64,000 nt of DNA from Kiritimatiellia bacterium (GTDB taxonomy: Bacteria > Verrucomicrobiota > Kiritimatiellia > CAIQIC01 > Lenti-01), in the NCBI GenBank assembly GCA_017540905.1, contig JAFYAC010000097.1, positions 8,383-72,382 of the forward strand, given 5' to 3'. Below the pieces are notes generated by a model. That model did not search any database and had not been told where the DNA came from. It saw nothing but the letters and a program-made list of their open reading frames with translations. Below are positions 1-64,000 of this stretch, in pieces. A program made the translations under genes and the position numbers. Position 1 is the stretch's first letter; the number at the start of each line of letters is the position of its first letter.

Positions 1-87
1 TTTCCGTAATCTCCCATCCAGCGGCGCGGCTGGAAGCCGCACCTCCAGAAGTCGCGCGATGCTTGTTCGGAAGGTGTTGCGCCGCTT
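1..87. repeat. Dispersed about 87-bp intergenic repeat, copy A (cut by the window edge)
   Basis: 1-87 aligns with 606-692 with only a few mismatches by eye. It opens with TTTCCGTAATCTCC and carries the 23-nt unit GCGCGGCTGGAAGCCGCACCTCC at 24-46 (core GCGGC-TGGAA-GCCGC can form a hairpin). An inverted variant of that unit lies at 88-113. Confidence 0.75.
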
Positions 88-206
88 CCGGAGGTGCGGC
101 ATCCTGCCGCGCCCTGGCGGATGGAGCGCGGCAGGGAAAGAGACAACCTGGACAACTCGGGACAACCCTGAATGCTGATCAGATGAGGGTTTTCCCTTGA
201 GGAAGG

Positions 207-400
207 GGCCCGCGGCGCGAAACACGGAGCGAGCGGAGGACGGAGACACGGAGAGGTTTTGAATGGGGTGTTTGTTGGAGGAGCCTTCGCACCCGGAAAA
301 CGCAGGACAAACACTGGGTCGGCCGTTTTTGGACGCGCGAAGCTCCTCCCTGCAAAATCTCCGTGTCTCCTTCCTCCGCGCGCTCCGTGTTCTGCGCCGC
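207..400. repeat. Inverted pair of an about 42-50-bp dispersed repeat (arms 207-256 and 359-400)
   Basis: The reverse complement of 359-400 (CTCCGTGTCTCCTTCCTCCGCGCGCTCCGTGTTCTGCGCCGC) matches 211-252 with a few mismatches. The same family recurs at 7778-7827 and 23610-23659. Confidence 0.7.
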
Positions 401-467
401 AGGCAGAAGAGAAAGGAGAGCGAGAGGGATTGTCCCATGTGAGGACGGAGGTGATCTGATCGGCATT

Positions 468-510
468 TGGGACAACCCTTTCAAGCTGCGCCGCCCCAAC
501 CGGGCAGCGG
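468..510. repeat. Uninterrupted copy of the GGGACAAC..CTTTCAAG.TGCGCCGCCC.AACCGGGC repeat
   Basis: TTTGGGACAACCCTTTCAAGCTGCGCCGCCCCAACCGGGCAGCGG matches the sequence obtained by joining 36631-36646 to 38228-38255. It therefore serves as the empty-site reference for the IS insertion. Confidence 0.7.
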
Positions 511-605
511 ATGGAAAACGGATGAAAAGGCGCGTGGATTCTGGGGGCGCTGGCGTCCCGCCCGCGGGGTGCTTGGAGATTGAAAATGGCCGAAATGTCC
601 ATGTT

Positions 606-692
606 TTTCCACAATCTCCCCTCCAGCGGCGCGGCTGGAAGCCGCACCTCCGGAAGTCGCGCAATGCTTGTTCGGAAGGTCTTGCGCCGCTT
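606..692. repeat. Dispersed about 87-bp intergenic repeat, copy B
   Basis: Near-identical to 1-87. The 23-nt hairpin unit lies at 629-651 and a further variant unit at 706-728. Confidence 0.75.
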
Positions 693-772
693 GTCCAAGT
701 CCATGGCGCGGCTGAAAGCCGCACCTCCCAGGTCGGTCTCCCGGGGACAGCCACAGTATTTCTTGCGCTGTT

Positions 773-1675
773 CTAGCGCAGCCCCAGCCGCTTGAGCCAG
801 GTGCGGAAGTCGTGCGGGAGGGGGGAGGTCGCCTGCAAGGGGGCGCGGGTGGCCGGGTGCAGGAAGCGGAGGTCGGCGGCGTGGAGGAGCTGGCGGGGGA
901 CTTCCTGGAAATCGGTGGTGCGCGTGGTGAAGTACTGGCGGTCGCCCAGGACGGGCGTGCCGGTGCCGTGGAGGTGGATGCGGATCTGGTGGGTGCGGCC
1001 GGTCTCGATGCCGACCGTCACGTGGGCGGCCTTCGGCGCGCGCGGGCGGGCGGAGACGACGTGGACGTGGCTCACCGCCGCCTTGCCGTCGATGCGTTCG
1101 CGGATGTCGTAGTCGGTCTCGGAGGGAACGCCGGCGACGAGGGCGTGGTAGAGTTTGCGGACGTCGCCGTTCTCGAATTCGGCGACGAGGGCGCGGCGGG
1201 TTTCTTCGTCCTTGGCGAAGAGGACGCAGCCGGTGGTGTCTTTGTCGAGCCGGTGGACGGCGCGCAGGGACGGGAGGGCCAGCTGCCCGCGGAGGCGGGT
1301 TTCGAGGGATTTGGGTCCGTTGGTCAGGAGGGCGGGGGGCTTGTCGGCGACCAGGAAATGCGGGTCGTCGAGAAGGATGCGGATGGGCGGCGGCGGGGTG
1401 GCGGAGGGGACGTCCTTGGGGACGGCGCCGGGGAGGAGTTCGACGGTGTCGCGGGTCTGCAGCAGGTGGCGGGCCATCCAGATACGGCGGCCGTTGACGA
1501 AGACGAGGCGGTCGTCGAGGAGGGCCTTGGCGGCGCGCCGGGAGCAGGAGAGGGCTTCCGCCAGGTATTCCTGGAGTTCGACGCCGTTGCGGCGCGGAGC
1601 GGGGAGGCGGCGGAGGTGTCCGTCGCCCGCGGGCTTTCCGGGCGCGCCGCCCGCCGCTGGTCGCCGCGACCTCAC
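773..1675 (-). CDS. RluA/RluD-family 23S rRNA pseudouridine synthase with an N-terminal S4-like domain
   Basis: The C-terminal about 270 aa of track ORF 773..2941 carries HRLDKDTTGCVLFAK, the GRTHQIRIHL motif and an S4-like LVFVNGRR segment. The upstream part of that ORF is a shadow of the nfnB-like gene. The only in-frame start before the S4 region is GTG at 1673-1675, which overlaps the upstream stop. Confidence 0.8.
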   Translation of the reverse strand: MRSRRPAAGGAPGKPAGDGHLRRLPAPRRNGVELQEYLAEALSCSRRAAKALLDDRLVFVNGRRIWMARHLLQTRDTVELLPGAVPKDVPSATPPPPIRILLDDPHFLVADKPPALLTNGPKSLETRLRGQLALPSLRAVHRLDKDTTGCVLFAKDEETRRALVAEFENGDVRKLYHALVAGVPSETDYDIRERIDGKAAVSHVHVVSARPRAPKAAHVTVGIETGRTHQIRIHLHGTGTPVLGDRQYFTTRTTDFQEVPRQLLHAADLRFLHPATRAPLQATSPLPHDFRTWLKRLGLR

Positions 1676-3081
1676 TGGGCGAGGAGGCGGTTGATGGCGG
1701 CGGCGGCCTTGCGGCCTTCGCCCATGGCCAGGATGACGGTGGCGGCGCCGAGGACGATGTCGCCGCCCGCGAAGACGCGCGGCAGGCTGGTCTGGCCGTT
1801 TTCGTCGGCGACGATGTGGCCTTTGGCGTCGGTTTCGAGGCCGGGGGTGGTCGCCTTGATGAGCGGGTTGGAGCCGTTGCCGACGGCGACGATGACGGCG
1901 TCGACCGGCATGGTGTATTCGCTGCCGGGGATGGCGACGGGACGCCGCCGGCCGCTGGCGTCGGGTTCGCCCAGTTCGTAGCGGAGGCACTCGATGGCAT
2001 TCACGCGGCCGCCTTCGCCCAGGATGCGCTTGGCGTTGACGAGCATGTGGAACTGGACGCCTTCTTCCTTGGCGTGGTGGACTTCTTCGGCGCGCGCGGG
2101 CATCTCGACTTCGGTGCGGCGGTAGATGAGGTGCACTTCCTCGGCGCCGAGCCGCAGGGCGGTGCGCGCGGCGTCCATGGCGACGTTGCCGCCGCCGAGG
2201 ACGGCGACGCGCCTGGCGGCCGCCATGGGGGTGTCGGCGTGGGCGGTGTCGTAGGCTTTCATGAGGTTCGAGCGGGTGAGGTATTCGTTGGCGGAGTAGA
2301 CGCCGACGAGGTTCTCGCCCTCGATGTCCATGAACTTGGGCAGCCCGGCTCCGGTGCCGACGAACACGGCGTCGAAGCCGTCCTTGTCGAGCAGGTCGGT
2401 GAGCTTGCGGGTGCGGCCGACGACGTAGTTGGTGCGGATTTCGACGCCCATCGCGGCGAGGTTGTCGAGCTCGGCCTGCACGATGGCCTTGGGCAGGCGG
2501 AACTCGGGGATGCCGTACACCAGCACGCCGCCCGCCTTGTGGAAGGCCTCGAACATGACGACTTCGTGCCCGGCCCGGCGCACGTCGGCCGCCACCGTGA
2601 TGGACGCCGGCCCGCTGCCCACCACCGCCACGCGCTTGCCGGTCGGCGGCGCGATCACGGGCGCGGGCTGGGAGCCGGTGGCGCGGCCGAGGTCGGCGCA
2701 GTAGCGCTCGACGCGGCCGATGGCGACGGCCTTGTTGACGTCCTTGAGGGCCTTGCCCATCGTGCAGTTCTTCTGGCACTGCTTCTCCTGCGGGCATACG
2801 CGGCCGCACACGGCGGGGAGCAGGCTCGTCTCGCGGATGATGCCCAGCGCGCCGGCGAAGTCGCCTTCGGCCGCCGCCGCCAGGAACTCGGGGATGCGGA
2901 TCGCCACAGGGCAACCCGCCACGCACGGCGCGTTCTTGCACTGGAGGCAGCGGGAGGCTTCGAGGCGGGCCTGTTCGGCGGTGTAGCCGAGGGCGACCTC
3001 CTTCATGTTGCGCCGCCGCTCGTCCGCCGGCTGCTCGGGCATCGCCTGCGGGGGAATCGCCATCTTCTCTTTCGGGGTCAT
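1672..3081 (-). CDS. NADPH-dependent glutamate synthase small-chain homolog (NfnB / SudA type FAD, NAD(P) and Fe-S oxidoreductase)
   Basis: 469 aa. It has an N-terminal Cys cluster (CLQCKNAPCVAGCP), two dinucleotide-binding GxGxxG sites (VVGSGPAS, VLGGGNVA) and a GltD-like C-terminus. It is paired with the PyrK-like subunit upstream. Confidence 0.88.
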   Translation of the reverse strand: MTPKEKMAIPPQAMPEQPADERRRNMKEVALGYTAEQARLEASRCLQCKNAPCVAGCPVAIRIPEFLAAAAEGDFAGALGIIRETSLLPAVCGRVCPQEKQCQKNCTMGKALKDVNKAVAIGRVERYCADLGRATGSQPAPVIAPPTGKRVAVVGSGPASITVAADVRRAGHEVVMFEAFHKAGGVLVYGIPEFRLPKAIVQAELDNLAAMGVEIRTNYVVGRTRKLTDLLDKDGFDAVFVGTGAGLPKFMDIEGENLVGVYSANEYLTRSNLMKAYDTAHADTPMAAARRVAVLGGGNVAMDAARTALRLGAEEVHLIYRRTEVEMPARAEEVHHAKEEGVQFHMLVNAKRILGEGGRVNAIECLRYELGEPDASGRRRPVAIPGSEYTMPVDAVIVAVGNGSNPLIKATTPGLETDAKGHIVADENGQTSLPRVFAGGDIVLGAATVILAMGEGRKAAAAINRLLAQ

Positions 3082-3094
3082 GGATGCGCCTCCT

Positions 3095-3952
3095 CTATTC
3101 CTTCAAGCCCTTGGCAACCGCCTCCGCGTGGAAGCGGCAGTGCTCGTCCGCGATGCGCTCCTGCGCCTTGAAGGCGCCCAGGCGCGACATCATCTGGTCG
3201 AAGTCCACCTGGTGGCCGTCGAATTCCGGCCCGTCCACGCACACGAACTTCGTCTCGCCGCCCACCGATACGCGGCAACCTCCGCACATGCCCGTGCCGT
3301 CGATCATGATCGTGTTGAGGCTGACGACCGTCTTGACGCCGTACGGCTGCGTCGTCTTCGCGCAGAACTTCATCATGATGGGCGGGCCGATGGCGACCGC
3401 CAGGTCCGGCGGCGGCATCTGCTCGCACAGCTCCTTCAGGGGGGCCGTGACGAGGTCCTTGCGGCCGTACGAGCCGTCGTCCGTGCAGACGATCACCTCG
3501 TCCGCGATCGCGCGCATCTCGGGCTCCAGGATGACCAGGTCCTTCGTGCGCGCGCCGATGATGACGACCAGCTTGTTGCCCGCCGCCTTCATGCCCTGCG
3601 CGATGGGGTACAGCGGCGCGACGCCGATGCCGCCGCCCACGCACACCACCGTGCCGAACTTCTCGATGTGCGTCGGACGGCCCAGCGGACCGACAAGGTT
3701 CTCGATGGAGTCGCCGTCGCGCAGAGCCGCGAGCTTGCGCGTGGTGGCGCCGACGACCTGGAAAATCAGCGTGACAGTCCCCGCCCGCTCGTCCGCGTCG
3801 GCGATGGTCAGGGGGATGCGCTCGCCGAACTCGGTGTCGAGCTGCAGGATGATGAACTGCCCCGGCTTGCGCTCGCGGGCGATTTCGGGCGCTTCGACGA
3901 CCAGGCGGTAGACGTCCTGGGAGAGCTGCTGTTTCTGGATGATCTTGTTCAT
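3095..3952 (-). CDS. Ferredoxin-NADP reductase-like small subunit (NfnA / SudB; PyrK-like FAD/NAD and 2Fe-2S protein)
   Basis: Starts at MNKIIQKQ (ATG 3950-3952). It has an FNR-like fold sequence and a C-terminal CGGC..C cluster (GMCGGCRVSVGGETKFVCVDGP). It lies 14 nt upstream of the nfnB-like gene. Confidence 0.85.
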   Translation of the reverse strand: MNKIIQKQQLSQDVYRLVVEAPEIARERKPGQFIILQLDTEFGERIPLTIADADERAGTVTLIFQVVGATTRKLAALRDGDSIENLVGPLGRPTHIEKFGTVVCVGGGIGVAPLYPIAQGMKAAGNKLVVIIGARTKDLVILEPEMRAIADEVIVCTDDGSYGRKDLVTAPLKELCEQMPPPDLAVAIGPPIMMKFCAKTTQPYGVKTVVSLNTIMIDGTGMCGGCRVSVGGETKFVCVDGPEFDGHQVDFDQMMSRLGAFKAQERIADEHCRFHAEAVAKGLKE

Positions 3953-4096
3953 GGCACACTCCACGTTGCGCGGCCCCGCCACGGGGCCGCCTTCCCGACT
4001 GTTGTACCGCAATCCCCCCCGGTTGGCCAATCCCATATTGCGGCCGTTCCGCTTTGGCACTTCCGTCCGTCCCTCCCTACCCCGCCCGGGCGGTTC

Positions 4097-4309
4097 TCAG
4101 AGCCCGACGGCCTTCTTGCCGATGGCGGTCAGCCCGCCGGCGGTGTCCGCCCCGTGCTGGGAAATGGCATTGAGCGAGCTGTAGTCGCCGACGCCGACCC
4201 ACCCGGCCTTGACGCCGACGTAGCCGTAGAGCCACAGCCCGGCCAGCACCAGCAGCGCAACGCCGACGACGGTCGGCAGAATCTTCTTGAGCAACAATTT
4301 GGTCATCAT
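4097..4309 (-). CDS. Small membrane protein, function unknown
   Basis: 70 aa with one clear hydrophobic helix (ILPTVVGVALLVLAGLWLYGYV). AGAGGA lies 6 nt upstream of the ATG. Confidence 0.55.
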   Translation of the reverse strand: MMTKLLLKKILPTVVGVALLVLAGLWLYGYVGVKAGWVGVGDYSSLNAISQHGADTAGGLTAIGKKAVGL

Positions 4310-4496
4310 GGCGTTTCCTCTTATCGGTTATCCATGTCCCGCATTCTGCCGTCCGGGCCGCCCGCGGTCAAGCGCGGGATTGAGGCAGGACGTTCATGGG
4401 GTGGAACATGGGTGGAATCAAATGAAAATGACAGTGTTTCCCGTAATCTCGCGACTTGGCGGCGCACGCGTTCCGGGGGAGATGGATGGGGGGGGG

Positions 4497-4519
4497 AAAA
4501 AAGGGCGGGGGCGCCCCCG
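4497..4519 (-). terminator. Putative intrinsic terminator after the 4528-7263 gene
   Basis: The palindrome CGGGGGCGCCCCCG (4506-4519) is followed on the minus strand by a run of six T (plus-strand AAAAAA at 4497-4502). Confidence 0.4.
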
Positions 4520-4527
4520 GGACGGGA

Positions 4528-7263
4528 TCAGTAGGGCGTCACGCGGATGTCGCTCAGGAAAATCCCGAGCCGACGGTCGTCCGGGATGCCGTGGGCGGAG
4601 GGCCGCCAGGTGTCGGTCTCGATGGTCAGCAGGTTGGGCTCGGCCAGCAACGCGCACGGGATGCGCCACGCCTGTCCGCCGTCGGCCGCTTCCACCTCCA
4701 GCGGGGTTCCGTTCAGCGCCAACGCCGGTTCCGCCGGCGGGACGCTTCCCGGCCGGTGCTGCAAATACGTCAATTCAATCCGGTAATCCCGGGTCCCGCC
4801 GATCGGCAGGTACACTTCCGACTTCCCTTTGGTCCAGCGGCCGTGGTCGGGGGTGTCCGCACGCTCCCGCGCGTAGAAGCCTTCGCCCAGGTACACGCTG
4901 TCGCTGGAATCGCCGATGCGAATGTGCAGGGATTCCACCTCCGGCCGGGGATGCACCGTCAGCCCCCAAATCTGGATGTTGGCATGGCGCGGGTTGCCCA
5001 GCAGCTCCTTGGGGAAGTCCACCTTGCATTCCGCATGGATGCGCAGGACGCGGGGCGACCGCGGCAGGGCCTTGAACTCGAAGTGGAAGGTCTGGGGGGA
5101 GGACAGGAAGGGCTTGCCGGCGGTCACCGGCGCGATTTCCGGGAATTCCGGCAACGTGAGGGTGAGGTCCAGTCGGCCCTCGGGGTCGTGGTACACGGTC
5201 GCCAGGATGAAGTCGAAGGCGTAATCCGCATTGGACTCCCCCAGCCCCTCCGGCAGGCGGATTTCGCCGTCCCCGCGGAATTCCCGCATGTTGACGGGCG
5301 CCTTCCAGTACGGGAATTCGCGGTCCGCGTCGATCTTCCCGTCGTATTCGTGGAACTCCTCCGACAGGTAGGACGCGGCGGATTTCACCAGGCGGGCGCC
5401 GAATTCCATCACGAGCGGCTCGTCCGGATTGAGCCATTCAGGGCAGAAGTCGTCCGGGATCGGCCCGTCGGCCTCGATGCGAAGCTCGAACATCCCGTCC
5501 TCCCCGGGGTTCCTGAACCATTCCCGGGGGACGGCCAGGTACTGGTAGCCCGACGACAGCGGCCCTTCCAGCGGCCGCCCGTCCACGCTCGCGCGCGGGG
5601 AAGCCGCGGCCGCGCCTTCCGGCACGTCCAGGCGAAGGAGGGCGCAGGCAGGGACAGGCAATTGCAGCGCGGACCCCGGCGGCGGGGGCAGGCGGTGCAC
5701 GGCCTCCCGCTGCGGCCAGCGCACGACGCGCCGGAGCCGGTAGCGGCTGTGGCCCAGCGCGAAATTGCTGTCGGGGACGTCCTTGAACCATCCCCACCGA
5801 TCCAGGAGGCGGTTGGCGGGGAGCCCCGTCTCCGCCCAGTGCAGCCCCGCCTCGTTGAGCGGCAGCGCGAACGCCAGCGGGGGCTCCCGCACGCAGTCGC
5901 CCACGTTCCCGAGCTCCACTTCCACCGTCGGCCAGTCCGTGAACACCTGGACCACTTCGTGCAGGTAACGCGCCCGCGCGTCCAGCAGCAGCGGCCGGTC
6001 TTCCCCCACGCACGGGGCGATCGCTTCCAGCGTCCGTTCCACGTCCGCCCGCGTGGCCTGCACGCCCCACGGCCGGCACTTGGCGATGACCGTTGCTCCC
6101 CATCCCGCCATCAGCACCCATACCGCGATCCGGCCCACCGTCCCGGCGCGCGCCAGCCAGCGCCCGGGCACGCCGAGGCGGCCGGCGGCGTTCCGCGCGA
6201 ACCGCCCGGCGGCCAGGGCCGCCCCGCAGGCGCCCAGCATGGCCACCGGGGCGAGGAAGAACAGCGTGGACAGGAAGAAGCGGCGGTGCGCCTTGATCAT
6301 GCCGTCGAACAGCAGGTACGACAGCGCCGGCACCAGGAACAGCAGCAGGTACCCCCGGTTGCGCCGCCGCACCGACAGGGCGATGCCCAGCAGCAATGCG
6401 GCGAACCAGCACCATCCCAGCTCCTCCGGGATCCACGCCATCATCTGGAACAGCGGGAAAACCTCGCGCTCTGGCAGGTAATCGCAGAAGATGTGCGGCA
6501 GCAGCTCCAGCAGGTACCCCACCTGGGCGCTCCCCCCGAACAACCCCAGCCACCAGCCCGCCGCCAGCGCCAGCACGCCCGCCACCCCCAGGCCGGCGAA
6601 AATCCCCGCCAGCAACCAGCGGCCGCGTCCCTGTCCCCCTTCGCCGGGCTCCCCGATCCACCCCGCCGCGTCCGCCAGCAGGTACAGGCCCATCGCCGGC
6701 AGCATCAGCACGCCCGTCTCCCGGACCAACACTCCGGCCGCCACCCATGCCAGCGATCCGGAAAACCACCCCACGGCCGCCCACGGCCGCCCCTCCGCGC
6801 GCCGCGCAACGGCCCGCTCGACGAACAACAGCGCCAGGGTCGCCGTCAGGTAGATCGGCGTTTGCCGGAACGCCCACAGCAGGAAGTGCGCGTTGTACGG
6901 GCATCCACCCAGCAGCAGCAGCGCCGAGCCCGCGCCCACGGCCGCCCCCATGCCGCGGCTCCGCGACAGGTGGCCCGCCAACACCCCCAGGAACCCCGCC
7001 AGCAGCACGAACAGCGGCACGTTGGTCCAGAAGGCGGCGTACGGCCCGCCCACCTTCATCACCCCCGCCAGCACCAGCGGCCAGCCCGGCACCACCAGCC
7101 CCCCGTTCCCGCCGCCCGCGCCCCCGTGCAGCAACTGCTTGGCCAGCAGCAGGAAGGTCCGCGGATCCTGCCCCGTCGCGTACGTGTGGATCCTCGAATA
7201 CGCCCACAGCGTCCCGGCCGCCAACAACCCCCAGTACAAAATCCTTTGCCAGTGTCTCTTCAT
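4528..7263 (-). CDS. Polytopic membrane protein, GT-C (ArnT/PMT-like) N-terminal half plus a large C-terminal soluble domain; paralog 1
   Basis: 911 aa. The N-terminal about 440 aa are multi-helix hydrophobic with an early TGQDP..LLLAK motif resembling GT-C glycosyltransferases. It is roughly 70% identical by eye to the next gene over the N-terminus. Confidence 0.65.
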   Translation of the reverse strand: MKRHWQRILYWGLLAAGTLWAYSRIHTYATGQDPRTFLLLAKQLLHGGAGGGNGGLVVPGWPLVLAGVMKVGGPYAAFWTNVPLFVLLAGFLGVLAGHLSRSRGMGAAVGAGSALLLLGGCPYNAHFLLWAFRQTPIYLTATLALLFVERAVARRAEGRPWAAVGWFSGSLAWVAAGVLVRETGVLMLPAMGLYLLADAAGWIGEPGEGGQGRGRWLLAGIFAGLGVAGVLALAAGWWLGLFGGSAQVGYLLELLPHIFCDYLPEREVFPLFQMMAWIPEELGWCWFAALLLGIALSVRRRNRGYLLLFLVPALSYLLFDGMIKAHRRFFLSTLFFLAPVAMLGACGAALAAGRFARNAAGRLGVPGRWLARAGTVGRIAVWVLMAGWGATVIAKCRPWGVQATRADVERTLEAIAPCVGEDRPLLLDARARYLHEVVQVFTDWPTVEVELGNVGDCVREPPLAFALPLNEAGLHWAETGLPANRLLDRWGWFKDVPDSNFALGHSRYRLRRVVRWPQREAVHRLPPPPGSALQLPVPACALLRLDVPEGAAAASPRASVDGRPLEGPLSSGYQYLAVPREWFRNPGEDGMFELRIEADGPIPDDFCPEWLNPDEPLVMEFGARLVKSAASYLSEEFHEYDGKIDADREFPYWKAPVNMREFRGDGEIRLPEGLGESNADYAFDFILATVYHDPEGRLDLTLTLPEFPEIAPVTAGKPFLSSPQTFHFEFKALPRSPRVLRIHAECKVDFPKELLGNPRHANIQIWGLTVHPRPEVESLHIRIGDSSDSVYLGEGFYARERADTPDHGRWTKGKSEVYLPIGGTRDYRIELTYLQHRPGSVPPAEPALALNGTPLEVEAADGGQAWRIPCALLAEPNLLTIETDTWRPSAHGIPDDRRLGIFLSDIRVTPY

Positions 7264-7638
7264 TCTCCCACCCTAGCATGCGCCTTTTTCCCCTCCAAGC
7301 CTTTTCTGCGCCGGGAATGCGCCCGGCACGGAAAACCCGCCGAAGAATGAAGAAACAATGTAGCCCGGGCGGCGGGTGGCGGTGCGCCCTGCGGCCGGAC
7401 CGTGATTCCGTGGCGCGGCCGGGAAGCCGTCCCCCCCTCGTTGGATGGGGCCCAACCATGTGGCGACACACCCTCTCCGGAGTCAAGCGGCGGGGGGGCG
7501 GACGGAGATGTTTTCAAGAAGTGATAGCGCAACTGAAAGCGCATGTTTTCTTCGTGTTTTCCATAATCTCACGGCATGCATGGCGATGCGGGATTTCTTG
7601 GCCACGGAAAAAGAGGTTTGTGTTCCGGGAATTATAGC

Positions 7639-7736
7639 GGATTGTGACGATGGGGTTGGGACGACGGGGGCCGTATTCAGGGCATGGGGTGCGCGCAAGC
7701 ATCCCCCCCTCTTTGATCCTTGCATTCGCGGAATTC
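7639..7736. repeat. Dispersed repeat (GGATTGTGACGATGGGGTTGGG... family), uninterrupted copy
   Basis: 7639-7702 matches 26769-26832. Its tail CTTTGATCCTTGCATTCGCGGAATTC matches 27134-27158. Confidence 0.7.
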
Positions 7737-7777
7737 GGGAGACGCTTCCACTAACGCGGTTTCAGTTTTTCTAAAGC

Positions 7778-7827
7778 CCTCCGTGCTTCCTTCCTCCGTT
7801 CCCTCCGCGTTTCGCGCCGCGGGCCCG
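7778..7827. repeat. Copy of the CCTCCGTG..TCCTTCCTCCG..GTTTCGCGCCGCGGGCCCG repeat
   Basis: Matches 23610-23659 and the arms at 207-256 and 359-400. Confidence 0.65.
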
Positions 7828-7877
7828 TTCCCCCAAGGTCAATCCTTGGTCAGGATTGGCATCCGGGGAGGGCTCGT

Positions 7878-10592
7878 TCAGAAGGGCACCACCCGGATGT
7901 CGCGCATGTAGACGCCGAGTTCGCGGTCGTCGGCCATGCCGTGGCGGGCGGGGTTCCAGGTGTCGGTCTCGAAGAGCAGGAGATTGGGCTCGGCCAGCAA
8001 TCCGGCCGGTATGCGGGCGACCAGCCCGGAGTCCGTCACTTCCGATTCCAGCACCTGGCCGTTCAGGGAGACGGTCGGCACCGCCCGGGGCACCTCGTCG
8101 GGACGGTACTGCGAGTAGTTCACCTCCAGGCGGTAATCCTTCCCCCCCGTGATGGGCAGGTACGCCAGGGTCCGCCCCTTGGTCCACCGGCCGTGTTTCG
8201 GCGAATTCGCCTGCTCACGCCCGTGGAAGCCGTCCCGCAGCAGCACGCCGTCGTCGGTGTTGCCGACGCGGATGTGCAGCGATTCCACGTCCCGGAGGAC
8301 GCGGACCGCCAGCTTCCCAAGCTGCAGGTTCGCATGGCGCGGATTGCCCAGGATCGCCTTGGGGAAGTCCACCTCGCGCTCGGCATGGATGTGCAGCACC
8401 CGGGGCGGGCGCGGAAGGTTCGCCAGCTTGAAGTTGAACGGCTGGAGGTGCGCCAGGAAAGGCTTGCGGTCGGTGGCGGGCGCGACTTCCGGGAATTCCG
8501 GCACCGACACGGTCACCGCCAGCCGCCCCTCCGGGTCGTTGTGCAGCGTGGTCAAGGTCAGTTCGACCAGGTAGTCCGCCCCGGCCGCCCACACCCCTTC
8601 CGGCAACCGCACGTCCCCGTCCCCGCCGAACTCGCGCGCGATGCCCGGCGCCGGCCAGTACGGGAACTCGCGGTCCAGCCCCGACAGATGGTCGAACCGC
8701 CGGAATTCCTCCGAGAGGTACGCCACCGCGGACGGGACCCGGCGGGCGCCGAACTCCATCTCCAGCGGCATGTCCGGATGCAGCCACACGGGCCGGAAAA
8801 CGTCCGGGATGGGCCCGTCGGCCGCCACCCGGAGCACAAACACGCCGTTTTCGTCCGCCGAATCCAGCCACGCCCGCGGCACGGACAGGAACTGGTATCC
8901 CGGCTCCAGCCGTTCCGCCAGCACCCGTTCGCCCAAGGTCACGCGCAGGGGCTTCGCCGCCGCGCTCTCCGGCACGTCCAGGCGCAGCAGGGCGTAGGGC
9001 GGCTGCGGCAGCATCGCGGACTCCGGCGGCGGCGGCAGCTTGTACTGCACGAACCACTCGGACCAGCGCTCCACCCACCGCAGGCGGTACCGGCTCATCC
9101 CCAGGCGGAAGCCGCTGTCCGGCACGTCCTCCAGGTGCGCCCAGCGCGACAGCAGGCGGTTCGCCGGCAACCCCGTCGCCGCCCAGTGCAGCGCCAGCTC
9201 GTTCAGCGGCTGCACGAAGGCCAGCGGCGGCTCCTGGACGCAGGATTCCGCGTTTTCGCGGTCCACCGCCCGCACGTCCCAGTCCGTGAACACCTCCAGG
9301 ACGTCCGTCAGGAACCGCGCGCGGCCGTCCACCAGAATCGGACGCCCGTCCGCGACCCACGGCGAAATCACTTCCAGCGCGCGCTTCACGTCCCCGCGGC
9401 GGGCCTGCACGCCCCAGGGGCCGATGTCCCCGACGACCCGCGCGGACCACGCCGCGAGCGCCGCCCAGACCGCCGCGCGGCCGGCCATCCACGCCCGCCT
9501 CCGCCACTTCGCCGGCCATTCCGCCCGCGCCATCGCCCTGCGGGCCGCCCGCCACGCCGCCCCCGCGGCCTCGCACGCGCCCAGCATCGCCACCGGGGAC
9601 AGGAAGAACAGCGTGGACATGAAGAAGCGCCGGTGCGCCTTGAGCATGCCGTCGAACAGCAGGTACGACAGCGCCGGCACCAGGAACAGCAGCAGGTAGC
9701 CCCGGTTCCGGCGCCGCACCGACAGGACGACGCCCCACAGCAGCGCCGCGAACCCGATCCACCCCAGCTCGCTTGGAATCCACCCCATCATCTCCAACAG
9801 GGGGGACGAGCGGTTGAACAGGTTGGGGAGGAATCCCATCATGTAGCCCACCTGCCCGCTGGCCCGCACCAGCCCCAGCGCCCAGGCCGCCGCCAACGCC
9901 GCCGCGCCCGCCGCCAGCGTCCCGGCAAAAAGCCCGACCAGCAGCCACCGGCCGCGCCCCTTGCCCACCGCCCCCGCGGGGCCGATCCACCCCAGCGCGT
10001 CCGCCAGCAGGTACAACCCCATCGCCGGCAAAATCAGCGCCCCCGTTTCCCGGACGAACTCTCCCGCGACCACCCACAGTAGGGAGCCGCCCAGCCACGC
10101 CGCCGCCCGCCCCGGCTTCCCGGCCGCGCGCCGCGACACCGCCCGCTCCAGGCACAGCAGCGCCAGCGTCGACGCCAGGTACACCGGCGTCTGCCGGAAC
10201 ACCCACAGCAGGAAATGCGGATTGTACGGGCTCCCGCCCAACATCAGCAGCGCCGACCCCGCCGCCACCACGGCCCCGCGGGTCCAATCCCTCGACAGGC
10301 GCCCCGCCAGCGCCCCCAGCGCCGCCACCAGCAGCGCGAACAGCGGGATGTTCGTCCAGAACGCCGCGTGCACGCCGCAGACCTTCATCACCCCCGCCAG
10401 CACCAGCGGCCACCCCGGCACCACCAGCCAGCCGTCCCCGCCGCCGAGCCCCTCCTTCAGGATCCGCTTCGCCAGCAGCAGGTACGTCTTCGGATCCTGC
10501 CCCGTCGCGTAGGTGTGGACCTTCGTGTACGCCCACAGGGTGCAGGCCGCCACCGCCGCCCAAAACAAAATCCTCATCCACCGCTTTTTCAT
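7878..10592 (-). CDS. Polytopic membrane protein, GT-C-like N-terminal half plus a large C-terminal domain; paralog 2
   Basis: The start is placed at MKKRWMRILFW (ATG 10590-10592) by alignment with MKRHWQRILYW of paralog 1. The two are collinear over the full length. Confidence 0.65.
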   Translation of the reverse strand: MKKRWMRILFWAAVAACTLWAYTKVHTYATGQDPKTYLLLAKRILKEGLGGGDGWLVVPGWPLVLAGVMKVCGVHAAFWTNIPLFALLVAALGALAGRLSRDWTRGAVVAAGSALLMLGGSPYNPHFLLWVFRQTPVYLASTLALLCLERAVSRRAAGKPGRAAAWLGGSLLWVVAGEFVRETGALILPAMGLYLLADALGWIGPAGAVGKGRGRWLLVGLFAGTLAAGAAALAAAWALGLVRASGQVGYMMGFLPNLFNRSSPLLEMMGWIPSELGWIGFAALLWGVVLSVRRRNRGYLLLFLVPALSYLLFDGMLKAHRRFFMSTLFFLSPVAMLGACEAAGAAWRAARRAMARAEWPAKWRRRAWMAGRAAVWAALAAWSARVVGDIGPWGVQARRGDVKRALEVISPWVADGRPILVDGRARFLTDVLEVFTDWDVRAVDRENAESCVQEPPLAFVQPLNELALHWAATGLPANRLLSRWAHLEDVPDSGFRLGMSRYRLRWVERWSEWFVQYKLPPPPESAMLPQPPYALLRLDVPESAAAKPLRVTLGERVLAERLEPGYQFLSVPRAWLDSADENGVFVLRVAADGPIPDVFRPVWLHPDMPLEMEFGARRVPSAVAYLSEEFRRFDHLSGLDREFPYWPAPGIAREFGGDGDVRLPEGVWAAGADYLVELTLTTLHNDPEGRLAVTVSVPEFPEVAPATDRKPFLAHLQPFNFKLANLPRPPRVLHIHAEREVDFPKAILGNPRHANLQLGKLAVRVLRDVESLHIRVGNTDDGVLLRDGFHGREQANSPKHGRWTKGRTLAYLPITGGKDYRLEVNYSQYRPDEVPRAVPTVSLNGQVLESEVTDSGLVARIPAGLLAEPNLLLFETDTWNPARHGMADDRELGVYMRDIRVVPF

Positions 10593-10749
10593 TTTCGCGA
10601 GCCTACTACACACGGCATTCATCTCCAACCTCTTTTTTCCTCATCTCCCGGGCGGCGGTTCCATCGCCGGACGGCCTCCGCCCGCCCGTTTTTCCCCCCC
10701 CGCAAGTTTTGGGTTGCGGCGCGGCGCGCGATGGGCGAACATCCGGCGC

Positions 10750-12612
10750 ATGACAGAAGACCACAACATCCAGGAACCGCCCCGCGCCTGGCGCTGGGGG
10801 CATTTGGCATTGTTCATCGCGGTGGGCCTCGCATGGCTGGGCCTGTCCTTCTTCAACCTGTGGATGGGAGAGCTCAACCAGGACGAAGGCTGGTACCTCT
10901 ACGCCGCGAAGCAGCTCGCGGCGGGGCGCCTGCCCTACCGGGACTTCGCCTTCACGCAAGCCCCGCTCGTGCCGCTGGCCTACGCGGCGTGCCTGAACTG
11001 GATCGACGCGCACGGCATCCTGGGCGGCCGCATCCTCACGTGGCTGTTCGGGACCCTCGGCGCGCTCGCGGCGCTGTTCACGGCGATGCGCGCCGGCCCC
11101 CGCACCGCGCAGCGGCTGGCGGGCGGGCTGTGCCTGATCCTGGTGGCGCTGAACGTCTTCCAGTCCTACTACACGGTCGTCGTGAAAACCTACGCGCTGG
11201 CGTCCGTCCTCCTCGGCGCGGGGGTCCTGGCGATTTCGTTCGTCGGCACCCGCCGCGGCGGGCGCGCTGCGCTGCTGGCGGGCCTGCTGCTGGCGGGCGC
11301 CACGGCCGTGCGCATCTCGATGGGCGCCGCCCTGGCCCTCGCCGGGCTGTACCTGCTGCTCGTCCGCCGCCGCGTCCGGCGCTGGGCCTGGCTGGACTTC
11401 ACCCTGGGCGGCGCCGTCGGCCTGGCCGGGTTCATGCTGCCGTTCTGGCTGGTGGGGGGCGAAGGCTTCCGCTTCGGCGTCCTGGAATACCACTCCCTGC
11501 GCGACGCGGGTCCCCTCTTCACCCAGCTCGCCTACAAGGCCGGTTGCCTCTCCCGCCTCTGCCAGGACTACTTCCCCGCGGCCGCCGGCTCCCTGGCCCT
11601 GCTCGTCGCGGCCCTGCTGCACGCCGCCCGCCGCGGCGCGCCCGCCGCCGAGTCCCGTCCCGTGCAGGCCGATCCGCCGGTCTCCGACCTGCCCCCGGGC
11701 TACACCCCCTTCCTCTGGGCCACCGCGCTGGTCCTGGGCCTCGTCCACCTCGCGGCCCCGTTCCCCTACGACGACTACCTCGTCCCCGTCTATCCCGTCT
11801 TCTGCGCGGCCTTTTCCGCGACGGCGGTCCGCTGGTGGCTCCGCACCGAGCGCCGGCGCTTCGCCGACGCCTCCCCCACCCTGCGCAGCGCGCGGCGCCT
11901 GGCGCTGCTGGTCTTCGCGGCGCTTTTGTGCGGGCTGCACGCCTTCTCCTCCCCGCGGCTGCAGGACTCCTTCCTGGCGGGACGCGACCGCATCTGGTGG
12001 AACCTGCGCGAACAGAGCCCCGTCGCCCAGCTCCGCGAGACCGCCCAGTGGGTGCGCGAACTGACCGCCGGCGATTCCGGCACCGAGCTGCTGACCCAGG
12101 ACACCTACCTGGCGGTCGAAGCCAACCTCCCCGTGCCGCACGGCCTGGAGATGGGCCCCTTCAGCTACTGCCCCGACTGGCCGCGCGACAAGGCCGCCCG
12201 CCTGGGCGTCGTCAACCGCGACATGCTCTGCGACCTCCTCGCCTCCGGCACCAACGCCCCCATCGCGGCCCTCAGCGGCTACTCCCTTTCCATCCGCTCC
12301 CCTGAAGTCCTGCCCGTCACCACCGAGGACGCCCTCCTCTTCCGCTCCCTCCTCGACGAACACTTCGACCTGGTCGAAACCATCCCCTCCTTCGGCCAGG
12401 CCGCCACCCCCCTGGAAATCTGGCGCCGCACCAATCCCGACCTCGACGAAGACTCCCCCAAGCCCGCCCCCCCCGAAGAGGAAGAGGACGAGGACGAAGA
12501 GCCCCCCTCCGCGGAAGAAGACGCCCCCGCCCCCGCCCTCCCACCCCTTCCTGACGGCGGGCTGTCAGCCCGCCGCCCCGCAAACTCGTCTCTCGTCACT
12601 CGTCACTCGTAA
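10750..12612 (+). CDS. GT-C family glycosyltransferase (PMT_2 / ArnT-like, dolichyl- or undecaprenyl-phosphate-sugar dependent)
   Basis: Starts at MTEDHNIQ (ATG 10750). It has the GELNQDEGWYLYAAKQLAAGRLPYRDF motif typical of the family, followed by many TM helices. It ends with an acidic Glu/Asp/Pro tail, and the last about 12 codons are supplied by a REP-like repeat. Confidence 0.7.
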   Translation: MTEDHNIQEPPRAWRWGHLALFIAVGLAWLGLSFFNLWMGELNQDEGWYLYAAKQLAAGRLPYRDFAFTQAPLVPLAYAACLNWIDAHGILGGRILTWLFGTLGALAALFTAMRAGPRTAQRLAGGLCLILVALNVFQSYYTVVVKTYALASVLLGAGVLAISFVGTRRGGRAALLAGLLLAGATAVRISMGAALALAGLYLLLVRRRVRRWAWLDFTLGGAVGLAGFMLPFWLVGGEGFRFGVLEYHSLRDAGPLFTQLAYKAGCLSRLCQDYFPAAAGSLALLVAALLHAARRGAPAAESRPVQADPPVSDLPPGYTPFLWATALVLGLVHLAAPFPYDDYLVPVYPVFCAAFSATAVRWWLRTERRRFADASPTLRSARRLALLVFAALLCGLHAFSSPRLQDSFLAGRDRIWWNLREQSPVAQLRETAQWVRELTAGDSGTELLTQDTYLAVEANLPVPHGLEMGPFSYCPDWPRDKAARLGVVNRDMLCDLLASGTNAPIAALSGYSLSIRSPEVLPVTTEDALLFRSLLDEHFDLVETIPSFGQAATPLEIWRRTNPDLDEDSPKPAPPEEEEDEDEEPPSAEEDAPAPALPPLPDGGLSARRPANSSLVTRHS

Positions 12613-12626
12613 TTCCTTTCCCCTCC

Positions 12627-13403
12627 GTGCGCCTGAGCATCGTCATCCCCGCCTACAACGAAGAAGCCCGCATCGGCCGGATGCTCGACGCCTACCTCCC
12701 CTACTTCGAGGCCCGCTACCCCTCCGACCACGAATTCATCGTCTCCGTCAACGGCTCCACCGACGGCACGGAAGCCGTCGTCCGCTCCCGCATGGCCGCG
12801 CACCCCGCCCTGCGCATCACCGTCGATCCCGCGCCCATCGGCAAGGGCGGCGCCGTGATGGCCGGCGGACGCCTCGCCCGCGGCGACCTCGTGGGCTTCG
12901 TGGACGCCGACGGCGCCACCCCGCCGGAAGCCTTCGACGATCTGGTTGCGAACATCGGCGGCGCCGGCCTCGTCATCGCTTCCCGCGCCCTGCCCGGCTC
13001 CGTCATCTCCCCCCGCCCCGGCTTCCGCCGCCGCATGGCCTCCCGCATCTTCAACGCCCTCGTCCGCTGCCTCTTCAAGCTCCACATCACCGACACCCAG
13101 TGCGGGGCCAAGCTCATGACCGCCGAAGCCTGGCACGCCATCGTCCCCACCATCGGCATCACCCGCTGGGCATTCGACGTCGACATGCTCTTCAAGACCC
13201 GCCGCGCCAAATACCCCATCCGCGAAATCCCGACCACCTGGCGCGACGTCTCCGGCTCCAAGGTCGAGCTCGCGCGCGCCTCCTTCCAGATGGCCCTGGC
13301 GATCGTCCGCCTGCGCCTCCTCTACTCCCCCTTCCGGTTCGTCGTCCGCCTCTACGACCGCCTCCTCGGCCGCGTCATCCCCCTCGACCCCTACGGCGGC
13401 TGA
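12627..13403 (+). CDS. GT2 polyprenyl-phosphate glycosyltransferase (GtrB / DPM1 / ArnC-like)
   Basis: 258 aa with a GTG start. It contains SIVIPAYNEE, DADG and TDTQCGAKL motifs characteristic of GT2 polyprenol-phosphate sugar transferases. Confidence 0.85.
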   Translation: MRLSIVIPAYNEEARIGRMLDAYLPYFEARYPSDHEFIVSVNGSTDGTEAVVRSRMAAHPALRITVDPAPIGKGGAVMAGGRLARGDLVGFVDADGATPPEAFDDLVANIGGAGLVIASRALPGSVISPRPGFRRRMASRIFNALVRCLFKLHITDTQCGAKLMTAEAWHAIVPTIGITRWAFDVDMLFKTRRAKYPIREIPTTWRDVSGSKVELARASFQMALAIVRLRLLYSPFRFVVRLYDRLLGRVIPLDPYGG

Positions 13404-13405
13404 CC

Positions 13406-14668
13406 ATGCCCCTGCCCCGCGACGATTCCGGACTCCTCCGCCACGGCGCGCTGATGGTGGTCGGCACCCTTGCCGGCGCCGCCTGCAACGCCGGGTTCCA
13501 CATGGTCTCCGGACGGTTGCTCGACGCCTCCGCCTACGGGGCGCTGGTCGCGATGCTCGGCATCGTCCTGGCCTTCTCCCAGCCCATGCTGGCGCTCCAG
13601 AACACCCTCGCCCACCGCATCGCCCTCCTCTGCCGGGACGGGCGCCGCTCCGACGTCCCCGCCTGCTTCCGCCGCTGGCTTCCCTGGCCCGTCCTGCTGG
13701 CCGTGCCCCTGCTGCCCGCCGCCGCGTGGCTCTTCCGCGCGCCCCTCGGCGCCTTCTGGAACACCGACGGGCGACTCGTCGTCCTCACCGCCGCCATCCT
13801 GCCCCTCACCATGGGCATGAGCCTGTTCAGCGGCCTCTGGCAGGGAATGCAGTCGTTCTTCTGGCTCGCCTTCGCCCCCCAGGCCTGGGGCGTCGTACGA
13901 CTGCTGCTTGGCACCGCCCTCATGTTCGCCGGCTTCCGCACCGCCACCGCGGCCCTCTCCGCCCAGTTCGCCGGCGTCCTCCTCGTCCTCCTCCTCGGCG
14001 GCCTCTACCTCCTCCGCCTCCCCCGCGCCCCATCGCCGGCCCAAGCCTTGCGGGAGCCCGGACCCGGGCATGCCTCCTCCGGACGCTACCTCGTCCTCTC
14101 CTGCCTCTCCCTGGTCGCCTACGGCCTCCTCATGAACCTCGACACCGCCCTCGCCAAGCACTGGTTTCCCGCCGACGCCGCCGGCCTTTTCGCGAAGGCC
14201 GCGACCATCGCCCGCACCGCCGTGTTCCTGCCCGTCCCCATCGCCGCCGCCCTCTTCCCGAAAGTCGCCTCCGACGGCACCCTCCCGCCCGGAAGCGCCC
14301 AACTCCTCCGCCGCGCCCTCCTCTACGCGGGGCTCCTGGTCGCGGCGGCGGCGGCGGTCTGCGTCGCCCTCCCGTCCCTTCCCTGGCTCATTCTCTACGG
14401 CCCCTGCCCCGCCGACCTCCAATCCCAGGCCCACCTCCTGGTCCGCGCCATGACCCTGGCCATGGGCCCGCTCGCCCTCGCCTACCTGCTGCTCAACTTC
14501 GAGATGGCCCAGAACCGATTCCGCCGCCCGCTCCTCCTCCTCCCCTGCGCCCTCCTCTACATCCTCGGCACCGCCCTTCTCCGCGCCCCCCTCGCCCTCC
14601 TGTCCATCCCCGCCTCCCTCCTCTCCGCCTCCCTCCTCTCCCTCCTCCTCCTCTCCCGCCGCCCCTGA
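13406..14668 (+). CDS. MOP/Wzx-type polysaccharide or lipid-linked-sugar flippase
   Basis: Starts at MPLPRDD (ATG 13406, 2 nt after the GT2 stop). About 420 aa and almost entirely TM helices. The assignment rests on composition and context. Confidence 0.6.
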   Translation: MPLPRDDSGLLRHGALMVVGTLAGAACNAGFHMVSGRLLDASAYGALVAMLGIVLAFSQPMLALQNTLAHRIALLCRDGRRSDVPACFRRWLPWPVLLAVPLLPAAAWLFRAPLGAFWNTDGRLVVLTAAILPLTMGMSLFSGLWQGMQSFFWLAFAPQAWGVVRLLLGTALMFAGFRTATAALSAQFAGVLLVLLLGGLYLLRLPRAPSPAQALREPGPGHASSGRYLVLSCLSLVAYGLLMNLDTALAKHWFPADAAGLFAKAATIARTAVFLPVPIAAALFPKVASDGTLPPGSAQLLRRALLYAGLLVAAAAAVCVALPSLPWLILYGPCPADLQSQAHLLVRAMTLAMGPLALAYLLLNFEMAQNRFRRPLLLLPCALLYILGTALLRAPLALLSIPASLLSASLLSLLLLSRRP

Positions 14669-14710
14669 CCCTCCTCCTCCCCCCTTCCCCCCCAGCCCAC
14701 ACCATGCAAC

Positions 14711-14733
14711 GAGATTATGGAAAATGATTGACA
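14711..14733 (+). promoter_or_regulatory. GAGATTATGGAAAA motif abutting a TTGACA hexamer upstream of the 14765 gene
   Basis: GAGATTATGGAAAATGATTGACA. TTGACA at 14728-14733 ends 31 nt before the ATG. The same TTGACAATCC hexamer context is seen at 30770-30779 (minus strand). Confidence 0.3.
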
Positions 14734-14764
14734 ATCCCACCAATCCCCCCCATCCTCTCCCCCC

Positions 14765-15709
14765 ATGAAAACCGAGATCAACCGCACCTTCGACAACACC
14801 GCCAGGACCCTCGCCGCTATCGACAACGCCTTTCGCGACGCCGGAGCCGCCGCCCACAACAACGACTGGCTGCTCCTCATGGCCATCACGCCGCCCATCC
14901 TCGCCGCGTTCGCCGTCACCGAAATCGGCGCCTGGGCCATCGCCGAACTCGGACGCCAAATCCGCATCCACGAAAGGCGCCCCGCCTCCCCCTCCCTCCG
15001 CGGCACGCCGACGGCGAAGGAACTGGCCGACGACTGGGCCAACCAACCCCGCACCCTCGAAACCTGCCTGCGCCTCGGCTCCCGCCTGGCCGACCTCGAT
15101 CCCACGCTCGACCACTCGCTCGTCCGTAAGCCCGACGCCTCCGGACGCCTCGTCATCCGTGCCCGGAAAGGCGGCATGAAAGGCTGGCTGGAAGACCACC
15201 GCGTCGCTGTCGGCTACTCCACCGTCATGCGCTACAAAAAGCTCACCCAGCGCCTCCGCCAGATCCTTGCCCTCGACGACCGCCTCCCGCTCGAATGGGT
15301 GATGTCCGGCGTCCCCGCCGACCACTCCCTTCCCTCCGATCTCACCGCCCCCTGCGCCGCCGCCGCCCGCCGCCTCGCCAAGCTCCTCCGCGAGAACCGG
15401 ACGCTGGTCGCCCTCACGCGCGCCGTCGAAAAAGCCCTCGGCATCGTGCGCCTCGTGGCGGTGCGGAAGGCCCCGGTCTATCGCCGTCCACACGGCCTGA
15501 AAAAGAGAAAAACGCCTGCTTTTTCCGTAATCTTACGAGGCCGGACGGCGACCGTGGACAATGCACGGCTGGAGGCGACGCGGACAGCCATGGGCCGGCT
15601 TCTGGCGGCGAAAAACCTCGCGGGCCCCGCCCTCCATCTTCGCAACCGGATCGCCCATTGGCTGTCGGGCGTGGCATCGGGCCACACGACTCCGGGCGGT
15701 GGAGTGTAG
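14765..15709 (+). CDS. Hypothetical protein, member of a paralog family (second copy at 62937-63929)
   Basis: 314 aa. It shares the block LGSRLADL(D/E)PTLD ... GMKGW ... YKKL..RLRQ..LD.R(I/L)PLEW with the 62937 gene (roughly half the residues identical by eye). I recognise no domain. Confidence 0.6.
   Translation: MKTEINRTFDNTARTLAAIDNAFRDAGAAAHNNDWLLLMAITPPILAAFAVTEIGAWAIAELGRQIRIHERRPASPSLRGTPTAKELADDWANQPRTLETCLRLGSRLADLDPTLDHSLVRKPDASGRLVIRARKGGMKGWLEDHRVAVGYSTVMRYKKLTQRLRQILALDDRLPLEWVMSGVPADHSLPSDLTAPCAAAARRLAKLLRENRTLVALTRAVEKALGIVRLVAVRKAPVYRRPHGLKKRKTPAFSVILRGRTATVDNARLEATRTAMGRLLAAKNLAGPALHLRNRIAHWLSGVASGHTTPGGGV
15519..15555. repeat. Long copy of the TTTTCCGTAATCT motif element
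   Basis: CTTTTTCCGTAATCTTACGAGGCCGGACGGCGACCG matches 18686-18721 with a few mismatches. It lies inside the 3' end of the 14765 CDS. Confidence 0.6.
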
Positions 15710-15713
15710 TCCT

Positions 15714-18575
15714 TCAGGTCGGTGGTAAGACCAAGCGGAGGATGTCGTCGAGGAAGGACGGCAGGCGGGCGGGCACGTCGGTGGCCAGAACGCGAAACAC
15801 CCGGTGCCCGGCCGCTTGCAGGAGGTAGTCTTGGCGGCGGGCGCGGCGGTAGGCGTCCGGGTCGGAAAGGGACGAAGCATCATCGAGCAGGATGGCAAGG
15901 CCGGCGGTGGCGTCGAAGAGGTCCACGTCCATGAACGGGTTTCCCGCGAAGGCGATGGGCAGGCGGACGTTGGCGGCGAAGCGTCCGGCGGTCGCAGGCA
16001 GGGTATCGAGGCGCCGGGAAAGGAAGCGCAAGGCGGCAACCCTTGCGTCGGCGGGGACGCTGCCGGCGGTCTGCCGGGAGGCCCACACGAAGAGGTCCGC
16101 GAGTTCGGCATCCACGCCGTCGCGGCAGAGGCGGCGGATGGTTTCGGAGAAGGTTTCGCGCCATGCGGGTTCGACGGGCAGCGGCACTCCGGCGGGCCAT
16201 CCGGCGGTGGCGCCGGGCGGCAGTTCGATGGTGTAGCCGAGGGCCTCGTAACCGCGGCAGCGGCGGTCGAACATGCGGTTGAAGAGGGCGACCGCACCGT
16301 CGAGATAGTCGTAGACGCGCACCTCCGTCTTGCCCTCGTGCAACCGGTGGAGCCGCCCGACGTACTGCGTGACGCGCCCCTTCCACGAAATCGGCATCGC
16401 GAGCAGCAGGGTATCCAGGCGCGCGTCGTCGAAGCCCTCCCCGAGGTAGGCTCCGGTCGCGAGCAGGATGCGCGGCTCGCCGTCGGGTATCGCCGCCAAC
16501 CGCGCCCGCGCCTCCGCCGCCTCGCGCCGTCCCATGCCGCCACGCAGCACGACGAGATGCCGGACACGCCCCTCCAGCAGCGCGCGGAGGGTTTCGAGGT
16601 GTTCGCGGCGTTCGGTCAGGACGACCGGCGACCGGCCCTCGCCCACCGCGGCCAGCGCGTCCTCGGCAATCATCCGGTTGCGGGCGGGGTCGGCGGCGAG
16701 TTCGGCGCAGAGCGCGGCGTAGCCGGGGCCGTCCGCCGCTTCCGCGGCCGCCTCCGCCGCGCCGCCGGGCCGCGGACGGAAGGCGGTGGGCCGCACGACC
16801 ACCCGGTGCGCGAAGGGGTGCGCGCCGCCGGCCGACCGCGCATCGACCCGGTGCCTCACCGGCCCACACTGCATGAAGACGATCGGATGGTGTCCGTCCT
16901 TGCGCACGACCGTCGCCGAAAGGCCCAGCACCCAGCGCGCCGCGGTACCGTCCAGCACCCGCTCGAACGCCGGCGCCGAGATGGCGTGGCACTCGTCCAC
17001 GACGACATGCCCGTACTCCTTCACCAGCCCCTTCACTTCCCCCTTGCGCACAAGACTCTGGACCAGCGCCACGTCGATCTTGCCCGTGCGGCGGTCCGCG
17101 CCCGCTCCGCCGCCAATCCTCCCGACGCTCCCCGACGGCAGCTCCAGGAACGCCTCCAACCGCGCCACCCACTGCTCCTGCAACTCGCGGCGGTTCACGA
17201 GCACCAGCGTATTGACGCCGCGGCGGGCGATCATCCACGCCGCGACCACCGTCTTGCCGAACGCCGTACCGGCCGCCAGCACCCCCGTCTCGTGGCGTTC
17301 GAGATCGCGCACGGCGGCCAGTTGCGCAGGACGCAACTCCCCGCGGAACGCGGTCTCCAGCGGCACCCCGGCGTAGCGTTCGTCGCGCGGGGAGGCGTCG
17401 AACCCGGCGGCCGCCAGCGCGCACAACGCCGCCTCGCGGCATCCGCGCGGCAACGCCAGATAGCGGCCGGCTCGCTCCGCGCACGAAATCACGCGCGGGA
17501 TGCCGTGCACCGAAAGCCTCATCCGCTGCGCCGCCGCGAACTCCGGGTTCGCGAACGCCGCCAGCCGCACCAACCGCCCCAGCAGCGCCGCCGGCAACGG
17601 TTCCGTGTCCACGTACACCCGGTTACCGAGCACCACCTCCACCGTACCGCCCGTGCCCGCGGTTGCACCACCCTCCTGCGCCGGGACCGTCACCTCCGGC
17701 GCATACAGCGACCACGGCTGCGACGGATCGCCCGCCGACGCCTCGTCCCGGCCCGCCGCCGGCAGCACCGGCACGCGCCCGCCCGCCCGGGCCCGGGCCG
17801 CTTCCGCCGCCACCCGCGCCGCCGGTATCGGCTCGCCCGACGACAGAAACGCCCACTGGTCCGCATGCGGCTCGAACGCATCGTCCACGAACACGCTGTT
17901 CCCGGCCGCCCGTGGACCGTGTTGCAGCGGCAGCGCGATAAGATTCCCGAAACCGCCCTTCGGCATCGTGTCCTGGTTCGGGAAAATCCGGTCGTACGAA
18001 TCCAGCCCGATCCCCGGCGCCTTCTCCAGCGCCGCCGCCAGCAGCCGCGACACGAAATCCCGGGCATCCCTCGCCGCCACCGGCGCGTCGAAGAAGAACC
18101 ACAGGTGAGCTCCGTTCCCCGACCGCGACCGCTCCACCGCCGGCGACACCCCCTCCCCTCGCGCCGCATCCCTCACCGCCGCCGCGTCCTCCCGCCACGA
18201 CGCCTTGTCGAAATCGATGGCCGCGAACCGCACCGTTTCGTCCGGCAGCATCGGATACACCCCCATCGTGAACGGCCGCCCCGCCTCGTCCTTCCCCCGC
18301 AGATGGCAGAAAACCACCCGGTCCGACACCGGCACGAACGCCCGCTGCGGGCACGCCGCGCACTTCACCTTCGGCTTGCCGCACACGCCCCGTATCCACT
18401 CGTTCCCGCACACCGGCTGGTACCCGGACTTGCCGGTGCGTTTGCTCTCGAACCGCCGCGCGAACACATCCTCCCGCCCCCGGAACAACCGCCGGAACAG
18501 CGCCACCTTCTCCTCCGGCGCCGAAGCCATCGTCACGGCCGGAACCCTGTCGTCACTTGCGCCCATGCCCCCCAT
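15714..18575 (-). CDS. Fusion protein: archaeo-eukaryotic primase (AEP/PrimPol-like) domain, SF2 DEAD/DEAH helicase, and a DUF559/Vsr-like C-terminal tail
   Basis: 953 aa. AEP motifs are AAIDFD and SGNGAHLWFFF, preceded by a Cys cluster (CGNEW..CGKPKVKCAACP). Helicase motifs are AGTAFGKT, VVDECH and LSAT. The C-terminus (RRQDYLLQAAGHRVFRVLATDV) resembles the endonuclease-fold DUF559 tail. GGGAGG lies 8 nt upstream of the ATG. Confidence 0.8.
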   Translation of the reverse strand: MGGMGASDDRVPAVTMASAPEEKVALFRRLFRGREDVFARRFESKRTGKSGYQPVCGNEWIRGVCGKPKVKCAACPQRAFVPVSDRVVFCHLRGKDEAGRPFTMGVYPMLPDETVRFAAIDFDKASWREDAAAVRDAARGEGVSPAVERSRSGNGAHLWFFFDAPVAARDARDFVSRLLAAALEKAPGIGLDSYDRIFPNQDTMPKGGFGNLIALPLQHGPRAAGNSVFVDDAFEPHADQWAFLSSGEPIPAARVAAEAARARAGGRVPVLPAAGRDEASAGDPSQPWSLYAPEVTVPAQEGGATAGTGGTVEVVLGNRVYVDTEPLPAALLGRLVRLAAFANPEFAAAQRMRLSVHGIPRVISCAERAGRYLALPRGCREAALCALAAAGFDASPRDERYAGVPLETAFRGELRPAQLAAVRDLERHETGVLAAGTAFGKTVVAAWMIARRGVNTLVLVNRRELQEQWVARLEAFLELPSGSVGRIGGGAGADRRTGKIDVALVQSLVRKGEVKGLVKEYGHVVVDECHAISAPAFERVLDGTAARWVLGLSATVVRKDGHHPIVFMQCGPVRHRVDARSAGGAHPFAHRVVVRPTAFRPRPGGAAEAAAEAADGPGYAALCAELAADPARNRMIAEDALAAVGEGRSPVVLTERREHLETLRALLEGRVRHLVVLRGGMGRREAAEARARLAAIPDGEPRILLATGAYLGEGFDDARLDTLLLAMPISWKGRVTQYVGRLHRLHEGKTEVRVYDYLDGAVALFNRMFDRRCRGYEALGYTIELPPGATAGWPAGVPLPVEPAWRETFSETIRRLCRDGVDAELADLFVWASRQTAGSVPADARVAALRFLSRRLDTLPATAGRFAANVRLPIAFAGNPFMDVDLFDATAGLAILLDDASSLSDPDAYRRARRQDYLLQAAGHRVFRVLATDVPARLPSFLDDILRLVLPPT

Positions 18576-18685
18576 CCTACCAACCTCCCGCCCCGCGCGG
18601 AAGCCTGCTCCTCAAAGCCTCGCAACCATGCCGGAAGACGTTGGACTGGCAGGGTGACAGGCGGACAAATCGCAAAAAAGTCCAT

Positions 18686-18721
18686 GTTTTTCCGTAATCT
18701 CACGAGCCCGGACGGCAACCG
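18686..18721. repeat. Long copy of the TTTTCCGTAATCT motif element
   Basis: GTTTTTCCGTAATCTCACGAGCCCGGACGGCAACCG. It sits about 110 nt upstream (minus sense) of the 18575 start. Confidence 0.6.
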
Positions 18722-18837
18722 CGCCCCCCGTCAGCCCATGTTTCTCCGTCCGCTTCGCAACCGCGGCGGCGGTGCGTTTCCAGCACGCTTCCTTTTCTCC
18801 CTTGCGGGGGGAGTTCTGGAGCGCTACGCTCGCGGGC

Positions 18838-21513
18838 ATGAAACAGTCCGTTGGTTTTTCCGTTGCGTCCGTTCTCCGTCCGTTTGCGTTTGCCGTTGCG
18901 CTTGCGTTTGGCCTGGCCCTGCCGGGGCGCGCCGCCGGGGCGCCGCCCGCCATCGCCATGCCGCCGCGGCTGTCCTTGTCCGCCGACGGGGGCGTGATTG
19001 CCGCGTTCGACACGGCCTCGCCCGCACGCGCCACGCTGCGCTGGGGATTCGCTCCCGACGCGATGACCAACGCCGTCACCGATCCCGGCGGCACCCACGC
19101 GCACATCCTCGCCTTCCCGCCGCTTCCGCCGGGCGCGACGGTGCACTACGCCGCGACCGCTTCCGACGGCTATGCGTTCGCCAACTCCTTCGCGGCGCCG
19201 CCCGCGCGCGCGCCGGACGTCTCCTTCCGCTTCGCGCTGCACGGCGACCTCGAAGGCGGCCTCGAGGACAATCCCGGGCACATCCCCTACGCCCGCGACG
19301 TCTCGCGCGGCATCGTCGCCTTCGCCCCGAGCGTGGTCGTCTCGACCGGCGACCTCGCCGATGAAGCCTACGGCGGCTTTCCCTCCTTCCCGCCCTACCT
19401 CGCCTGGACGAACTTCATCCAGATCTGCTCGAACGAATTCTCGTCCATCCCGTTCCTGCCGGCCATGGGCAACCACGACGGCCGCGATCCCCAGACCGTC
19501 AAGGACGAATACTCCGGCGACCAGGCCCGCTCCTTCTTCCACCGCTTCTTCGCGCTGCCCGAGACGGCGCCGGGGTCGGTGGACCACGTCGCGCGCGTCG
19601 GCAACGCCACGTTCGTTTTCCTGAACTCCGACGCGGACATCCCGTCGCAGAACGGGTTCCTGGCCCGCGCGTTGCAGGCCGCGGCGTACGACCCGGCCAA
19701 CGTCTTCGTCTTCGCCGTCTTCCACCGGCCGCCGTACTCCACGTCCGGGCACGGCGGCAACGTGGAAATCCAGGCCAACTGGTGCCCGCTCTTCACCGCC
19801 TACGAAGCGGACGCGGTCTTCACGGGCCATGTCCACAACTACCAGCGCTTCAAGCCCATCGACGGCGTCCAGTACCTCGTCTCCGGCGGTGCCGGCGGCT
19901 ACCCCAAGGACTATGCCGACGACCCCTCCCTCGCCTTCACCACCACCTGCTTCCATTACGTCACCGCGACCATCTCCAACCGCACGGCCACCTTCCGGGC
20001 GTGCCGCTCCGACCACGATCCCGCCACCAACCCGCAGGTGTTCGACACCTTCACGGTCGCCGCCGACCGCCGCGTCCGCGTGTCGCCGCCCTTCCCGGCG
20101 CCCGGCGGCCGCGCCATCGTCACGTACAATCCGGCCGGCGGCCCCCTCGCCGGCGCGTTCGCGGTCGCCCTCCACTGGGGCGTCGACGGCTTCGCGTCCG
20201 CCTCCACCGCCCCCATGGCGCGCAATCCCGACGGCACCTTCGCCGCCACCCTCGACATCCCCGCCACGGCCACCAACCGCCTCGCCTTCTGCTTCAAGAA
20301 CGACCCAGACTCCCCCACCGCCTGGGACAACAACCACGGCTGCGACTGGCAAGCCCTCTTCGACCCGTTCCCCGCCGCCCCCGCCGCGCGCCCCGCCGCC
20401 TACGCGCCCCACCACAGCCCGGCGGTCACCGACGACCCGCCCGGCGGCGCCATGAACAACACCGGGCCCGGGATCGTGGACGCCTTCGATTTCGACACCG
20501 CCTTCCCCGTCCTGCCCGCGGCGGACCTGCCCCGCGGCTTCGGCTCGTTCGGCCCGGTCTACGCGAACATCGACTCTAGTAACCTCTACCTCGGCGGCCC
20601 CGCCCTCGACCTGGCCGGCACCAACAACGCCGCCATCCTCTTCGTCGGGCTGGACACCCTTTCCGACGACGCCTGGCAGCTCTGGCACAAGTCGTCGCTC
20701 CCAAACGCCCTCGACAAACTGCACAACGTCCGCTTCACCGAACCCATGGACCTGGCCATCGTCCTCGGCGACCAGTACGGCGACAAGACGTCCTACACCA
20801 ACTTCACCTACGCCGGCCACGACTTCGGCCAGGGCATCTACTACCTCTCCACCACCACCGACCACTTCACCCCCGTCCCGGCCGCCGCCGGTGCCCGCCT
20901 CTCCCAGTACGCCGACCCGCTCCCGCCCGCCGGCGCCACCGGCAACCGCCCCGCGACCGTCTGGGAAGCCGCCCTGCCGCTCGCGGCCCTCGGCGCGGCG
21001 GACGCCCCGCCCGAACACCTCTTCCTGTGCGGCGTCATCGTCTCCGCGACCACCGCCGGCGACAACCGCTACCTTTCCCGCAGCGTCCTGGCCGACCGAG
21101 CCTGGTCCACGCCCGACGGATGGGGGAACACCGGCACCAACACCCTGATCCTGCGCCCGATCCGCGTCGCCCTGCCCGCGGGACACCACCTCGGCGACCC
21201 CATCCCCAACGCCTACCGCGTCGAACACTACGGCACCCCCGACGCCCCGTCCGCCGATGCCGACACCGACGGCGACGGCATGCCCCTCCTCGCAGAATAC
21301 GTCGCCGGGACGGACCCCGTCGATGCCGCCTCCCGCCTGCGGTTCCTCCGCCTCTACCCCGACATCCTCCTCGACCCGCCGCCCCCCGCCGGCCGCACCG
21401 TCGGCCTGGAAGCCACGACCAATCTCCTCCGCCCCGCCTGGACCACCCCACCTTCCGACCCCTCCGCCATCACCGCCCCCCTCTTCTACCGCGCCCTCGT
21501 CACCCTCCCCTGA
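18838..21513 (+). CDS. Secreted calcineurin-like metallophosphoesterase (purple-acid-phosphatase-like) with carbohydrate-binding-like and C-terminal acidic DxDxDG modules
   Basis: Starts at MKQSVGF with a signal peptide. Metallophosphoesterase motifs are GDL..E, GNHD and GHVHNYQR. The WDNNHGCDWQ segment resembles starch-binding-type modules. DADTDGDGMPLLAEY is a calcium-binding-type motif. Confidence 0.8.
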   Translation: MKQSVGFSVASVLRPFAFAVALAFGLALPGRAAGAPPAIAMPPRLSLSADGGVIAAFDTASPARATLRWGFAPDAMTNAVTDPGGTHAHILAFPPLPPGATVHYAATASDGYAFANSFAAPPARAPDVSFRFALHGDLEGGLEDNPGHIPYARDVSRGIVAFAPSVVVSTGDLADEAYGGFPSFPPYLAWTNFIQICSNEFSSIPFLPAMGNHDGRDPQTVKDEYSGDQARSFFHRFFALPETAPGSVDHVARVGNATFVFLNSDADIPSQNGFLARALQAAAYDPANVFVFAVFHRPPYSTSGHGGNVEIQANWCPLFTAYEADAVFTGHVHNYQRFKPIDGVQYLVSGGAGGYPKDYADDPSLAFTTTCFHYVTATISNRTATFRACRSDHDPATNPQVFDTFTVAADRRVRVSPPFPAPGGRAIVTYNPAGGPLAGAFAVALHWGVDGFASASTAPMARNPDGTFAATLDIPATATNRLAFCFKNDPDSPTAWDNNHGCDWQALFDPFPAAPAARPAAYAPHHSPAVTDDPPGGAMNNTGPGIVDAFDFDTAFPVLPAADLPRGFGSFGPVYANIDSSNLYLGGPALDLAGTNNAAILFVGLDTLSDDAWQLWHKSSLPNALDKLHNVRFTEPMDLAIVLGDQYGDKTSYTNFTYAGHDFGQGIYYLSTTTDHFTPVPAAAGARLSQYADPLPPAGATGNRPATVWEAALPLAALGAADAPPEHLFLCGVIVSATTAGDNRYLSRSVLADRAWSTPDGWGNTGTNTLILRPIRVALPAGHHLGDPIPNAYRVEHYGTPDAPSADADTDGDGMPLLAEYVAGTDPVDAASRLRFLRLYPDILLDPPPPAGRTVGLEATTNLLRPAWTTPPSDPSAITAPLFYRALVTLP

Positions 21514-21661
21514 CCGCCGGGGCCGCGCCCATCGGACGATGGCGATGCACATGCGCCATCCACGACACGCGGCCCCGCGCTATTTTGGCATTGCCTTTCG
21601 GGCCAGCCTGTGGCACAAGGACCAAACGTTTTGTTGCCCCCCTGAAAGGAGACTTTTCCAA

Positions 21662-22297
21662 ATGAACGTATTGCACCTGATCGCCAACCCGAAACCCTCG
21701 GAAACCTCCGTTTCCAAGAAACTCGCCCTCGAGTTCTTCTCCTCCCTCATGGAGAAGGATCCCGACGTCGTCGTCAACAACGTCGACCTCTACCAGAACA
21801 AGCCCCCGTTCGTGAGCGCCGACGCACTCAACTACTTCTGGCGCCCCGTCATCGACCCCGCCTACATCCCCTCCAAGGCCGAGGAAAACGCCGCCAACTA
21901 CTCCAACAACAACGCCGAGGCCATGACCGATGCCGACGTCGTCGTCCTCACCCTGCCCGTCTGGATCAACTCCATGCCCGCGATCCTCAAGGCCTGGCTC
22001 GACCAGATCATCGTCCCCGGCAAGCTCTACCGCATGGGCCCCGACGGCCCCATGCCCACCCACCACATCCGCACCGTCGTCCTCCTCGTCTCCTCCGACT
22101 CCGTCTACAAGGAGGACGATCCCGCCGACGGCCTCACCCCGGCCATCCGCGCCATCTTCTCCTACATCGGCGTCGAAGACATCCGCATCGCCTGGGCCGA
22201 CGGCCAGGACGCCGAGCGCCACTTCGACTCCGCCGAGCGCCGCGACATGGCCATTGAGGCCGCCCGCGAAATCGCCGAGGAACTCGTCGAAGGCTGA
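21662..22297 (+). CDS. Flavodoxin-like fold NAD(P)H oxidoreductase (FMN-dependent azoreductase AzoR-like)
   Basis: 211 aa. MNVLHLIANPKPSETSVSKKLA ... LTLPVWINSMPAILKAWLDQI matches the AzoR/ACP-phosphodiesterase family pattern. AAGGAG lies upstream of the start. Confidence 0.8.
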   Translation: MNVLHLIANPKPSETSVSKKLALEFFSSLMEKDPDVVVNNVDLYQNKPPFVSADALNYFWRPVIDPAYIPSKAEENAANYSNNNAEAMTDADVVVLTLPVWINSMPAILKAWLDQIIVPGKLYRMGPDGPMPTHHIRTVVLLVSSDSVYKEDDPADGLTPAIRAIFSYIGVEDIRIAWADGQDAERHFDSAERRDMAIEAAREIAEELVEG

Positions 22298-22323
22298 CTG
22301 GACGCTACATTCCCCTCCCCCGC

Positions 22324-22351
22324 TCCGCCGGTTCCCCGGCGGAGTTTTTGT
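22324..22351 (+). terminator. Rho-independent terminator
   Basis: CTCCGCCGG-TTCC-CCGGCGGAG followed by TTTTTGTTT, 27 nt after the azoR-like stop. Confidence 0.8.
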
Positions 22352-22451
22352 TTCCACGCCGGGCCGCCCTTTTCCTGAACTTCACCGGGCAAAAAATGTT
22401 TCTGGACATCCCGTGCCGATTGTGCTCTCTTTGCAGAAATATATCGAAGCC

Positions 22452-22727
22452 ATGCAAACAAGAACCGCAACCATCGCCAACGCCCAGGGCATCCACTGCC
22501 GTCCATCCGCCGTCATCGTCAAGGAATTCCTTGGCTATCCCGGCACCATCCGCCTTTCCAACAGCAACGGCGTCTGCGACGTCAGCTCCGTCCTGCAGCT
22601 CCTCTCCCTCGAGATGACCCAGGGCAACGTCGTCCGCGTCGAAGTGGAAGGCCCCGACGAAGCGGCGAAGGCCGACCGCGTCGTCGAGCTCCTCGAAACC
22701 CACTTCGACTTCCCGCCCCTCTCCTGA
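22452..22727 (+). CDS. ptsH: Phosphocarrier protein HPr
   Basis: 91 aa. The active-site context is NAQGIHCRPSA (His15 equivalent), with a regulatory Ser region VSSVLQLLSL. Confidence 0.88.
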   Translation: MQTRTATIANAQGIHCRPSAVIVKEFLGYPGTIRLSNSNGVCDVSSVLQLLSLEMTQGNVVRVEVEGPDEAAKADRVVELLETHFDFPPLS

Positions 22728-22751
22728 TTTCCCCCTCCCCCCCCTTCCATT

Positions 22752-22774
22752 CGCCCCGCCTCCCCGGCGGGGCG
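22752..22774. terminator. Bidirectional hairpin between convergent genes
   Basis: CGCCCCGCC-TCCCC-GGCGGGGCG, a perfect 9-bp stem between the HPr (+) and KTSC (-) genes. Confidence 0.55.
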
Positions 22775-22812
22775 TTGCATTACCGTCTCCCCCCGCCGGG
22801 CCCGCCCGCCCC

Positions 22813-23097
22813 TCAGCGCCTCAGCGTCTCGTAGCGGTCCTGGATCTTCGTCGCGAAATACGCCCCCTTCGACTCCGCCTCCAGCAACCCCTTGAAAACC
22901 TCCTCCGGCACATTCCGGTACTCGTACACGTCCGAACTGTTCTGCATCCGCACCACGAGCGTCCCGGTCTCCCGGTCGTACCCCACCCGCTCCAGCCAAG
23001 ACGATTCCACCTGCTGCCACTGCACCTTCCCGAACGCCCCCGCCGCCCACAGCGCGACGGCCGCGGCCAGCACGAAAATCTTGGAATTTCCCGTCAT
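22813..23097 (-). CDS. KTSC domain-containing secreted protein
   Basis: 94 aa. It has a signal-like N-terminus, then LERVGYDRETGTLVVRMQNSSDVYEYRNVPEEVFKGLLEAESKGAYF, which matches the KTSC domain pattern. GGAGG lies 5 nt upstream of ATG 23097. An alternative ATG is at 23109. Confidence 0.75.
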   Translation of the reverse strand: MTGNSKIFVLAAAVALWAAGAFGKVQWQQVESSWLERVGYDRETGTLVVRMQNSSDVYEYRNVPEEVFKGLLEAESKGAYFATKIQDRYETLRR

Positions 23098-23609
23098 CGA
23101 TACCTCCATGGTTGGTTCGGCACACGTTCTACCAAACCCCCGCCCCCCCTGCAAGCCATCCGCCGCCCGCCCGCCCCAGGACGCCGGCGAAACGCGAGAG
23201 ATGCTGCGCCATGCTGGGGGCGCGGGCGTCCCTCCCGCGATGCGGACGGGAAACGTCCGGAATGCCAATCCTCCCAGCTTCTCTCCCCCTCCGGACATGG
23301 GAAATGCCTGTTCCTTTGGTTCTTCGTGGATTTTGGAGTGGTTTAAGAAATACTGTGGCCGACATCAATTGTGCCGCCACCTTTTCTTTCGCGGACGCGC
23401 AGAAGCGCGTCCCTCCCCGTGGAGAGCGCACCGGGAGGGTCGCACTTCCGCGCGGCCTTGTGGGTGGGAAACTTCCGAAAAGCCACAGAAAAAAGCAAGC
23501 CGCTCTAGCACATCGCAAGGTCAAAACACTATAGTCCCCGAAGAACCATTCCTTCCCCTGCCTGCGGCGTTTTCGGCGCGTGCCTCCGGCAAACTCCACC
23601 TCCCAACAC

Positions 23610-23659
23610 CCTCCGTGCCTCCTTCCTCCGTCACCTCCGTGTTTCGCGCCGCGGGCCCG
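23610..23659. repeat. Copy of the CCTCCGTG..TCCTTCCTCCG..GTTTCGCGCCGCGGGCCCG repeat
   Basis: Matches 7778-7827. Confidence 0.65.
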
Positions 23660-23791
23660 TTTATCCTTGCCTGATTCGGGAGTGCCCGGTTGCCGCCGGA
23701 GATGTGCGTTTTCCATCGTTGCCCGCCGCCCGCCGGGCACCGCCAAGAAAAACCGTGCCATCGCAGGCCCCCTTCGTGTATCCTGTCCGCC

Positions 23792-25459
23792 ATGTTCCGC
23801 ACGCTTCGCCCCATTCTCCTCGCCAGCCTCCTGCTCACGGCCCGGGCCGTCCCCGCGCAGGAGGCCCCCGGCATCTACGCCGACTTCGCCACCTCCCGCG
23901 GCGACTTCACCGCCCGCCTCGACTACGAACGCGCGCCCAAGGCCGTCGCCGCCTTCGTCGGTCTGGCCACCGGCGAAAAGAACTGGCTCGACGCCTTCGG
24001 CAACGTCCATTCCGCCACCCCCTTCTACGACGGGACCCTCTTCCACCGCGTCCTGCCCGGCCTTGCCATCCAGGGCGGGGCCGCCCCCGTGCCGGCCGCC
24101 GCCTGGGCGGAGACCAACAACGGCCCGGCCGTCCTTCTCGGCCTCAACGCCTCCTTCACCATCGAAATCCCGCCCGGCGGCGCCACCAACACCATCGACG
24201 AAATGGCTTTCGTCTTCACCAACGCCCCATCCGTCCCCACCAACGCATCCTTCGGCGGTATCGCCTCCGACATCCTGCAAACCAACCGCACGCTCCAGCA
24301 GGTATGGATGGTCTCCCGCTCCTCCTGCGCCCTCGGCACCATCGTCCAGACCAACGTCTACCGCAACGAACGGGTCGCGAACCCCACCCTCTCCCCCTCC
24401 GTCACCGAATGCACCGTCCCGCTGGCCTTCCACCTCCCCAATCCCACCAACGTCCCCCTCGTCTACACCAACGCCATCAGCCTCCGCTGGCTCTCCACCA
24501 ACTCCATCGCCCTCCTCGCCGCCCCCGTCGCAACCAACTTCTCCAACGCCGGCTTCGTCTATCCCGACGCCTTCTCCAACGGCCTCTCCCACACCGCCGG
24601 AACCCTCTCCATGGCCAACAGCGGCCCCAACCACGACGGCTCCCAGTTCTTCGTCTGCGCGGCGGACTACACCAACTGGGACGGACACTACACCGCCTTC
24701 GGCCATGTCGTCTCCGGCATGGACGTCGTCTCATCCATCGCCTCCGTCGAAGTCGCCACCAACAACGCCAACCGCCCCCTCGAAGACATCTTCCTCCGCG
24801 GCGTGTCCATCCGCCGCGTCGGCACCGCCGCCGAAGGCTTCGACATCCATGCCCAGGGCCTTCCCCGCGTCGACAACCTCCCCGTCGGCCTTTCCTTTGG
24901 CCCCACGCAGGCCGTGGCCTCCATCGACCTCCCCGCCCAAACCGAAGTCGCCTTCCGCCGAACCGACGACCTTCGCGCCCCCGTCTGGACCGCGTGGCAA
25001 ACCACCGACTGGGGATACCGCCCCGGCGCCGCCACCACGAACGTCGTCCTCCCCGCCGCCGCCGCAGGCGCCTTTCTCCACGCCTCCGCCGTCACCTACC
25101 CCGACGCCTGGACCATGCCTCCCTCTATCGACGACTTCACCTTCACATGCCGCTGGGACACCGACCCGCCCATGATCGAGACCCTTCGCTTTCCCCCCGA
25201 CTGGACCCATACAGGCGAATGGACCCGCACCCAAGGCACCAACACCGCCTCCGGACAAATCTTCGCCTACACCGTCGGCTGGTCCCCCTCCCCCTATTCC
25301 GCCACCCTCGCCTTCACCGACAACCTCTACGAGCACGCCTACACACTCCGCTGGGATCCCGGCGCCACCAACGGCGCCTTCACCGGCCGCCTCTCGCAGC
25401 ACATCCCCCCCGCCATCTACTCCGTCTCAGGCTCCTTCACCTTCACCGCCCCGCCCTGA
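23792..25459 (+). CDS. Secreted cyclophilin-type peptidyl-prolyl isomerase with a large internal insertion and a C-terminal extension
   Basis: Starts at MFRTLRP with a signal peptide. The cyclophilin core is split: [19 protein letters not shown] near the N-terminus and [19 protein letters not shown] ... [11 protein letters not shown] about 170 aa later. About 230 extra residues follow. Confidence 0.8.
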
Positions 25460-25537
25460 TCCGCCGGCCGGGAAGGCCCGGTCCCGTCGGGACCGATGCG
25501 CCCATGGGGTTCGGCGAAAGCGGAGCGGCCGCGCGGT

Positions 25538-26356
25538 TCATCGGCGGGTCGCGGCAGGAGCGCCGAATCGCGCCTCGAAGGCCTCAAGGACCGCCCGCTG
25601 GAATGGATCGAGCCGCGAGAGGGCCTCGGCGCGGAAGCTCTCAGGAACGCCCCAGCGCGCCTCGGCGACGGAGCCCGCGATCGCGCCGATGGTGTCGCTG
25701 TCGCCCCCGATGGAGATGGCGTTGCGGATGGCATCCTCGAAATCCCTCGCCTCGAAGAAGGCCTCGAGCGCCTGCGGAACGGACCCTTGGCACGAGACGT
25801 CGAAAACGTAGGCAGGGCGGATGCTGTCGAGCGTGAAATCGAGCGGATAGTAGTCCCGGACGATGTGTTCGCGGACCTCCCCGACCGGCGTCCCGCTCCG
25901 GAGCAGGAAGATGGCGGCCGTGACGGCCCGGGCCCCCTTGATTCCCTCGCGGTGGTTGTGCGTCACGCCCGTCACGGCGTCGGAGAACGCGAGCGCCTCC
26001 TCCATCGTCCGCCCGGCCCAGCCGCACGCGCTCACGCGCATCGCGGCGCCGTTGCCCCAACTGTTGTAGGGGAGCGGGTTCTCCTCCGCGAGCCAGCGCC
26101 GGAACGTTCCGCCGTAGCCGGCGTGGGGATAGCGGCGCCCGAACTCCTGCATCCGGCGGATGGCGGCGGCGGAAAGCCCGGCGGGGTCGTCCGCCGAGTC
26201 CAGCAGCGCACGGGAGACGGCGAGCGTCATCACGCTGTCGTCCGTGGGCCCCGGCTCGCGTCCGCGGACCGGGGCGAAGAGCGGGACGTGCTTGGACTTG
26301 ACGTTGTGGAACTCGTAGAGGGAACCGGCGATGTCGCCGACGATGGCACCGATCAT
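25538..26356 (-). CDS. ADP-ribosylglycohydrolase family protein
   Basis: 272 aa. MIGAIVGDIAGS, TDDSVMT, GNGAAMR and GGDSDTIGAIAG are the family's metal-binding motifs. Confidence 0.88.
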   Translation of the reverse strand: MIGAIVGDIAGSLYEFHNVKSKHVPLFAPVRGREPGPTDDSVMTLAVSRALLDSADDPAGLSAAAIRRMQEFGRRYPHAGYGGTFRRWLAEENPLPYNSWGNGAAMRVSACGWAGRTMEEALAFSDAVTGVTHNHREGIKGARAVTAAIFLLRSGTPVGEVREHIVRDYYPLDFTLDSIRPAYVFDVSCQGSVPQALEAFFEARDFEDAIRNAISIGGDSDTIGAIAGSVAEARWGVPESFRAEALSRLDPFQRAVLEAFEARFGAPAATRR

Positions 26357-26768
26357 GGGCGTGTCCTTTCGTGCGCTTCGGGGTCGTTTCCGTTCATCAC
26401 GGCAAGAATATGGGCACGAACGCCCTGCCCTGCCAAGCGAAAAGAACCATGTCGGGACATGATTGACGCCATATCACTTGGAGCGGTTCCAGAATCAGCC
26501 TGGCTGCAAGCCGTTGTCTCGCCAGCCAATTCCGCCGCGGTGGCAAAGCACCAGAGGGGGGCGCGAAACAATGTGCCCGTCTTGGGAGGGCCGCGCTTTG
26601 TCGTGGCCGCGCGAACGGGCTGTTTCAGGCATCTCCCCGAAGCGCCCTCTGGACACGGCCCGGACGAAGCCGGGCCCTCCCCAGGATGCGGCTCGGTGCG
26701 CTCCCCACGGGGAGGGTCGCGCTTCCGCGCGACCGCGCTGGAAAACATGGTTCTTCGGGGATTTTAGT

Positions 26769-26832
26769 GGATTGTGACGATGGGGTTGGGGCGATGGGGG
26801 CCGTATTCAGGGCATGGGGTGCGCGCAAGCAT
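26769..26832. repeat. Dispersed repeat (GGATTGTGACGATGGGGTTGGG... family), copy interrupted by an insertion
   Basis: Matches 7639-7702. The rest of the repeat resumes at 27134-27158. Confidence 0.7.
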
Positions 26833-27130
26833 TCGCCCCCCTCCGAGAGGGGGGTGCCACCCGGAGGAAGATGGCTTATGGATTGCGTGTGTGGAGCGGA
26901 AGGAAAGGGCGGCGGGGGGAGTACTGCGGGTGGCCGTCGATGCAGGCTTTCGCATGGTCCATCCGCAGAGGGATTGTTTCTTTTGTTGGCAATGGAAAGT
27001 CGTGATTGTCATGACGGCCGACCGCAGTACTCCCCCCGTCGCGGCCCTTGCGGCTGGTCTTTTTCCATGCATCAGCCTTTCATTCATGGCTACGCACCCC
27101 CCCTCTCGGAGGGGGGCGGGTCCTGTCGCC
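26833..27130. mobile_element. MITE-like about 300-bp insertion nested in another repeat
   Basis: It is absent from the otherwise collinear copy at 7639-7736. It is bounded by CCCCCCTC(C/T)(C)GAGAGGGGGG-type hairpins at 26834-26856 and 27093-27117, and contains a near-perfect 23-bp inverted repeat at 26916-26938 / 27013-27035. There is no ORF. Confidence 0.5.
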
Positions 27131-27355
27131 CTTCTTGATTCTTGCATTCGTGGAATTCCGGAGGTGGTTCCACCATAATCCCAGAAGACCCAAGAACGTC
27201 TGGAAAGCCACAGAAAACCTCCCACGCCCCACTTCCTCTGAGTGCAGCGAACAGCGGCGTTCCCGATCATCTTGGACACAGTCCCCCTCACACCTTTCGC
27301 TCCCCCCCGCACTCTTGGGTTGCATTTTTCCCCCATCCGCCGTTTCATCCCCTCC

Positions 27356-28294
27356 ATGACAGAATCCGCTACCAACCCGCCCCCCTTCCGCTCCGGCACC
27401 GTCGTCATCGCCGGACGCGCCAACGCCGGCAAGTCCACCCTCCTCAACGCCATCCTGGGAGAGACGGTGTCCGTCGTCTCCCCCGTGGCCCAGACGACCC
27501 GGCGCGCCGTCCGGGGCATCCTGAACGAACCCGGACTGCAAATCCTCTTCCTGGACACCCCGGGCATCCGCCAGGCCACCCATTCGCTCGGCTCCCTGCT
27601 CAACCGCACCGCCCGCGGGCTCGTCACCGGCGCCGACGCCGCCCTCCTGGTGCTCGACGCCTCGCTCCCGCCGCGCGACGAAGACCTCGGCTGGATGAAC
27701 AAGCTCGCCCGCGAAGAGACGCCCGTGTTCGCGGTCCTCAACAAGACCGACCGCGGATGCCGCCGCGCCGACTACGAAGCCGCCTGGGCCGCCACCGCCG
27801 CCCGGCACCGCGAACGCGACTCCGCCTGGACCCCGCCCCCCTGGCGCTGGCACGAACTCTCCGCCCTGACCCGCGACGGTCTGCCCGCGCTGCTCGACGC
27901 CCTGCGCGCCGCCATGCCGCCCGGCGAACCCGCATTCCCGACCGACCAGATCGCCGACGACCCGATGCCGTTCTTCGTCGCCGACGTCATACGCGCGCAG
28001 ATCAACGCCCGCCTCAAGGACGAGTTGCCCCACGCCATCGCGGTGGCGACCGACCGCATCGAAGAGCAGCCCGACGGCTCCGTCCGCGCCGCCGCGACCA
28101 TCTACGTCGAGAAGCCGACCCAGCGCCCGATCGTCATCGGCAACAAGGGCAAGATGATCCGCGACATCCGCCACGCCGCCGAGCGCGAACTCCGCGACAT
28201 CTACGGCACCCCGCACCACCTCGACCTCTGGGTCAAGGTCGAGCCCAACTGGCCCCGCAACTACTGGATGCTCAAGAAATTCGGCTACGTCTGA
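27356..28294 (+). CDS. era: GTPase Era
   Basis: Starts at MTESATN. It has G1 GRANAGKST, G3 DTPG, G4 NKTD and a C-terminal KH domain (VEKPTQRPIVIGNKGKMIRDI). Confidence 0.9.
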   Translation: MTESATNPPPFRSGTVVIAGRANAGKSTLLNAILGETVSVVSPVAQTTRRAVRGILNEPGLQILFLDTPGIRQATHSLGSLLNRTARGLVTGADAALLVLDASLPPRDEDLGWMNKLAREETPVFAVLNKTDRGCRRADYEAAWAATAARHRERDSAWTPPPWRWHELSALTRDGLPALLDALRAAMPPGEPAFPTDQIADDPMPFFVADVIRAQINARLKDELPHAIAVATDRIEEQPDGSVRAAATIYVEKPTQRPIVIGNKGKMIRDIRHAAERELRDIYGTPHHLDLWVKVEPNWPRNYWMLKKFGYV

Positions 28295-28367
28295 CCCTCC
28301 GCCCGCCCCCCCCCCGCAAAATCGCATTGCACCCGCCGCCGTTTTGTGTTCCCATGTCCCCCGCGTC

Positions 28368-28444
28368 GCCCCGGTAGCTCAGTTGGACAGAGCGGCGGTT
28401 TCCTAAACCGCAGGTCGCAGGTTCGATCCCTGTCCGGGGTACCA
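28368..28444 (+). tRNA. tRNA-Arg (anticodon CCT), CCA encoded
   Basis: Hand-folded cloverleaf. Acceptor GCCCCGG pairs with CCGGGGT, D arm GCTC..GAGC, anticodon stem GCGGT/ACCGC with loop TTCCTAA, T arm GCAGG-TTCGATC-CCTGT, then ACCA. Confidence 0.9.
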
Positions 28445-28557
28445 CTTATTTATACGCCTTGTTTGTTGTATTTTCGGCGCAATTTTCTGAGTGGCTTCCT
28501 TGGCTTGGTGACGTTCGCGGTGACGTTTTGCGCTTGCCCCCCCCGTGCAACCTCCCG

Positions 28558-30570
28558 TCACCACACCTCCCCCTTCTCCCAGCCGAACCTCCCGCCGTAC
28601 AGCATCCCCCGGTTCGCCCAGCGGCTGAAGCCCGACCGCGACGTCGCCGCCGTCTCCATCCGACGGGACACGATCGCATCCTCCAGCCCTGCGCGGTCCA
28701 GCACGCCCGCCATGTGGGCGTACATCCTCTCCAGGCGCTCCCGGTTCTTTTCGCTTCCGTCGAAGAAGGGCACCTCCCACGGCATCTCCCCGCACGCCGC
28801 ACGGTAGGCCGCCTTGGCGTTCCGCACGTGCACGCGTTTGACGCGCGGGGCGCAGGCCCCGACCTGCCACCACTGCTTGCCGTCGGCGCTCCAGTAGCCC
28901 CGGCAGCCTTCCGGGCACACGTCCAGCACCCGCGTCACTCCGTACCGACGCCAGTAATTCCACTCCCCCGGCTCGTTGAAGACCATCCAGCACCGGGACG
29001 TCGGCACGCCCTCCCCGGCCGCCACCCGGAACCACGCATGATGCCCCTCGCGCAGCACCTTCTCGAACCGCTCCGGCACCCGCTGCTCCTCCGTCTGGTC
29101 CGCCCACGACCGGGGCCCCATCCATTGCAACAACGATACCGCGTAGACCTTCGGTGCCATTGGCGCCGTCACCCCCGAGGACTCCTCCCGGCCTCCCGCT
29201 TTCCCGCGCGCCCGAATCGGCAGATACCGATCGTGCCACCCGAACACGCTCGGCCTGGGCGGCTCCACATCCCACGCCTCGACCAGCTCCCATTCTCCCT
29301 CGGCCGCCCCCTCCGGCCGCTCCCCAAACACCTCCTCCAGCCATTTTCCATCCCCATTCACCTCCGTCCCGACCTGGACCTCCCGGCACACGGCTCCCGG
29401 AACGGACGCGACCAACTCCCGCACCTCCTCCACCGCCAACCCGGACACCGCCCAAGCCCGCTCGACAATTTCCCCCGCCTCGCCTGCTCCCGCCCCTTTT
29501 CTCTCCCACCGCAGCACGAACATCATACCCGCGCAACCCCGTTCCTTCTTCGCCTTGAGCCAAGCCGACCGGAACACCCCATCCGCCGCCTTCCACTCCT
29601 CCACCCGCACCCGCGCCACCACGACGCGCCCCGCGTTGCGGAACCACTCCTCGCACCGCAGCGATTCCCGTACCACCGACTCCGAACCGTCCGCCATCTC
29701 CATATCCTTCTCCTCTCTCTCCCCTACCTTCGGGTTGTCACACTCCTCCTCTCCCCGGCACCTCTCCAACCACCACAGTGCCCCGTCCCCGCCCGGATAC
29801 ACCACCGCCTTCTCCTCCTTCGCCGCCGCGCAAACCGCCTTCGCGAAATCCGCCCACTTCTCCGGCGCTACCCCTTCCGCCAGCAACACCGGCGACATCG
29901 CCCCGACTCCGCGGTACGCCGTCGGCAAATCCTCTATTCTCACCACCTGGCAATCTTTCGGCTTCGCCCCAAACAACGGAGCCACCCCAACAGCCACATC
30001 CAGCAACACCCGGCGACGCAGCTTCTCATTCACGCCCCTTCGCTCCGGGAAAAGCACCGCTCCCGACGGCGCGATTCCGCCCAACACATCCAGCGCCCAT
30101 TCCGCCCACCACCGCACCCCGTTGTAGGCCCCCGGCTCCCGGGTCAAATCCCGAACCGTCCACTCCTGCTTTGGTGCTGGCGCGGGTTTCTCCTGGGTTG
30201 CCGGCATCGACACCACCCAAATATCCTTTCCGTCAGCCTCCCGAACAAGCACCTCCGGCTGCCCCCATGCCTCCGCCATCTCGGCCGCGCATTTCAGGAG
30301 TTCCCGTCCCGACACACCTTCCAGCGCCCGTGTCGGTGACCCGCTGTCATACCGGATTCCATCCTCCGACACATAACTCCCCGAGAATGCTTTCCCGCCC
30401 CCCTCGACCTGCGCCCCGGAGGGAAATACCACCACACCGACGCCATCCGCCGCCACAAAGTGCTTGGCGTTCTCCGCACACTCCGCCAACCAACCGCCCC
30501 GCTGGAAAAACACCCCGTTCGGCATCTTCTCCCCATCGGGATGGAACCACCGCACCTTCGTCGCCTTCAT
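28558..30570 (-). CDS. Hypothetical Trp-rich protein, 670 aa
   Basis: Start at MKATKVRWFHPDG with AAGGAG 7 nt upstream. Amino-acid usage is diverse and unlike the Arg/Pro/Gly shadow ORFs. I recognise no domain. Confidence 0.6.
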   Translation of the reverse strand: MKATKVRWFHPDGEKMPNGVFFQRGGWLAECAENAKHFVAADGVGVVVFPSGAQVEGGGKAFSGSYVSEDGIRYDSGSPTRALEGVSGRELLKCAAEMAEAWGQPEVLVREADGKDIWVVSMPATQEKPAPAPKQEWTVRDLTREPGAYNGVRWWAEWALDVLGGIAPSGAVLFPERRGVNEKLRRRVLLDVAVGVAPLFGAKPKDCQVVRIEDLPTAYRGVGAMSPVLLAEGVAPEKWADFAKAVCAAAKEEKAVVYPGGDGALWWLERCRGEEECDNPKVGEREEKDMEMADGSESVVRESLRCEEWFRNAGRVVVARVRVEEWKAADGVFRSAWLKAKKERGCAGMMFVLRWERKGAGAGEAGEIVERAWAVSGLAVEEVRELVASVPGAVCREVQVGTEVNGDGKWLEEVFGERPEGAAEGEWELVEAWDVEPPRPSVFGWHDRYLPIRARGKAGGREESSGVTAPMAPKVYAVSLLQWMGPRSWADQTEEQRVPERFEKVLREGHHAWFRVAAGEGVPTSRCWMVFNEPGEWNYWRRYGVTRVLDVCPEGCRGYWSADGKQWWQVGACAPRVKRVHVRNAKAAYRAACGEMPWEVPFFDGSEKNRERLERMYAHMAGVLDRAGLEDAIVSRRMETAATSRSGFSRWANRGMLYGGRFGWEKGEVW

Positions 30571-30750
30571 ACCGCACTCCTTGCGTCCGATCGAGAGCCC
30601 CAATCCCCGAGAACCCCGGCATGGCGCCGCAGGCTGGAACCTTGTCTTCCCGCCGTGGGAAGCGCATCTCCGCAAGTCGCGGATACCACCGTGGATGTTC
30701 CGTCTCGGTTGGCGGGCCGCTTGCGCGTCCTCTCTTGATGTGACGCGCGA

Positions 30751-30779
30751 AATTTAGTCCATATCATCAGGATTGTCAA
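30751..30779 (-). promoter_or_regulatory. Sigma-70-like promoter candidate
   Basis: The minus strand reads TTGACA (30779-30774), a 17-nt spacer, then TAAATT (30756-30751). This is about 180 nt upstream of the 30570 start, in a locally AT-rich patch. Confidence 0.4.
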
Positions 30780-30852
30780 GAAAAATCATTGTTCTACGGT
30801 ATTTTTTGTTTTCCGCGTCCACCGCCGCCGGCACCTCCAGTCGGAAGTCCCC

Positions 30853-31053
30853 CTATTCCTCCTCATCCCCATCCCCCCACAAAACCGCCAGCAAGTCTGA
30901 GGAGACCCACGAAACCACATCCCCGTCCTTGTCCAGCACCGTCAAATCCCCGTCGTACACCACCTGTCTCCCATCCGGCAGCACCGTTGTCCCCCGCTTC
31001 GGCCGCTCGGCCTCCGGCAGTCTCCGTTTCCGTTCTTCACTTGTTTCGTCCAT
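30853..31053 (-). CDS. Small acidic hypothetical protein, 66 aa
   Basis: ATG 31051-31053 is preceded by AGGAG at 4 nt. The sequence is MDETSEERKRRLPEAERPK... and ends in DGDEEE. Confidence 0.45.
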   Translation of the reverse strand: MDETSEERKRRLPEAERPKRGTTVLPDGRQVVYDGDLTVLDKDGDVVSWVSSDLLAVLWGDGDEEE

Positions 31054-31127
31054 GCTACTCCTCACACCCCCATTACTCGCCGCCGCCGCCCCCCATCTGA
31101 CACCCCCTCAAACGATTCTCATCCCTT

Positions 31128-33749
31128 TCATTGATTCTTCCTCGTCCCCTTCCGCCCGCCCGTCTTTCTCCAAAGCGCGAGCTCGGGATGTTTCTTCAAC
31201 AACTGCGCCCACTGCCTCTTCCCCACCCGGCTCCAGTCGCAGAACTCGCCGAAATCGGGATTGACGTCCAGATAGTCCAGCCACTCCACCGCGTCCGTCC
31301 TCTTGCGCATGCGGGCCACGATCTGCCGCTTCTGGCGCGGGGTCATCACGCTCCAGTCGCATTTCTTGTACAGCTTCGGCCACGCCGTCAGCAGCGTCCG
31401 CCAATCCTTGACGGTCAACCGCGTCCAATCACAGAAAGCAAGGACGATGTCGGCGGATTTCTCCATCAGAAGGGACCATCCTTTCCCGTCGAACCGACTC
31501 CAATCGCAGAACTTGAGCATGCTTGCCTGCCGGTCCAGGCTGTCGGCATTCCCGAAGATGACGGCCCAGTCCCGGGCCTCCAATGCATCCCATTGGACAT
31601 ACCGGGCCAACTCGGGCTTGTACGGAATCAAACAATCCACGTCCTCCCCTCCCAGCTTGCTCCAATCGCACCGATCCGCGAACCGGGGCTGGTAGTGCAA
31701 CAGCACGCTCCACTCATTCCCTCCGAGTTTTTCCCAGGGGCATTTGGCGATGAATTGCGGGTTGGCACCCGCCCTGTCCGTCTTCAGCAAATCAACCCAA
31801 TCTTGGGGAGACAGCCGGTTCCAATCGCAGCGGTCGGCGTACTCGGGACAATCCGCAAGCAGTTTTGCCCAGGTCTTCCCGTCCAGCGTCTCCCACGGAC
31901 AGTCTTTCGCCAACTCCCTGTCGAAGGCGAGCAACTCGTCCCAGCCGCCCCGCACCCGCTTCCAATCGACGCGCCGGAAATACCGGTTGAAGTTGGGGTA
32001 CTCACGGGCCAACCGGCGCAACTCCCTCCCGCCCAGCGTGCTCCAGTCGCACTTGGCGGCGAACTCCGGTGCCTGCGACAAGAGCGGAGCCCAATGCCCG
32101 GCCAGCTTCCGCCAATCGCAGTGCACGGAATACCCGGGATGGTCCGCCAGCAAGCGGCACCAGTCTTCTCCCGACAAACGCTGCCAGCGGCAATGCTCCG
32201 CGAACAGTCCTTCCCGGGTTTTCAGGAGTTCCATCCAGTCTTTTCCGCACAAGCGGCTCCAGTTGCAATGCGCGCCGAACTCGGGCCGTTCCTTCAGGAG
32301 CGCCACCCAGTTCTCCCCGTCCAGGGCCGCCCAGTTGCATTGTCCGGCCAATTCCGGATGGTCACGCAATTCACGGCTCCACCGCCGGCCGCTCCAGGAC
32401 GAACAATCCTCCGGCTCCCGGGCCCACTCCCGTCCCGGGGAGCGGCGCAGCCTCCGTTTCGGATACCCAGGTTGCTTTTCGAAGAACTCGGTAGTCGACA
32501 AGTCGCACCAGTCCCCGTCATCCAGCAACCGCCAATCGCAATAGGGGGCGTATTCGGGACATATCTTCAACAGAAGCGGCCATACCGCACCCGGCAGCCG
32601 TTCCCATTCGCAGTGCTTGCGGATGATTTCGCGCCCGCCCTTCAGGTGTATCAGTACATCCTCGATGCAAAAGGCCCAATCGCACCCCAGGAACTTGCTC
32701 CAATCGCACCGCCCGGCCAGCTCGGGGGCGTTCAGGAGGAGCTTGTACCACAACCTTCCCGTCAGTTTTTCCAGATCGCACCTGCCGGCGAATTCCGGCC
32801 TGGCGCCGAGCACCCCGCAAATGTCCTCCCCTTCCAGCTTCGCCCAATCGCACCGGTCCGCGAACTCGGGCCGCCAGCTCAAGAGCATTCCCCAGTCCCG
32901 GCCGGACAGTTTGGACCAGTCGCAGCGCGCGATGACATCCTCGTCCTTCCACGGGAACCGTTTGCAAAACAGGATTCTGTCGTCCGGGCGATGGAAACCG
33001 CAGCAGACCTCCGGAGCGAGAATGGCGACCCAGTCCCGGCCCGAGAGCCTGTCCCAGTCGCAATGCCGGGCATACTCCTCGTACTCCCTCCGCTTCAACC
33101 CCTCCCAACCGAGCAGCGCCCCCCAATCCCCGCCCGACAACTTCTCCCACCGGCAGCGCCCCGCGAACTCCGGGTGCCGCCGCAGCACCCGCACCCAATC
33201 CTTCCCGCGCAGAACCGTCCAGTCGCACCGCGCGGCGCCCCCGGCCACCTCCAACGGCATCCCGTCCCAATCCTGCCCTTCCACCTTCCCCCAGTCGCAG
33301 TGGTCCGCGAACCTGGGCTGCGCCCGCAGGAGCCCCGCCCACTCCTTCCCCGAGAACCTCCTCCACGTCCCTTCCGGCACATACGCCGCCAAAGCCGGAC
33401 GCACCTTCAGCAACTCCGCGACGCACTCCGCCGCCAGCCATTTCCAGTCGCACTTTCCGGCGAACTCCGGACGCTTCTTCAGCAGCGCCACCCAATCCTC
33501 CCCCGATAGCGGCATCCAGTCGCAGCGACCGGCGAACTCCGGCCGAACGGCCAGCAGGGCCGCCCAGTCCGCGCCGCGCAGCCTCCACCACTCGCACCAC
33601 TCCGCGTATTGCGGTGCCTCCGACAGCAAGCGGCACCAATCCCTCCCCCCGAGCAGATTCCAATCGCACTTCCCGGCGGCCTTCGGATTCCCCAGAACCC
33701 GCTCCACCCACTTCCCCCCGCTCACCCACTTCGACTGCACCTTGACCAT
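31128..33749 (-). CDS. Tandem-repeat protein built of about 29 units of an about 24-aa motif (PEFA-x-(R/K/H)CDW-x2-L-x-G-x-DW-x2-LL)
   Basis: 873 aa from MVKVQSKW (GAGGAAG upstream). The long ORF extends to 33932, so an earlier start is possible. I counted about 29 C(D/N/E/R/P)W-x2-L units. The DNA shows the matching TGCGACTGG periodicity. Confidence 0.7.
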   Translation of the reverse strand: MVKVQSKWVSGGKWVERVLGNPKAAGKCDWNLLGGRDWCRLLSEAPQYAEWCEWWRLRGADWAALLAVRPEFAGRCDWMPLSGEDWVALLKKRPEFAGKCDWKWLAAECVAELLKVRPALAAYVPEGTWRRFSGKEWAGLLRAQPRFADHCDWGKVEGQDWDGMPLEVAGGAARCDWTVLRGKDWVRVLRRHPEFAGRCRWEKLSGGDWGALLGWEGLKRREYEEYARHCDWDRLSGRDWVAILAPEVCCGFHRPDDRILFCKRFPWKDEDVIARCDWSKLSGRDWGMLLSWRPEFADRCDWAKLEGEDICGVLGARPEFAGRCDLEKLTGRLWYKLLLNAPELAGRCDWSKFLGCDWAFCIEDVLIHLKGGREIIRKHCEWERLPGAVWPLLLKICPEYAPYCDWRLLDDGDWCDLSTTEFFEKQPGYPKRRLRRSPGREWAREPEDCSSWSGRRWSRELRDHPELAGQCNWAALDGENWVALLKERPEFGAHCNWSRLCGKDWMELLKTREGLFAEHCRWQRLSGEDWCRLLADHPGYSVHCDWRKLAGHWAPLLSQAPEFAAKCDWSTLGGRELRRLAREYPNFNRYFRRVDWKRVRGGWDELLAFDRELAKDCPWETLDGKTWAKLLADCPEYADRCDWNRLSPQDWVDLLKTDRAGANPQFIAKCPWEKLGGNEWSVLLHYQPRFADRCDWSKLGGEDVDCLIPYKPELARYVQWDALEARDWAVIFGNADSLDRQASMLKFCDWSRFDGKGWSLLMEKSADIVLAFCDWTRLTVKDWRTLLTAWPKLYKKCDWSVMTPRQKRQIVARMRKRTDAVEWLDYLDVNPDFGEFCDWSRVGKRQWAQLLKKHPELALWRKTGGRKGTRKNQ

Positions 33750-34005
33750 CTTCTTCCTCTTCGGCTTCCCGGCCCATCCACCGGCATCATGGATAATCGC
33801 GCAAAAAGGACAAACCCCCGTCACCGGAACCACGCGGCACCACAGCGAGATGGTTCCTCGGGGGGCGTATCCGTTCCACGCACCAGTACCGCCAGTCGTA
33901 TCACTGGGCCCATGGAACGGACCTCCCTGCAATTCACGACTTCATCCACTTCCTTTCATTCACTCTGTCGGACCGCGGGCATCCAGCCCGCTTTCCCTTC
34001 CACAA

Positions 34006-34190
34006 CCCGCCCGCAGGTCGCACCGCACTTCTTCCTTCGTACTTCGTCCTTCTTGCTTCGCCCGAAGGGCGCACCGCCAACTCGACTATCGTCACTCGTC
34101 TCTCGTATCTGCGCGCCCGAAGGCGCGCCACCGCATCTTTTCACTTTTCACTGTTCACTCGTCACTGCGCCCGCATCGCGGGCGCTCATC
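34006..34190. repeat. REP-like hairpin array (GC hairpins separated by ACTCGTCACTCG-type spacers)
   Basis: Contains GCGCGCC-CGAA-GGCGCGC, GCGCCCGC-ATC-GCGGGCGC and CGCCCGAAGGGCG hairpins interleaved with TCGTCACTCGTCTCTCG-like spacers. The same family occurs at 12575-12612, 38262-38328, 51231-51287, 52917-52973, 54198-54292, 54956-55012 and 55554-55736. Confidence 0.7.
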
Positions 34191-34398
34191 TCGGCCTCCA
34201 CTGCACCTGCGAGAAGCTCGGGCTTCCCGGCCGCTTCCGGTAAACGATGACCTGCTTGTCCGTGTAGATCACGAACTGGTCCTCCCCCATGACCTGTCCC
34301 GACTCGATGGGTCCCGGCACCGAGTTCGACGTTATCACCCGCCCCGTCCTGTCGTCGTGTACGTGGACCTGGTTCTTTGTCGGAAAAGTGAGATACAT
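34186..34398 (-). CDS. Small hypothetical protein, 70 aa
   Basis: MYLTFPTKNQVHVHDDRTGRV..., with AGGAGG 7 nt upstream of the ATG. The 3' end runs into the REP array. Confidence 0.5.
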   Translation of the reverse strand: MYLTFPTKNQVHVHDDRTGRVITSNSVPGPIESGQVMGEDQFVIYTDKQVIVYRKRPGSPSFSQVQWRPR

Positions 34399-34647
34399 CC
34401 TGCAACCTCCTGTCGGTTCCGGACCGGAGCATTCCCGTGCCGCCGACACACGCCGATGCATCGCAGGGATGGTTCACATCCGGTCCCTTCCCCCTCTACT
34501 CGTCCCTGCCGCCCCCAATCTGACAACCGCAAGCGAAAAACCGCCCACGAAATGCAAACCCGCGCAAATCAAAAACTCGACTTTTCGATTTGCGCGATTT
34601 CCACACCCGTGCTACTTTTCCTCTGGCCCAGAAAAGGAACCACCCAC

Positions 34648-35811
34648 ATGATCACCCGCACAATCACCCCCTTCGTCCGCAAGCTCGCCGGATTCTATCC
34701 CGTCGTCACCATCCTCGGCCCCCGCCAGAGCGGCAAGACCACCCTTGCCAAAGCCCTCTTCCCATCCCACGAGTACCGCAGTCTCGAGGCCGAAGACATC
34801 CTCCTGGCCGCCCGCGACGACCCCCGCGGCTTTCTGGCCAACGGAACAAAGCCGCTGGTCATCGACGAAGTCCAGCGTTTTCCCTCCCTCCTCACCTACA
34901 TCCAGGAAATGGCGGACGCCCGCGGCGAAAAGGGCCAGTTCATCCTGACCGGCTCCCAGCAACCCGACCTTGCCGCCGCCATCGGCGAATCCCTCGCGGG
35001 CCGCACCGGCATCTGCGAGCTCCTGCCCCTGTCCCTCGACGAACTCGCCTCGGCCGGCCCCGCCGCAGCCACCGCGGACCGCGACACCCTCCTCTGGCGC
35101 GGCTTCATGCCCCGCCTCTGGGCCGACGCCTCCCCCATCGACCCGCCCACCTTCTACCGCGACTACTTCCAGACCTACGTCCAGCGCGATGTCCGCCGCC
35201 TCGTGAACATCCAGGACCTCGATACCTTCGGCGTCTTCGTCCGCCTCCTTGCCGGACGCGCCGGACAGCTCCTCAACCGCGACTCCCTAGCCCGCGACGC
35301 CGGCATATCCATCCCCACCGCCGTCAAATGGCTCAACGCCCTCGAAGCCTCCTTCCTCGTCTTCCGCCTCCGCCCCTGGCACGGCAACATCGGCAGCCGC
35401 CAGATCAAGTCCCCGAAAATCTACTTCACCGAGACCGGCCTTGCCGCCTGGCTCGTCGGCATACGCGATGCCACCCAGATAGCCGCCCATCCGCTCGTCG
35501 GCCAGCTGTTCGAGAACCTGGTCGTCGCCGAAGCCCGCAAATCCCGCCTCAACCGCGGACTCGACCCCGACATGTGGTTCTACCGCAACGCCAAAGCCAC
35601 CGTCGAAGTGGACCTGCTCCTCGAGGCCGACGGTAAACTCCATCCCCGCGAAATCAAAGCCGCATCGACCTACACCGGCAACTTCCGCAAAGGCCTCAAG
35701 AAATTCGCCGAAGCCGTCCCCGCCTCCGCCCCCCCGAAAATCATCTATTCCGGCCGTACCCTTGGCGACCTCGCCATCAACTTCCGCGAAACCACCGCCT
35801 GGTGCCCCTGA
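34648..35811 (+). CDS. AAA-family ATPase with a C-terminal DUF4143 domain
   Basis: 387 aa. Walker A is LGPRQSGKTTL, Walker B is LVIDEVQ, followed by the DUF4143-type C-terminal half. Only the last third of track ORF 32617..35811 is real. Confidence 0.85.
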   Translation: MITRTITPFVRKLAGFYPVVTILGPRQSGKTTLAKALFPSHEYRSLEAEDILLAARDDPRGFLANGTKPLVIDEVQRFPSLLTYIQEMADARGEKGQFILTGSQQPDLAAAIGESLAGRTGICELLPLSLDELASAGPAAATADRDTLLWRGFMPRLWADASPIDPPTFYRDYFQTYVQRDVRRLVNIQDLDTFGVFVRLLAGRAGQLLNRDSLARDAGISIPTAVKWLNALEASFLVFRLRPWHGNIGSRQIKSPKIYFTETGLAAWLVGIRDATQIAAHPLVGQLFENLVVAEARKSRLNRGLDPDMWFYRNAKATVEVDLLLEADGKLHPREIKAASTYTGNFRKGLKKFAEAVPASAPPKIIYSGRTLGDLAINFRETTAWCP

Positions 35812-35963
35812 CCCCCTGTCGGAGCGCGGGCGGCCCGCCCGCTTTCTCCCCGTGGCATCCAGCCTGAAGGCCAATGGCTCAAGCCTCTTGACACCAGGAA
35901 ACCCCCTCTGGCACACTTTCGGCATCAACCCACAAAAGTCGAGATTTGAGGATTGAAAACAAA

Positions 35964-36506
35964 ATGCTGGCGACAACGGCAGAATGCTTGGCAAAGTACG
36001 GCAGTTTCTATCGGATGGCCCAGGCCATCCGAAGGGGTGAACTGCACAAACTCGCCCACGGGGTCTATTCGGACGGCAAACGCCCCAGGGATGTCGAACT
36101 GCTGCTCAAGAAATACCCTTCGGCCGTGGTCACGATGCTCAGCGCCTACTACTACCATGGGCTCACGGACCACGTGCCCGACAAGATCCACCTTGCGGTC
36201 GAGCGGGACGGGACGAAGATAAGGGACGCCAACGTGGTGGAGTATTTCGTCCCCAAGGGGACGGGCCGCATTGGCGTGGCCCATGCGGAACTCCACGGCA
36301 TGGCGCTTCGCATCTTCGACAAGGAGAGGCTGCTGATCGAAACCGTCAGGATGCGGACCAAGATGCCCCTTGACCTGTATCATGAAGTGATTGGCAGCTA
36401 CCGCAAGGTGGTCGGTTCGCTCTATCCTGCAAAGATGGAGGACTACCTTGACGCGTTCCCGAAGCGGGATGTCCTTTTCGATGTCATCAAGAAAGAGGTC
36501 CTGTAG
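35964..36506 (+). CDS. AbiEi-family antitoxin-like protein (type IV TA antitoxin domain)
   Basis: About 180 aa. The N-terminal wHTH-like segment RGELHKLAHGVYS and the YYHGLTD segment match my recollection of the AbiEi_4 family. An alternative TTG start is at 35946. Confidence 0.7.
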   Translation: MLATTAECLAKYGSFYRMAQAIRRGELHKLAHGVYSDGKRPRDVELLLKKYPSAVVTMLSAYYYHGLTDHVPDKIHLAVERDGTKIRDANVVEYFVPKGTGRIGVAHAELHGMALRIFDKERLLIETVRMRTKMPLDLYHEVIGSYRKVVGSLYPAKMEDYLDAFPKRDVLFDVIKKEVL

Positions 36507-36646
36507 GAAAGCGGGAGGGGAGCAAGAGGAAAACTCACGCGGAAACGCGGAGAGGCGGAGACGCAGAGGGGAAACCGTCAGACAATTCCGACAATTCCCA
36601 ACATTTTTTTGAGGAGACAACTCAAACAACTCGGGACAACTCTTTC

Positions 36647-38221
36647 GTCGATTATGCAAAAGCCCGCTTGTCCGCGCGGGGCATCAAGAGGGGGTGGACG
36701 GTGGGGGGGGAGGAGTTCAGATGGCGGGCAGGAACACGGACAAGCGAGGGGGGAACAGCCAGGCAACAAGGGACAAAAAGAGGCGTTTGAGCCCCTTCAG
36801 AAGCTTGCGGAGGTTGTAGCCCATGGCCGTCAGCAGGGCGTGGAGGGCATCGCCCGCCGCCCCGGCCAGCCGGCAACGGCCTTCGCGGCTGTGGTCCTCG
36901 CGGACGTGGCCGATGACCGGCTCGATGGCGTTGCGGCGCTTCCACCAGTGCAACAGGTTCCGGTTGCGGGTCTTCCGGAAGCGGTTCACGACCTGGATGT
37001 CGCACGGTCCTTCGTAGCCGCTCTTGCGGTAGCCGAGATCGACGCACGCTTGGCGGGGGACCACGCCGCCGATCCGTTCCGCCTGTTCCAGCGCCGGCTG
37101 CAGGGTGTGGCCGTCGTAGGGGTTGCCCGGAAAGGTCTTCGCACCGAGGATCCAGCAGCCGCGGGCGCTCGTCACCAGTCCCGCCTTGACCCCGAACTCG
37201 TAGCGTTTGTGCGACTTGCCCTTGGCGATGCATTCCGTCTTGGGTTCGTGCAGCGAGTAGAGGCGTTCGCGCCCCGGGGTGGTGGCATCCTGCTCCAGCA
37301 GGCGCTTTGCCAGGGCGATGTCCTCCTGCACGCGCATCCACGTGGCCGTCTCCCACGGGGTCTTGGGAATGAAGTTGCTCGCCTCCAGCTCCGCGACCAC
37401 CTTCCGCAGGTAGCCCTTCAGGGTGGCCACGCCCCGCCGGAGGCGCTTGAATTGCCGCGCCTTGGCGTACCCGGAGCATTTCCGGCACATCTGCTTGCCC
37501 TTCCGGCGCCAGTTGCGTTTGAGCCGGATGTGCAAGCGCCCGGCGTCCTTGACGAGGCGTTCGCGGGCGCGGTCGAGCAGTCCCGCGTCGGTGGGATGCC
37601 GGACGTACTTCTCCTGGACGTGCGTGTCGACGTTGACCCGCTCGAAGTCCGTGCTCTTGGCGAGCTTGTTGCGTCGGGCGCACCGGAGCGTCTCGCGGAG
37701 CATTTCCTCGGCGCCGCTTTCGCCGAGTTTGGCGCGCCAGCGGCTGAGGGTGGGCTGGGTGGTGGGCGGACGGTGTTCGAAGAAGATTTCCCCGCAGAAG
37801 TACTGCCAATACGGGTTTTCGACCCAGCCGTCGAGGACTTCCTGGTCGCTCAAGCCGAACATGTAGCGGAGCATGGTCAGGCCGGTGAGCATCCGTACCG
37901 GGCACGAGGGGCGGCCATTGTCGGCAGAGTAGGAGCCTTTGAGGGCCTTCTCGAACTGGCCCCAGTCGATGGCGTCGGCGAGCCGGACGAGTTCGTGCTG
38001 GTGGTCGACCAGGTCGGTGAGCATGATTTTTCCGAACAGGGTCTGGACAGGCTGGCCGGCGGTGCTTTTGGTCATCATTTTTCAGGGGTCTCCGGGGAAT
38101 TTGCGTGGTTTTGTTGGAGGAATCCTATCAAAACCGCGCCCGGAAACGCAAGAGTAAATAATGTATATTTTATTGCACAACAATTGGTTGAGACGAATTA
38201 ATTAAGCAGTGTATGATCGAC
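36647..38221 (-). mobile_element. IS5-family insertion sequence, 1575 bp
   Basis: Termini are GTCGAT...ATCGAC (about 10 of 12 terminal bases inverted-repeat). It is flanked by the direct repeat TCTTTC (36641-36646 and 38222-38227). Removing the element plus one TCTTTC restores the repeat seen intact at 468-510. Confidence 0.85.
36717..38078 (-). CDS. IS5-family DDE transposase
   Basis: 453 aa. It has the N-terminal InsH-type domain (GRPSCPVRMLTGLTMLRYMFGLSDQ) and a DDE_Tnp_1 C-terminus (YDGH...NAIEPVIGHVRE). Confidence 0.9.
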   Translation of the reverse strand: MMTKSTAGQPVQTLFGKIMLTDLVDHQHELVRLADAIDWGQFEKALKGSYSADNGRPSCPVRMLTGLTMLRYMFGLSDQEVLDGWVENPYWQYFCGEIFFEHRPPTTQPTLSRWRAKLGESGAEEMLRETLRCARRNKLAKSTDFERVNVDTHVQEKYVRHPTDAGLLDRARERLVKDAGRLHIRLKRNWRRKGKQMCRKCSGYAKARQFKRLRRGVATLKGYLRKVVAELEASNFIPKTPWETATWMRVQEDIALAKRLLEQDATTPGRERLYSLHEPKTECIAKGKSHKRYEFGVKAGLVTSARGCWILGAKTFPGNPYDGHTLQPALEQAERIGGVVPRQACVDLGYRKSGYEGPCDIQVVNRFRKTRNRNLLHWWKRRNAIEPVIGHVREDHSREGRCRLAGAAGDALHALLTAMGYNLRKLLKGLKRLFLSLVAWLFPPRLSVFLPAI

Positions 38222-38328
38222 TCTTTCAAGGTGCGCCGCCCAACCGGGCGGCGACTGGGAGTGCGGGCGGCCCGCCCGCTTGTCCTTCACCTCCCCGCCC
38301 GCAGGGCCCACCGCATCTCCTCACTCGG
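38222..38328. repeat. Right half of the IS-interrupted repeat plus a REP-like unit
   Basis: TCTTTCAAGGTGCGCCGCCCAACCGGGCGGCG continues the repeat broken at 36646. It is followed by GGGCGGCCCGCCC and CCCGCAGGGCCCACCGCATCTCCTCACTCGG. Confidence 0.7.
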
Positions 38329-38363
38329 CACTTCCGATGGTGCACACAATCCGCTAGCTCTTC

Positions 38364-38395
38364 GGCAAATCACAAGTTTCCAATGTCTTGGAAAC
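38364..38395 (-). terminator. Rho-independent terminator closing the island operon
   Basis: The minus strand reads GTTTCCAA-GACA-TTGGAAAC followed by TTGTGATTT, about 45 nt after the 38438 stop. Confidence 0.7.
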
Positions 38396-38437
38396 ATGCC
38401 CCCCAGTCCTCAACACAAAATCCCGTCCATTCACACA

Positions 38438-38776
38438 CTACGTGTCCAACTGGGCCAAATCAAAAACATCCATATGCTTTTCAACATATTGCAGACCAGC
38501 TTCAGTAATTTTGACAAGTGGAACCCCAGATTTATTCGTAGTCATTTCCCAAAACCACTGGCAATTCAGATAATCATCAGGATAGTGCACCAACAGTTCT
38601 GAGGTTGGAAGTGGAGCCACCTCCCCTATAGGCACTGTGCTTGTGCCTGGCCCTCCAGCTTTTCTCTGCATCGCAATCCGTGCTAATGCCTTCGCAGCTA
38701 TAGGTCTCATACCTAGTGTCTGTTCTCCCAACGCACGAAACGCCGTTTCAAATTCTTTCCAGGCCTGTGTTATCAT
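38438..38776 (-). CDS. Hypothetical 112-aa protein, last gene of the island operon
   Basis: AGGAGG lies 10 nt upstream of the ATG. It has the low-GC codon usage of its neighbours. I recognise no motif. Confidence 0.65.
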   Translation of the reverse strand: MITQAWKEFETAFRALGEQTLGMRPIAAKALARIAMQRKAGGPGTSTVPIGEVAPLPTSELLVHYPDDYLNCQWFWEMTTNKSGVPLVKITEAGLQYVEKHMDVFDLAQLDT

Positions 38777-38875
38777 AGTGCTTTTTCCTCCTAACAGTAT
38801 TCGAGCAATCTATTTTCAATTTCACATTGGCAAACGCATTACTGTTCGCCCAAGCTTCCAACGCTCCTGCTTCTC

Positions 38876-40615
38876 TCACTCCACGACATACAACTCCCAC
38901 TTTGCTCGGCTAAGGCCGACGTATTTCAGTTCGTCATCCACCTTCTTCTCGTCGATGCCGAACAAAAACACGATGTCGGCATCAAGGCCCTTGAAACCTT
39001 GAACCGTGGTTTTCAGAATCCCGGTCCCCTTCTCCCATGCGGGGATGCTCTCCCAAGCGTTGGGACCGCCAACAAAGCGGACTAGATGCCCTTGGCCATC
39101 CTTCCAATTCTGATAGGTCATTATCAGATCCCATTTGGAAGTCAAAAACACAATCTGATTCATGCCGGCATGTTCTAGCACTTCGGAGAGTTTTTGGCGG
39201 ACCTCCTGGGTTGTGATGCGCTGGACGGGCAATGGGCGGGTCTCCATCGTGGCTTCATTCCAATAGGGAACAATCGTCTGGTTGTCCTCGTACTCTTGCA
39301 TGACTCCGTGGATAGTGGCGGCGTTGCGATAATTGATGTCCAGCCTCAACTCGGCAACTTCTTGCCCCGGGAACAACGCCCGCTCGTCATAATTCCAGCC
39401 CCTCTTGTTCTCATAGGAAAAGATGGTTTGCTCTGCATCCGAGAACAACACGATCTTCCGCTGTTCCTGCAAGCATGAAAGCAGGATGGATAATTCCCGC
39501 TGCGATAAATCCTGCGCCTCATCCACAAGCAATACGTCAAACCGACCGTATTGGCTAGCCAGATTGGGGAGAATTTCCTCCAGATGGTCATCCCAGGCCA
39601 CGCGGTTGTTGTGGTAATAGGCATACTCGGATTCCCGCCCGAACTTGGTTTGAATGCGGTCGAAATTGGTGATGGCCAAATGATTCCGCCCCGGAAAAGT
39701 CCCAATCTTGCGGTCCAGTTTTTCGGCCAAAGCGCGGTTGAAGCACACATACAGGACATCTTTGCCCAGTTGTGCGTATCGTTTGGCCAAAGCGATTGCG
39801 ATGATGCTCTTGCCTGTCCCGGCCGCTCCCTTGACATGGCAACAGTCGTTGCACAACAAACGCTGAAACACAATCTGTTGCGGTTGCGTCAGCATCTGTT
39901 CGGAAATCTGATCCCATTTCAGGAACTGCATGTTGATTGCCGCAGGAGTCTCGAACCTGCTCAATTTTTGTACAACCTGGCTCCTGTAGTTTCCAGTGAA
40001 ATACACTGGATTGCTTGGAGAATACTTCAGTCTTTTCGTCAGAATATGCTCTTCTAGTTGTCGTGCAAACGCAATAGAGGTTTCCTTGTTCGCATAGGCG
40101 CCAAACAAGGAAAAAGCTGCCCCGCGTTCTGTATCGCGTGCCACAATCGGAGTGAGGGCAAAAAGAATCAAATAGGAGTAGCTGCCCCACCGCTCTCCAT
40201 CGGATATTTCCGACAACATGTATCTATTGATGTCTTTAGACGCACTGCTGGCCTTCCCGTAAATGTCAACAGCCTTGGCACCTCTTCCCTGAACCTCATT
40301 TTGAGCCCCCCCTTTTTGGGGATCGCCCAACCATATTTTTCCATCGTATTCGAAGTAATTCCCCCCTTTGGCATCTATGTTGATAATACCCACGTTTGGG
40401 ATGACCACCAAAAAATCAAGCTGGTGTTCCGGTAAGTTGACATCATCGAAATGGGCATCGTAAAACACATCCCAATCACTAGGCATGTAATCCCGAAAGA
40501 ATTTGTAGACGGCCTGTTCACCGGCCCATCCCGGCTTTTTGTCTGGTCCCTTGGAAGGAATCAGATTCTCCAATTCGATGTCGGTTGCGCAATAAGGATG
40601 CATTCTGCTGCTCAT
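38876..40615 (-). CDS. NERD-domain nuclease fused to an SF1 (UvrD/AAA_19-like) helicase
   Basis: 579 aa. The N-terminus GEQAVYKFF..(32 aa)..EHQLDFLVVIPNVGIINIDAKGG fits the NERD pattern. Helicase motifs are GAAGTGKS (Walker A), LLVDEAQDL, and C-terminal VGLSRAKWELYVV. The start codon overlaps the upstream stop (ATGA at 40612-40615). Confidence 0.85.
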   Translation of the reverse strand: MSSRMHPYCATDIELENLIPSKGPDKKPGWAGEQAVYKFFRDYMPSDWDVFYDAHFDDVNLPEHQLDFLVVIPNVGIINIDAKGGNYFEYDGKIWLGDPQKGGAQNEVQGRGAKAVDIYGKASSASKDINRYMLSEISDGERWGSYSYLILFALTPIVARDTERGAAFSLFGAYANKETSIAFARQLEEHILTKRLKYSPSNPVYFTGNYRSQVVQKLSRFETPAAINMQFLKWDQISEQMLTQPQQIVFQRLLCNDCCHVKGAAGTGKSIIAIALAKRYAQLGKDVLYVCFNRALAEKLDRKIGTFPGRNHLAITNFDRIQTKFGRESEYAYYHNNRVAWDDHLEEILPNLASQYGRFDVLLVDEAQDLSQRELSILLSCLQEQRKIVLFSDAEQTIFSYENKRGWNYDERALFPGQEVAELRLDINYRNAATIHGVMQEYEDNQTIVPYWNEATMETRPLPVQRITTQEVRQKLSEVLEHAGMNQIVFLTSKWDLIMTYQNWKDGQGHLVRFVGGPNAWESIPAWEKGTGILKTTVQGFKGLDADIVFLFGIDEKKVDDELKYVGLSRAKWELYVVE

Positions 40616-43600
40616 TTCCGTCTCCTGGCTTTTTCTTTTGCAACGACCTGTGAGCGAAGAGCACCATGCTTAGCCTCGCTCCAGCGGGCAATCTCTGTTC
40701 CATCGGCCAACCAATATCGGAAGCCCTCCACCGGCCTCCACCCTGGCTGGCTGGAATCGACAGGTTCTTTTTCGATTTCTTCATTCTGGAGCTCTTCCGC
40801 CTCCCGCAATGTGTTGATAACGGTTGTCGGTAAATGCCCGCCTCCGCCCAGCAACTTCTCCAATACCTTCAGGCCGTCAAACCGGTCGAGCTTCCCATGC
40901 TCTCTTTGGTTGTCGAAGGTTCGCAAGCACTCCCGGCATGAAGCCACATGTCTTTGGTCTGAGTTCACCTTTACTGTATCCACAGGTTCCCGAGAGGGAT
41001 TGACGCCCTCCTCTCCGCACCTGCATCCGCGCAACAATGCCAAGGCGGCATCGACAATCGCTCGGATGCGGGCAGACCATTGACGGCCATCCTCATCACG
41101 TACACTCGGCAGCAAATCCAGCACACACCCGCTTCCGCCCCCTGTGTCCGCGTCGAAAAACACGAACCAGAAACTTTCCTGCCCTTGGTTTTGATATGCT
41201 TGCAAGAGGCACCCCACATCCCGCTCGTTGACCTTCAAGGTCTTGGCAATCCCCCTCCTCAACGCATACATGGCGGACAAATGCGCGTTTGAAATGCGTT
41301 GCGGACTCCAATTGGGAAATTCAGCGGTCGATGCCCAGAATCCCGGAATCCAGATTGCAACGTTCGTCGGCGATTCATAGAGGTAGAACAATCCGCCAAA
41401 CCCGTGGAAGTCGCTCCCGGGGTTCACGTAATGGATGGCCCGTTCGGACGGCTCGCAAATGGAGAACCCCAGCCCCGGGACTGGATGGCGGCCCTCCTGA
41501 GGAATGTCCCCCGACCATGACACCAAACGCTGTCCGCGCGGTTCAAAGTCAGTGGGGGGATTGGTAGTGCTCGAATCGGCCAGGAACAGCTCGGGCCATG
41601 CAAATCCATGGGGTGTCAGTGCTCCTTGGCAGCACGGACAACGGCCACCACTGGGCTTCTGCAAGAACACTTTCTTGCACGTCCCGCAATATGGCAATGG
41701 TGTTCCCTGCGCATCCGCCGTTCTTGCCGCATCTCCGGGGCGGAACATGTAAACTTTCGCAGCGCGCGACCGGAACCGCAACTTGTTTGCGTACACGCTC
41801 TGCCCCGGCGCATACTCGAAAATGCCAAGGTGGGCTGGCCGGGCCAATTTGACTCCGTGGGCCTGCTGGTCATCCTTGTCGGGTTTCAGCTCCAGGGTAT
41901 CCACCGGGAATCCGTAGCGTGGCAGAACGCACGCTTCGCTGAGTGCGTCGATGGTTTGTACTTCAAGCAGTTTTCGCTGGGAAAGCGAGAGCGGCATACC
42001 GTCTCGAAGTTGTCCGTTCGTATCCGTTATGGGCTGGTTCACCGCATCGCTCCGGGTGCTGCCGTCAGCCAGCAGGTTGATTTTCCATTCCAGACGTTCT
42101 TTCAGGCAGTGCCAGCGTTTCCACTGGTTTTCTTGCAATTGGTTTTTTCCCACGACTTCGGGCATGTGGCATCCGCCTAGATCACGGCAAAATTCGTACC
42201 CTTCCCGGCCGTGCAAATGCGGGAATCCTTCCAACCCAATCACCTGGAAAACCACATCATCGACTGCGGAATAGCTTCCCCCCGTGATGTTCGCGAGAAA
42301 GTCCGCACTGTAACCACGCACTCCCGCGATGACGTATTCCACGATGTCCTTGCGCTCCGTCGCCCACCTCCCCAACCAATCACAGCATGTTGCGGAAATG
42401 CTCCGCGCAACAGCCTGTCCCTGCTCGTTCCTCCCCGCCTGCCAGCCAACCAAGAAATGCGACACCTTCTTCCATTTTCTTGCCGCCTCCTTTTCAGCTT
42501 GGTCATCCGAATTTCTCTTTTGCGCGATGAATTGTAGGAAGTCATGCAATGCCTCTGCACGGAAGTGCCGGGCCGCAAACTGTGGCCGCTCCAAATACAA
42601 CCGTGGTGGTTCGATCTCCCCGAAGAAGAGCATCTGGGGATTCTTGAAACACTCGCTGTCATAGAACGACTGGCTCCCGCACAACGTCAGGATGTATGGT
42701 TCCGCCCCTGGCCGGCGCCCCGCACGCCCTGCACGTTGCCGGTAGTTTGCCACTTGAGGAGGCATGTTTCCGAGAAACACGTTGTTCAGGCTTCCCACGT
42801 CGATTCCCATCTCGAATGTTGTCGAGCAGGACAGGATGTTGATCTGGCCTGATGAAAACTCCCGTTGGAATATCGCCCCCAACCTCGAATCAATCTGCGC
42901 GGTGTGCTCTTGGATCACGAAGGGTATCGTCCCCGAGAGTTGCACGCCCTGTTCTCCGATTTCAACTATCAGGTCTTCGCAAAGGGAGGAAGAATCCGCA
43001 CCTTGTTGTCCATCGGTTTGTCCAAAACGGAAAACATACCCGTCCCCAAGTTCTACAAGGATACCCGTTCCATCAGTGAAGAGGGAGAAAATGCTCTGCC
43101 GAAGGTTCCCCTCAGCCGTCTCGTGGTCGCCCAAGCCACAACTGTTCAGACATCTGTGCACCATCCCGCTGAGCCGGTGATTGGCTCGCGTATTTGTGGG
43201 GGCGATGTCGCTCCGCATCACCTTTTTCGGTTCGTAACGATAGAACCAGGATTGCAAGTCTCGGTCCTCGTCTTGTCTTACTTCTGCGCCAAAGAAAATC
43301 TTTCCCTTTTGTAAGAGGTAGCCATAAATCTCTTGCAGAAGGGATTTCATTGCCTCGTCGGGAACCCCGTCAAATGGAGGTTGGAACAAGTCATCGTAGT
43401 ACGTATTTTCTCTCGTCAGCTCATCAAGGATTTTCGACTTGATTCGAATACGTTTGCTCGGGAGCAGCCCGACACGACGGTTTCCTGCCAATAATGCCTT
43501 CAGCACAAGGAACTTCGCGGCAAGCAATTTGTCCAGCAACACGTGTTGGCTGGAACCAGTGCCTTGTCTATTCCGCGTCTGCCTCCCCGTATTGAAAGGT

Positions 43601-46557
43601 TGTTGCTCCCCGCGCTCCAAGGAGAGAATCCGCTCGGCATGGGCCTCCCTCGCCAACTCCTCCAGAGCATTTCCACGTTCCAAGGTCTGCACAAGGTCTT
43701 GGACGGCAGGCAGGCGATAGCCTCCAAACCCTGACGACTTTCCTTGTTGGAGTGCCGCGATTATCCCAATCAATTCCTGGGTGATTCTGATTTTCTGTCC
43801 ATTAAGAATGGCCACCTCGTATGGGGCCGTGTTGAACCCCTTGCAGAGTTTTACCACCAAATCGTCGCAATACTCCGCTTGGATGGTTCGATCGAAATCG
43901 AACGCAAGCCCCGCAGCCCCCCCACGGCTGTCGGCAAAAGCAAGCACCTTTCTCCCCTCGCCTGGGGACTGCCGCCTGATTTCGGGATCTTGTTCTGGCG
44001 GGGCGACATGGGCAAATGCCTCCAGTGCCTTGATTTTGAACTGGGTTCCCGTCGCTTCGTAAGGAGTGATGATGCCGTATCGGGCGGTTGCTCCCGCCCC
44101 ACCTCCGCAGGCCGTGCAATGTGGCAGGAAGTTCTCTTGTTTCTCCTTGTGAGGAATCATCCAGTAGATTGTCGTTCCGCCATTGTGGGGGGCAACGCTC
44201 CCGTCAATCAGATTGATTTGCAAGTTCTGGATGGCTTTCTCGGCATCGCCATCTTCATCCCGTTCCGCCCCGCCGAGAGTGAAAGCGTGGAGATGGGTGA
44301 ATCTCCCGATTGGATTCCGGACAAACTGGAAATTATGATGCATGTCATGCTCGGACTGCTTCAGCCCGTTGGTATAACCCAAAAGGTACGGTTGCCCGCA
44401 CCTCCGGCACACTCCCAGCGTATAAATCTGTTCGCCCGTCTCGGCTTTTTCCGCCTCGCTGTGGACAAAATGTGGGCGGGTTGCATCTCCCCCCTCGAAA
44501 TACACACCTACCCCGGAAATATCACGCATCACCTGATGGAAGCGAACGTCAATTAATGGCCGACGTTCGCCGTGGGCCACGGCCAAGCCCCCGAGGGATA
44601 CGAGACGGGCCAAGTGTGGCGGCCCCTTCAGACCTGCTGCTTGTGCCAACTGGCTCAAAGGCAGGTGGTCGCCAGCATGGGCGAAAAAGCGGGCTACATC
44701 ACCACGCCCAGCCATCGCGTTGTAAATCAATTCGTGGTAGTTGTCCCCACTCACCCCTGGCAATGCGGCCTGCCACGCTTCGTTCAGTTCCTTTTCCTCC
44801 TGGTCGAGCTCCACCCCTCGTTCGGCATGTCGGCGTATTGTCTCGCTCCACTCGTTCAAGACGTCCCCGGCAACGTGAATCGCGATGCTTTGAAGATTTC
44901 GGGGTCCATCACTCTCCATTCGGATTTCAGGTTCGAGCAAGGTTTCAATGGCCCGGTAGAGGTAATCCAAGGTTTCCCTGTGTATGCTTTGCAGGGTTCG
45001 CCCATCCGCCAAGGCTTTCCACACATCCATCAGGCTCAACCGGTTGCCCCTCGCGTTGCCGCCGTCGTTCGCTTTCTCGCTTCCGCGCCCATCCAACTCA
45101 TCGTGGAGGACGTCCCGATAATCGCGAAAGTCCGTCGAATAGGTCCGCATCAATCGGCACAGCCAGCGAACTTCTTCCGTCACGAGAATTTGCTTCCCCT
45201 CGACAGGCTGTCCATTCACCCACACCTCTGGATGCCGTTGTCCCCAGAAAGCATCGTCCAACCCAACGATTTCCCCAAGCGAGGCTGCGCCTCCGGCATC
45301 GATGATGCGTTGCAACACGGTCAGGCTTTGCTTCTGGCTTTGATGCTCGCGCCGTTTCGCTTCGTATTCGATGGTCCGGGAATACAGACTTGCGGGTTTT
45401 CCCTCCTTGTTTTCGTCTTCCTGAAATTCTGGCCGGAGGAAGAAATCAGGCTCGGCATCCACAACCGTTTCATCCCTGGCCGCGATTTCCTCGATTTGAC
45501 CCGAAGTGATGTAGAAGGATTCAGCTTCGGCCGGAAACAAGGAAGATGCAAACTCTCGGATTTTCCTGTCCGCGTCCTCTCCGGTCGAAAGCGTGGCGGA
45601 TGTCGCCAAGAACCGTATTTCGTGATCATCTCTCCGCAAACGGTTTTCCAGGCGCCGGAGCAACCAGGCAATCTCCGTCCCTGCGGTTCCCGTATAGGAG
45701 TGGGCCTCATCCAACACGATGAAATCCCAGGGGTCGTCAAACATCCGCGAATCCGGCAACAGCAACAACCTCTCCAGCATCGCGTAGTTCGTCACCAGAA
45801 TGTCCGCCCCGCCTCCTTTCCATTGTGAGCGGTAGCGGAACTCGGTTGGCAGGAAATCCCCATCGAAGGCCCTCTCTTCATCCAACGTCGCCGGACAACC
45901 ATCTCCACCCTCCATGAAGCTGCCCCACAAGCGCTGGAATTCGTCTTTGTCTTTGAGCGTCTCTTCCTTGTAATCCGTTTCGCTCGTATAACGTCCGAAC
46001 GTCACCGCCCCGCACCCCGTCGGCAAATACCGAATCAGCTTGCGCAAACGTCGGAGCTGGTCATTCACCAATGCGTTCATCGGATAGAGAATCAGGGCAC
46101 GGACATGCTTGTGGTAGGCACTCCCCTCTTTCTTCCGTTCCTTCACGATGGCATTGATAATGGGCAACAGGAAGCATTCCGTTTTGCCGCTACCCGTTCC
46201 GGTGCTCACCACCAGATTCTCCCCGGCGGCGACATGCCGGAGCGATTCCAGCTGGTGTGCGTACAGTCGGACCTGCGCAGGGTCCGCATTTGGGTCATCC
46301 AACAGATACCGTGCAAACGCAGTTGCGACTTCCGGCTCCAAATCGCCGCTATCCTTCAAATCGGCCAATGTTTCGCGGGCAGCCCTGTATGCCGTGGCCA
46401 ACTCAAGATAGGGCTCCTTGATGAAATCCAGTTCTTCGCGCTGGAATCGGCCAAACGCCTCCGCAATCGACGGTTTTGCCGCCTTCACGGGCATTGCCCG
46501 GTCAAGATACGTCAAGAGACGGTCTTTGATTTGCTGGGTCGAGGTTTCGATTTTCAT
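40612..46557 (-). CDS. Giant SF2 DEAH helicase with a Cys-rich DUF1998-type C-terminal domain (DruE-like)
   Basis: 1981 aa. Motifs are STGTGSGKT (about 46180-46206), DEAH (45700-45711), SAT, and helicase-C ILSCSTTFEMGIDVG..YRQRAGRAGRR. The C-terminus has CGTCKK..CPCCQG and CRCGEEG..CRECL clusters. The start overlaps the upstream stop (ATGA at 46554-46557). Confidence 0.85.
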   Translation of the reverse strand: MKIETSTQQIKDRLLTYLDRAMPVKAAKPSIAEAFGRFQREELDFIKEPYLELATAYRAARETLADLKDSGDLEPEVATAFARYLLDDPNADPAQVRLYAHQLESLRHVAAGENLVVSTGTGSGKTECFLLPIINAIVKERKKEGSAYHKHVRALILYPMNALVNDQLRRLRKLIRYLPTGCGAVTFGRYTSETDYKEETLKDKDEFQRLWGSFMEGGDGCPATLDEERAFDGDFLPTEFRYRSQWKGGGADILVTNYAMLERLLLLPDSRMFDDPWDFIVLDEAHSYTGTAGTEIAWLLRRLENRLRRDDHEIRFLATSATLSTGEDADRKIREFASSLFPAEAESFYITSGQIEEIAARDETVVDAEPDFFLRPEFQEDENKEGKPASLYSRTIEYEAKRREHQSQKQSLTVLQRIIDAGGAASLGEIVGLDDAFWGQRHPEVWVNGQPVEGKQILVTEEVRWLCRLMRTYSTDFRDYRDVLHDELDGRGSEKANDGGNARGNRLSLMDVWKALADGRTLQSIHRETLDYLYRAIETLLEPEIRMESDGPRNLQSIAIHVAGDVLNEWSETIRRHAERGVELDQEEKELNEAWQAALPGVSGDNYHELIYNAMAGRGDVARFFAHAGDHLPLSQLAQAAGLKGPPHLARLVSLGGLAVAHGERRPLIDVRFHQVMRDISGVGVYFEGGDATRPHFVHSEAEKAETGEQIYTLGVCRRCGQPYLLGYTNGLKQSEHDMHHNFQFVRNPIGRFTHLHAFTLGGAERDEDGDAEKAIQNLQINLIDGSVAPHNGGTTIYWMIPHKEKQENFLPHCTACGGGAGATARYGIITPYEATGTQFKIKALEAFAHVAPPEQDPEIRRQSPGEGRKVLAFADSRGGAAGLAFDFDRTIQAEYCDDLVVKLCKGFNTAPYEVAILNGQKIRITQELIGIIAALQQGKSSGFGGYRLPAVQDLVQTLERGNALEELAREAHAERILSLERGEQQPFNTGRQTRNRQGTGSSQHVLLDKLLAAKFLVLKALLAGNRRVGLLPSKRIRIKSKILDELTRENTYYDDLFQPPFDGVPDEAMKSLLQEIYGYLLQKGKIFFGAEVRQDEDRDLQSWFYRYEPKKVMRSDIAPTNTRANHRLSGMVHRCLNSCGLGDHETAEGNLRQSIFSLFTDGTGILVELGDGYVFRFGQTDGQQGADSSSLCEDLIVEIGEQGVQLSGTIPFVIQEHTAQIDSRLGAIFQREFSSGQINILSCSTTFEMGIDVGSLNNVFLGNMPPQVANYRQRAGRAGRRPGAEPYILTLCGSQSFYDSECFKNPQMLFFGEIEPPRLYLERPQFAARHFRAEALHDFLQFIAQKRNSDDQAEKEAARKWKKVSHFLVGWQAGRNEQGQAVARSISATCCDWLGRWATERKDIVEYVIAGVRGYSADFLANITGGSYSAVDDVVFQVIGLEGFPHLHGREGYEFCRDLGGCHMPEVVGKNQLQENQWKRWHCLKERLEWKINLLADGSTRSDAVNQPITDTNGQLRDGMPLSLSQRKLLEVQTIDALSEACVLPRYGFPVDTLELKPDKDDQQAHGVKLARPAHLGIFEYAPGQSVYANKLRFRSRAAKVYMFRPGDAARTADAQGTPLPYCGTCKKVFLQKPSGGRCPCCQGALTPHGFAWPELFLADSSTTNPPTDFEPRGQRLVSWSGDIPQEGRHPVPGLGFSICEPSERAIHYVNPGSDFHGFGGLFYLYESPTNVAIWIPGFWASTAEFPNWSPQRISNAHLSAMYALRRGIAKTLKVNERDVGCLLQAYQNQGQESFWFVFFDADTGGGSGCVLDLLPSVRDEDGRQWSARIRAIVDAALALLRGCRCGEEGVNPSREPVDTVKVNSDQRHVASCRECLRTFDNQREHGKLDRFDGLKVLEKLLGGGGHLPTTVINTLREAEELQNEEIEKEPVDSSQPGWRPVEGFRYWLADGTEIARWSEAKHGALRSQVVAKEKARRRK

Positions 46558-49500
46558 CTTACTTCACTCATGTTGTTTGAGCTTGAGTCATGGGTTCTTT
46601 TGCACATCCAGCAACAGGCGCCAAATTCCCGGCGCAAGTCCCTATGCTGCACAACTGTCTCGAAAAGGTGTTCCAGAATCAACCCGCTTTGCCCGGTCAA
46701 GCGGAGGGTGGGATGCAGAAAGCGCAGATACCGGACCGCCGCCAGGCAAAAGACCCATTCCGTGTCAGTTGTCCACTTAGCCACCATCCGCTGCATCCGG
46801 TTGGAAGCCGACCAGAGTTCAAGTTGGGCCAAGAATGCCTCTTTGAGTTGTATGAGCGGACTGTTTTCGATTGCAACAGAAGACAGAATTGACGACGGCG
46901 ATGGGCAAGGGCCTTGCAGGAGACGGCCCACCTCGCCGTGCAATGTCGCCGCATTCATGCACCTCAACTGATCGTCGTTGGCCTGAAAAACCTTTTCACC
47001 GGCAAAAATCTCCTTGTCCATCATCCGGTTCTTTATTTGCGGCAATCTCAAGCACATTTCACAAACACCGGCATAAGATTTGAATCTGGTCTGCAAATCA
47101 GGTGTGTCCTGAAACCTGGCAACAATCTGTCTCAATAGTTGCATGGTTTCGACGGATGGACTCGCACCATGCGCCCGGGCACATACCATTGCCGCCAAAC
47201 AGAATACCCATTCCCGGTCAGAGGGCACTCCATACGGTACCTTCGGACTCCTGCCGTTGGTAGCCTGCGACATCGTTTCCAACAAGTCTGCCAACAGCTC
47301 GAATCCCGGATGATTGCCAGAATCAAGGGATTGCCGTAACAATTCGATGGGGGTGGGGTGCGTGTTGTCGGGGAAGACAAGGGGCTTCTCGCCTTGTTCC
47401 AAAGTGAGTTCACGGACACTGATGTTGTTGTCCAAATGCTCATCATGTACTATCCGCCTCACCAGATCCTGGTAGTGGCAATCTTCAAGATTTCGCGTTC
47501 CCGGGAGTGCCCATCGCAGGAAAATCCCCAATCGTTCCCCAGACTCTATCACCTTGAAATATGCCGCCCTGTGATTCTCCAACAGCGTGCGGACATCCTT
47601 TCTGATCCTGTCCCGACGCCCTCTGTAGCCGAGCCCCCGCAAGCGGGCATCAAATTGTTCCTCCCTTTGATTGGCATCCGCATCCCACCACCAACGGACA
47701 AATTCCAGCCAATAAAAGAGTTCCACGGAACGCTCTTGTATTGCCGGTGGCAAAGGTGGAAACCGCAAAAAACCATCCTTGACCATCTCCTGCAATCCCC
47801 ACGCCACGCCTTCCAAAACCGGTTGGAAACCACTGGCCAACCATGTCCTGAAGAGCTCCATCCATGAGGAAACTTGCGTACAAACCTGGGTTTGGCACAA
47901 GGATTCAACAGTATTTTTCCACCCGGCGCGTATTTCTTCTGATGTGGCCGTTTGGGGAGTGGTGAAAATGTGCATTCTCCGAACGGGGTGTTCCGTGGCA
48001 GTCAACTGGAAGCCCACGGCTTTCAGTGTTGGCAGGACAGGCATCATTTCGGCGGGATAAATCGGAACGGCACTCTGTGAATCCTGGCGGAGAAGGCAAC
48101 ATGCAGGATCACAACCCAAGGCAGCATAGAAAAGTTGAGTCACACCTTCCATGTGGGGGAACGCAGATAGGACGGCGTCATATCCGTTCGTGCGTTTGCA
48201 AAAGTCTTGCCATGCAGAATCAATATCAAGGAATCGAATCCCCGGGCGGGTTTCCCCCAGCTTTGTTCCCGTTAGCAACAAGTCGGGTGATTGGTCCGAA
48301 AAAACATATATCTCGTATATGCTCTGTTCGCTTTCAGGCACGTACAACCCAAGATGTCCTTTGAGATCCAGACAGAAGGTGGCGTTGCCGGGACCGCGTT
48401 GAAGGTAGCGGAAAAACGTAATGCCTTGGTGTTGCCATTCGCGGACTTCGGCATTGGGCGTGTATCGGTACCCTTTCCCCGCTTCGGTCAGTTTTCGCAA
48501 GTTGCCCCGCCAATACCCTTCTTCCGATAGATACCAAGTGCGGTTGTCCCCAGCCGGTGAACCACAGTGGGCGGGAAGGCACAGATACAAGTATTTCAGG
48601 GATTCATCGTCGATTGCAGGAGCATTGCCTTTTGTGAAAACGGATTGGCCCTTGAAGTCCTTCAATCCATTCTTTTCGTGGTAATTCTGCTGGCCGAGCT
48701 CAAACCACCAATATGGACTGTCACCGGCAATGGGTTCTCGTATGTCGAGAGGCGCATCGCCTTGGTGAACCAAATGGATTCTCCGTTTTCCGTCGATCCA
48801 GTCCGGGATGGCCGTGGGGGCTACCACCTCCGTGGCCGTCCAATTGGCTGGGCATGGCGACCCCGAAAGCAACCCTCGGCGGACCCCATCCGGCAACACA
48901 ATTCCCGAGACGGCCGCCCCTGTGGTGTCAGATTTGATCATACCCCCATCGTTATCGCGGCAGGAAATGCGAAGGTGATGCAATGTATGGTCTTTGAAAT
49001 CAACTTGCGGGAAGGCATCACGGAGCAACACGTTCAAATCGTTGCCGAGGCCGTTCCACACGGACTGGCCGTCCAAGGTAAAATTCCAGTTGTACCCCTG
49101 GTGCGGTCTGGCATTGTCCACACGCAATCGCAAAGCTTGTCCTGGAAACACCACGATTCGGTTGTCGGAAGGCAATGTTTCAACCTGATCGGGATTCCCT
49201 TCGATGCAGATGGTCGGAATTGCCCCGAGAATGGTGATGGTGCCAAATTCTTCACCCTTGTACAAAAACTTCAGCGGGACATCTTCATTGGGAGGGCGCC
49301 GGGTGATACGGTAAACTCGTATCGGATGGTTCTCAACCTCACCGTCGTCTTGTCTGCCTTCAAAACGCTGTTGTAATTCCTCGTGGACAACTGCCATTTC
49401 CAATGCGGGATTGTCGCAACACCAGCCAAGGTCTTGCAAGCTGCCCTCGTCCCGGGCACAAATCAGGATGTCATGTTGGTTCCGTTTCAGTTCGGGGGGC

Positions 49501-50504
49501 GTGTTGTCGGGGTTCCACCACTTGTCGGCCTCGCGCCACCAATTGCGCCGCCGAATGTCCGTAATCCGATGCCGGAGGAAAACACCAAAGGGAATATCCC
49601 GGCGTGGAAACAATACGCTGTCTTTTCTGTTCCTTGGGTCTTCCTTCTCCTGGCTGTTGCAAGTTCCCCAACGATGCTTGCAATACTTGACTTCCACTTC
49701 GTGTTTCAGTGGCACGGGGGCAAACCAGGCGTAATCGTTTTCAATTTTCTGCCCCTTGATTCCATCGACCTCAAAACTCCGCCACTCTTGATTGGTTTGC
49801 TTGCTCGGGAAGCAATCAAATCCAACACCGAATTGGGCCACACCGTCATCAGGCAGACGCAAATACCAGTCCACCCATGCCTCAGCCCCCACACGATAGA
49901 GACAGGCATCGTGGATGGCTTCCCAAGATGGCTCGGTTGAGTGCCCACGCAAGTCTTCAGGCACTTCTCCGGTTGCCAGCCATTCCACCAGCTGGGAAAA
50001 CTCCCTTCGTTCGATTGTGTCTGTTGCCATCAAAAGACGTATCCAGGAAGACTCCTTGGCGTCTTCACCCTCCACACGGATTTCTCCATCTGCCAGAAAA
50101 CTGTGCTTGGCCTTGCGGATGCAATTCCAAATCTTTGAATGGAAACCTGTTTCTTCCGTGCGGGTATCCAAACACCAACATTTTGAGAGAAAAGAAGTCC
50201 TGTCGCAGGGCAGATAATCATGTCCCATTCGCTTCAAGGCATCACCCCAGATGTCCTGGGGGCGTTTCCCGGCTGGGAATCGTTCTGGCCAACTGCACTT
50301 GGAAAAGTCCCAACCATCCGATTTGTTGAAGAAATCAACAAACCAGACAGCCAGGCGGGCCACCGGAATGCAATCGAAATGGGGATAATCTTTGATGGCT
50401 CTGCAAGTATCTTCGTCCAATTCGAGCGCGATACGGAACAGTGACGCCCCTTGCTTAAGGCGGCTCATTATTTCAGTGTTCTTTTGGAAGACATCAATGG
50501 CCAT
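46554..50504 (-). CDS. Hypothetical 1316-aa protein, first gene of the island operon (DruH-like by position and size only)
   Basis: Uninterrupted low-GC ORF starting MAIDVFQKN. I saw no Walker, nuclease or other catalytic motif. The C-terminus has a duplicated about 54-aa module, EWVFCLAA...CxxC. Confidence 0.75.
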   Translation of the reverse strand: MAIDVFQKNTEIMSRLKQGASLFRIALELDEDTCRAIKDYPHFDCIPVARLAVWFVDFFNKSDGWDFSKCSWPERFPAGKRPQDIWGDALKRMGHDYLPCDRTSFLSKCWCLDTRTEETGFHSKIWNCIRKAKHSFLADGEIRVEGEDAKESSWIRLLMATDTIERREFSQLVEWLATGEVPEDLRGHSTEPSWEAIHDACLYRVGAEAWVDWYLRLPDDGVAQFGVGFDCFPSKQTNQEWRSFEVDGIKGQKIENDYAWFAPVPLKHEVEVKYCKHRWGTCNSQEKEDPRNRKDSVLFPRRDIPFGVFLRHRITDIRRRNWWREADKWWNPDNTPPELKRNQHDILICARDEGSLQDLGWCCDNPALEMAVVHEELQQRFEGRQDDGEVENHPIRVYRITRRPPNEDVPLKFLYKGEEFGTITILGAIPTICIEGNPDQVETLPSDNRIVVFPGQALRLRVDNARPHQGYNWNFTLDGQSVWNGLGNDLNVLLRDAFPQVDFKDHTLHHLRISCRDNDGGMIKSDTTGAAVSGIVLPDGVRRGLLSGSPCPANWTATEVVAPTAIPDWIDGKRRIHLVHQGDAPLDIREPIAGDSPYWWFELGQQNYHEKNGLKDFKGQSVFTKGNAPAIDDESLKYLYLCLPAHCGSPAGDNRTWYLSEEGYWRGNLRKLTEAGKGYRYTPNAEVREWQHQGITFFRYLQRGPGNATFCLDLKGHLGLYVPESEQSIYEIYVFSDQSPDLLLTGTKLGETRPGIRFLDIDSAWQDFCKRTNGYDAVLSAFPHMEGVTQLFYAALGCDPACCLLRQDSQSAVPIYPAEMMPVLPTLKAVGFQLTATEHPVRRMHIFTTPQTATSEEIRAGWKNTVESLCQTQVCTQVSSWMELFRTWLASGFQPVLEGVAWGLQEMVKDGFLRFPPLPPAIQERSVELFYWLEFVRWWWDADANQREEQFDARLRGLGYRGRRDRIRKDVRTLLENHRAAYFKVIESGERLGIFLRWALPGTRNLEDCHYQDLVRRIVHDEHLDNNISVRELTLEQGEKPLVFPDNTHPTPIELLRQSLDSGNHPGFELLADLLETMSQATNGRSPKVPYGVPSDREWVFCLAAMVCARAHGASPSVETMQLLRQIVARFQDTPDLQTRFKSYAGVCEMCLRLPQIKNRMMDKEIFAGEKVFQANDDQLRCMNAATLHGEVGRLLQGPCPSPSSILSSVAIENSPLIQLKEAFLAQLELWSASNRMQRMVAKWTTDTEWVFCLAAVRYLRFLHPTLRLTGQSGLILEHLFETVVQHRDLRREFGACCWMCKRTHDSSSNNMSEVR

Positions 50505-50790
50505 CGCTCATTTCTCTATTCGCATATACACCCTGTCACGAAAAGCGCGCGCCTCGTCCCCGCCTCTTTGAGAGGCCGTAGGAAGCCCATTGGCAGACGG
50601 GAAAGCGGGACGCGCGTGCGTGGAAGCGCACCAACGCGAAGCCGCCTGCCGATGAAGAAATTTCCTACGTTTCTCAAAGCAGCCACTTCTCATTCTTGCG
50701 TGAATCGGTAAGTTTTGGACGCCGCGGCCGGTCAACCGGAGACCGGGGTCTGGCGAGCACCCCCATGGATACCCCGTTGCCCGACCGTTT

Positions 50791-50959
50791 GGCGAGCCGA
50801 AACTGCGTCATCCGCGAAACCGATTTACCGCGCCCCGCGCGCCCGTTTTCCCGTACAAATCAACCCAGCATCAACCATCCTCTCGTTTCATCATTCGTTC
50901 CTTCCATCCTCTCCACTCGTCCCTCGCCCCCCGAATCTGACAACCGCCGCCCGGCAATC
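50791..50959. repeat. About 170-bp dispersed repeat, copy 1 (GGCGAGCCGAAACTGCGTCATCCGCGAAACCGATTTACCGCG...)
   Basis: Near-identical to 51288-51456 and 55013-55181 by eye. It ends in CCGAATCTGACAACCGCCGCCCGGCAATC. Confidence 0.8.
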
Positions 50960-51230
50960 CCCGAAAAAACAAACTCCGATTGGTCCGATGCCTGCGCCAA
51001 CGCTCCGGCTGACAGGAAAACAACTCGAAACAATTTGAAAACAACTCGGGACAAGGGGCCTTTCATCCTCATTGAAAAACGGGCACAAGAATGCCGAAAC
51101 ACCATTCTTGTGCCCGCCAACTGGCCCAAGGTGTTTTCTTTCTCTCTCTCCTTCTGCCTCCCTCCCGCCTTTCAATGTCCGCGAAGCGGTTTTCATGGTT
51201 TTCAATGTTGACCATCCTCCCGCACTCCAG

Positions 51231-51456
51231 CCGCCCGCAGGGCGCACCGCACTTCGTACTTCTTCCTTCTTCCTTCTTACTTTCTGCGGCGAGCCGAAAC
51301 TGCGTCATCCGCGAAACCGATTTACCGCGCCCCGCGCGCCCGCTTTCCCGTACAAATCAACCCACCATCCATCATCCTCCCGTTTCAGCATTCGTTCCTT
51401 CCATCCTCTCCACTCGTCCCCCGGCACCCGAATCTGACAACCGCCGCCCGGCAATC
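51231..51456. repeat. About 226-bp repeat unit (REP hairpin plus the 170-bp repeat), copy 2
   Basis: Collinear with 54956-55181, including the leader CCGCCCGCAGGGCGCACCGCACTTCGTACTTCTTCCTTCTTCC. Confidence 0.8.
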
Positions 51457-51775
51457 TCACGCAGAGCCGCAGAGAGGCAGAGGCGCAGAGGCTTGTCAGC
51501 ACAAAAAGGCAGAAAGGACATGTAGGAGGATCAAGACCCTTTCTTCTTCAACCCAACGTGCGCAGCGCCGTGATGGGTTGGTCTCGACCGACCCGTCACG
51601 GCGCTGCTCACACTTTGCAAGGAAAGGAAAAGAAAAGATGCATGTCCATCCTCCTTCTCCATGTACTTTTTGTCCTTTTGTGCTTTCTGTCGCCTCTCCG
51701 CGTCTCCGCGACTCCGCGTGAGCTTTTGTCTCCCCAAGCCCTCTGCGCCTCCGCCTCTCTGCGCCTCTGCGTGAG
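51456..51775. repeat. Large imperfect palindrome (37-bp-plus arms around a 17-bp-stem hairpin)
   Basis: Arm 51456-51492 (CTCACGCAGAGCCGCAGAGAGGCAGAGGCGCAGAGGC) is approximately the reverse complement of 51739-51775. The central hairpin GCAGCGCCGTGATGGGT...ACCCGTCACGGCGCTGC lies within 51558-51612. A related arm sequence is at 36534-36571. Confidence 0.65.
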
Positions 51776-51931
51776 ACCAATCAGAGTTCCTCTTGCCTCC
51801 CTTTGTCCCTGTTTGTCTTCCTTTCAAAAATTGTTTTCGGTTGTTTTCCAAGTTGTTGCGAGTTGTTTTTCCCATGCCCCCTCCAAGCCCCCGAAACGCC
51901 GGCGGAGTCCCCGGTATCTCCTGGCAAAATG

Positions 51932-52255
51932 TCAAGGCTGGGGCTGTTGGACCGGCACAACCTTCCAGACACCGTGGGCGCGGCCACCTTCCCGGACGAG
52001 GCGGCCGGAGATGGAAAGTTGTTTGATGTGGTCTGCAATCGCCCGCCGCGAGATGCCAATGCGTTTCGCCATCTGCTCCGTTGTCATGCCGCCATTTTCC
52101 GAAACAAGTTGAAGAATGGCCTCGTTGACGGGAGAGCTGGTTGTTTGTGAAGTTGTTTGTGAAGCTGTTTGTGAAGTTGTTTGTGAAGTTGTTTCCGGGT
52201 TGTGGCTTTCGACAAGGGGAATCGTCACCTTGAACTGGTCTTCTTCGTCCCGCCC
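51932..52255 (-). pseudogene. 3' remnant of an AlbA_2/HATPase_c_4-type (RecG-like) putative transcriptional regulator
   Basis: It encodes QFKVTIPL, a TTSQTTSQTASQTTSQTT low-complexity linker, and a wHTH (ILQLVSENGGMTTEQMAKRIGISRRAIADHIKQLSISGRLVREGGRAHGVWKV). This is the typical C-terminus of that family, but no N-terminal domains are present. Confidence 0.5.
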
Positions 52256-52579
52256 GCAGAGCGCTCCCCCTTTGTCCTGTTTGCCTTCTTTCCAAGAAGT
52301 TGTTTCCGTTTGTTTCCCAAGTTGTTGCGAGTTGTTTTTCCGTCCTGTTGTCCCGGGCAGTCCAAGTTGTCTCCCGGAACGTCCTCCCGCTTCCCAAGCC
52401 ACTCTGGAGCCGCCAATCGCAAACAACTCAAACAACTTGAAAAACAACTCGGGACAAGGGGCCTTTCATCCTCATCGAGAAACGGGCACAAGAATGGGAT
52501 TTCATGATTTCCGTGCCCGTATTTGGCCGCAAGACCCAAAGCGGTTTAAGAAATAATGTGGCCGCATTGGAAAGGGAGA

Positions 52580-52973
52580 CAAAACTCCGATTGGTCCGAT
52601 GCCTGCGCCAACGCTTCGGCTGACAGGAAAACAACCCGAAACAAATTGAAAGACAACTCGAAACAAATTGTCCTTCGGGCCTTCAATCGTCCCCGGATTT
52701 CTTGTCCCCGTTTGCAACCCAACGTGCCCGGCGACGGGCGCCCCATGTATGGGGCACCCGTCGCCGGACACACTTTGCGGACCAAAGAAAACAAATTTGT
52801 CCCTGTTTGTTTTCCTTTTAAAAATTGTTTTCAGTTGTTTTTCAAGTTGTCCCGAGTTGTTTTTGGGTTCTGGCTTCCGGCAAGGGGAATCGTCACCTTG
52901 AACTGGTCTTCTTCGTCCCGCCCGCAGGGGGCACCGCAAACTCGTCACTCGTCACTCGCAACTCGTCACTGCG
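52580..52973. repeat. About 400-bp composite repeat, copy B
   Basis: Collinear and highly similar to 55191-55597, with one indel of about 30 nt. It contains a 22-nt tandem (ACAAC(C/T)CGAAACAAATTGAAAG), a 22-bp-stem hairpin at 52724-52771, a GGGGAATCGTCACCTTGAACTGG gene-remnant segment and a terminal REP unit. Confidence 0.8.
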
Positions 52974-54093
52974 CTGCAGGCGCAGATTGCAAAGCCTTTC
53001 CTTTCTCCGTCAACCGGTACTTCTGCGTAGGCGAGCGCCGAGAACCGGGCTGCGTCCTTTCGACAAGTCCGAGGGCCATTGCCGGCGAAAGATATTTCTC
53101 CAGGAAATTCCGGCGTCCGCCGAGCTTCAAGGCGGCCATCATCTCCAGAACCGACATTTCACCCTTCAGCGCCTGCAAAAGACGCAGAACGAACTTGCCG
53201 GGCCCGCCGGATACTTGTTCCCCTACTTGTTCCCTTGCTTGTTCCCTTTCCGGGGGAACAAGCGGCGAAGCCCCGGCATCCAACCCGACCAGCAGGAACC
53301 GGCTTTTCAATTCGAACTCCGCGCCGCCCAGGAGGTTGGCGAAGAACCTTTCGAGATACACAAGGGTGGGATAGATTTTCTTCGGGATGTTCGAGTAATT
53401 CGCGCGGACGAGCGCATTGCGGAAGTAAAACGATTTTTCGGCGAACACCTTGTTGTCGATTCCGAATCCCAGGCTCCGCAGGTACTTGATCGCGAACACG
53501 GACGTGGTGCGGGTGTTGCCTTCCCCGAACGGATGGATCTGCCACACGTCGGCGATGAACCGAGCGAAGTGGGAAATCGTTGCGGCTTGCGACAATCCCC
53601 TGTAATCGAACTTGCGCTCCCGGCCGAACTCGTATTCGAGCGTGGCGGCAATCATGTCCGCCCCCTCGTAGCGCACGGTATCCTGCTCCAGAACCCATTC
53701 GCTTTTCGTGATGTTGTAGTCGCGGATGCGTCCGGCGTGCTTGTAGATGCCCCTGAAAAGCCGCCCGTGGATGGCAATGAACGACGCGGGGGCAAAGGAG
53801 AACGTCGGCTCCGCGAGGATTTCCGCGATGCGCTGCGCGACGATGTCCGCCTCGTCCGTGCGCGTCTTGGCGGCCACCTCCCGCACCTCCTTTACGCGGT
53901 AATACGCCCCGATCAGGCGCCCCGCCTCGGCCATCGAAATCTCGCCCTCGATGTTCCGCCGAGCCGTCTCCGCTAGATACGCGGACGTCTTCAGCCCGTC
54001 CACCTTCTGCAACCCGATGGCAGCCCCCCACAGGCCCGCCTTCTCCCGCTTGCCGGGCTCCTCCGCCCTCGAATACTCCTCGAACTCGTCCAT
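52966..54093 (-). CDS. Fic/DOC family protein with a C-terminal wHTH
   Basis: 375 aa from MDEFEEY (GGAG upstream). The Fic motif is HPFGEGNTRTTS. The C-terminal MMAALKLGGRRNFLEKYLSPAMALGLVERT segment is wHTH-like. The stop codon lies inside a REP unit. Confidence 0.85.
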   Translation of the reverse strand: MDEFEEYSRAEEPGKREKAGLWGAAIGLQKVDGLKTSAYLAETARRNIEGEISMAEAGRLIGAYYRVKEVREVAAKTRTDEADIVAQRIAEILAEPTFSFAPASFIAIHGRLFRGIYKHAGRIRDYNITKSEWVLEQDTVRYEGADMIAATLEYEFGRERKFDYRGLSQAATISHFARFIADVWQIHPFGEGNTRTTSVFAIKYLRSLGFGIDNKVFAEKSFYFRNALVRANYSNIPKKIYPTLVYLERFFANLLGGAEFELKSRFLLVGLDAGASPLVPPEREQAREQVGEQVSGGPGKFVLRLLQALKGEMSVLEMMAALKLGGRRNFLEKYLSPAMALGLVERTQPGSRRSPTQKYRLTEKGKALQSAPAAQ

Positions 54094-54197
54094 CTCGTGC
54101 TCCGCATCGTTTTGCCGTCGCAACCCTACCTTCTCCTCCCACCCCCCGCCAGCCCAAAATGCCTCCTGCCGCCCACCCTCTTTCCTCGCCTGTCGGT

Positions 54198-54292
54198 GCG
54201 TGGGCGGCCCGCCCCCCTCCTTCAATTCTCGGCCCGCAGGGCCCACTGCAAACTCGTCACTCGCAACTCGTCACTGCGCCCGCAGGGCGCTC
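54198..54292. repeat. REP-like hairpin array
   Basis: GGGCGGCCCGCCC ... GGCCCGCAGGGCC ... CAAACTCGTCACTCGCAACTCGTCACTGCGCCCGCAGGGCGC. Confidence 0.65.
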
Positions 54293-54862
54293 TCCAACGC
54301 CCTCCCCGGCGCCATGGCCCTCAACCGGCACGACCATGATGCCGTCCCGCAGGAACCGCTCGTTTCCCCGGTAGAGCAGCACGGGGGACGCCTCGGGATA
54401 ATCTTCCCGGAACGCCTTCAACCCCGCGAAGTCGCGCGGATGCAGCACAGCCGCGTTCTTGACCTCGATCGCGGCGAAATCCCGCTCGCCGTACACCACG
54501 AAATCGACCTCCACGCCCGCCTTGGTCCTCCAATACCCCAGCGTCGCCCGCCCCCCGGAGTAATCGTTCCAGACCCGCAGATGCTGGAACACGAGCCCCT
54601 CGAGCGCCGCGCCGCCGATTTCGGACGGCCGGTCGAGCGGCCCCTTCGGCCGCAACGCCCGGAACACGCCGGCATCGAAAAAGTAGAACTTTTCGTGCGC
54701 CACGAGTTCCCGCCTCGCGCGCTTGGCGAAAACGGGCAACCGCGCGGCCACCAGCAAATCCTCGAGAATTTTCAGGTAGCCGTCCACCGTCGTCCGCCCG
54801 ACCTGGCATTCGCGGGCGATGGCCGAAGACACGAGTTGCGCGCTCGACCTGTCAATCAAAAA
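54257..54862 (-). pseudogene. 5'-truncated DUF4143 ATPase gene (C-terminal half only)
   Basis: The residues from SAQLVSSAIARECQVGRTTVDGYLKILEDLLV onward parallel the C-terminal half of the 34648 ATPase family. There is no Walker A/B region. The upstream sequence is repeat DNA. Confidence 0.6.
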
Positions 54863-54955
54863 CCGCCATCGCAAATGGCAAATTTCCTTCCTTTCCGCCA
54901 ATTCGATCCCCTCTCCCGCTTTCCTATCCACGCCCCCCCTCCCCCTCTGCCCGCT

Positions 54956-55181
54956 CCGCCCGCAGGGCGCACCGCACTTCGTACTTCTTCCTTCTTCCTT
55001 GTTACTTTCTGCGGCGAGCCGAAACTGCGTCATCCGCGAAACCGATTTACCGCGCCCCGCGCGCCCGCTTTCCCGTACAAATCAACCCACCATCAACCAT
55101 CCTCTCGTTTCACCATTCGTTCCTTCCATCCTCTCCACTCGTCCCCCGGCACCCGAATCTGACAACCGCGGCCCGGCAATC
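54956..55181. repeat. About 226-bp repeat unit, copy 3
   Basis: Collinear with 51231-51456. The inner 170 bp (55013-55181) also matches 50791-50959. Confidence 0.8.
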
Positions 55182-55190
55182 CCCGAAAAA

Positions 55191-55597
55191 CAAACTCCGA
55201 TTTGTCCGATGCCTGCGCCAACGCTCCGGCTGACAGGAAAACAACTCGAAACAAATTGAAAGACAACTCGGAACAAATTGCCCTTCGGGCCTTCAATCGC
55301 CCCCGGATTTCTTGTCCCCGTTTGCAACCCAACGTGCCCGGCGACGGGCGCCCCATGTATGGGGCACCCGTCGCCGGACACACTTTGCAGACCAAAGAAA
55401 ACAAATTTGTCCTTGTTTGTCTTCCTTTCAAAAATTGTTTTCAGTTGTTTTCCAAGTTGTTCCGAGTTGTTTGAAAACAGATTTGTTTTGTTCGGCCGTT
55501 TCCGGGTTGTGGCTTCCGGCAAGGGGAATCGTCACCTTGAACTGGCCTTCTTCGTCCCGCCCGCAGGGCGCACCGCAAACTCGTCTCTCGTCACTCG
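55191..55597. repeat. About 400-bp composite repeat, copy C
   Basis: See copy B. The hairpin GTGCCCGGCGACGGGCGCCCCA-TGTA-TGGGGCACCCGTCGCCGGACAC lies at 55334-55381. Confidence 0.8.
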
Positions 55598-55736
55598 TAA
55601 CTGCGTGGCACTTGTCTCCGCGCGCCCGAAGGCGCGCCACCGCAAACTCGTTTCTCGTCGCCCGTCACTCGTCTCTGCGCGCCCTCTGGGCGCGCAAGAG
55701 GCGCCACCGCTTCTTGTCACTTGTCACTTTTCACTT
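55554..55736. repeat. REP-like hairpin array
   Basis: Contains GCGCCC-GCA-GGGCGC, GCGCGCC-CGAA-GGCGCGC and GCGCGCCC-TCT-GGGCGCGC hairpins with ACTCGT(C/T)TCTCGTC spacers. Confidence 0.7.
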
Positions 55737-55814
55737 GCCTGTCTCGCACGGCGGGCAGGGGACTGCCCGCCCCACCCAGTCCGGCAAATACGAATGTTTT
55801 GACTTCACGCTGTA

Positions 55815-56651
55815 CTAGCGGAAGCAGCGGGAGAGGAGGGCGGCGGCGGCGAATAGGAGGAGGTGGACGGCGACGATGGTGGCGCCCACCGGGGTGCCCG
55901 CCAGGATCGCCGCCAGTATGCCGGCCAGCGCGCCCAGGGTGCCCAGCAGGGCGGCCGCCACCGTAACGGCGCGGAAGGATTTGCACAGGCGCATCGCCGT
56001 AACGGCCGGGAAGACGAGCAGGGCCGAGACGAGCAGCGCGCCCGCCAGGCGCATGGATACGACGATCACCACCGCGACAATCGCCGCCGAGAGGATGTCG
56101 GTGAAGGCCGTGGAGGTTCCGGAGGCGCGCGCGAAGTCTTCGTCGAACGCCATGTCGAAGGTGCGGTGGTGCGCGAGGACGCGGTAGAGGACGACCGCCA
56201 GGGCCAGCAGCACGCACGTCAGGGTCTCGCCGGTGGTCAGGGTCAGGATGGAGACGGAGCCGAACAGGGTCGTGCAGACGTCGCCGGACAGGTTGGAAGA
56301 GGATGGAAAGAGGTTCATCAGCAGGTAGCCGACCGCCATCGCGCCGACGGACAGCATCGCCAGCGCCGCGTCGCCCCGCACCCGGGCCCCGCCCGCCCCG
56401 CGGCGGAGCAGCAGGAGGGCGCAGAGGACGGTCGCCGCCAGGCTCAGGGGCAGGTTGTCCGCGAAGGAACACGCCCCGGCGACGGCCATCGCGCCGAAGG
56501 CGACGTGCGAGAGGCCGTCGCCGATGAAGGAGAGCCGGCGGAGGACGAGCGATACGCCCAGCAGGGACGCGGAGAGGGCGATGAGGGTGCCCGCCAGGAG
56601 GGCGCGGCGGACGAAGGGATAGGAAAGGTATTCGAGGAGGGTGGCGATCAC
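55815..56651 (-). CDS. Metal (Zn/Mn) ABC transporter permease, ZnuB/TroC-like
   Basis: 278 aa from GTG 56649-56651 (VIATLLEYLSYPFVRRALLAG). It is an ABC-3 family multi-TM sequence and overlaps the upstream stop by 4 nt. Confidence 0.85.
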   Translation of the reverse strand: MIATLLEYLSYPFVRRALLAGTLIALSASLLGVSLVLRRLSFIGDGLSHVAFGAMAVAGACSFADNLPLSLAATVLCALLLLRRGAGGARVRGDAALAMLSVGAMAVGYLLMNLFPSSSNLSGDVCTTLFGSVSILTLTTGETLTCVLLALAVVLYRVLAHHRTFDMAFDEDFARASGTSTAFTDILSAAIVAVVIVVSMRLAGALLVSALLVFPAVTAMRLCKSFRAVTVAAALLGTLGALAGILAAILAGTPVGATIVAVHLLLFAAAALLSRCFR

Positions 56652-57412
56652 GGCGCGGCCTCCGGGGCGCAGGCGGGGCAGTCGCAGGGGGCGCATGCGC
56701 CGTCGCCGTGGCAGCAGAGTTGGTGCGGCAGGATGCGGTGGGGGGTGCCGGCGCCGGCGCGCTCGTAGGCGGCGTCGGGGCCGAGGCGGAGGAGGTGGCG
56801 TCCGGGCGCGGCCGCGGCCGCCAGGTCGTGCGTCACCATGGCGATGGCGGTTCCGGAGCGGTGGATGCCGTCGAGCAGCGCACGGAAGGAGGTGGCGGCG
56901 TCGGGGTCGAGCCCGGTGAGGGGTTCGTCGAGGAGGAGGAGTTGCCGCGGAGTGCAGAGGGCGCGGGCGAGGAGGACGCGCTGGCGCTGGCCGCCGGAGA
57001 GTTCGCGGTAGGGGCGCGCGGAAAGGGCGTCGATGCCGAGCAGGGCCAGCGCGCGGTCGGCGTCGGCGCGCTCGGCGCGGGTGTACCAGGGGCGCCAGCC
57101 GCGGCGGGCCTGCGCGCCGGAGAGGACGACTTCGCGCACGGAGGCCGGGAAGTCGCGCTGGAAGGAGGATTGCTGGGGAAGGTAGCCGATGGCGCCGGGC
57201 GCGCGGAGGGCGGGCGAAAGGTCGAGGTGCCCCGCGGTCGGCGGCAAGAGGCCGAGGAGGATTTTCAGGAGGGTGGTCTTTCCGGAGCCGTTGGGTCCGA
57301 TGATGCAGAGGAAGTCGCCGGGATCGATCCGGAAGTCGGGGTACCGCGGCAACGGGCGCGCGCCGCGGGTCGCGACAAGACCGGTGCACTGAAGAAGGGG
57401 GGAGGACGGCAT
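56648..57412 (-). CDS. Metal ABC transporter ATP-binding protein, ZnuC-like, with a Cys/His-rich C-terminal tail
   Basis: Walker A is GPNGSGKTT, the signature is LSGGQRQR, Walker B is LLLDEP. The tail is HQLCCHGDGACAPCDCPACAPEAAP. Confidence 0.88.
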   Translation of the reverse strand: MPSSPLLQCTGLVATRGARPLPRYPDFRIDPGDFLCIIGPNGSGKTTLLKILLGLLPPTAGHLDLSPALRAPGAIGYLPQQSSFQRDFPASVREVVLSGAQARRGWRPWYTRAERADADRALALLGIDALSARPYRELSGGQRQRVLLARALCTPRQLLLLDEPLTGLDPDAATSFRALLDGIHRSGTAIAMVTHDLAAAAAPGRHLLRLGPDAAYERAGAGTPHRILPHQLCCHGDGACAPCDCPACAPEAAP

Positions 57413-57417
57413 GGAGG

Positions 57418-58353
57418 CTAGTCGGTGAGGGATTGGAGGATCGTGAGGCAATTCCGGCCCATGGCGTCGATGTAGGAGCAGTTCTGCCAGTCGCGCGGCA
57501 GGGTCTGCATGGAATCGAGCGGGGCAATCCGCTGGTTGCGTGCGAGGGTGGCGTCGCGCACGGTCTCCGCGAGGCGGCCGGCGGGGGCTTCCAATGTGAA
57601 GATGGTCGTCAGCCCGAGCTCGTCGATCTTGCGCGCGAGGGTCGCGATGGTGCGGAAGCTGGCCGCGCTCTCGGAGGAGCAGCCGGGGAAGGCGGCGATG
57701 CAGTCGAGGCCGTAGTCGTCGGCGAGGTAGCGGAAGGGGAAGCGGTCGGCGAAGAGGAGGGTCCGGCGGGGGGCGCGGGCGAAGGCGTCGGCGTATTCGG
57801 CGTCGAGCGCCGCGAGGGAGGCGGCGTAGCGTTCGGCGCGGGCGCGGCAGGCGTCGGCGGCGTCGGGGTCGGCGGCGGCGATGGCGTCGGCAATCGCGCC
57901 GACGAGGACCTGCGCGTTGCGGAGGGAGAGCCACACGTGTTCGTCGGGGGCGGGGGGGTCCTCCTCTTCTTCCGCTTCCATGCCTTCTTCGAGGCGCTCG
58001 GTCTTGGCCTTGTCGCCGAGGGCCGCGAAGAGCGAGACGACGCGGCGGTTGGGGTTGCCGCCGACGGCGAGCGCCGCCGGCACCCAGGCGTCGGACTCGC
58101 CGCCGGTGTGGATGAAGAGGTCGCATTCGGCGATGGCCTTCAGGTCGGCCGCGGTGGGCTCGTATCCGTGGAGGTCGGCACCGGGGCGGTGGAGGAGCGT
58201 TGCGTCGGCGTCGGGGGCGACGTTCCGCGCCCAGTCCCAGGCGGGGAAGGTGGTTGCGACGATGCGCAACGGCGCCGCGGTCGCCGCCGGGGAAATCAGC
58301 GCCAGCGCGGCGGACGCGAGAAGGCTGGAGAGGATGTGGGAAAAGAGACGCAT
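57418..58353 (-). CDS. Metal ABC transporter substrate-binding protein, ZnuA/TroA-like
   Basis: 311 aa with a signal peptide. It has the cluster-9 SBP pattern (HGYEPT, DEHVWLS) with an acidic loop EEGMEAEEEEDPPAPDEH. Confidence 0.85.
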   Translation of the reverse strand: MRLFSHILSSLLASAALALISPAATAAPLRIVATTFPAWDWARNVAPDADATLLHRPGADLHGYEPTAADLKAIAECDLFIHTGGESDAWVPAALAVGGNPNRRVVSLFAALGDKAKTERLEEGMEAEEEEDPPAPDEHVWLSLRNAQVLVGAIADAIAAADPDAADACRARAERYAASLAALDAEYADAFARAPRRTLLFADRFPFRYLADDYGLDCIAAFPGCSSESAASFRTIATLARKIDELGLTTIFTLEAPAGRLAETVRDATLARNQRIAPLDSMQTLPRDWQNCSYIDAMGRNCLTILQSLTD

Positions 58354-58610
58354 GGAACGCTACGGGACTGTACAACGGACGGCGCGGGTGTCAAGCGGCG
58401 GGTGGAAACCGGGATGGCAATGCCGTCGCCGCGGGCAAGACGTTGCGGACGACGGCGGGGGGGAAGGGCGGAGGCGGCACGGGGGCAAGTTTGGGAGGTG
58501 TGGATGGGGGGAGACGTTATTGGAAATCGGATGAAATGCCAATGTTTTCCATAATATCGCGAATGGCGGACGAGGGGGCGGCGGGAGGGGAAAGGAGGGA
58601 GGGAGGGGGG

Positions 58611-59714
58611 TCAGGTGGCGGAGGGGCGTTCGAGGCGGAGGTGGGAGGAGACGAGGGCTCCGGGAGTGGTCTGGGCGGCCAGGAGGGAGAGTTCGCCGCA
58701 GAGGACGGTGGCGGCGCAGAGAAGGGAGAGGCGGCAGGCGTTTTCGCCGGGGGCGCGGGGGTCGAGGCAATCGAGGCGGCGGAGGTTTTCGGTGACGGCC
58801 GGAAGGTTCTTGCCGTTGCCGACGGTGCCGAGGATGAGGTTGGGGAGGGTGCAGGAGAAGCGGAGGTCGCCGTCGGGGGTTTCTTCGGCCAGGGTGAACC
58901 CCTGGGAGCCTTCGACGATGTTGGCCGCGTCCTGTCCGGTGGCCAGGTAGAAGGCGAGGAGCATGTTGGCGAAGTGGGCGTTGGCGGAGCGGAGCGACCC
59001 GGCCAGGGTGGAACCGGCCCAGTTCTTGCGCCAGCAGAGGTCGGCGATTTTTTTGGGGGTGGTGTGGAGGTAGCGGGCGACGAGGCGGGAGGGAAGCAGG
59101 ACTTCGGCCACGACGGATTTGCCGCGGCCGAGGAGGCCGTTGACGGCGGAAGCTTTCTTGTCGCAGCAAAGGTTGCCGGAGATGGAGCCGTAGCGGGCTT
59201 CGGGGCGGCGGGCGAGAATCCAGTCCATGAGGGCGTCGGAAGCGCGCGTGGCCATGTTGTGGCCGGAGGCGTCGCCGGTGGTGAAGGCAAATCGGGCGAA
59301 GACGAGGTGGCCGAGCTGCTCGCAATGGACGTCCTGGAGGCGGGCGAAGCGGCTGGTGGAGGCGGCGGCTTCGCGGAGCGCGGGCAGGGAGTCCTGGATG
59401 AAGCGGACCAGGTCGGCGGCGGCGGCGGCGTCCGGGGCGTCGAGGAGGATGGAGCGGGTCATGTTCTCGGCGGTGACCATGGCGCGGATGCCGCCGGCGC
59501 GGGCGGTGGCGCGGGCGCCGCGCTCGACGCTGGGCCAGAGCGGGGTCTCGTAGGTGGCCAGGGGGACGAGCCAGGAGCCGGTCAGGTCGGGTCCGGCCAG
59601 CTGCACGGGGCCGACGAAGCGGAGGGGGACGGGGAGGGATTCGGCCGGAGCGCGGTCGGGGCGGGCGGCGGGGGCGGAAGGGGCGGCGGCAGGGGTGGGT
59701 TGGGCTTGGTTCAT
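58611..59714 (-). CDS. Hydroxymethylglutaryl-CoA reductase-like protein (class I-like catalytic domain, divergent)
   Basis: 367 aa from MNQAQPT. The segments VPLATYETPLWPSVERG, TGDASGHNMATRA, LGTVGNGKNL and LVSSHL parallel the HMGR motifs PMATTEG, DAMGMN, GTVGGGT and the catalytic His. The start overlaps the upstream stop (ATGA 59711-59714). Confidence 0.75.
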   Translation of the reverse strand: MNQAQPTPAAAPSAPAARPDRAPAESLPVPLRFVGPVQLAGPDLTGSWLVPLATYETPLWPSVERGARATARAGGIRAMVTAENMTRSILLDAPDAAAAADLVRFIQDSLPALREAAASTSRFARLQDVHCEQLGHLVFARFAFTTGDASGHNMATRASDALMDWILARRPEARYGSISGNLCCDKKASAVNGLLGRGKSVVAEVLLPSRLVARYLHTTPKKIADLCWRKNWAGSTLAGSLRSANAHFANMLLAFYLATGQDAANIVEGSQGFTLAEETPDGDLRFSCTLPNLILGTVGNGKNLPAVTENLRRLDCLDPRAPGENACRLSLLCAATVLCGELSLLAAQTTPGALVSSHLRLERPSAT

Positions 59715-61063
59715 GGGGCGTCGGCTTCGAGGGCGGCGATGAGGGCGGGGACTTGGGAGGCGCGGGGGTCGGACGGGAAGCGGTGCTCGAATTCGCGGTA
59801 GACGGCGATGGCCTTGGAGGTCATGCCGAGGGGGTCGCCGTAGAGGGTGGCGAGCTCCCAGCGGGCGTCGGGGTTGTCGGGTTCGAGTTCGACGAGGCGG
59901 CGGAGGGAGATGACGGCGGTGTCGCATTCGTCGAGGGCCGCGGCGGCGCGGGAGAGGTTGAGGAGGACGAGCGGGTTGTCGGGGTCGAGGGAGCGCGCGC
60001 GGGAGAGGATCTGGAGGGCGTCGGAGGGGCGCGAGGGGGATGCGGAGAGGTGGTACTCTGCGGCTTCGAGGAGGATGGAGGGGTTGTCGGGGAAGTTGTC
60101 GAGGGCGCGGTTGACGATTTCGGCGCGCTGCGACGGGTTGTTGCCGTTGCGGGCGGCTTCGAGGGCCCGGAGGGCGCAGAGGGCCGCGGCTTCGCGGTCG
60201 CCGCGGGCGAGGGCTTCCTGGGCCTGGTGCCACTGGAGGCCGGCCTGACGGTCAGGGGAGGGGGCGGCGACGGGCGGGCGGAAGGAGTCCTGCGGGATGG
60301 TTTCGCCGCCGAGGCGGGCGGTGGCGGCGGCGGCGCGCGGGCCGTTGGGGGCGACGGCGAGGTATTGGCGGAAATAGCCGGCGGCCTGGTCGGTGAGGCC
60401 GTCGGCGGTGGAATGGAGGACGCCGAGGTTGTAGAGGGCCGGAGGGTAGTCCTTCTGCATTTCGAGGGCGGCCATGAAGTGGTTCTCGGCCTGCGGGAGG
60501 TGGCCTTCGAGCATGGCGGCGCGGCCGAGTCCGACGGCGGCGGCGGCGCAGCGGGGATCGCGCTTGCGGGCCTCGAAGTAGACGCGCTTGGCCTGGTCGA
60601 GGCGCCCGATGCGGGTCATGTGGTCGCCGATGAGGAGGAGGGCGCGGGTGTCGGTGGGGACCAGGTCGGTGGCCTGCCGCAGAAGGCGCACCCCGGCGGT
60701 GGTGTCGCCGCGTTCGAGGGCGAGCGAGCCGGCGTTGCAGAGCGGCTCGTAGGCGGAAGGCGCGGCCTCGATGGCGGAGGCGAAGGCGGCGGCGGCCTCG
60801 TTGGTCTGCCCGAGGGCCAGGCGGGCGAGGCCGAGGCGGTTCCAGAGGTCGCCGGCCAGGGCCGCGGCGGCCGGGTCGGCGGAGGGCTCGGCGGGGAGGG
60901 CGGAGAGGGCTTCCTGGAGTTTGCCGGCGGCGGCGGCGGGGCGGCCGGCTTCGAGGTCGCGCACGGCGGCCTGGAGGAGGCGGTCGGGGGTGCGGCGGCC
61001 GCAACCGGCGGCGAGGAGGCAGAGGCAGAGGGCGAGGAGGGGCGTGGCGCGGACGGTGTTCAT
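59711..61063 (-). CDS. TPR-repeat lipoprotein
   Basis: 450 aa. It has a lipobox LLAAGC, followed by multiple 34-aa TPR-like units (for example AENHFMAALEMQKDYPPALYNLGVLH). Confidence 0.8.
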   Translation of the reverse strand: MNTVRATPLLALCLCLLAAGCGRRTPDRLLQAAVRDLEAGRPAAAAGKLQEALSALPAEPSADPAAAALAGDLWNRLGLARLALGQTNEAAAAFASAIEAAPSAYEPLCNAGSLALERGDTTAGVRLLRQATDLVPTDTRALLLIGDHMTRIGRLDQAKRVYFEARKRDPRCAAAAVGLGRAAMLEGHLPQAENHFMAALEMQKDYPPALYNLGVLHSTADGLTDQAAGYFRQYLAVAPNGPRAAAATARLGGETIPQDSFRPPVAAPSPDRQAGLQWHQAQEALARGDREAAALCALRALEAARNGNNPSQRAEIVNRALDNFPDNPSILLEAAEYHLSASPSRPSDALQILSRARSLDPDNPLVLLNLSRAAAALDECDTAVISLRRLVELEPDNPDARWELATLYGDPLGMTSKAIAVYREFEHRFPSDPRASQVPALIAALEADAP

Positions 61064-62613
61064 TGGAGGAGGGCGTCGAGTTTGGGGTCGTGGGGGACGC
61101 CGGCGTCGAGGGCCTTGTTGTAGGCGTCGCGCGCGGCGTCGAGGTCGCGCGGCTCGGTCATGGCGCAGACGAGGGCGTAGTTGTAGTAGTATTCGCCGCC
61201 GATGGAGGGGTCGAGTTCGATGGCGTGGCCGAGGGCGGCGCGGGCGCCGGGATAGAAGCCGTCGCCCAGCCAGGCGGCGCCGAGGTTGGCGTGGATGGTG
61301 GCGTCATCGGGATTCTCGAGGGTGAGTTCGTGGAGCAGGTCGGCGGCGGCGGCGTAGTGCTGGAGGCGGATGAGGATGATGCCTTCGAGGGTCGCCAGCT
61401 TGACGTCGCCGGGGTCTTCCGCGCGGGCCTGCTGGACGTTGGCCAGCGCGGTTTCGTCTTCGCCGTTGGCGATCAGGACGCGGATGAAGTCGGCCGGGTC
61501 CATTCCGCGGGGAACGGGCCGGACGGGGAATGTGGCGACGACGCGGGCCGGGGCGGGCTCGGGCACGGCGGCGGCGGCAGGGGCGGCCGCGGGCTCGTCC
61601 CCGGGCTCTTCGGGGGAGGCGGGTTCGTCCGCGGGGGCGGGTGCGGACGCCGCAAAATCCGCGGAGTCTGGCCAATCGAAGGCCGCGGGATCGAAGGGAG
61701 GGGGTTCGGCGGCCGGTTCGGCGGCGGGTTCGGCGGTCTGGGCGGAAGCGAGGGCGGTGGCTTGGGCGATGCGGTCTTCGGCGTCTTCGAGGTCCTGCTG
61801 GAGGTCGGCGATCTGGGACTGGAGGGACTGGTTTTCGGCGCGGGCTTCGTTGAGGGCGCGTTCGGCGTCGTTGAGGGCCCCGTCGAGGTCCGCCTTGGCG
61901 GCGAGCTGGGTCTTGAGGCGCTCGTTTTCGGCGCGGAGAAGCTGGAGTTCGTTCTGCTGGCGGCCCTGGATGTCGCGGAGGCGGGCCAGCTCGGAGCCGG
62001 CTTCGGCGGAGCGCTGGTTGAGGGAGCGGTTGGCGCGGTCGAGCTGGGCGCGCACGCGTTCGAGTTCGGCGCGGGCCTGTTGCTCGGCGTTGCGGGCGGC
62101 GTCGAGCTGGGCCTGGAGGGATTCGGCGCGGCGCTGGGCGGCCGGGTAGTCGGATTCGGGGAGCGCGGCGGGGGCGGGGGTGTAGGGGGAAGGGGCGTAG
62201 GGGGCGGGGGTGTAGGAGCCGGTGCCGTAGGGGTCGTCCTGGGGCTGGGCGCCGTAGTAGGCGGCGGGGGCGGTGGCGGCGGTCTGGGCGGTGTAGGCGG
62301 CGGCGCGCTCGCCGATGCGGCGGTTGATTTCGGCAATCTGGTTGTCGCAGTAGGAGGAGCGGTAGCGGACGATGCGGGCTTCCCAGGAGGGGTATTCGGC
62401 GGCCAGGCGGCCGTAGGCGCGGCGGGCGGCCTGGTAGCGGTCGAGGGCGTCTTCGAGGCGGCCGGCGTCGAGATCCTGGTCGCCCTGGACGAGCTGGACG
62501 TAGGCGTCGGTCTGCAGCTGCGCCGGGACGTCGGGGGCCTGCGCCGGGGCCGGGATGGCCAGCGCGGCAAGGAGGGCCAGGGTGGAGGAAAGGAAAAGGA
62601 TGCTTGGTTTCAT
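61060..62613 (-). CDS. Secreted coiled-coil plus TPR protein
   Basis: 517 aa with a signal peptide. It has a Pro/Tyr-rich linker, a long heptad-like Q/E/R/L region (AESLQAQLDAARNAEQQARAELERVRAQL...) and a C-terminal TPR-like domain. It overlaps the next gene by 4 nt. Confidence 0.75.
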   Translation of the reverse strand: MKPSILFLSSTLALLAALAIPAPAQAPDVPAQLQTDAYVQLVQGDQDLDAGRLEDALDRYQAARRAYGRLAAEYPSWEARIVRYRSSYCDNQIAEINRRIGERAAAYTAQTAATAPAAYYGAQPQDDPYGTGSYTPAPYAPSPYTPAPAALPESDYPAAQRRAESLQAQLDAARNAEQQARAELERVRAQLDRANRSLNQRSAEAGSELARLRDIQGRQQNELQLLRAENERLKTQLAAKADLDGALNDAERALNEARAENQSLQSQIADLQQDLEDAEDRIAQATALASAQTAEPAAEPAAEPPPFDPAAFDWPDSADFAASAPAPADEPASPEEPGDEPAAAPAAAAVPEPAPARVVATFPVRPVPRGMDPADFIRVLIANGEDETALANVQQARAEDPGDVKLATLEGIILIRLQHYAAAADLLHELTLENPDDATIHANLGAAWLGDGFYPGARAALGHAIELDPSIGGEYYYNYALVCAMTEPRDLDAARDAYNKALDAGVPHDPKLDALLQ

Positions 62614-62936
62614 AATCGGTGCATCCTGCCCCTTTCGGGGGGAAATGTCATGCCAATTTTTGTGGCACGCCGCGGGAATTTCAAAAGTCGCGGAACGTCA
62701 GGCGGCGCGGGCTGGCCGCTGCCGGCCACGAAGAAGCTGGCTTTCCGCCGCCCCCCGTACCCCGATTTCTCTCTTGCATCCCCCCTTGCCCGTTTTCCCC
62801 TTGCCCCCCACTGTTTGGCGGCCTTCATCCCGCCACGCTGGCCATCTCCGCCCCTGTTGCCCCCGTCATGATGCCCCCCTGCAAAACCAACTCGCGATAT
62901 CAAGGAAAATCCTTGCATTTCCCCCACCCTTTAGCC

Positions 62937-63929
62937 ATGATGCCCCCCATGAACCAAGAACCCATATTCCCCCCCGGATACCTCGAAGCCCTCGCCCGCG
63001 ACTGCTTCGACACCTCCTGTGCCGCCACCCACCACCCGGCGGCCCTCCTTGTGCAGGGCGTCGAATCCCTCGCCTTCTTCACCGGAGCCCTCGCCGTCCA
63101 CCTCGCCTGGTACGGCGGCAAGCGCCTCCTCGCCCGCCTGCGTCGCCACGTCTCCCCGCCCGAGTCCTTGCCGCCCGCCGCCCCCCAACAGCCCCTCTCC
63201 CTCCGCGGCCTGCCCACGCCCGAAGACATCGAAGAAGCCTGGGACCTCGATCCGCGCACCCTCTGCGGCCGCCTCCGCATCGGTTCCCGCCTGGCCGACC
63301 TTGAGCCCACCCTCGACTCCCGCTTCGTCTTCCGGAAAACCCGCAGCGGCTCGAAGCGCATCTGCGCCCGCCGCCCGGGGATGAAGGGCTGGATGCGGAA
63401 AAACGTCCCGTCCGTCAAATACCCCACCGCCATGCACTACAAGAAGCTGGCCACCCGCCTGCGCCAACTCATTGGCCTCGATGCGCGGATTCCCCTGGAG
63501 TGGCTCCTGCCCGACAACGAGGAGGACCTCTCCGCCCTTTCGCCCGCCGACCGCAAGGCGGCGTCCGCCGCGAAGGCGAAGCTCGCCCGCCTGCTGACGG
63601 ACAACCCGAAGCTCACGCACCTGGTGCGGGCGGTGGAATCCAAGCTCGGCATCATGCGGATGGTGACGATCCGGCGGATCCAGCCGCCGAAGCCGGGGCG
63701 CGGGAGGAGGCGGAAACCGAAGGAAAACGCAATGAATCCCTTGGTATCGCGACTCATTCGGGCGGGGGTGGCGGTGAGGGCGGACGAGGGGCGGACGAGG
63801 GCGTTCTGGGATGCGGTGCGGAAGGTGCTGGGCGAGCCGGAACCGGATGCGGAGACGCGCCGGCTGCAATCGGACATCCGCGCGTGGCTGAACGCGCCGC
63901 TGGAGGCGCGGCGGAACCGGGTCCGGTAG
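62937..63929 (+). CDS. Hypothetical protein, paralog of the 14765-15709 gene
   Basis: Shares the conserved central block described for the 14765-15709 gene. ATG candidates are 62937, 62940 and 62949. Confidence 0.6.
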   Translation: MMPPMNQEPIFPPGYLEALARDCFDTSCAATHHPAALLVQGVESLAFFTGALAVHLAWYGGKRLLARLRRHVSPPESLPPAAPQQPLSLRGLPTPEDIEEAWDLDPRTLCGRLRIGSRLADLEPTLDSRFVFRKTRSGSKRICARRPGMKGWMRKNVPSVKYPTAMHYKKLATRLRQLIGLDARIPLEWLLPDNEEDLSALSPADRKAASAAKAKLARLLTDNPKLTHLVRAVESKLGIMRMVTIRRIQPPKPGRGRRRKPKENAMNPLVSRLIRAGVAVRADEGRTRAFWDAVRKVLGEPEPDAETRRLQSDIRAWLNAPLEARRNRVR

Positions 63930-64000
63930 GCAGGGCCCGCCCCGGGTCAGTCGTCTTCCTCGACAAAGCGGAAGACGGTCTCGCCGGGTTTGGAGAGGCC

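Follow-up and report, generated by a model that had tools for sequence, protein, structure and literature searches.

A putative Druantia III variant with a coupled and exchangeable NERD-helicase gene in a low-GC island of a Kiritimatiellae genome

RESULTS

A minus-strand operon in a low-GC island

The window (the whole 64,000-nt stretch of DNA analyzed here) contains four collinear ORFs on the minus strand, encoding proteins of 1316 aa (46554..50504), 1981 aa (40612..46557), 579 aa (38876..40615), and 112 aa (38438..38776), as the initial annotation had described. Both ATGA stop/start overlaps, between the first and second genes and between the second and third, were found, and so was the 99-nt gap ahead of the fourth gene, where TAGGAGGAAAAAGCACT places an AGGAGG ribosome-binding site 5′ of the ATG. 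The start of the 1316-aa ORF at 50504 is backed by N-terminal conservation among its homologs; public gene calls begin 12 codons later.

A hairpin followed by a T-run had been proposed as the terminator. The hairpin is present on the minus strand at 38376..38395 (8 bp, 3 GC), but its tail, TTGTGATTTG, is weakly T-rich and makes a poor T-run. Furthermore, 18 terminator-like sites were observed in the operon region compared to 17 expected from shuffled sequences. Therefore, this hairpin is at most a plausible terminator. On the other side of the operon, the noncoding region at 50505..51500 carries copies of a dispersed repeat of the host lineage, and no sigma-70-like site was found in it on the minus strand. 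The repeats extend over 2.4 kb upstream of the 1316-aa gene and are followed by a Fic gene.

The GC content falls to 50 to 59% over 38 to 53 kb compared to about 65 to 75% in the flanks, which agrees with the dip noted previously, and the low-GC block extends beyond 50.5 kb, to about 56 kb. The operon is horizontally acquired and lies in a low-GC island of this Kiritimatiellae genome. Among the defense or mobile neighbors that had been listed, IS5 (36717-38078), Fic (52966-54246), and DUF4143 (54257-55033 and about 34.7-35.7 kb) were recovered, but for AbiEi and AlbA_2 only a winged-helix remnant (51932-52447) was seen. At related loci, AbiE and RM genes adjoin the operon.

The second gene encodes a DruE with a short C terminus

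The 1981-aa protein had been likened to DruE, and both DruE and MZB/DUF1998 profiles match it. In PADLOC it matched DruE1 (5e-125), DruE3 (1e-116), DruE2 (2e-98), and DruE4 (6e-90), and in Pfam it matched DEAD (3e-22), Helicase_C, and MZB (6e-06), the content of a YprA-family SF2 helicase. The Walker A motif GTGSGKT (aa 120-126; within nt 46177-46200), the DEAH motif (aa 283-286; nt 45700-45711), and Cys clusters are present, and the MZB/DUF1998 domain spans aa 1763-1878 (nt 40924-41271).

The C terminus is short. The end of the MZB region (aa 1869-1899) aligns to residues 1701-1732 of Escherichia coli DruE, beyond which 82 aa remain in this protein compared to 383 aa in the E. coli protein, and Pfam gave no PLDc match. 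This DruE therefore has neither a PLD nor a Vsr nuclease tail. Many DruEs with a short tail lack a NERD-helicase neighbor. One study of an E. coli III-A system found the PLD domains dispensable, so a "missing nuclease" might not call for a substitute.

The PDB relatives of this DruE are 9tu7, 9wae, and MrfA/YprA (6znp; E = 4e-19). The last of these would fit a housekeeping role in DNA repair for the operon, as a module of the MrfA/YprA type. Such a role is highly improbable given the low-GC island, the patchy distribution, and the setting (IS5, Fic, and DUF4143 in the flanks, and the AbiE and RM genes at related loci); moreover, the protein scores as DruE rather than as a YprA of MrfA length, and no MrfB-like exonuclease is present.

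A DruH-like protein precedes DruE

The 1316-aa protein had been likened to DruH, which it resembles only in position, size, and predicted domain layout and not in sequence. Pfam, NCBIfam, and PADLOC searches gave no match, and in PADLOC nothing appeared even at E ≤ 10, for this protein or for other members of its family, whereas the positive control, E. coli DruH, matched 11 DruH3 models. Profile-profile comparison of the family with DruH (hhalign) gave a probability of 0.1 to 0.4%, and a 26-sequence family profile searched against PDB sequences did not find DruH, although 9tud is in that file. The family is rare, with about 35 cluster representatives in a set of 1.84 billion proteins. A member stands directly upstream of this DruE clade in every locus examined, and its pairwise divergence tracks that of DruE (Spearman 0.80).

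An AlphaFold2 (AF2) model of aa 1-1100 predicts helices over aa 1-205 (nt 49890-50504), a beta-rich array of Ig-like beta-sandwich domains over about aa 210-805 (nt 48090-49877), and then helices, the C-terminal helical region being placed at about aa 820-1316. The model is of moderate quality (pLDDT 58.6, pTM 0.36), with pLDDT of 70 to 87 over aa 300-790. The top Foldseek matches were complement chains with six MG domains and Ig/FnIII arrays, at TM-scores of only 0.07 to 0.33; the library probably did not contain DruH itself (9tud). [quoted passage not shown]

The sequence results raise the question of whether the locus is a distinct defense type built on a DruE-like motor, with the 1316-aa protein an analogue rather than a homologue of DruH and the system not Druantia III. 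Three observations point that way: the HMM, profile-profile, and PDB-sequence comparisons with DruH all gave no match; judged by PADLOC scores, the models for types I, II, III, and IV are all at roughly the same distance from this DruE; and its clade is monophyletic and separate in a rough NJ tree. However, the PADLOC DruH models also missed all 17 large upstream partners tested from other type-III-like loci, so a negative HMM result is uninformative here, and the predicted layout, size, and position of the 1316-aa protein equal those of DruH. We therefore consider a distinct type rather improbable and prefer a Druantia III-like identity.

A NERD-SF1 helicase gene is coupled to DruE

The 579-aa protein matched NERD (1.9e-07), AAA_19/AAA_30, and UvrD_C_2 in Pfam, and judged by these domains it is a putative PD-(D/E)xK nuclease of the NERD type fused to a UvrD-like SF1 helicase. 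The NERD domain lies at aa 29-106 (nt 40298-40531), with E33, D67, and D81-x-K83 as its candidate catalytic residues. The SF1 motifs are Walker A GTGKS (aa 266-270; within nt 39806-39829), Walker B DEAQD (aa 365-369), and SRAK (aa 569-572), and these, together with E..D..(D/E)xK, are conserved across the clade. The nearest solved relatives are HelD, SLFN11, PcrA, and UvrD. PADLOC matches were RTasNERD-Hel (1e-26), NERD+UvrD, AbiO (3.7e-14), and Nhi (1.3e-12); GajB matches were weak and partial.

The gene was described earlier as translationally coupled to DruE, and the adjacency recurs in other genomes. First, the NERD-SF1 helicase is directly downstream of DruE in all nine clade loci where the downstream sequence is retained, with −4 to about +22 nt between the two genes, so the neighborhood is conserved and not due to chance; a full-length DruH match beside unconserved downstream genes, the pattern of an ordinary Druantia III with an unrelated neighbor, was not what we found. 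Second, the same triad of genes occurs in other phyla, in 7 of the 55 GTDB loci for which there is downstream context (Clostridia, Collinsella, Bacilli, and Anaerovibrio), as well as in two IMG/VR loci (L174 and L212) and three metagenome loci (L097, L140, and L167). In 7/7 GTDB and 2/2 IMG/VR triad loci, DruE has a short tail of no more than about 150 aa that lacks the ∼380-aa PLD module. The metagenome locus L140 encodes a DruE of 2111 aa. The recurrence of the helicase beside other PLD-less DruE clades is patchy.

The 3′ module behaves as exchangeable

One contig, L170/L172, carries a recombinant arrangement. The 3′ module of our operon, comprising the NERD helicase, the 112-aa gene, and the downstream spacer (38238..40629, minus strand), is 88.7% identical to its counterpart there at the nucleotide level (blastn), with homology beginning 14 nt ahead of the helicase ATG and extending as far as the contig end. 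In that contig, the module sits behind an unrelated DruH-like/DruE pair, and the helicase gene still has its ATGA overlap, now with the foreign DruE. The NERD helicase is 84% identical and is followed by a 99%-identical 112-aa protein. Since its tree is incongruent with that of DruE (divergence rho −0.19) and it has been swapped onto another DruE in L170/L172, the NERD helicase behaves as an exchangeable module rather than as a co-evolving subunit.

The 112-aa ORF, which had been counted as a component of the operon, did not hold up as one. It had no family match in Pfam, NCBIfam, or PADLOC, its AF2 model was of low confidence (pLDDT 52), and no homolog was found in other clade loci or related loci. 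The gene is lineage specific and linked to the NERD helicase, outside the conserved core, which consists of three genes and not four.

These results bear on whether two independent systems are present, namely, a III-B-like pair of a DruH-like protein and a PLD-less DruE, and a stand-alone Nhi/AbiO-like NERD helicase with a small partner, brought together by the clustering of defense genes. Nhi and AbiO are single-gene systems, and III-B is said to function as two genes (10.64898/2026.05.13.724758). For about two thirds of the distantly related NERD helicases with sufficient context, no DruE lies nearby, so the helicase may work alone; its incongruence with DruE, and the fact that it moved with the 112-aa gene but without the upstream pair, also fit two systems. 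However, the co-occurrence is 9/9, and at gaps of −4 to about +22 nt there is no room for a separate NERD-helicase promoter. In addition, the swapped module still shows an ATGA overlap with its foreign DruE, whether kept or formed anew, the same adjacency has originated in several DruE clades that are unrelated, and the Nhi and AbiO matches are confined to the helicase core, with Nhi covering only profile positions 182-309 of 470. Two independent systems are thus unlikely, although they remain the chief competitor to a single operon with an exchangeable effector.

Comparison with known systems

Druantia type III consists of DruH and DruE, with subtypes III-A and III-B (Bell et al. 2025, PMC12458937). 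The operon resembles it in having a large domain-less protein upstream of, and coupled to, a ∼2000-aa YprA-family DruE with DEAH and MZB/DUF1998, and in the DruH-like layout predicted for the partner. The DruE without a PLD nuclease tail is as in III-B; the tandem PLD-like domains that end DruE in III-A are absent. The operon differs from type III in that no DruH profile recognizes the partner, DruE is at about the same distance from DruE3 as from the DruE1/2/4 models, and a third gene is present in 9/9 clade loci. The non-DruE genes had no PADLOC match to the partners of types I (DruA-D), II (DruM/F/G), or IV (DruF/L; type IV as defined in PMC8565338), and no Druantia type containing a NERD-SF1 helicase is described in the literature searched.

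ARMADA type II comprises BrxHII-like ArmA, PglX-like ArmB, YprA-like ArmC, and ArmD, a RelE-GajB-like helicase. Behind its YprA-family helicase comes an SF1 helicase that carries a predicted RNase toxin domain as a fusion. [quoted passage not shown] TALON combines an ARMADA-like YprA helicase, a NERD nuclease, TPR-CSD, and TBP, and thus also pairs a YprA-family helicase with a NERD-type PD-(D/E)xK nuclease in trans. In our operon, however, NERD forms one protein with an SF1 helicase, TPR-CSD and TBP genes are absent from the operon and its called neighbors, the helicase has no inactivated RNase H tail, and the host phylum is not the same. Finally, Nhi, AbiO, the PADLOC "NERD+UvrD" family, and the DRT-associated RTasNERD-Hel share an N-terminal nuclease joined to an SF1 helicase (PADLOC, 1e-26 to 1e-12), with profile matches mainly to the helicase core. 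Unlike Nhi and AbiO, the gene is never stand-alone in this clade and is always coupled to DruE, whereas its distant relatives are often stand-alone.

DISCUSSION

We interpret this locus as a new three-gene Druantia III variant consisting of a DruH-like protein, a nuclease-less DruE, and a swappable NERD-helicase effector, with a function that we infer. Its domain content, intact catalytic motifs, gene order, coupling, conservation, and module swap can be read directly from the genomes compared. On that basis, the locus is probably an anti-phage or anti-MGE operon of the Druantia family with a three-gene core and the NERD helicase as its swappable effector. The initial annotation had proposed either an undescribed Druantia subtype with its own nuclease-helicase or a different system around a DruE-like motor; the coupled and conserved arrangement agrees with the former, but the fourth gene does not belong to the core. 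No Druantia type in the literature searched has a NERD helicase, but ARMADA type II is already similar, so the design principle is less unprecedented than was assumed.

Besides the defense role, we propose a division of labor and physical interaction among the products. By analogy with DruH, the DruH-like protein may recognize or process phage single-stranded DNA or forked replication intermediates and recruit DruE, which, once loaded at the junction, would use ATP to unwind the DNA. The NERD-SF1 helicase would supply the missing DNA cleavage in trans and a second motor, so that invader DNA would be destroyed after unwinding. With the local 112-aa gene, it behaves as an exchangeable, putative effector cassette, with recombination taking place at the DruE stop codon. 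In its most specific form, a third architecture of compact Druantia, provisionally "III + NERD-helicase," in which a DruE without a nuclease leaves DNA destruction to an exchangeable cassette recombining precisely at the DruE stop, this proposal is tentative, and we put it slightly short of an even chance. If true, Druantia III and ARMADA II would be two versions of a single design, in which an effector-fused SF1 helicase follows a YprA-family motor, and sensor/motor pairs and effector cassettes would be shuffled independently within one host lineage.

Operon structure and genomic setting

The operon consists of four minus-strand ORFs encoding a 1316-aa DruH-like partner (46554-50504), a 1981-aa DruE (40612-46557), a 579-aa NERD-SF1 helicase (38876-40615), and a 112-aa protein (38438-38776), exactly where the initial annotation had placed them. 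The two ATGA stop/start overlaps that it described were both found in the sequence, and the fourth ORF indeed follows a 99-nt gap and is preceded by AGGAGG. Of the hairpin plus T-run terminator that it proposed, the hairpin at 38376-38395 is real and the T tail is weak; terminator-like sites occur in this region at chance frequency (18 found versus 17 expected). The public annotation of the window genes (NCBI MBR4190382-93) reads only "DEAD/DEAH box helicase," "AAA family ATPase," or "hypothetical."

The low-GC block reported around these genes is present as a dip to 50 to 59% GC at 38 to ∼53 kb compared to 65 to 75% in the flanks. Its limits had to be moved, however: GC is 52 to 66% up to ∼56 kb, still under the flank level, and therefore the island is larger than the four-gene block. 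It is bounded by znuABC (∼55.8 to 58.4 kb) and possibly, on the other side, by a tRNA-Arg(CCT) gene on the plus strand (28368-28444), from which GC drops moderately to 38 kb and strongly at 38 to 56 kb. An island of roughly 27 kb may have attached at this tRNA gene, with znuABC as its other flank; no integrase was identified for this putative island.

Directly 3′ of the operon is a minus-strand IS5-family transposase gene (DDE_Tnp_1/DUF772; 36717-38078), with 40 near-identical copies in public data. Upstream are a Fic gene, DUF4143 fragments, and a winged-helix remnant. Copies of a dispersed composite direct repeat (unit of ∼650 nt, copies 77 to 97% identical) at 50734-51116, 51231-51456, 52571-52963, and 54956-55669 separate the Druantia-like operon, the winged-helix remnant, Fic, and a DUF4143 fragment from one another. 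The winged-helix ORF (171 aa; 51932-52447, minus strand) matches HTH_24 (4e-07) over its C-terminal 50 residues and consists of low-complexity repeats toward the N terminus, so that it probably represents what is left of a gene. It is possibly what had been read as an "AlbA_2 remnant." The AbiEi and AlbA_2 genes previously listed for the window were not found there by tblastn using the versions from L004, a locus with a divergent system of the same DruE clade. The dispersed repeat is also found directly upstream of that system (L004 9138-9711; 94% identity over 575 nt). It looks like a host-lineage repeat flanking defense cassettes, and its occurrence in both the window and L004 suggests that, in related hosts, slots flanked by this repeat hold differing alleles of the system.

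DruE and its DruH-like partner

The 1981-aa protein is DruE. It carries the Pfam domains DEAD, Helicase_C, and MZB/DUF1998, with GTGSGKT at aa 120-126, DEAH at aa 283-286, and zinc-binding Cys clusters, and it is approximately equidistant from all of the PADLOC DruE type models (DruE1, 5e-125; DruE3, 1e-116; DruE2, 2e-98; DruE4, 6e-90). The end of its MZB domain aligns with residues 1701-1732 of Escherichia coli DruE, beyond which the E. coli protein has ∼380 aa containing PLD domains whereas the window DruE has 82 aa. The window DruE thus lacks a cis nuclease module, as do the published "III-B" DruEs (PMC12458937; 10.64898/2026.05.13.724758).

The 1316-aa protein gave no match in Pfam, NCBIfam, or PADLOC, even at E ≤ 10. 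The models themselves work, as E. coli DruH (from NZ_CP134663.1) matched 11 DruH3 models full-length. Profile-profile comparison with E. coli DruH (hhalign) was also negative with both 9- and 26-sequence partner profiles, and the same profiles found no DruH match among the PDB sequences, a file that contains DruH 9tud, so that all three kinds of search were negative for sequence homology to DruH. These negatives weigh little, because the PADLOC 2.0 DruH models missed 17 out of 17 large upstream partners from other type-III-like loci of diverse phyla (drawn from GTDB loci L012-L078). These 17 split into several BLAST clusters that are mutually undetectable.

Several features of the partner family nevertheless support a DruH-like role. 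First, the family is rare: searched exhaustively by HMM, 1.84 billion representatives gave only 54 matches, ∼35 of them solid; a word-indexed search seeded with the family alignment returned the same 5 proteins only. Second, family members are found directly 5′ of this DruE clade wherever context exists. Third, pairwise divergence within the family is correlated with that of DruE (Spearman 0.80, 15 pairs), as would be expected for interacting partners. Finally, residues 1-1100 were modeled with AF2 on a shallow alignment of 5 sequences (pLDDT of 58.6 overall and 70 to 87 at residues 300-790), and the model predicts N-terminal helices (1-205), beta-sandwich domains (∼210-805), and then C-terminal helices. 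The best Foldseek PDB matches of this model, all with low TM, were six-MG-domain complement C3/C5 chains and Ig/FnIII arrays, in a library with a cutoff of 8 April 2026 from which DruH 9tud is probably absent, and weak multi-stretch HMM matches at positions 436-550 point to an Ig-like repeat. The 1316-aa protein is thus called DruH-like by position, size, coevolution, and predicted layout rather than by demonstrated homology to DruH.

A NERD-SF1 helicase coupled to DruE

The 579-aa protein is a fusion of an N-terminal NERD (PD-(D/E)xK) nuclease and a UvrD-like SF1 helicase. Conserved among its relatives are E33, D67, D81-x-K83, GTGKS at 266-270 (Walker A), DEAQD at 365-369 (Walker B), and SRAK. 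The closest solved structures are HelD, SLFN11, PcrA, UvrD, and Rep; because these are its nearest relatives, helicase polarity cannot be inferred, and a bipolar RecBCD-like pairing of a 3′-5′ DruE with a 5′-3′ SF1B helicase was dropped.

The initial annotation had described this gene as a coupled neighbor of DruE, and the clade bears this out. The NERD-SF1 helicase is immediately 3′ of DruE in 9 of the 9 clade loci that retain downstream sequence (the window, L004-L008, L216, L217, and a GCA_016648615.1 contig with a split copy of the gene), with gaps of −4 to about +22 nt; the monophyly of the clade comes from a rough NJ tree only. Elsewhere, the triad of large partner, DruE-like helicase, and NERD-SF1 helicase is patchy, occurring in 7 of the 55 GTDB loci for which downstream context exists (Clostridia, Collinsella, Bacilli, and Anaerovibrio), on IMG/VR contigs L174 and L212, and on JGI metagenome contigs L097, L140, and L167. 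One Chloroflexi GTDB locus has the NERD-SF1 helicase upstream instead. In all seven GTDB and both IMG/VR triads, which make up the tail comparison (the 2111-aa DruE of L140 is outside it), the DruE tail after MZB is at most ∼150 aa and has no ∼380-aa PLD module. This fits the NERD nuclease replacing the absent cis nuclease. There are exceptions, as many DruEs have a short tail and no NERD helicase, and a search for a common C-terminal docking motif among the NERD-coupled DruEs gave no consistent motif.

Further comparison showed that the divergence of the NERD helicase does not track that of DruE (rho −0.19) and that roughly two thirds of its distant relatives with at least 5 kb of context have no DruE nearby. 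Both count against obligate integration, and both favor the main rival reading, in which the NERD helicase and the small gene form an autonomous Nhi/AbiO-like system that happens to sit beside a two-gene Druantia III-B-like pair. With the adjacency to DruE constant across the clade, we regard such autonomy as rather unlikely and an integrated three-gene system as moderately probable.

At two other loci, a different gene follows DruE: a D12-class Dam-like methyltransferase gene in the sister Kiritimatiellia locus L011 (15649-16620) and a gene for a 656-aa PLDc_2 protein in L028 (15812-17782). Therefore, the slot of the NERD helicase is filled there by other trans partners. Two IMG/VR loci, L178 and L207, encode a DruE-like protein of 2054 to 2121 aa, a NERD-helicase-like protein of 576 to 579 aa, and a 342- to 352-aa protein in that order; upstream, the single large partner is replaced by several genes of small or medium size, an unclassified arrangement.

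Exchange of the 3′ cassette

The fourth gene, previously counted as part of the system, is not a conserved component, because none of the other clade loci encodes a homolog of the 112-aa protein and the ∼100-aa ORFs at this position in several of these loci are unrelated in sequence. A conserved small fourth gene, or an upstream one of 75 to 84 aa, was rejected on the same grounds. The 112-aa protein matched no family, and its single-sequence AF2 model (pLDDT of 52) was too poor for a fold search.

A 112-aa gene 99% identical to that of the window was found on a 10,988-nt Logan contig from SRR32285423 (L170/L172), next to a NERD helicase sharing 84% identity with the window protein. The upstream helicase on this contig is a different, DruE-like protein of 1776 aa that is alignable only in the RecA core, and the partner, of at least 933 aa, matched no partner cluster by BLAST. 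The two match none of the sampled DruE clades or partner clusters and are another unclassified Druantia-like pair. The homology with the window (88.7% at the nucleotide level) runs from 14 nt 5′ of the NERD-helicase ATG to the contig end, and the NERD-helicase gene keeps its ATGA overlap, here with the foreign DruE. The NERD helicase and the small gene next to it thus behave as a 3′ cassette that can be exchanged by recombination at the stop codon of DruE. The contig ends at window-equivalent position 38238, near the IS5 end. It provides a clean case of modules being swapped at the junction between genes, and of how defense operons diversify.

Relation to known systems and proposed mechanism

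Druantia types I to IV have been described, with III-A and III-B reported as DruH plus DruE only; other described systems are ARMADA, BRIGADE, and TALON, the last with separate NERD nuclease, TPR-CSD, and TBP genes. No description of a Druantia with a NERD-SF1 helicase was found in the literature to mid-2026. The window locus does not have the partner genes that define ARMADA II, TALON, or Druantia I, II, and IV, and it differs from Druantia type III in having more than two genes and no DruH profile match. It is best placed as a new three-gene variant of Druantia III, not as a categorically new system. The conserved trans nuclease-helicase and the swapped cassette are useful to specialists and open to testing; the components, and the principle by which they are combined, were known before. 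Eight IMG/VR loci (L185, L190, L191, L193, L200, L204, L205, and L214), on contigs classed as viral, have ARMADA type II-like gene sizes (∼940, 1591, 2107, and 700 aa for ArmA-D), consistent with the published carriage by mobile genetic elements.

The 17 partners missed by PADLOC include six (L015, L017, L039, L042, L048, and L051) whose DruEs have long tails of 335 to 390 aa past the MZB module, equal in length to the E. coli PLD tail. Type-III-like loci such as these are probably missed or called incomplete by PADLOC 2.0. That its DruH models miss the partners of most type-III-like loci outside Proteobacteria is an annotation gap, and therefore Druantia-like systems are likely undercounted by such tools in nonproteobacterial phyla.

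By analogy with Druantia III-A, the DruH-like protein would bind single-stranded DNA or forked replication intermediates and recruit or activate DruE, which would then unwind the DNA. The NERD-SF1 helicase would act as the DNA-cleaving effector and a second motor, and ARMADA type II offers a precedent for such a mechanism. The 2026 studies of Druantia III disagree on the source of DNA degradation, which has been assigned to the DruE PLD domains, to a DruH exonuclease, or to no nuclease at all. A clade with a PLD-less DruE and a constant trans NERD nuclease-helicase makes this question directly testable and predicts a new effector subunit for Druantia.
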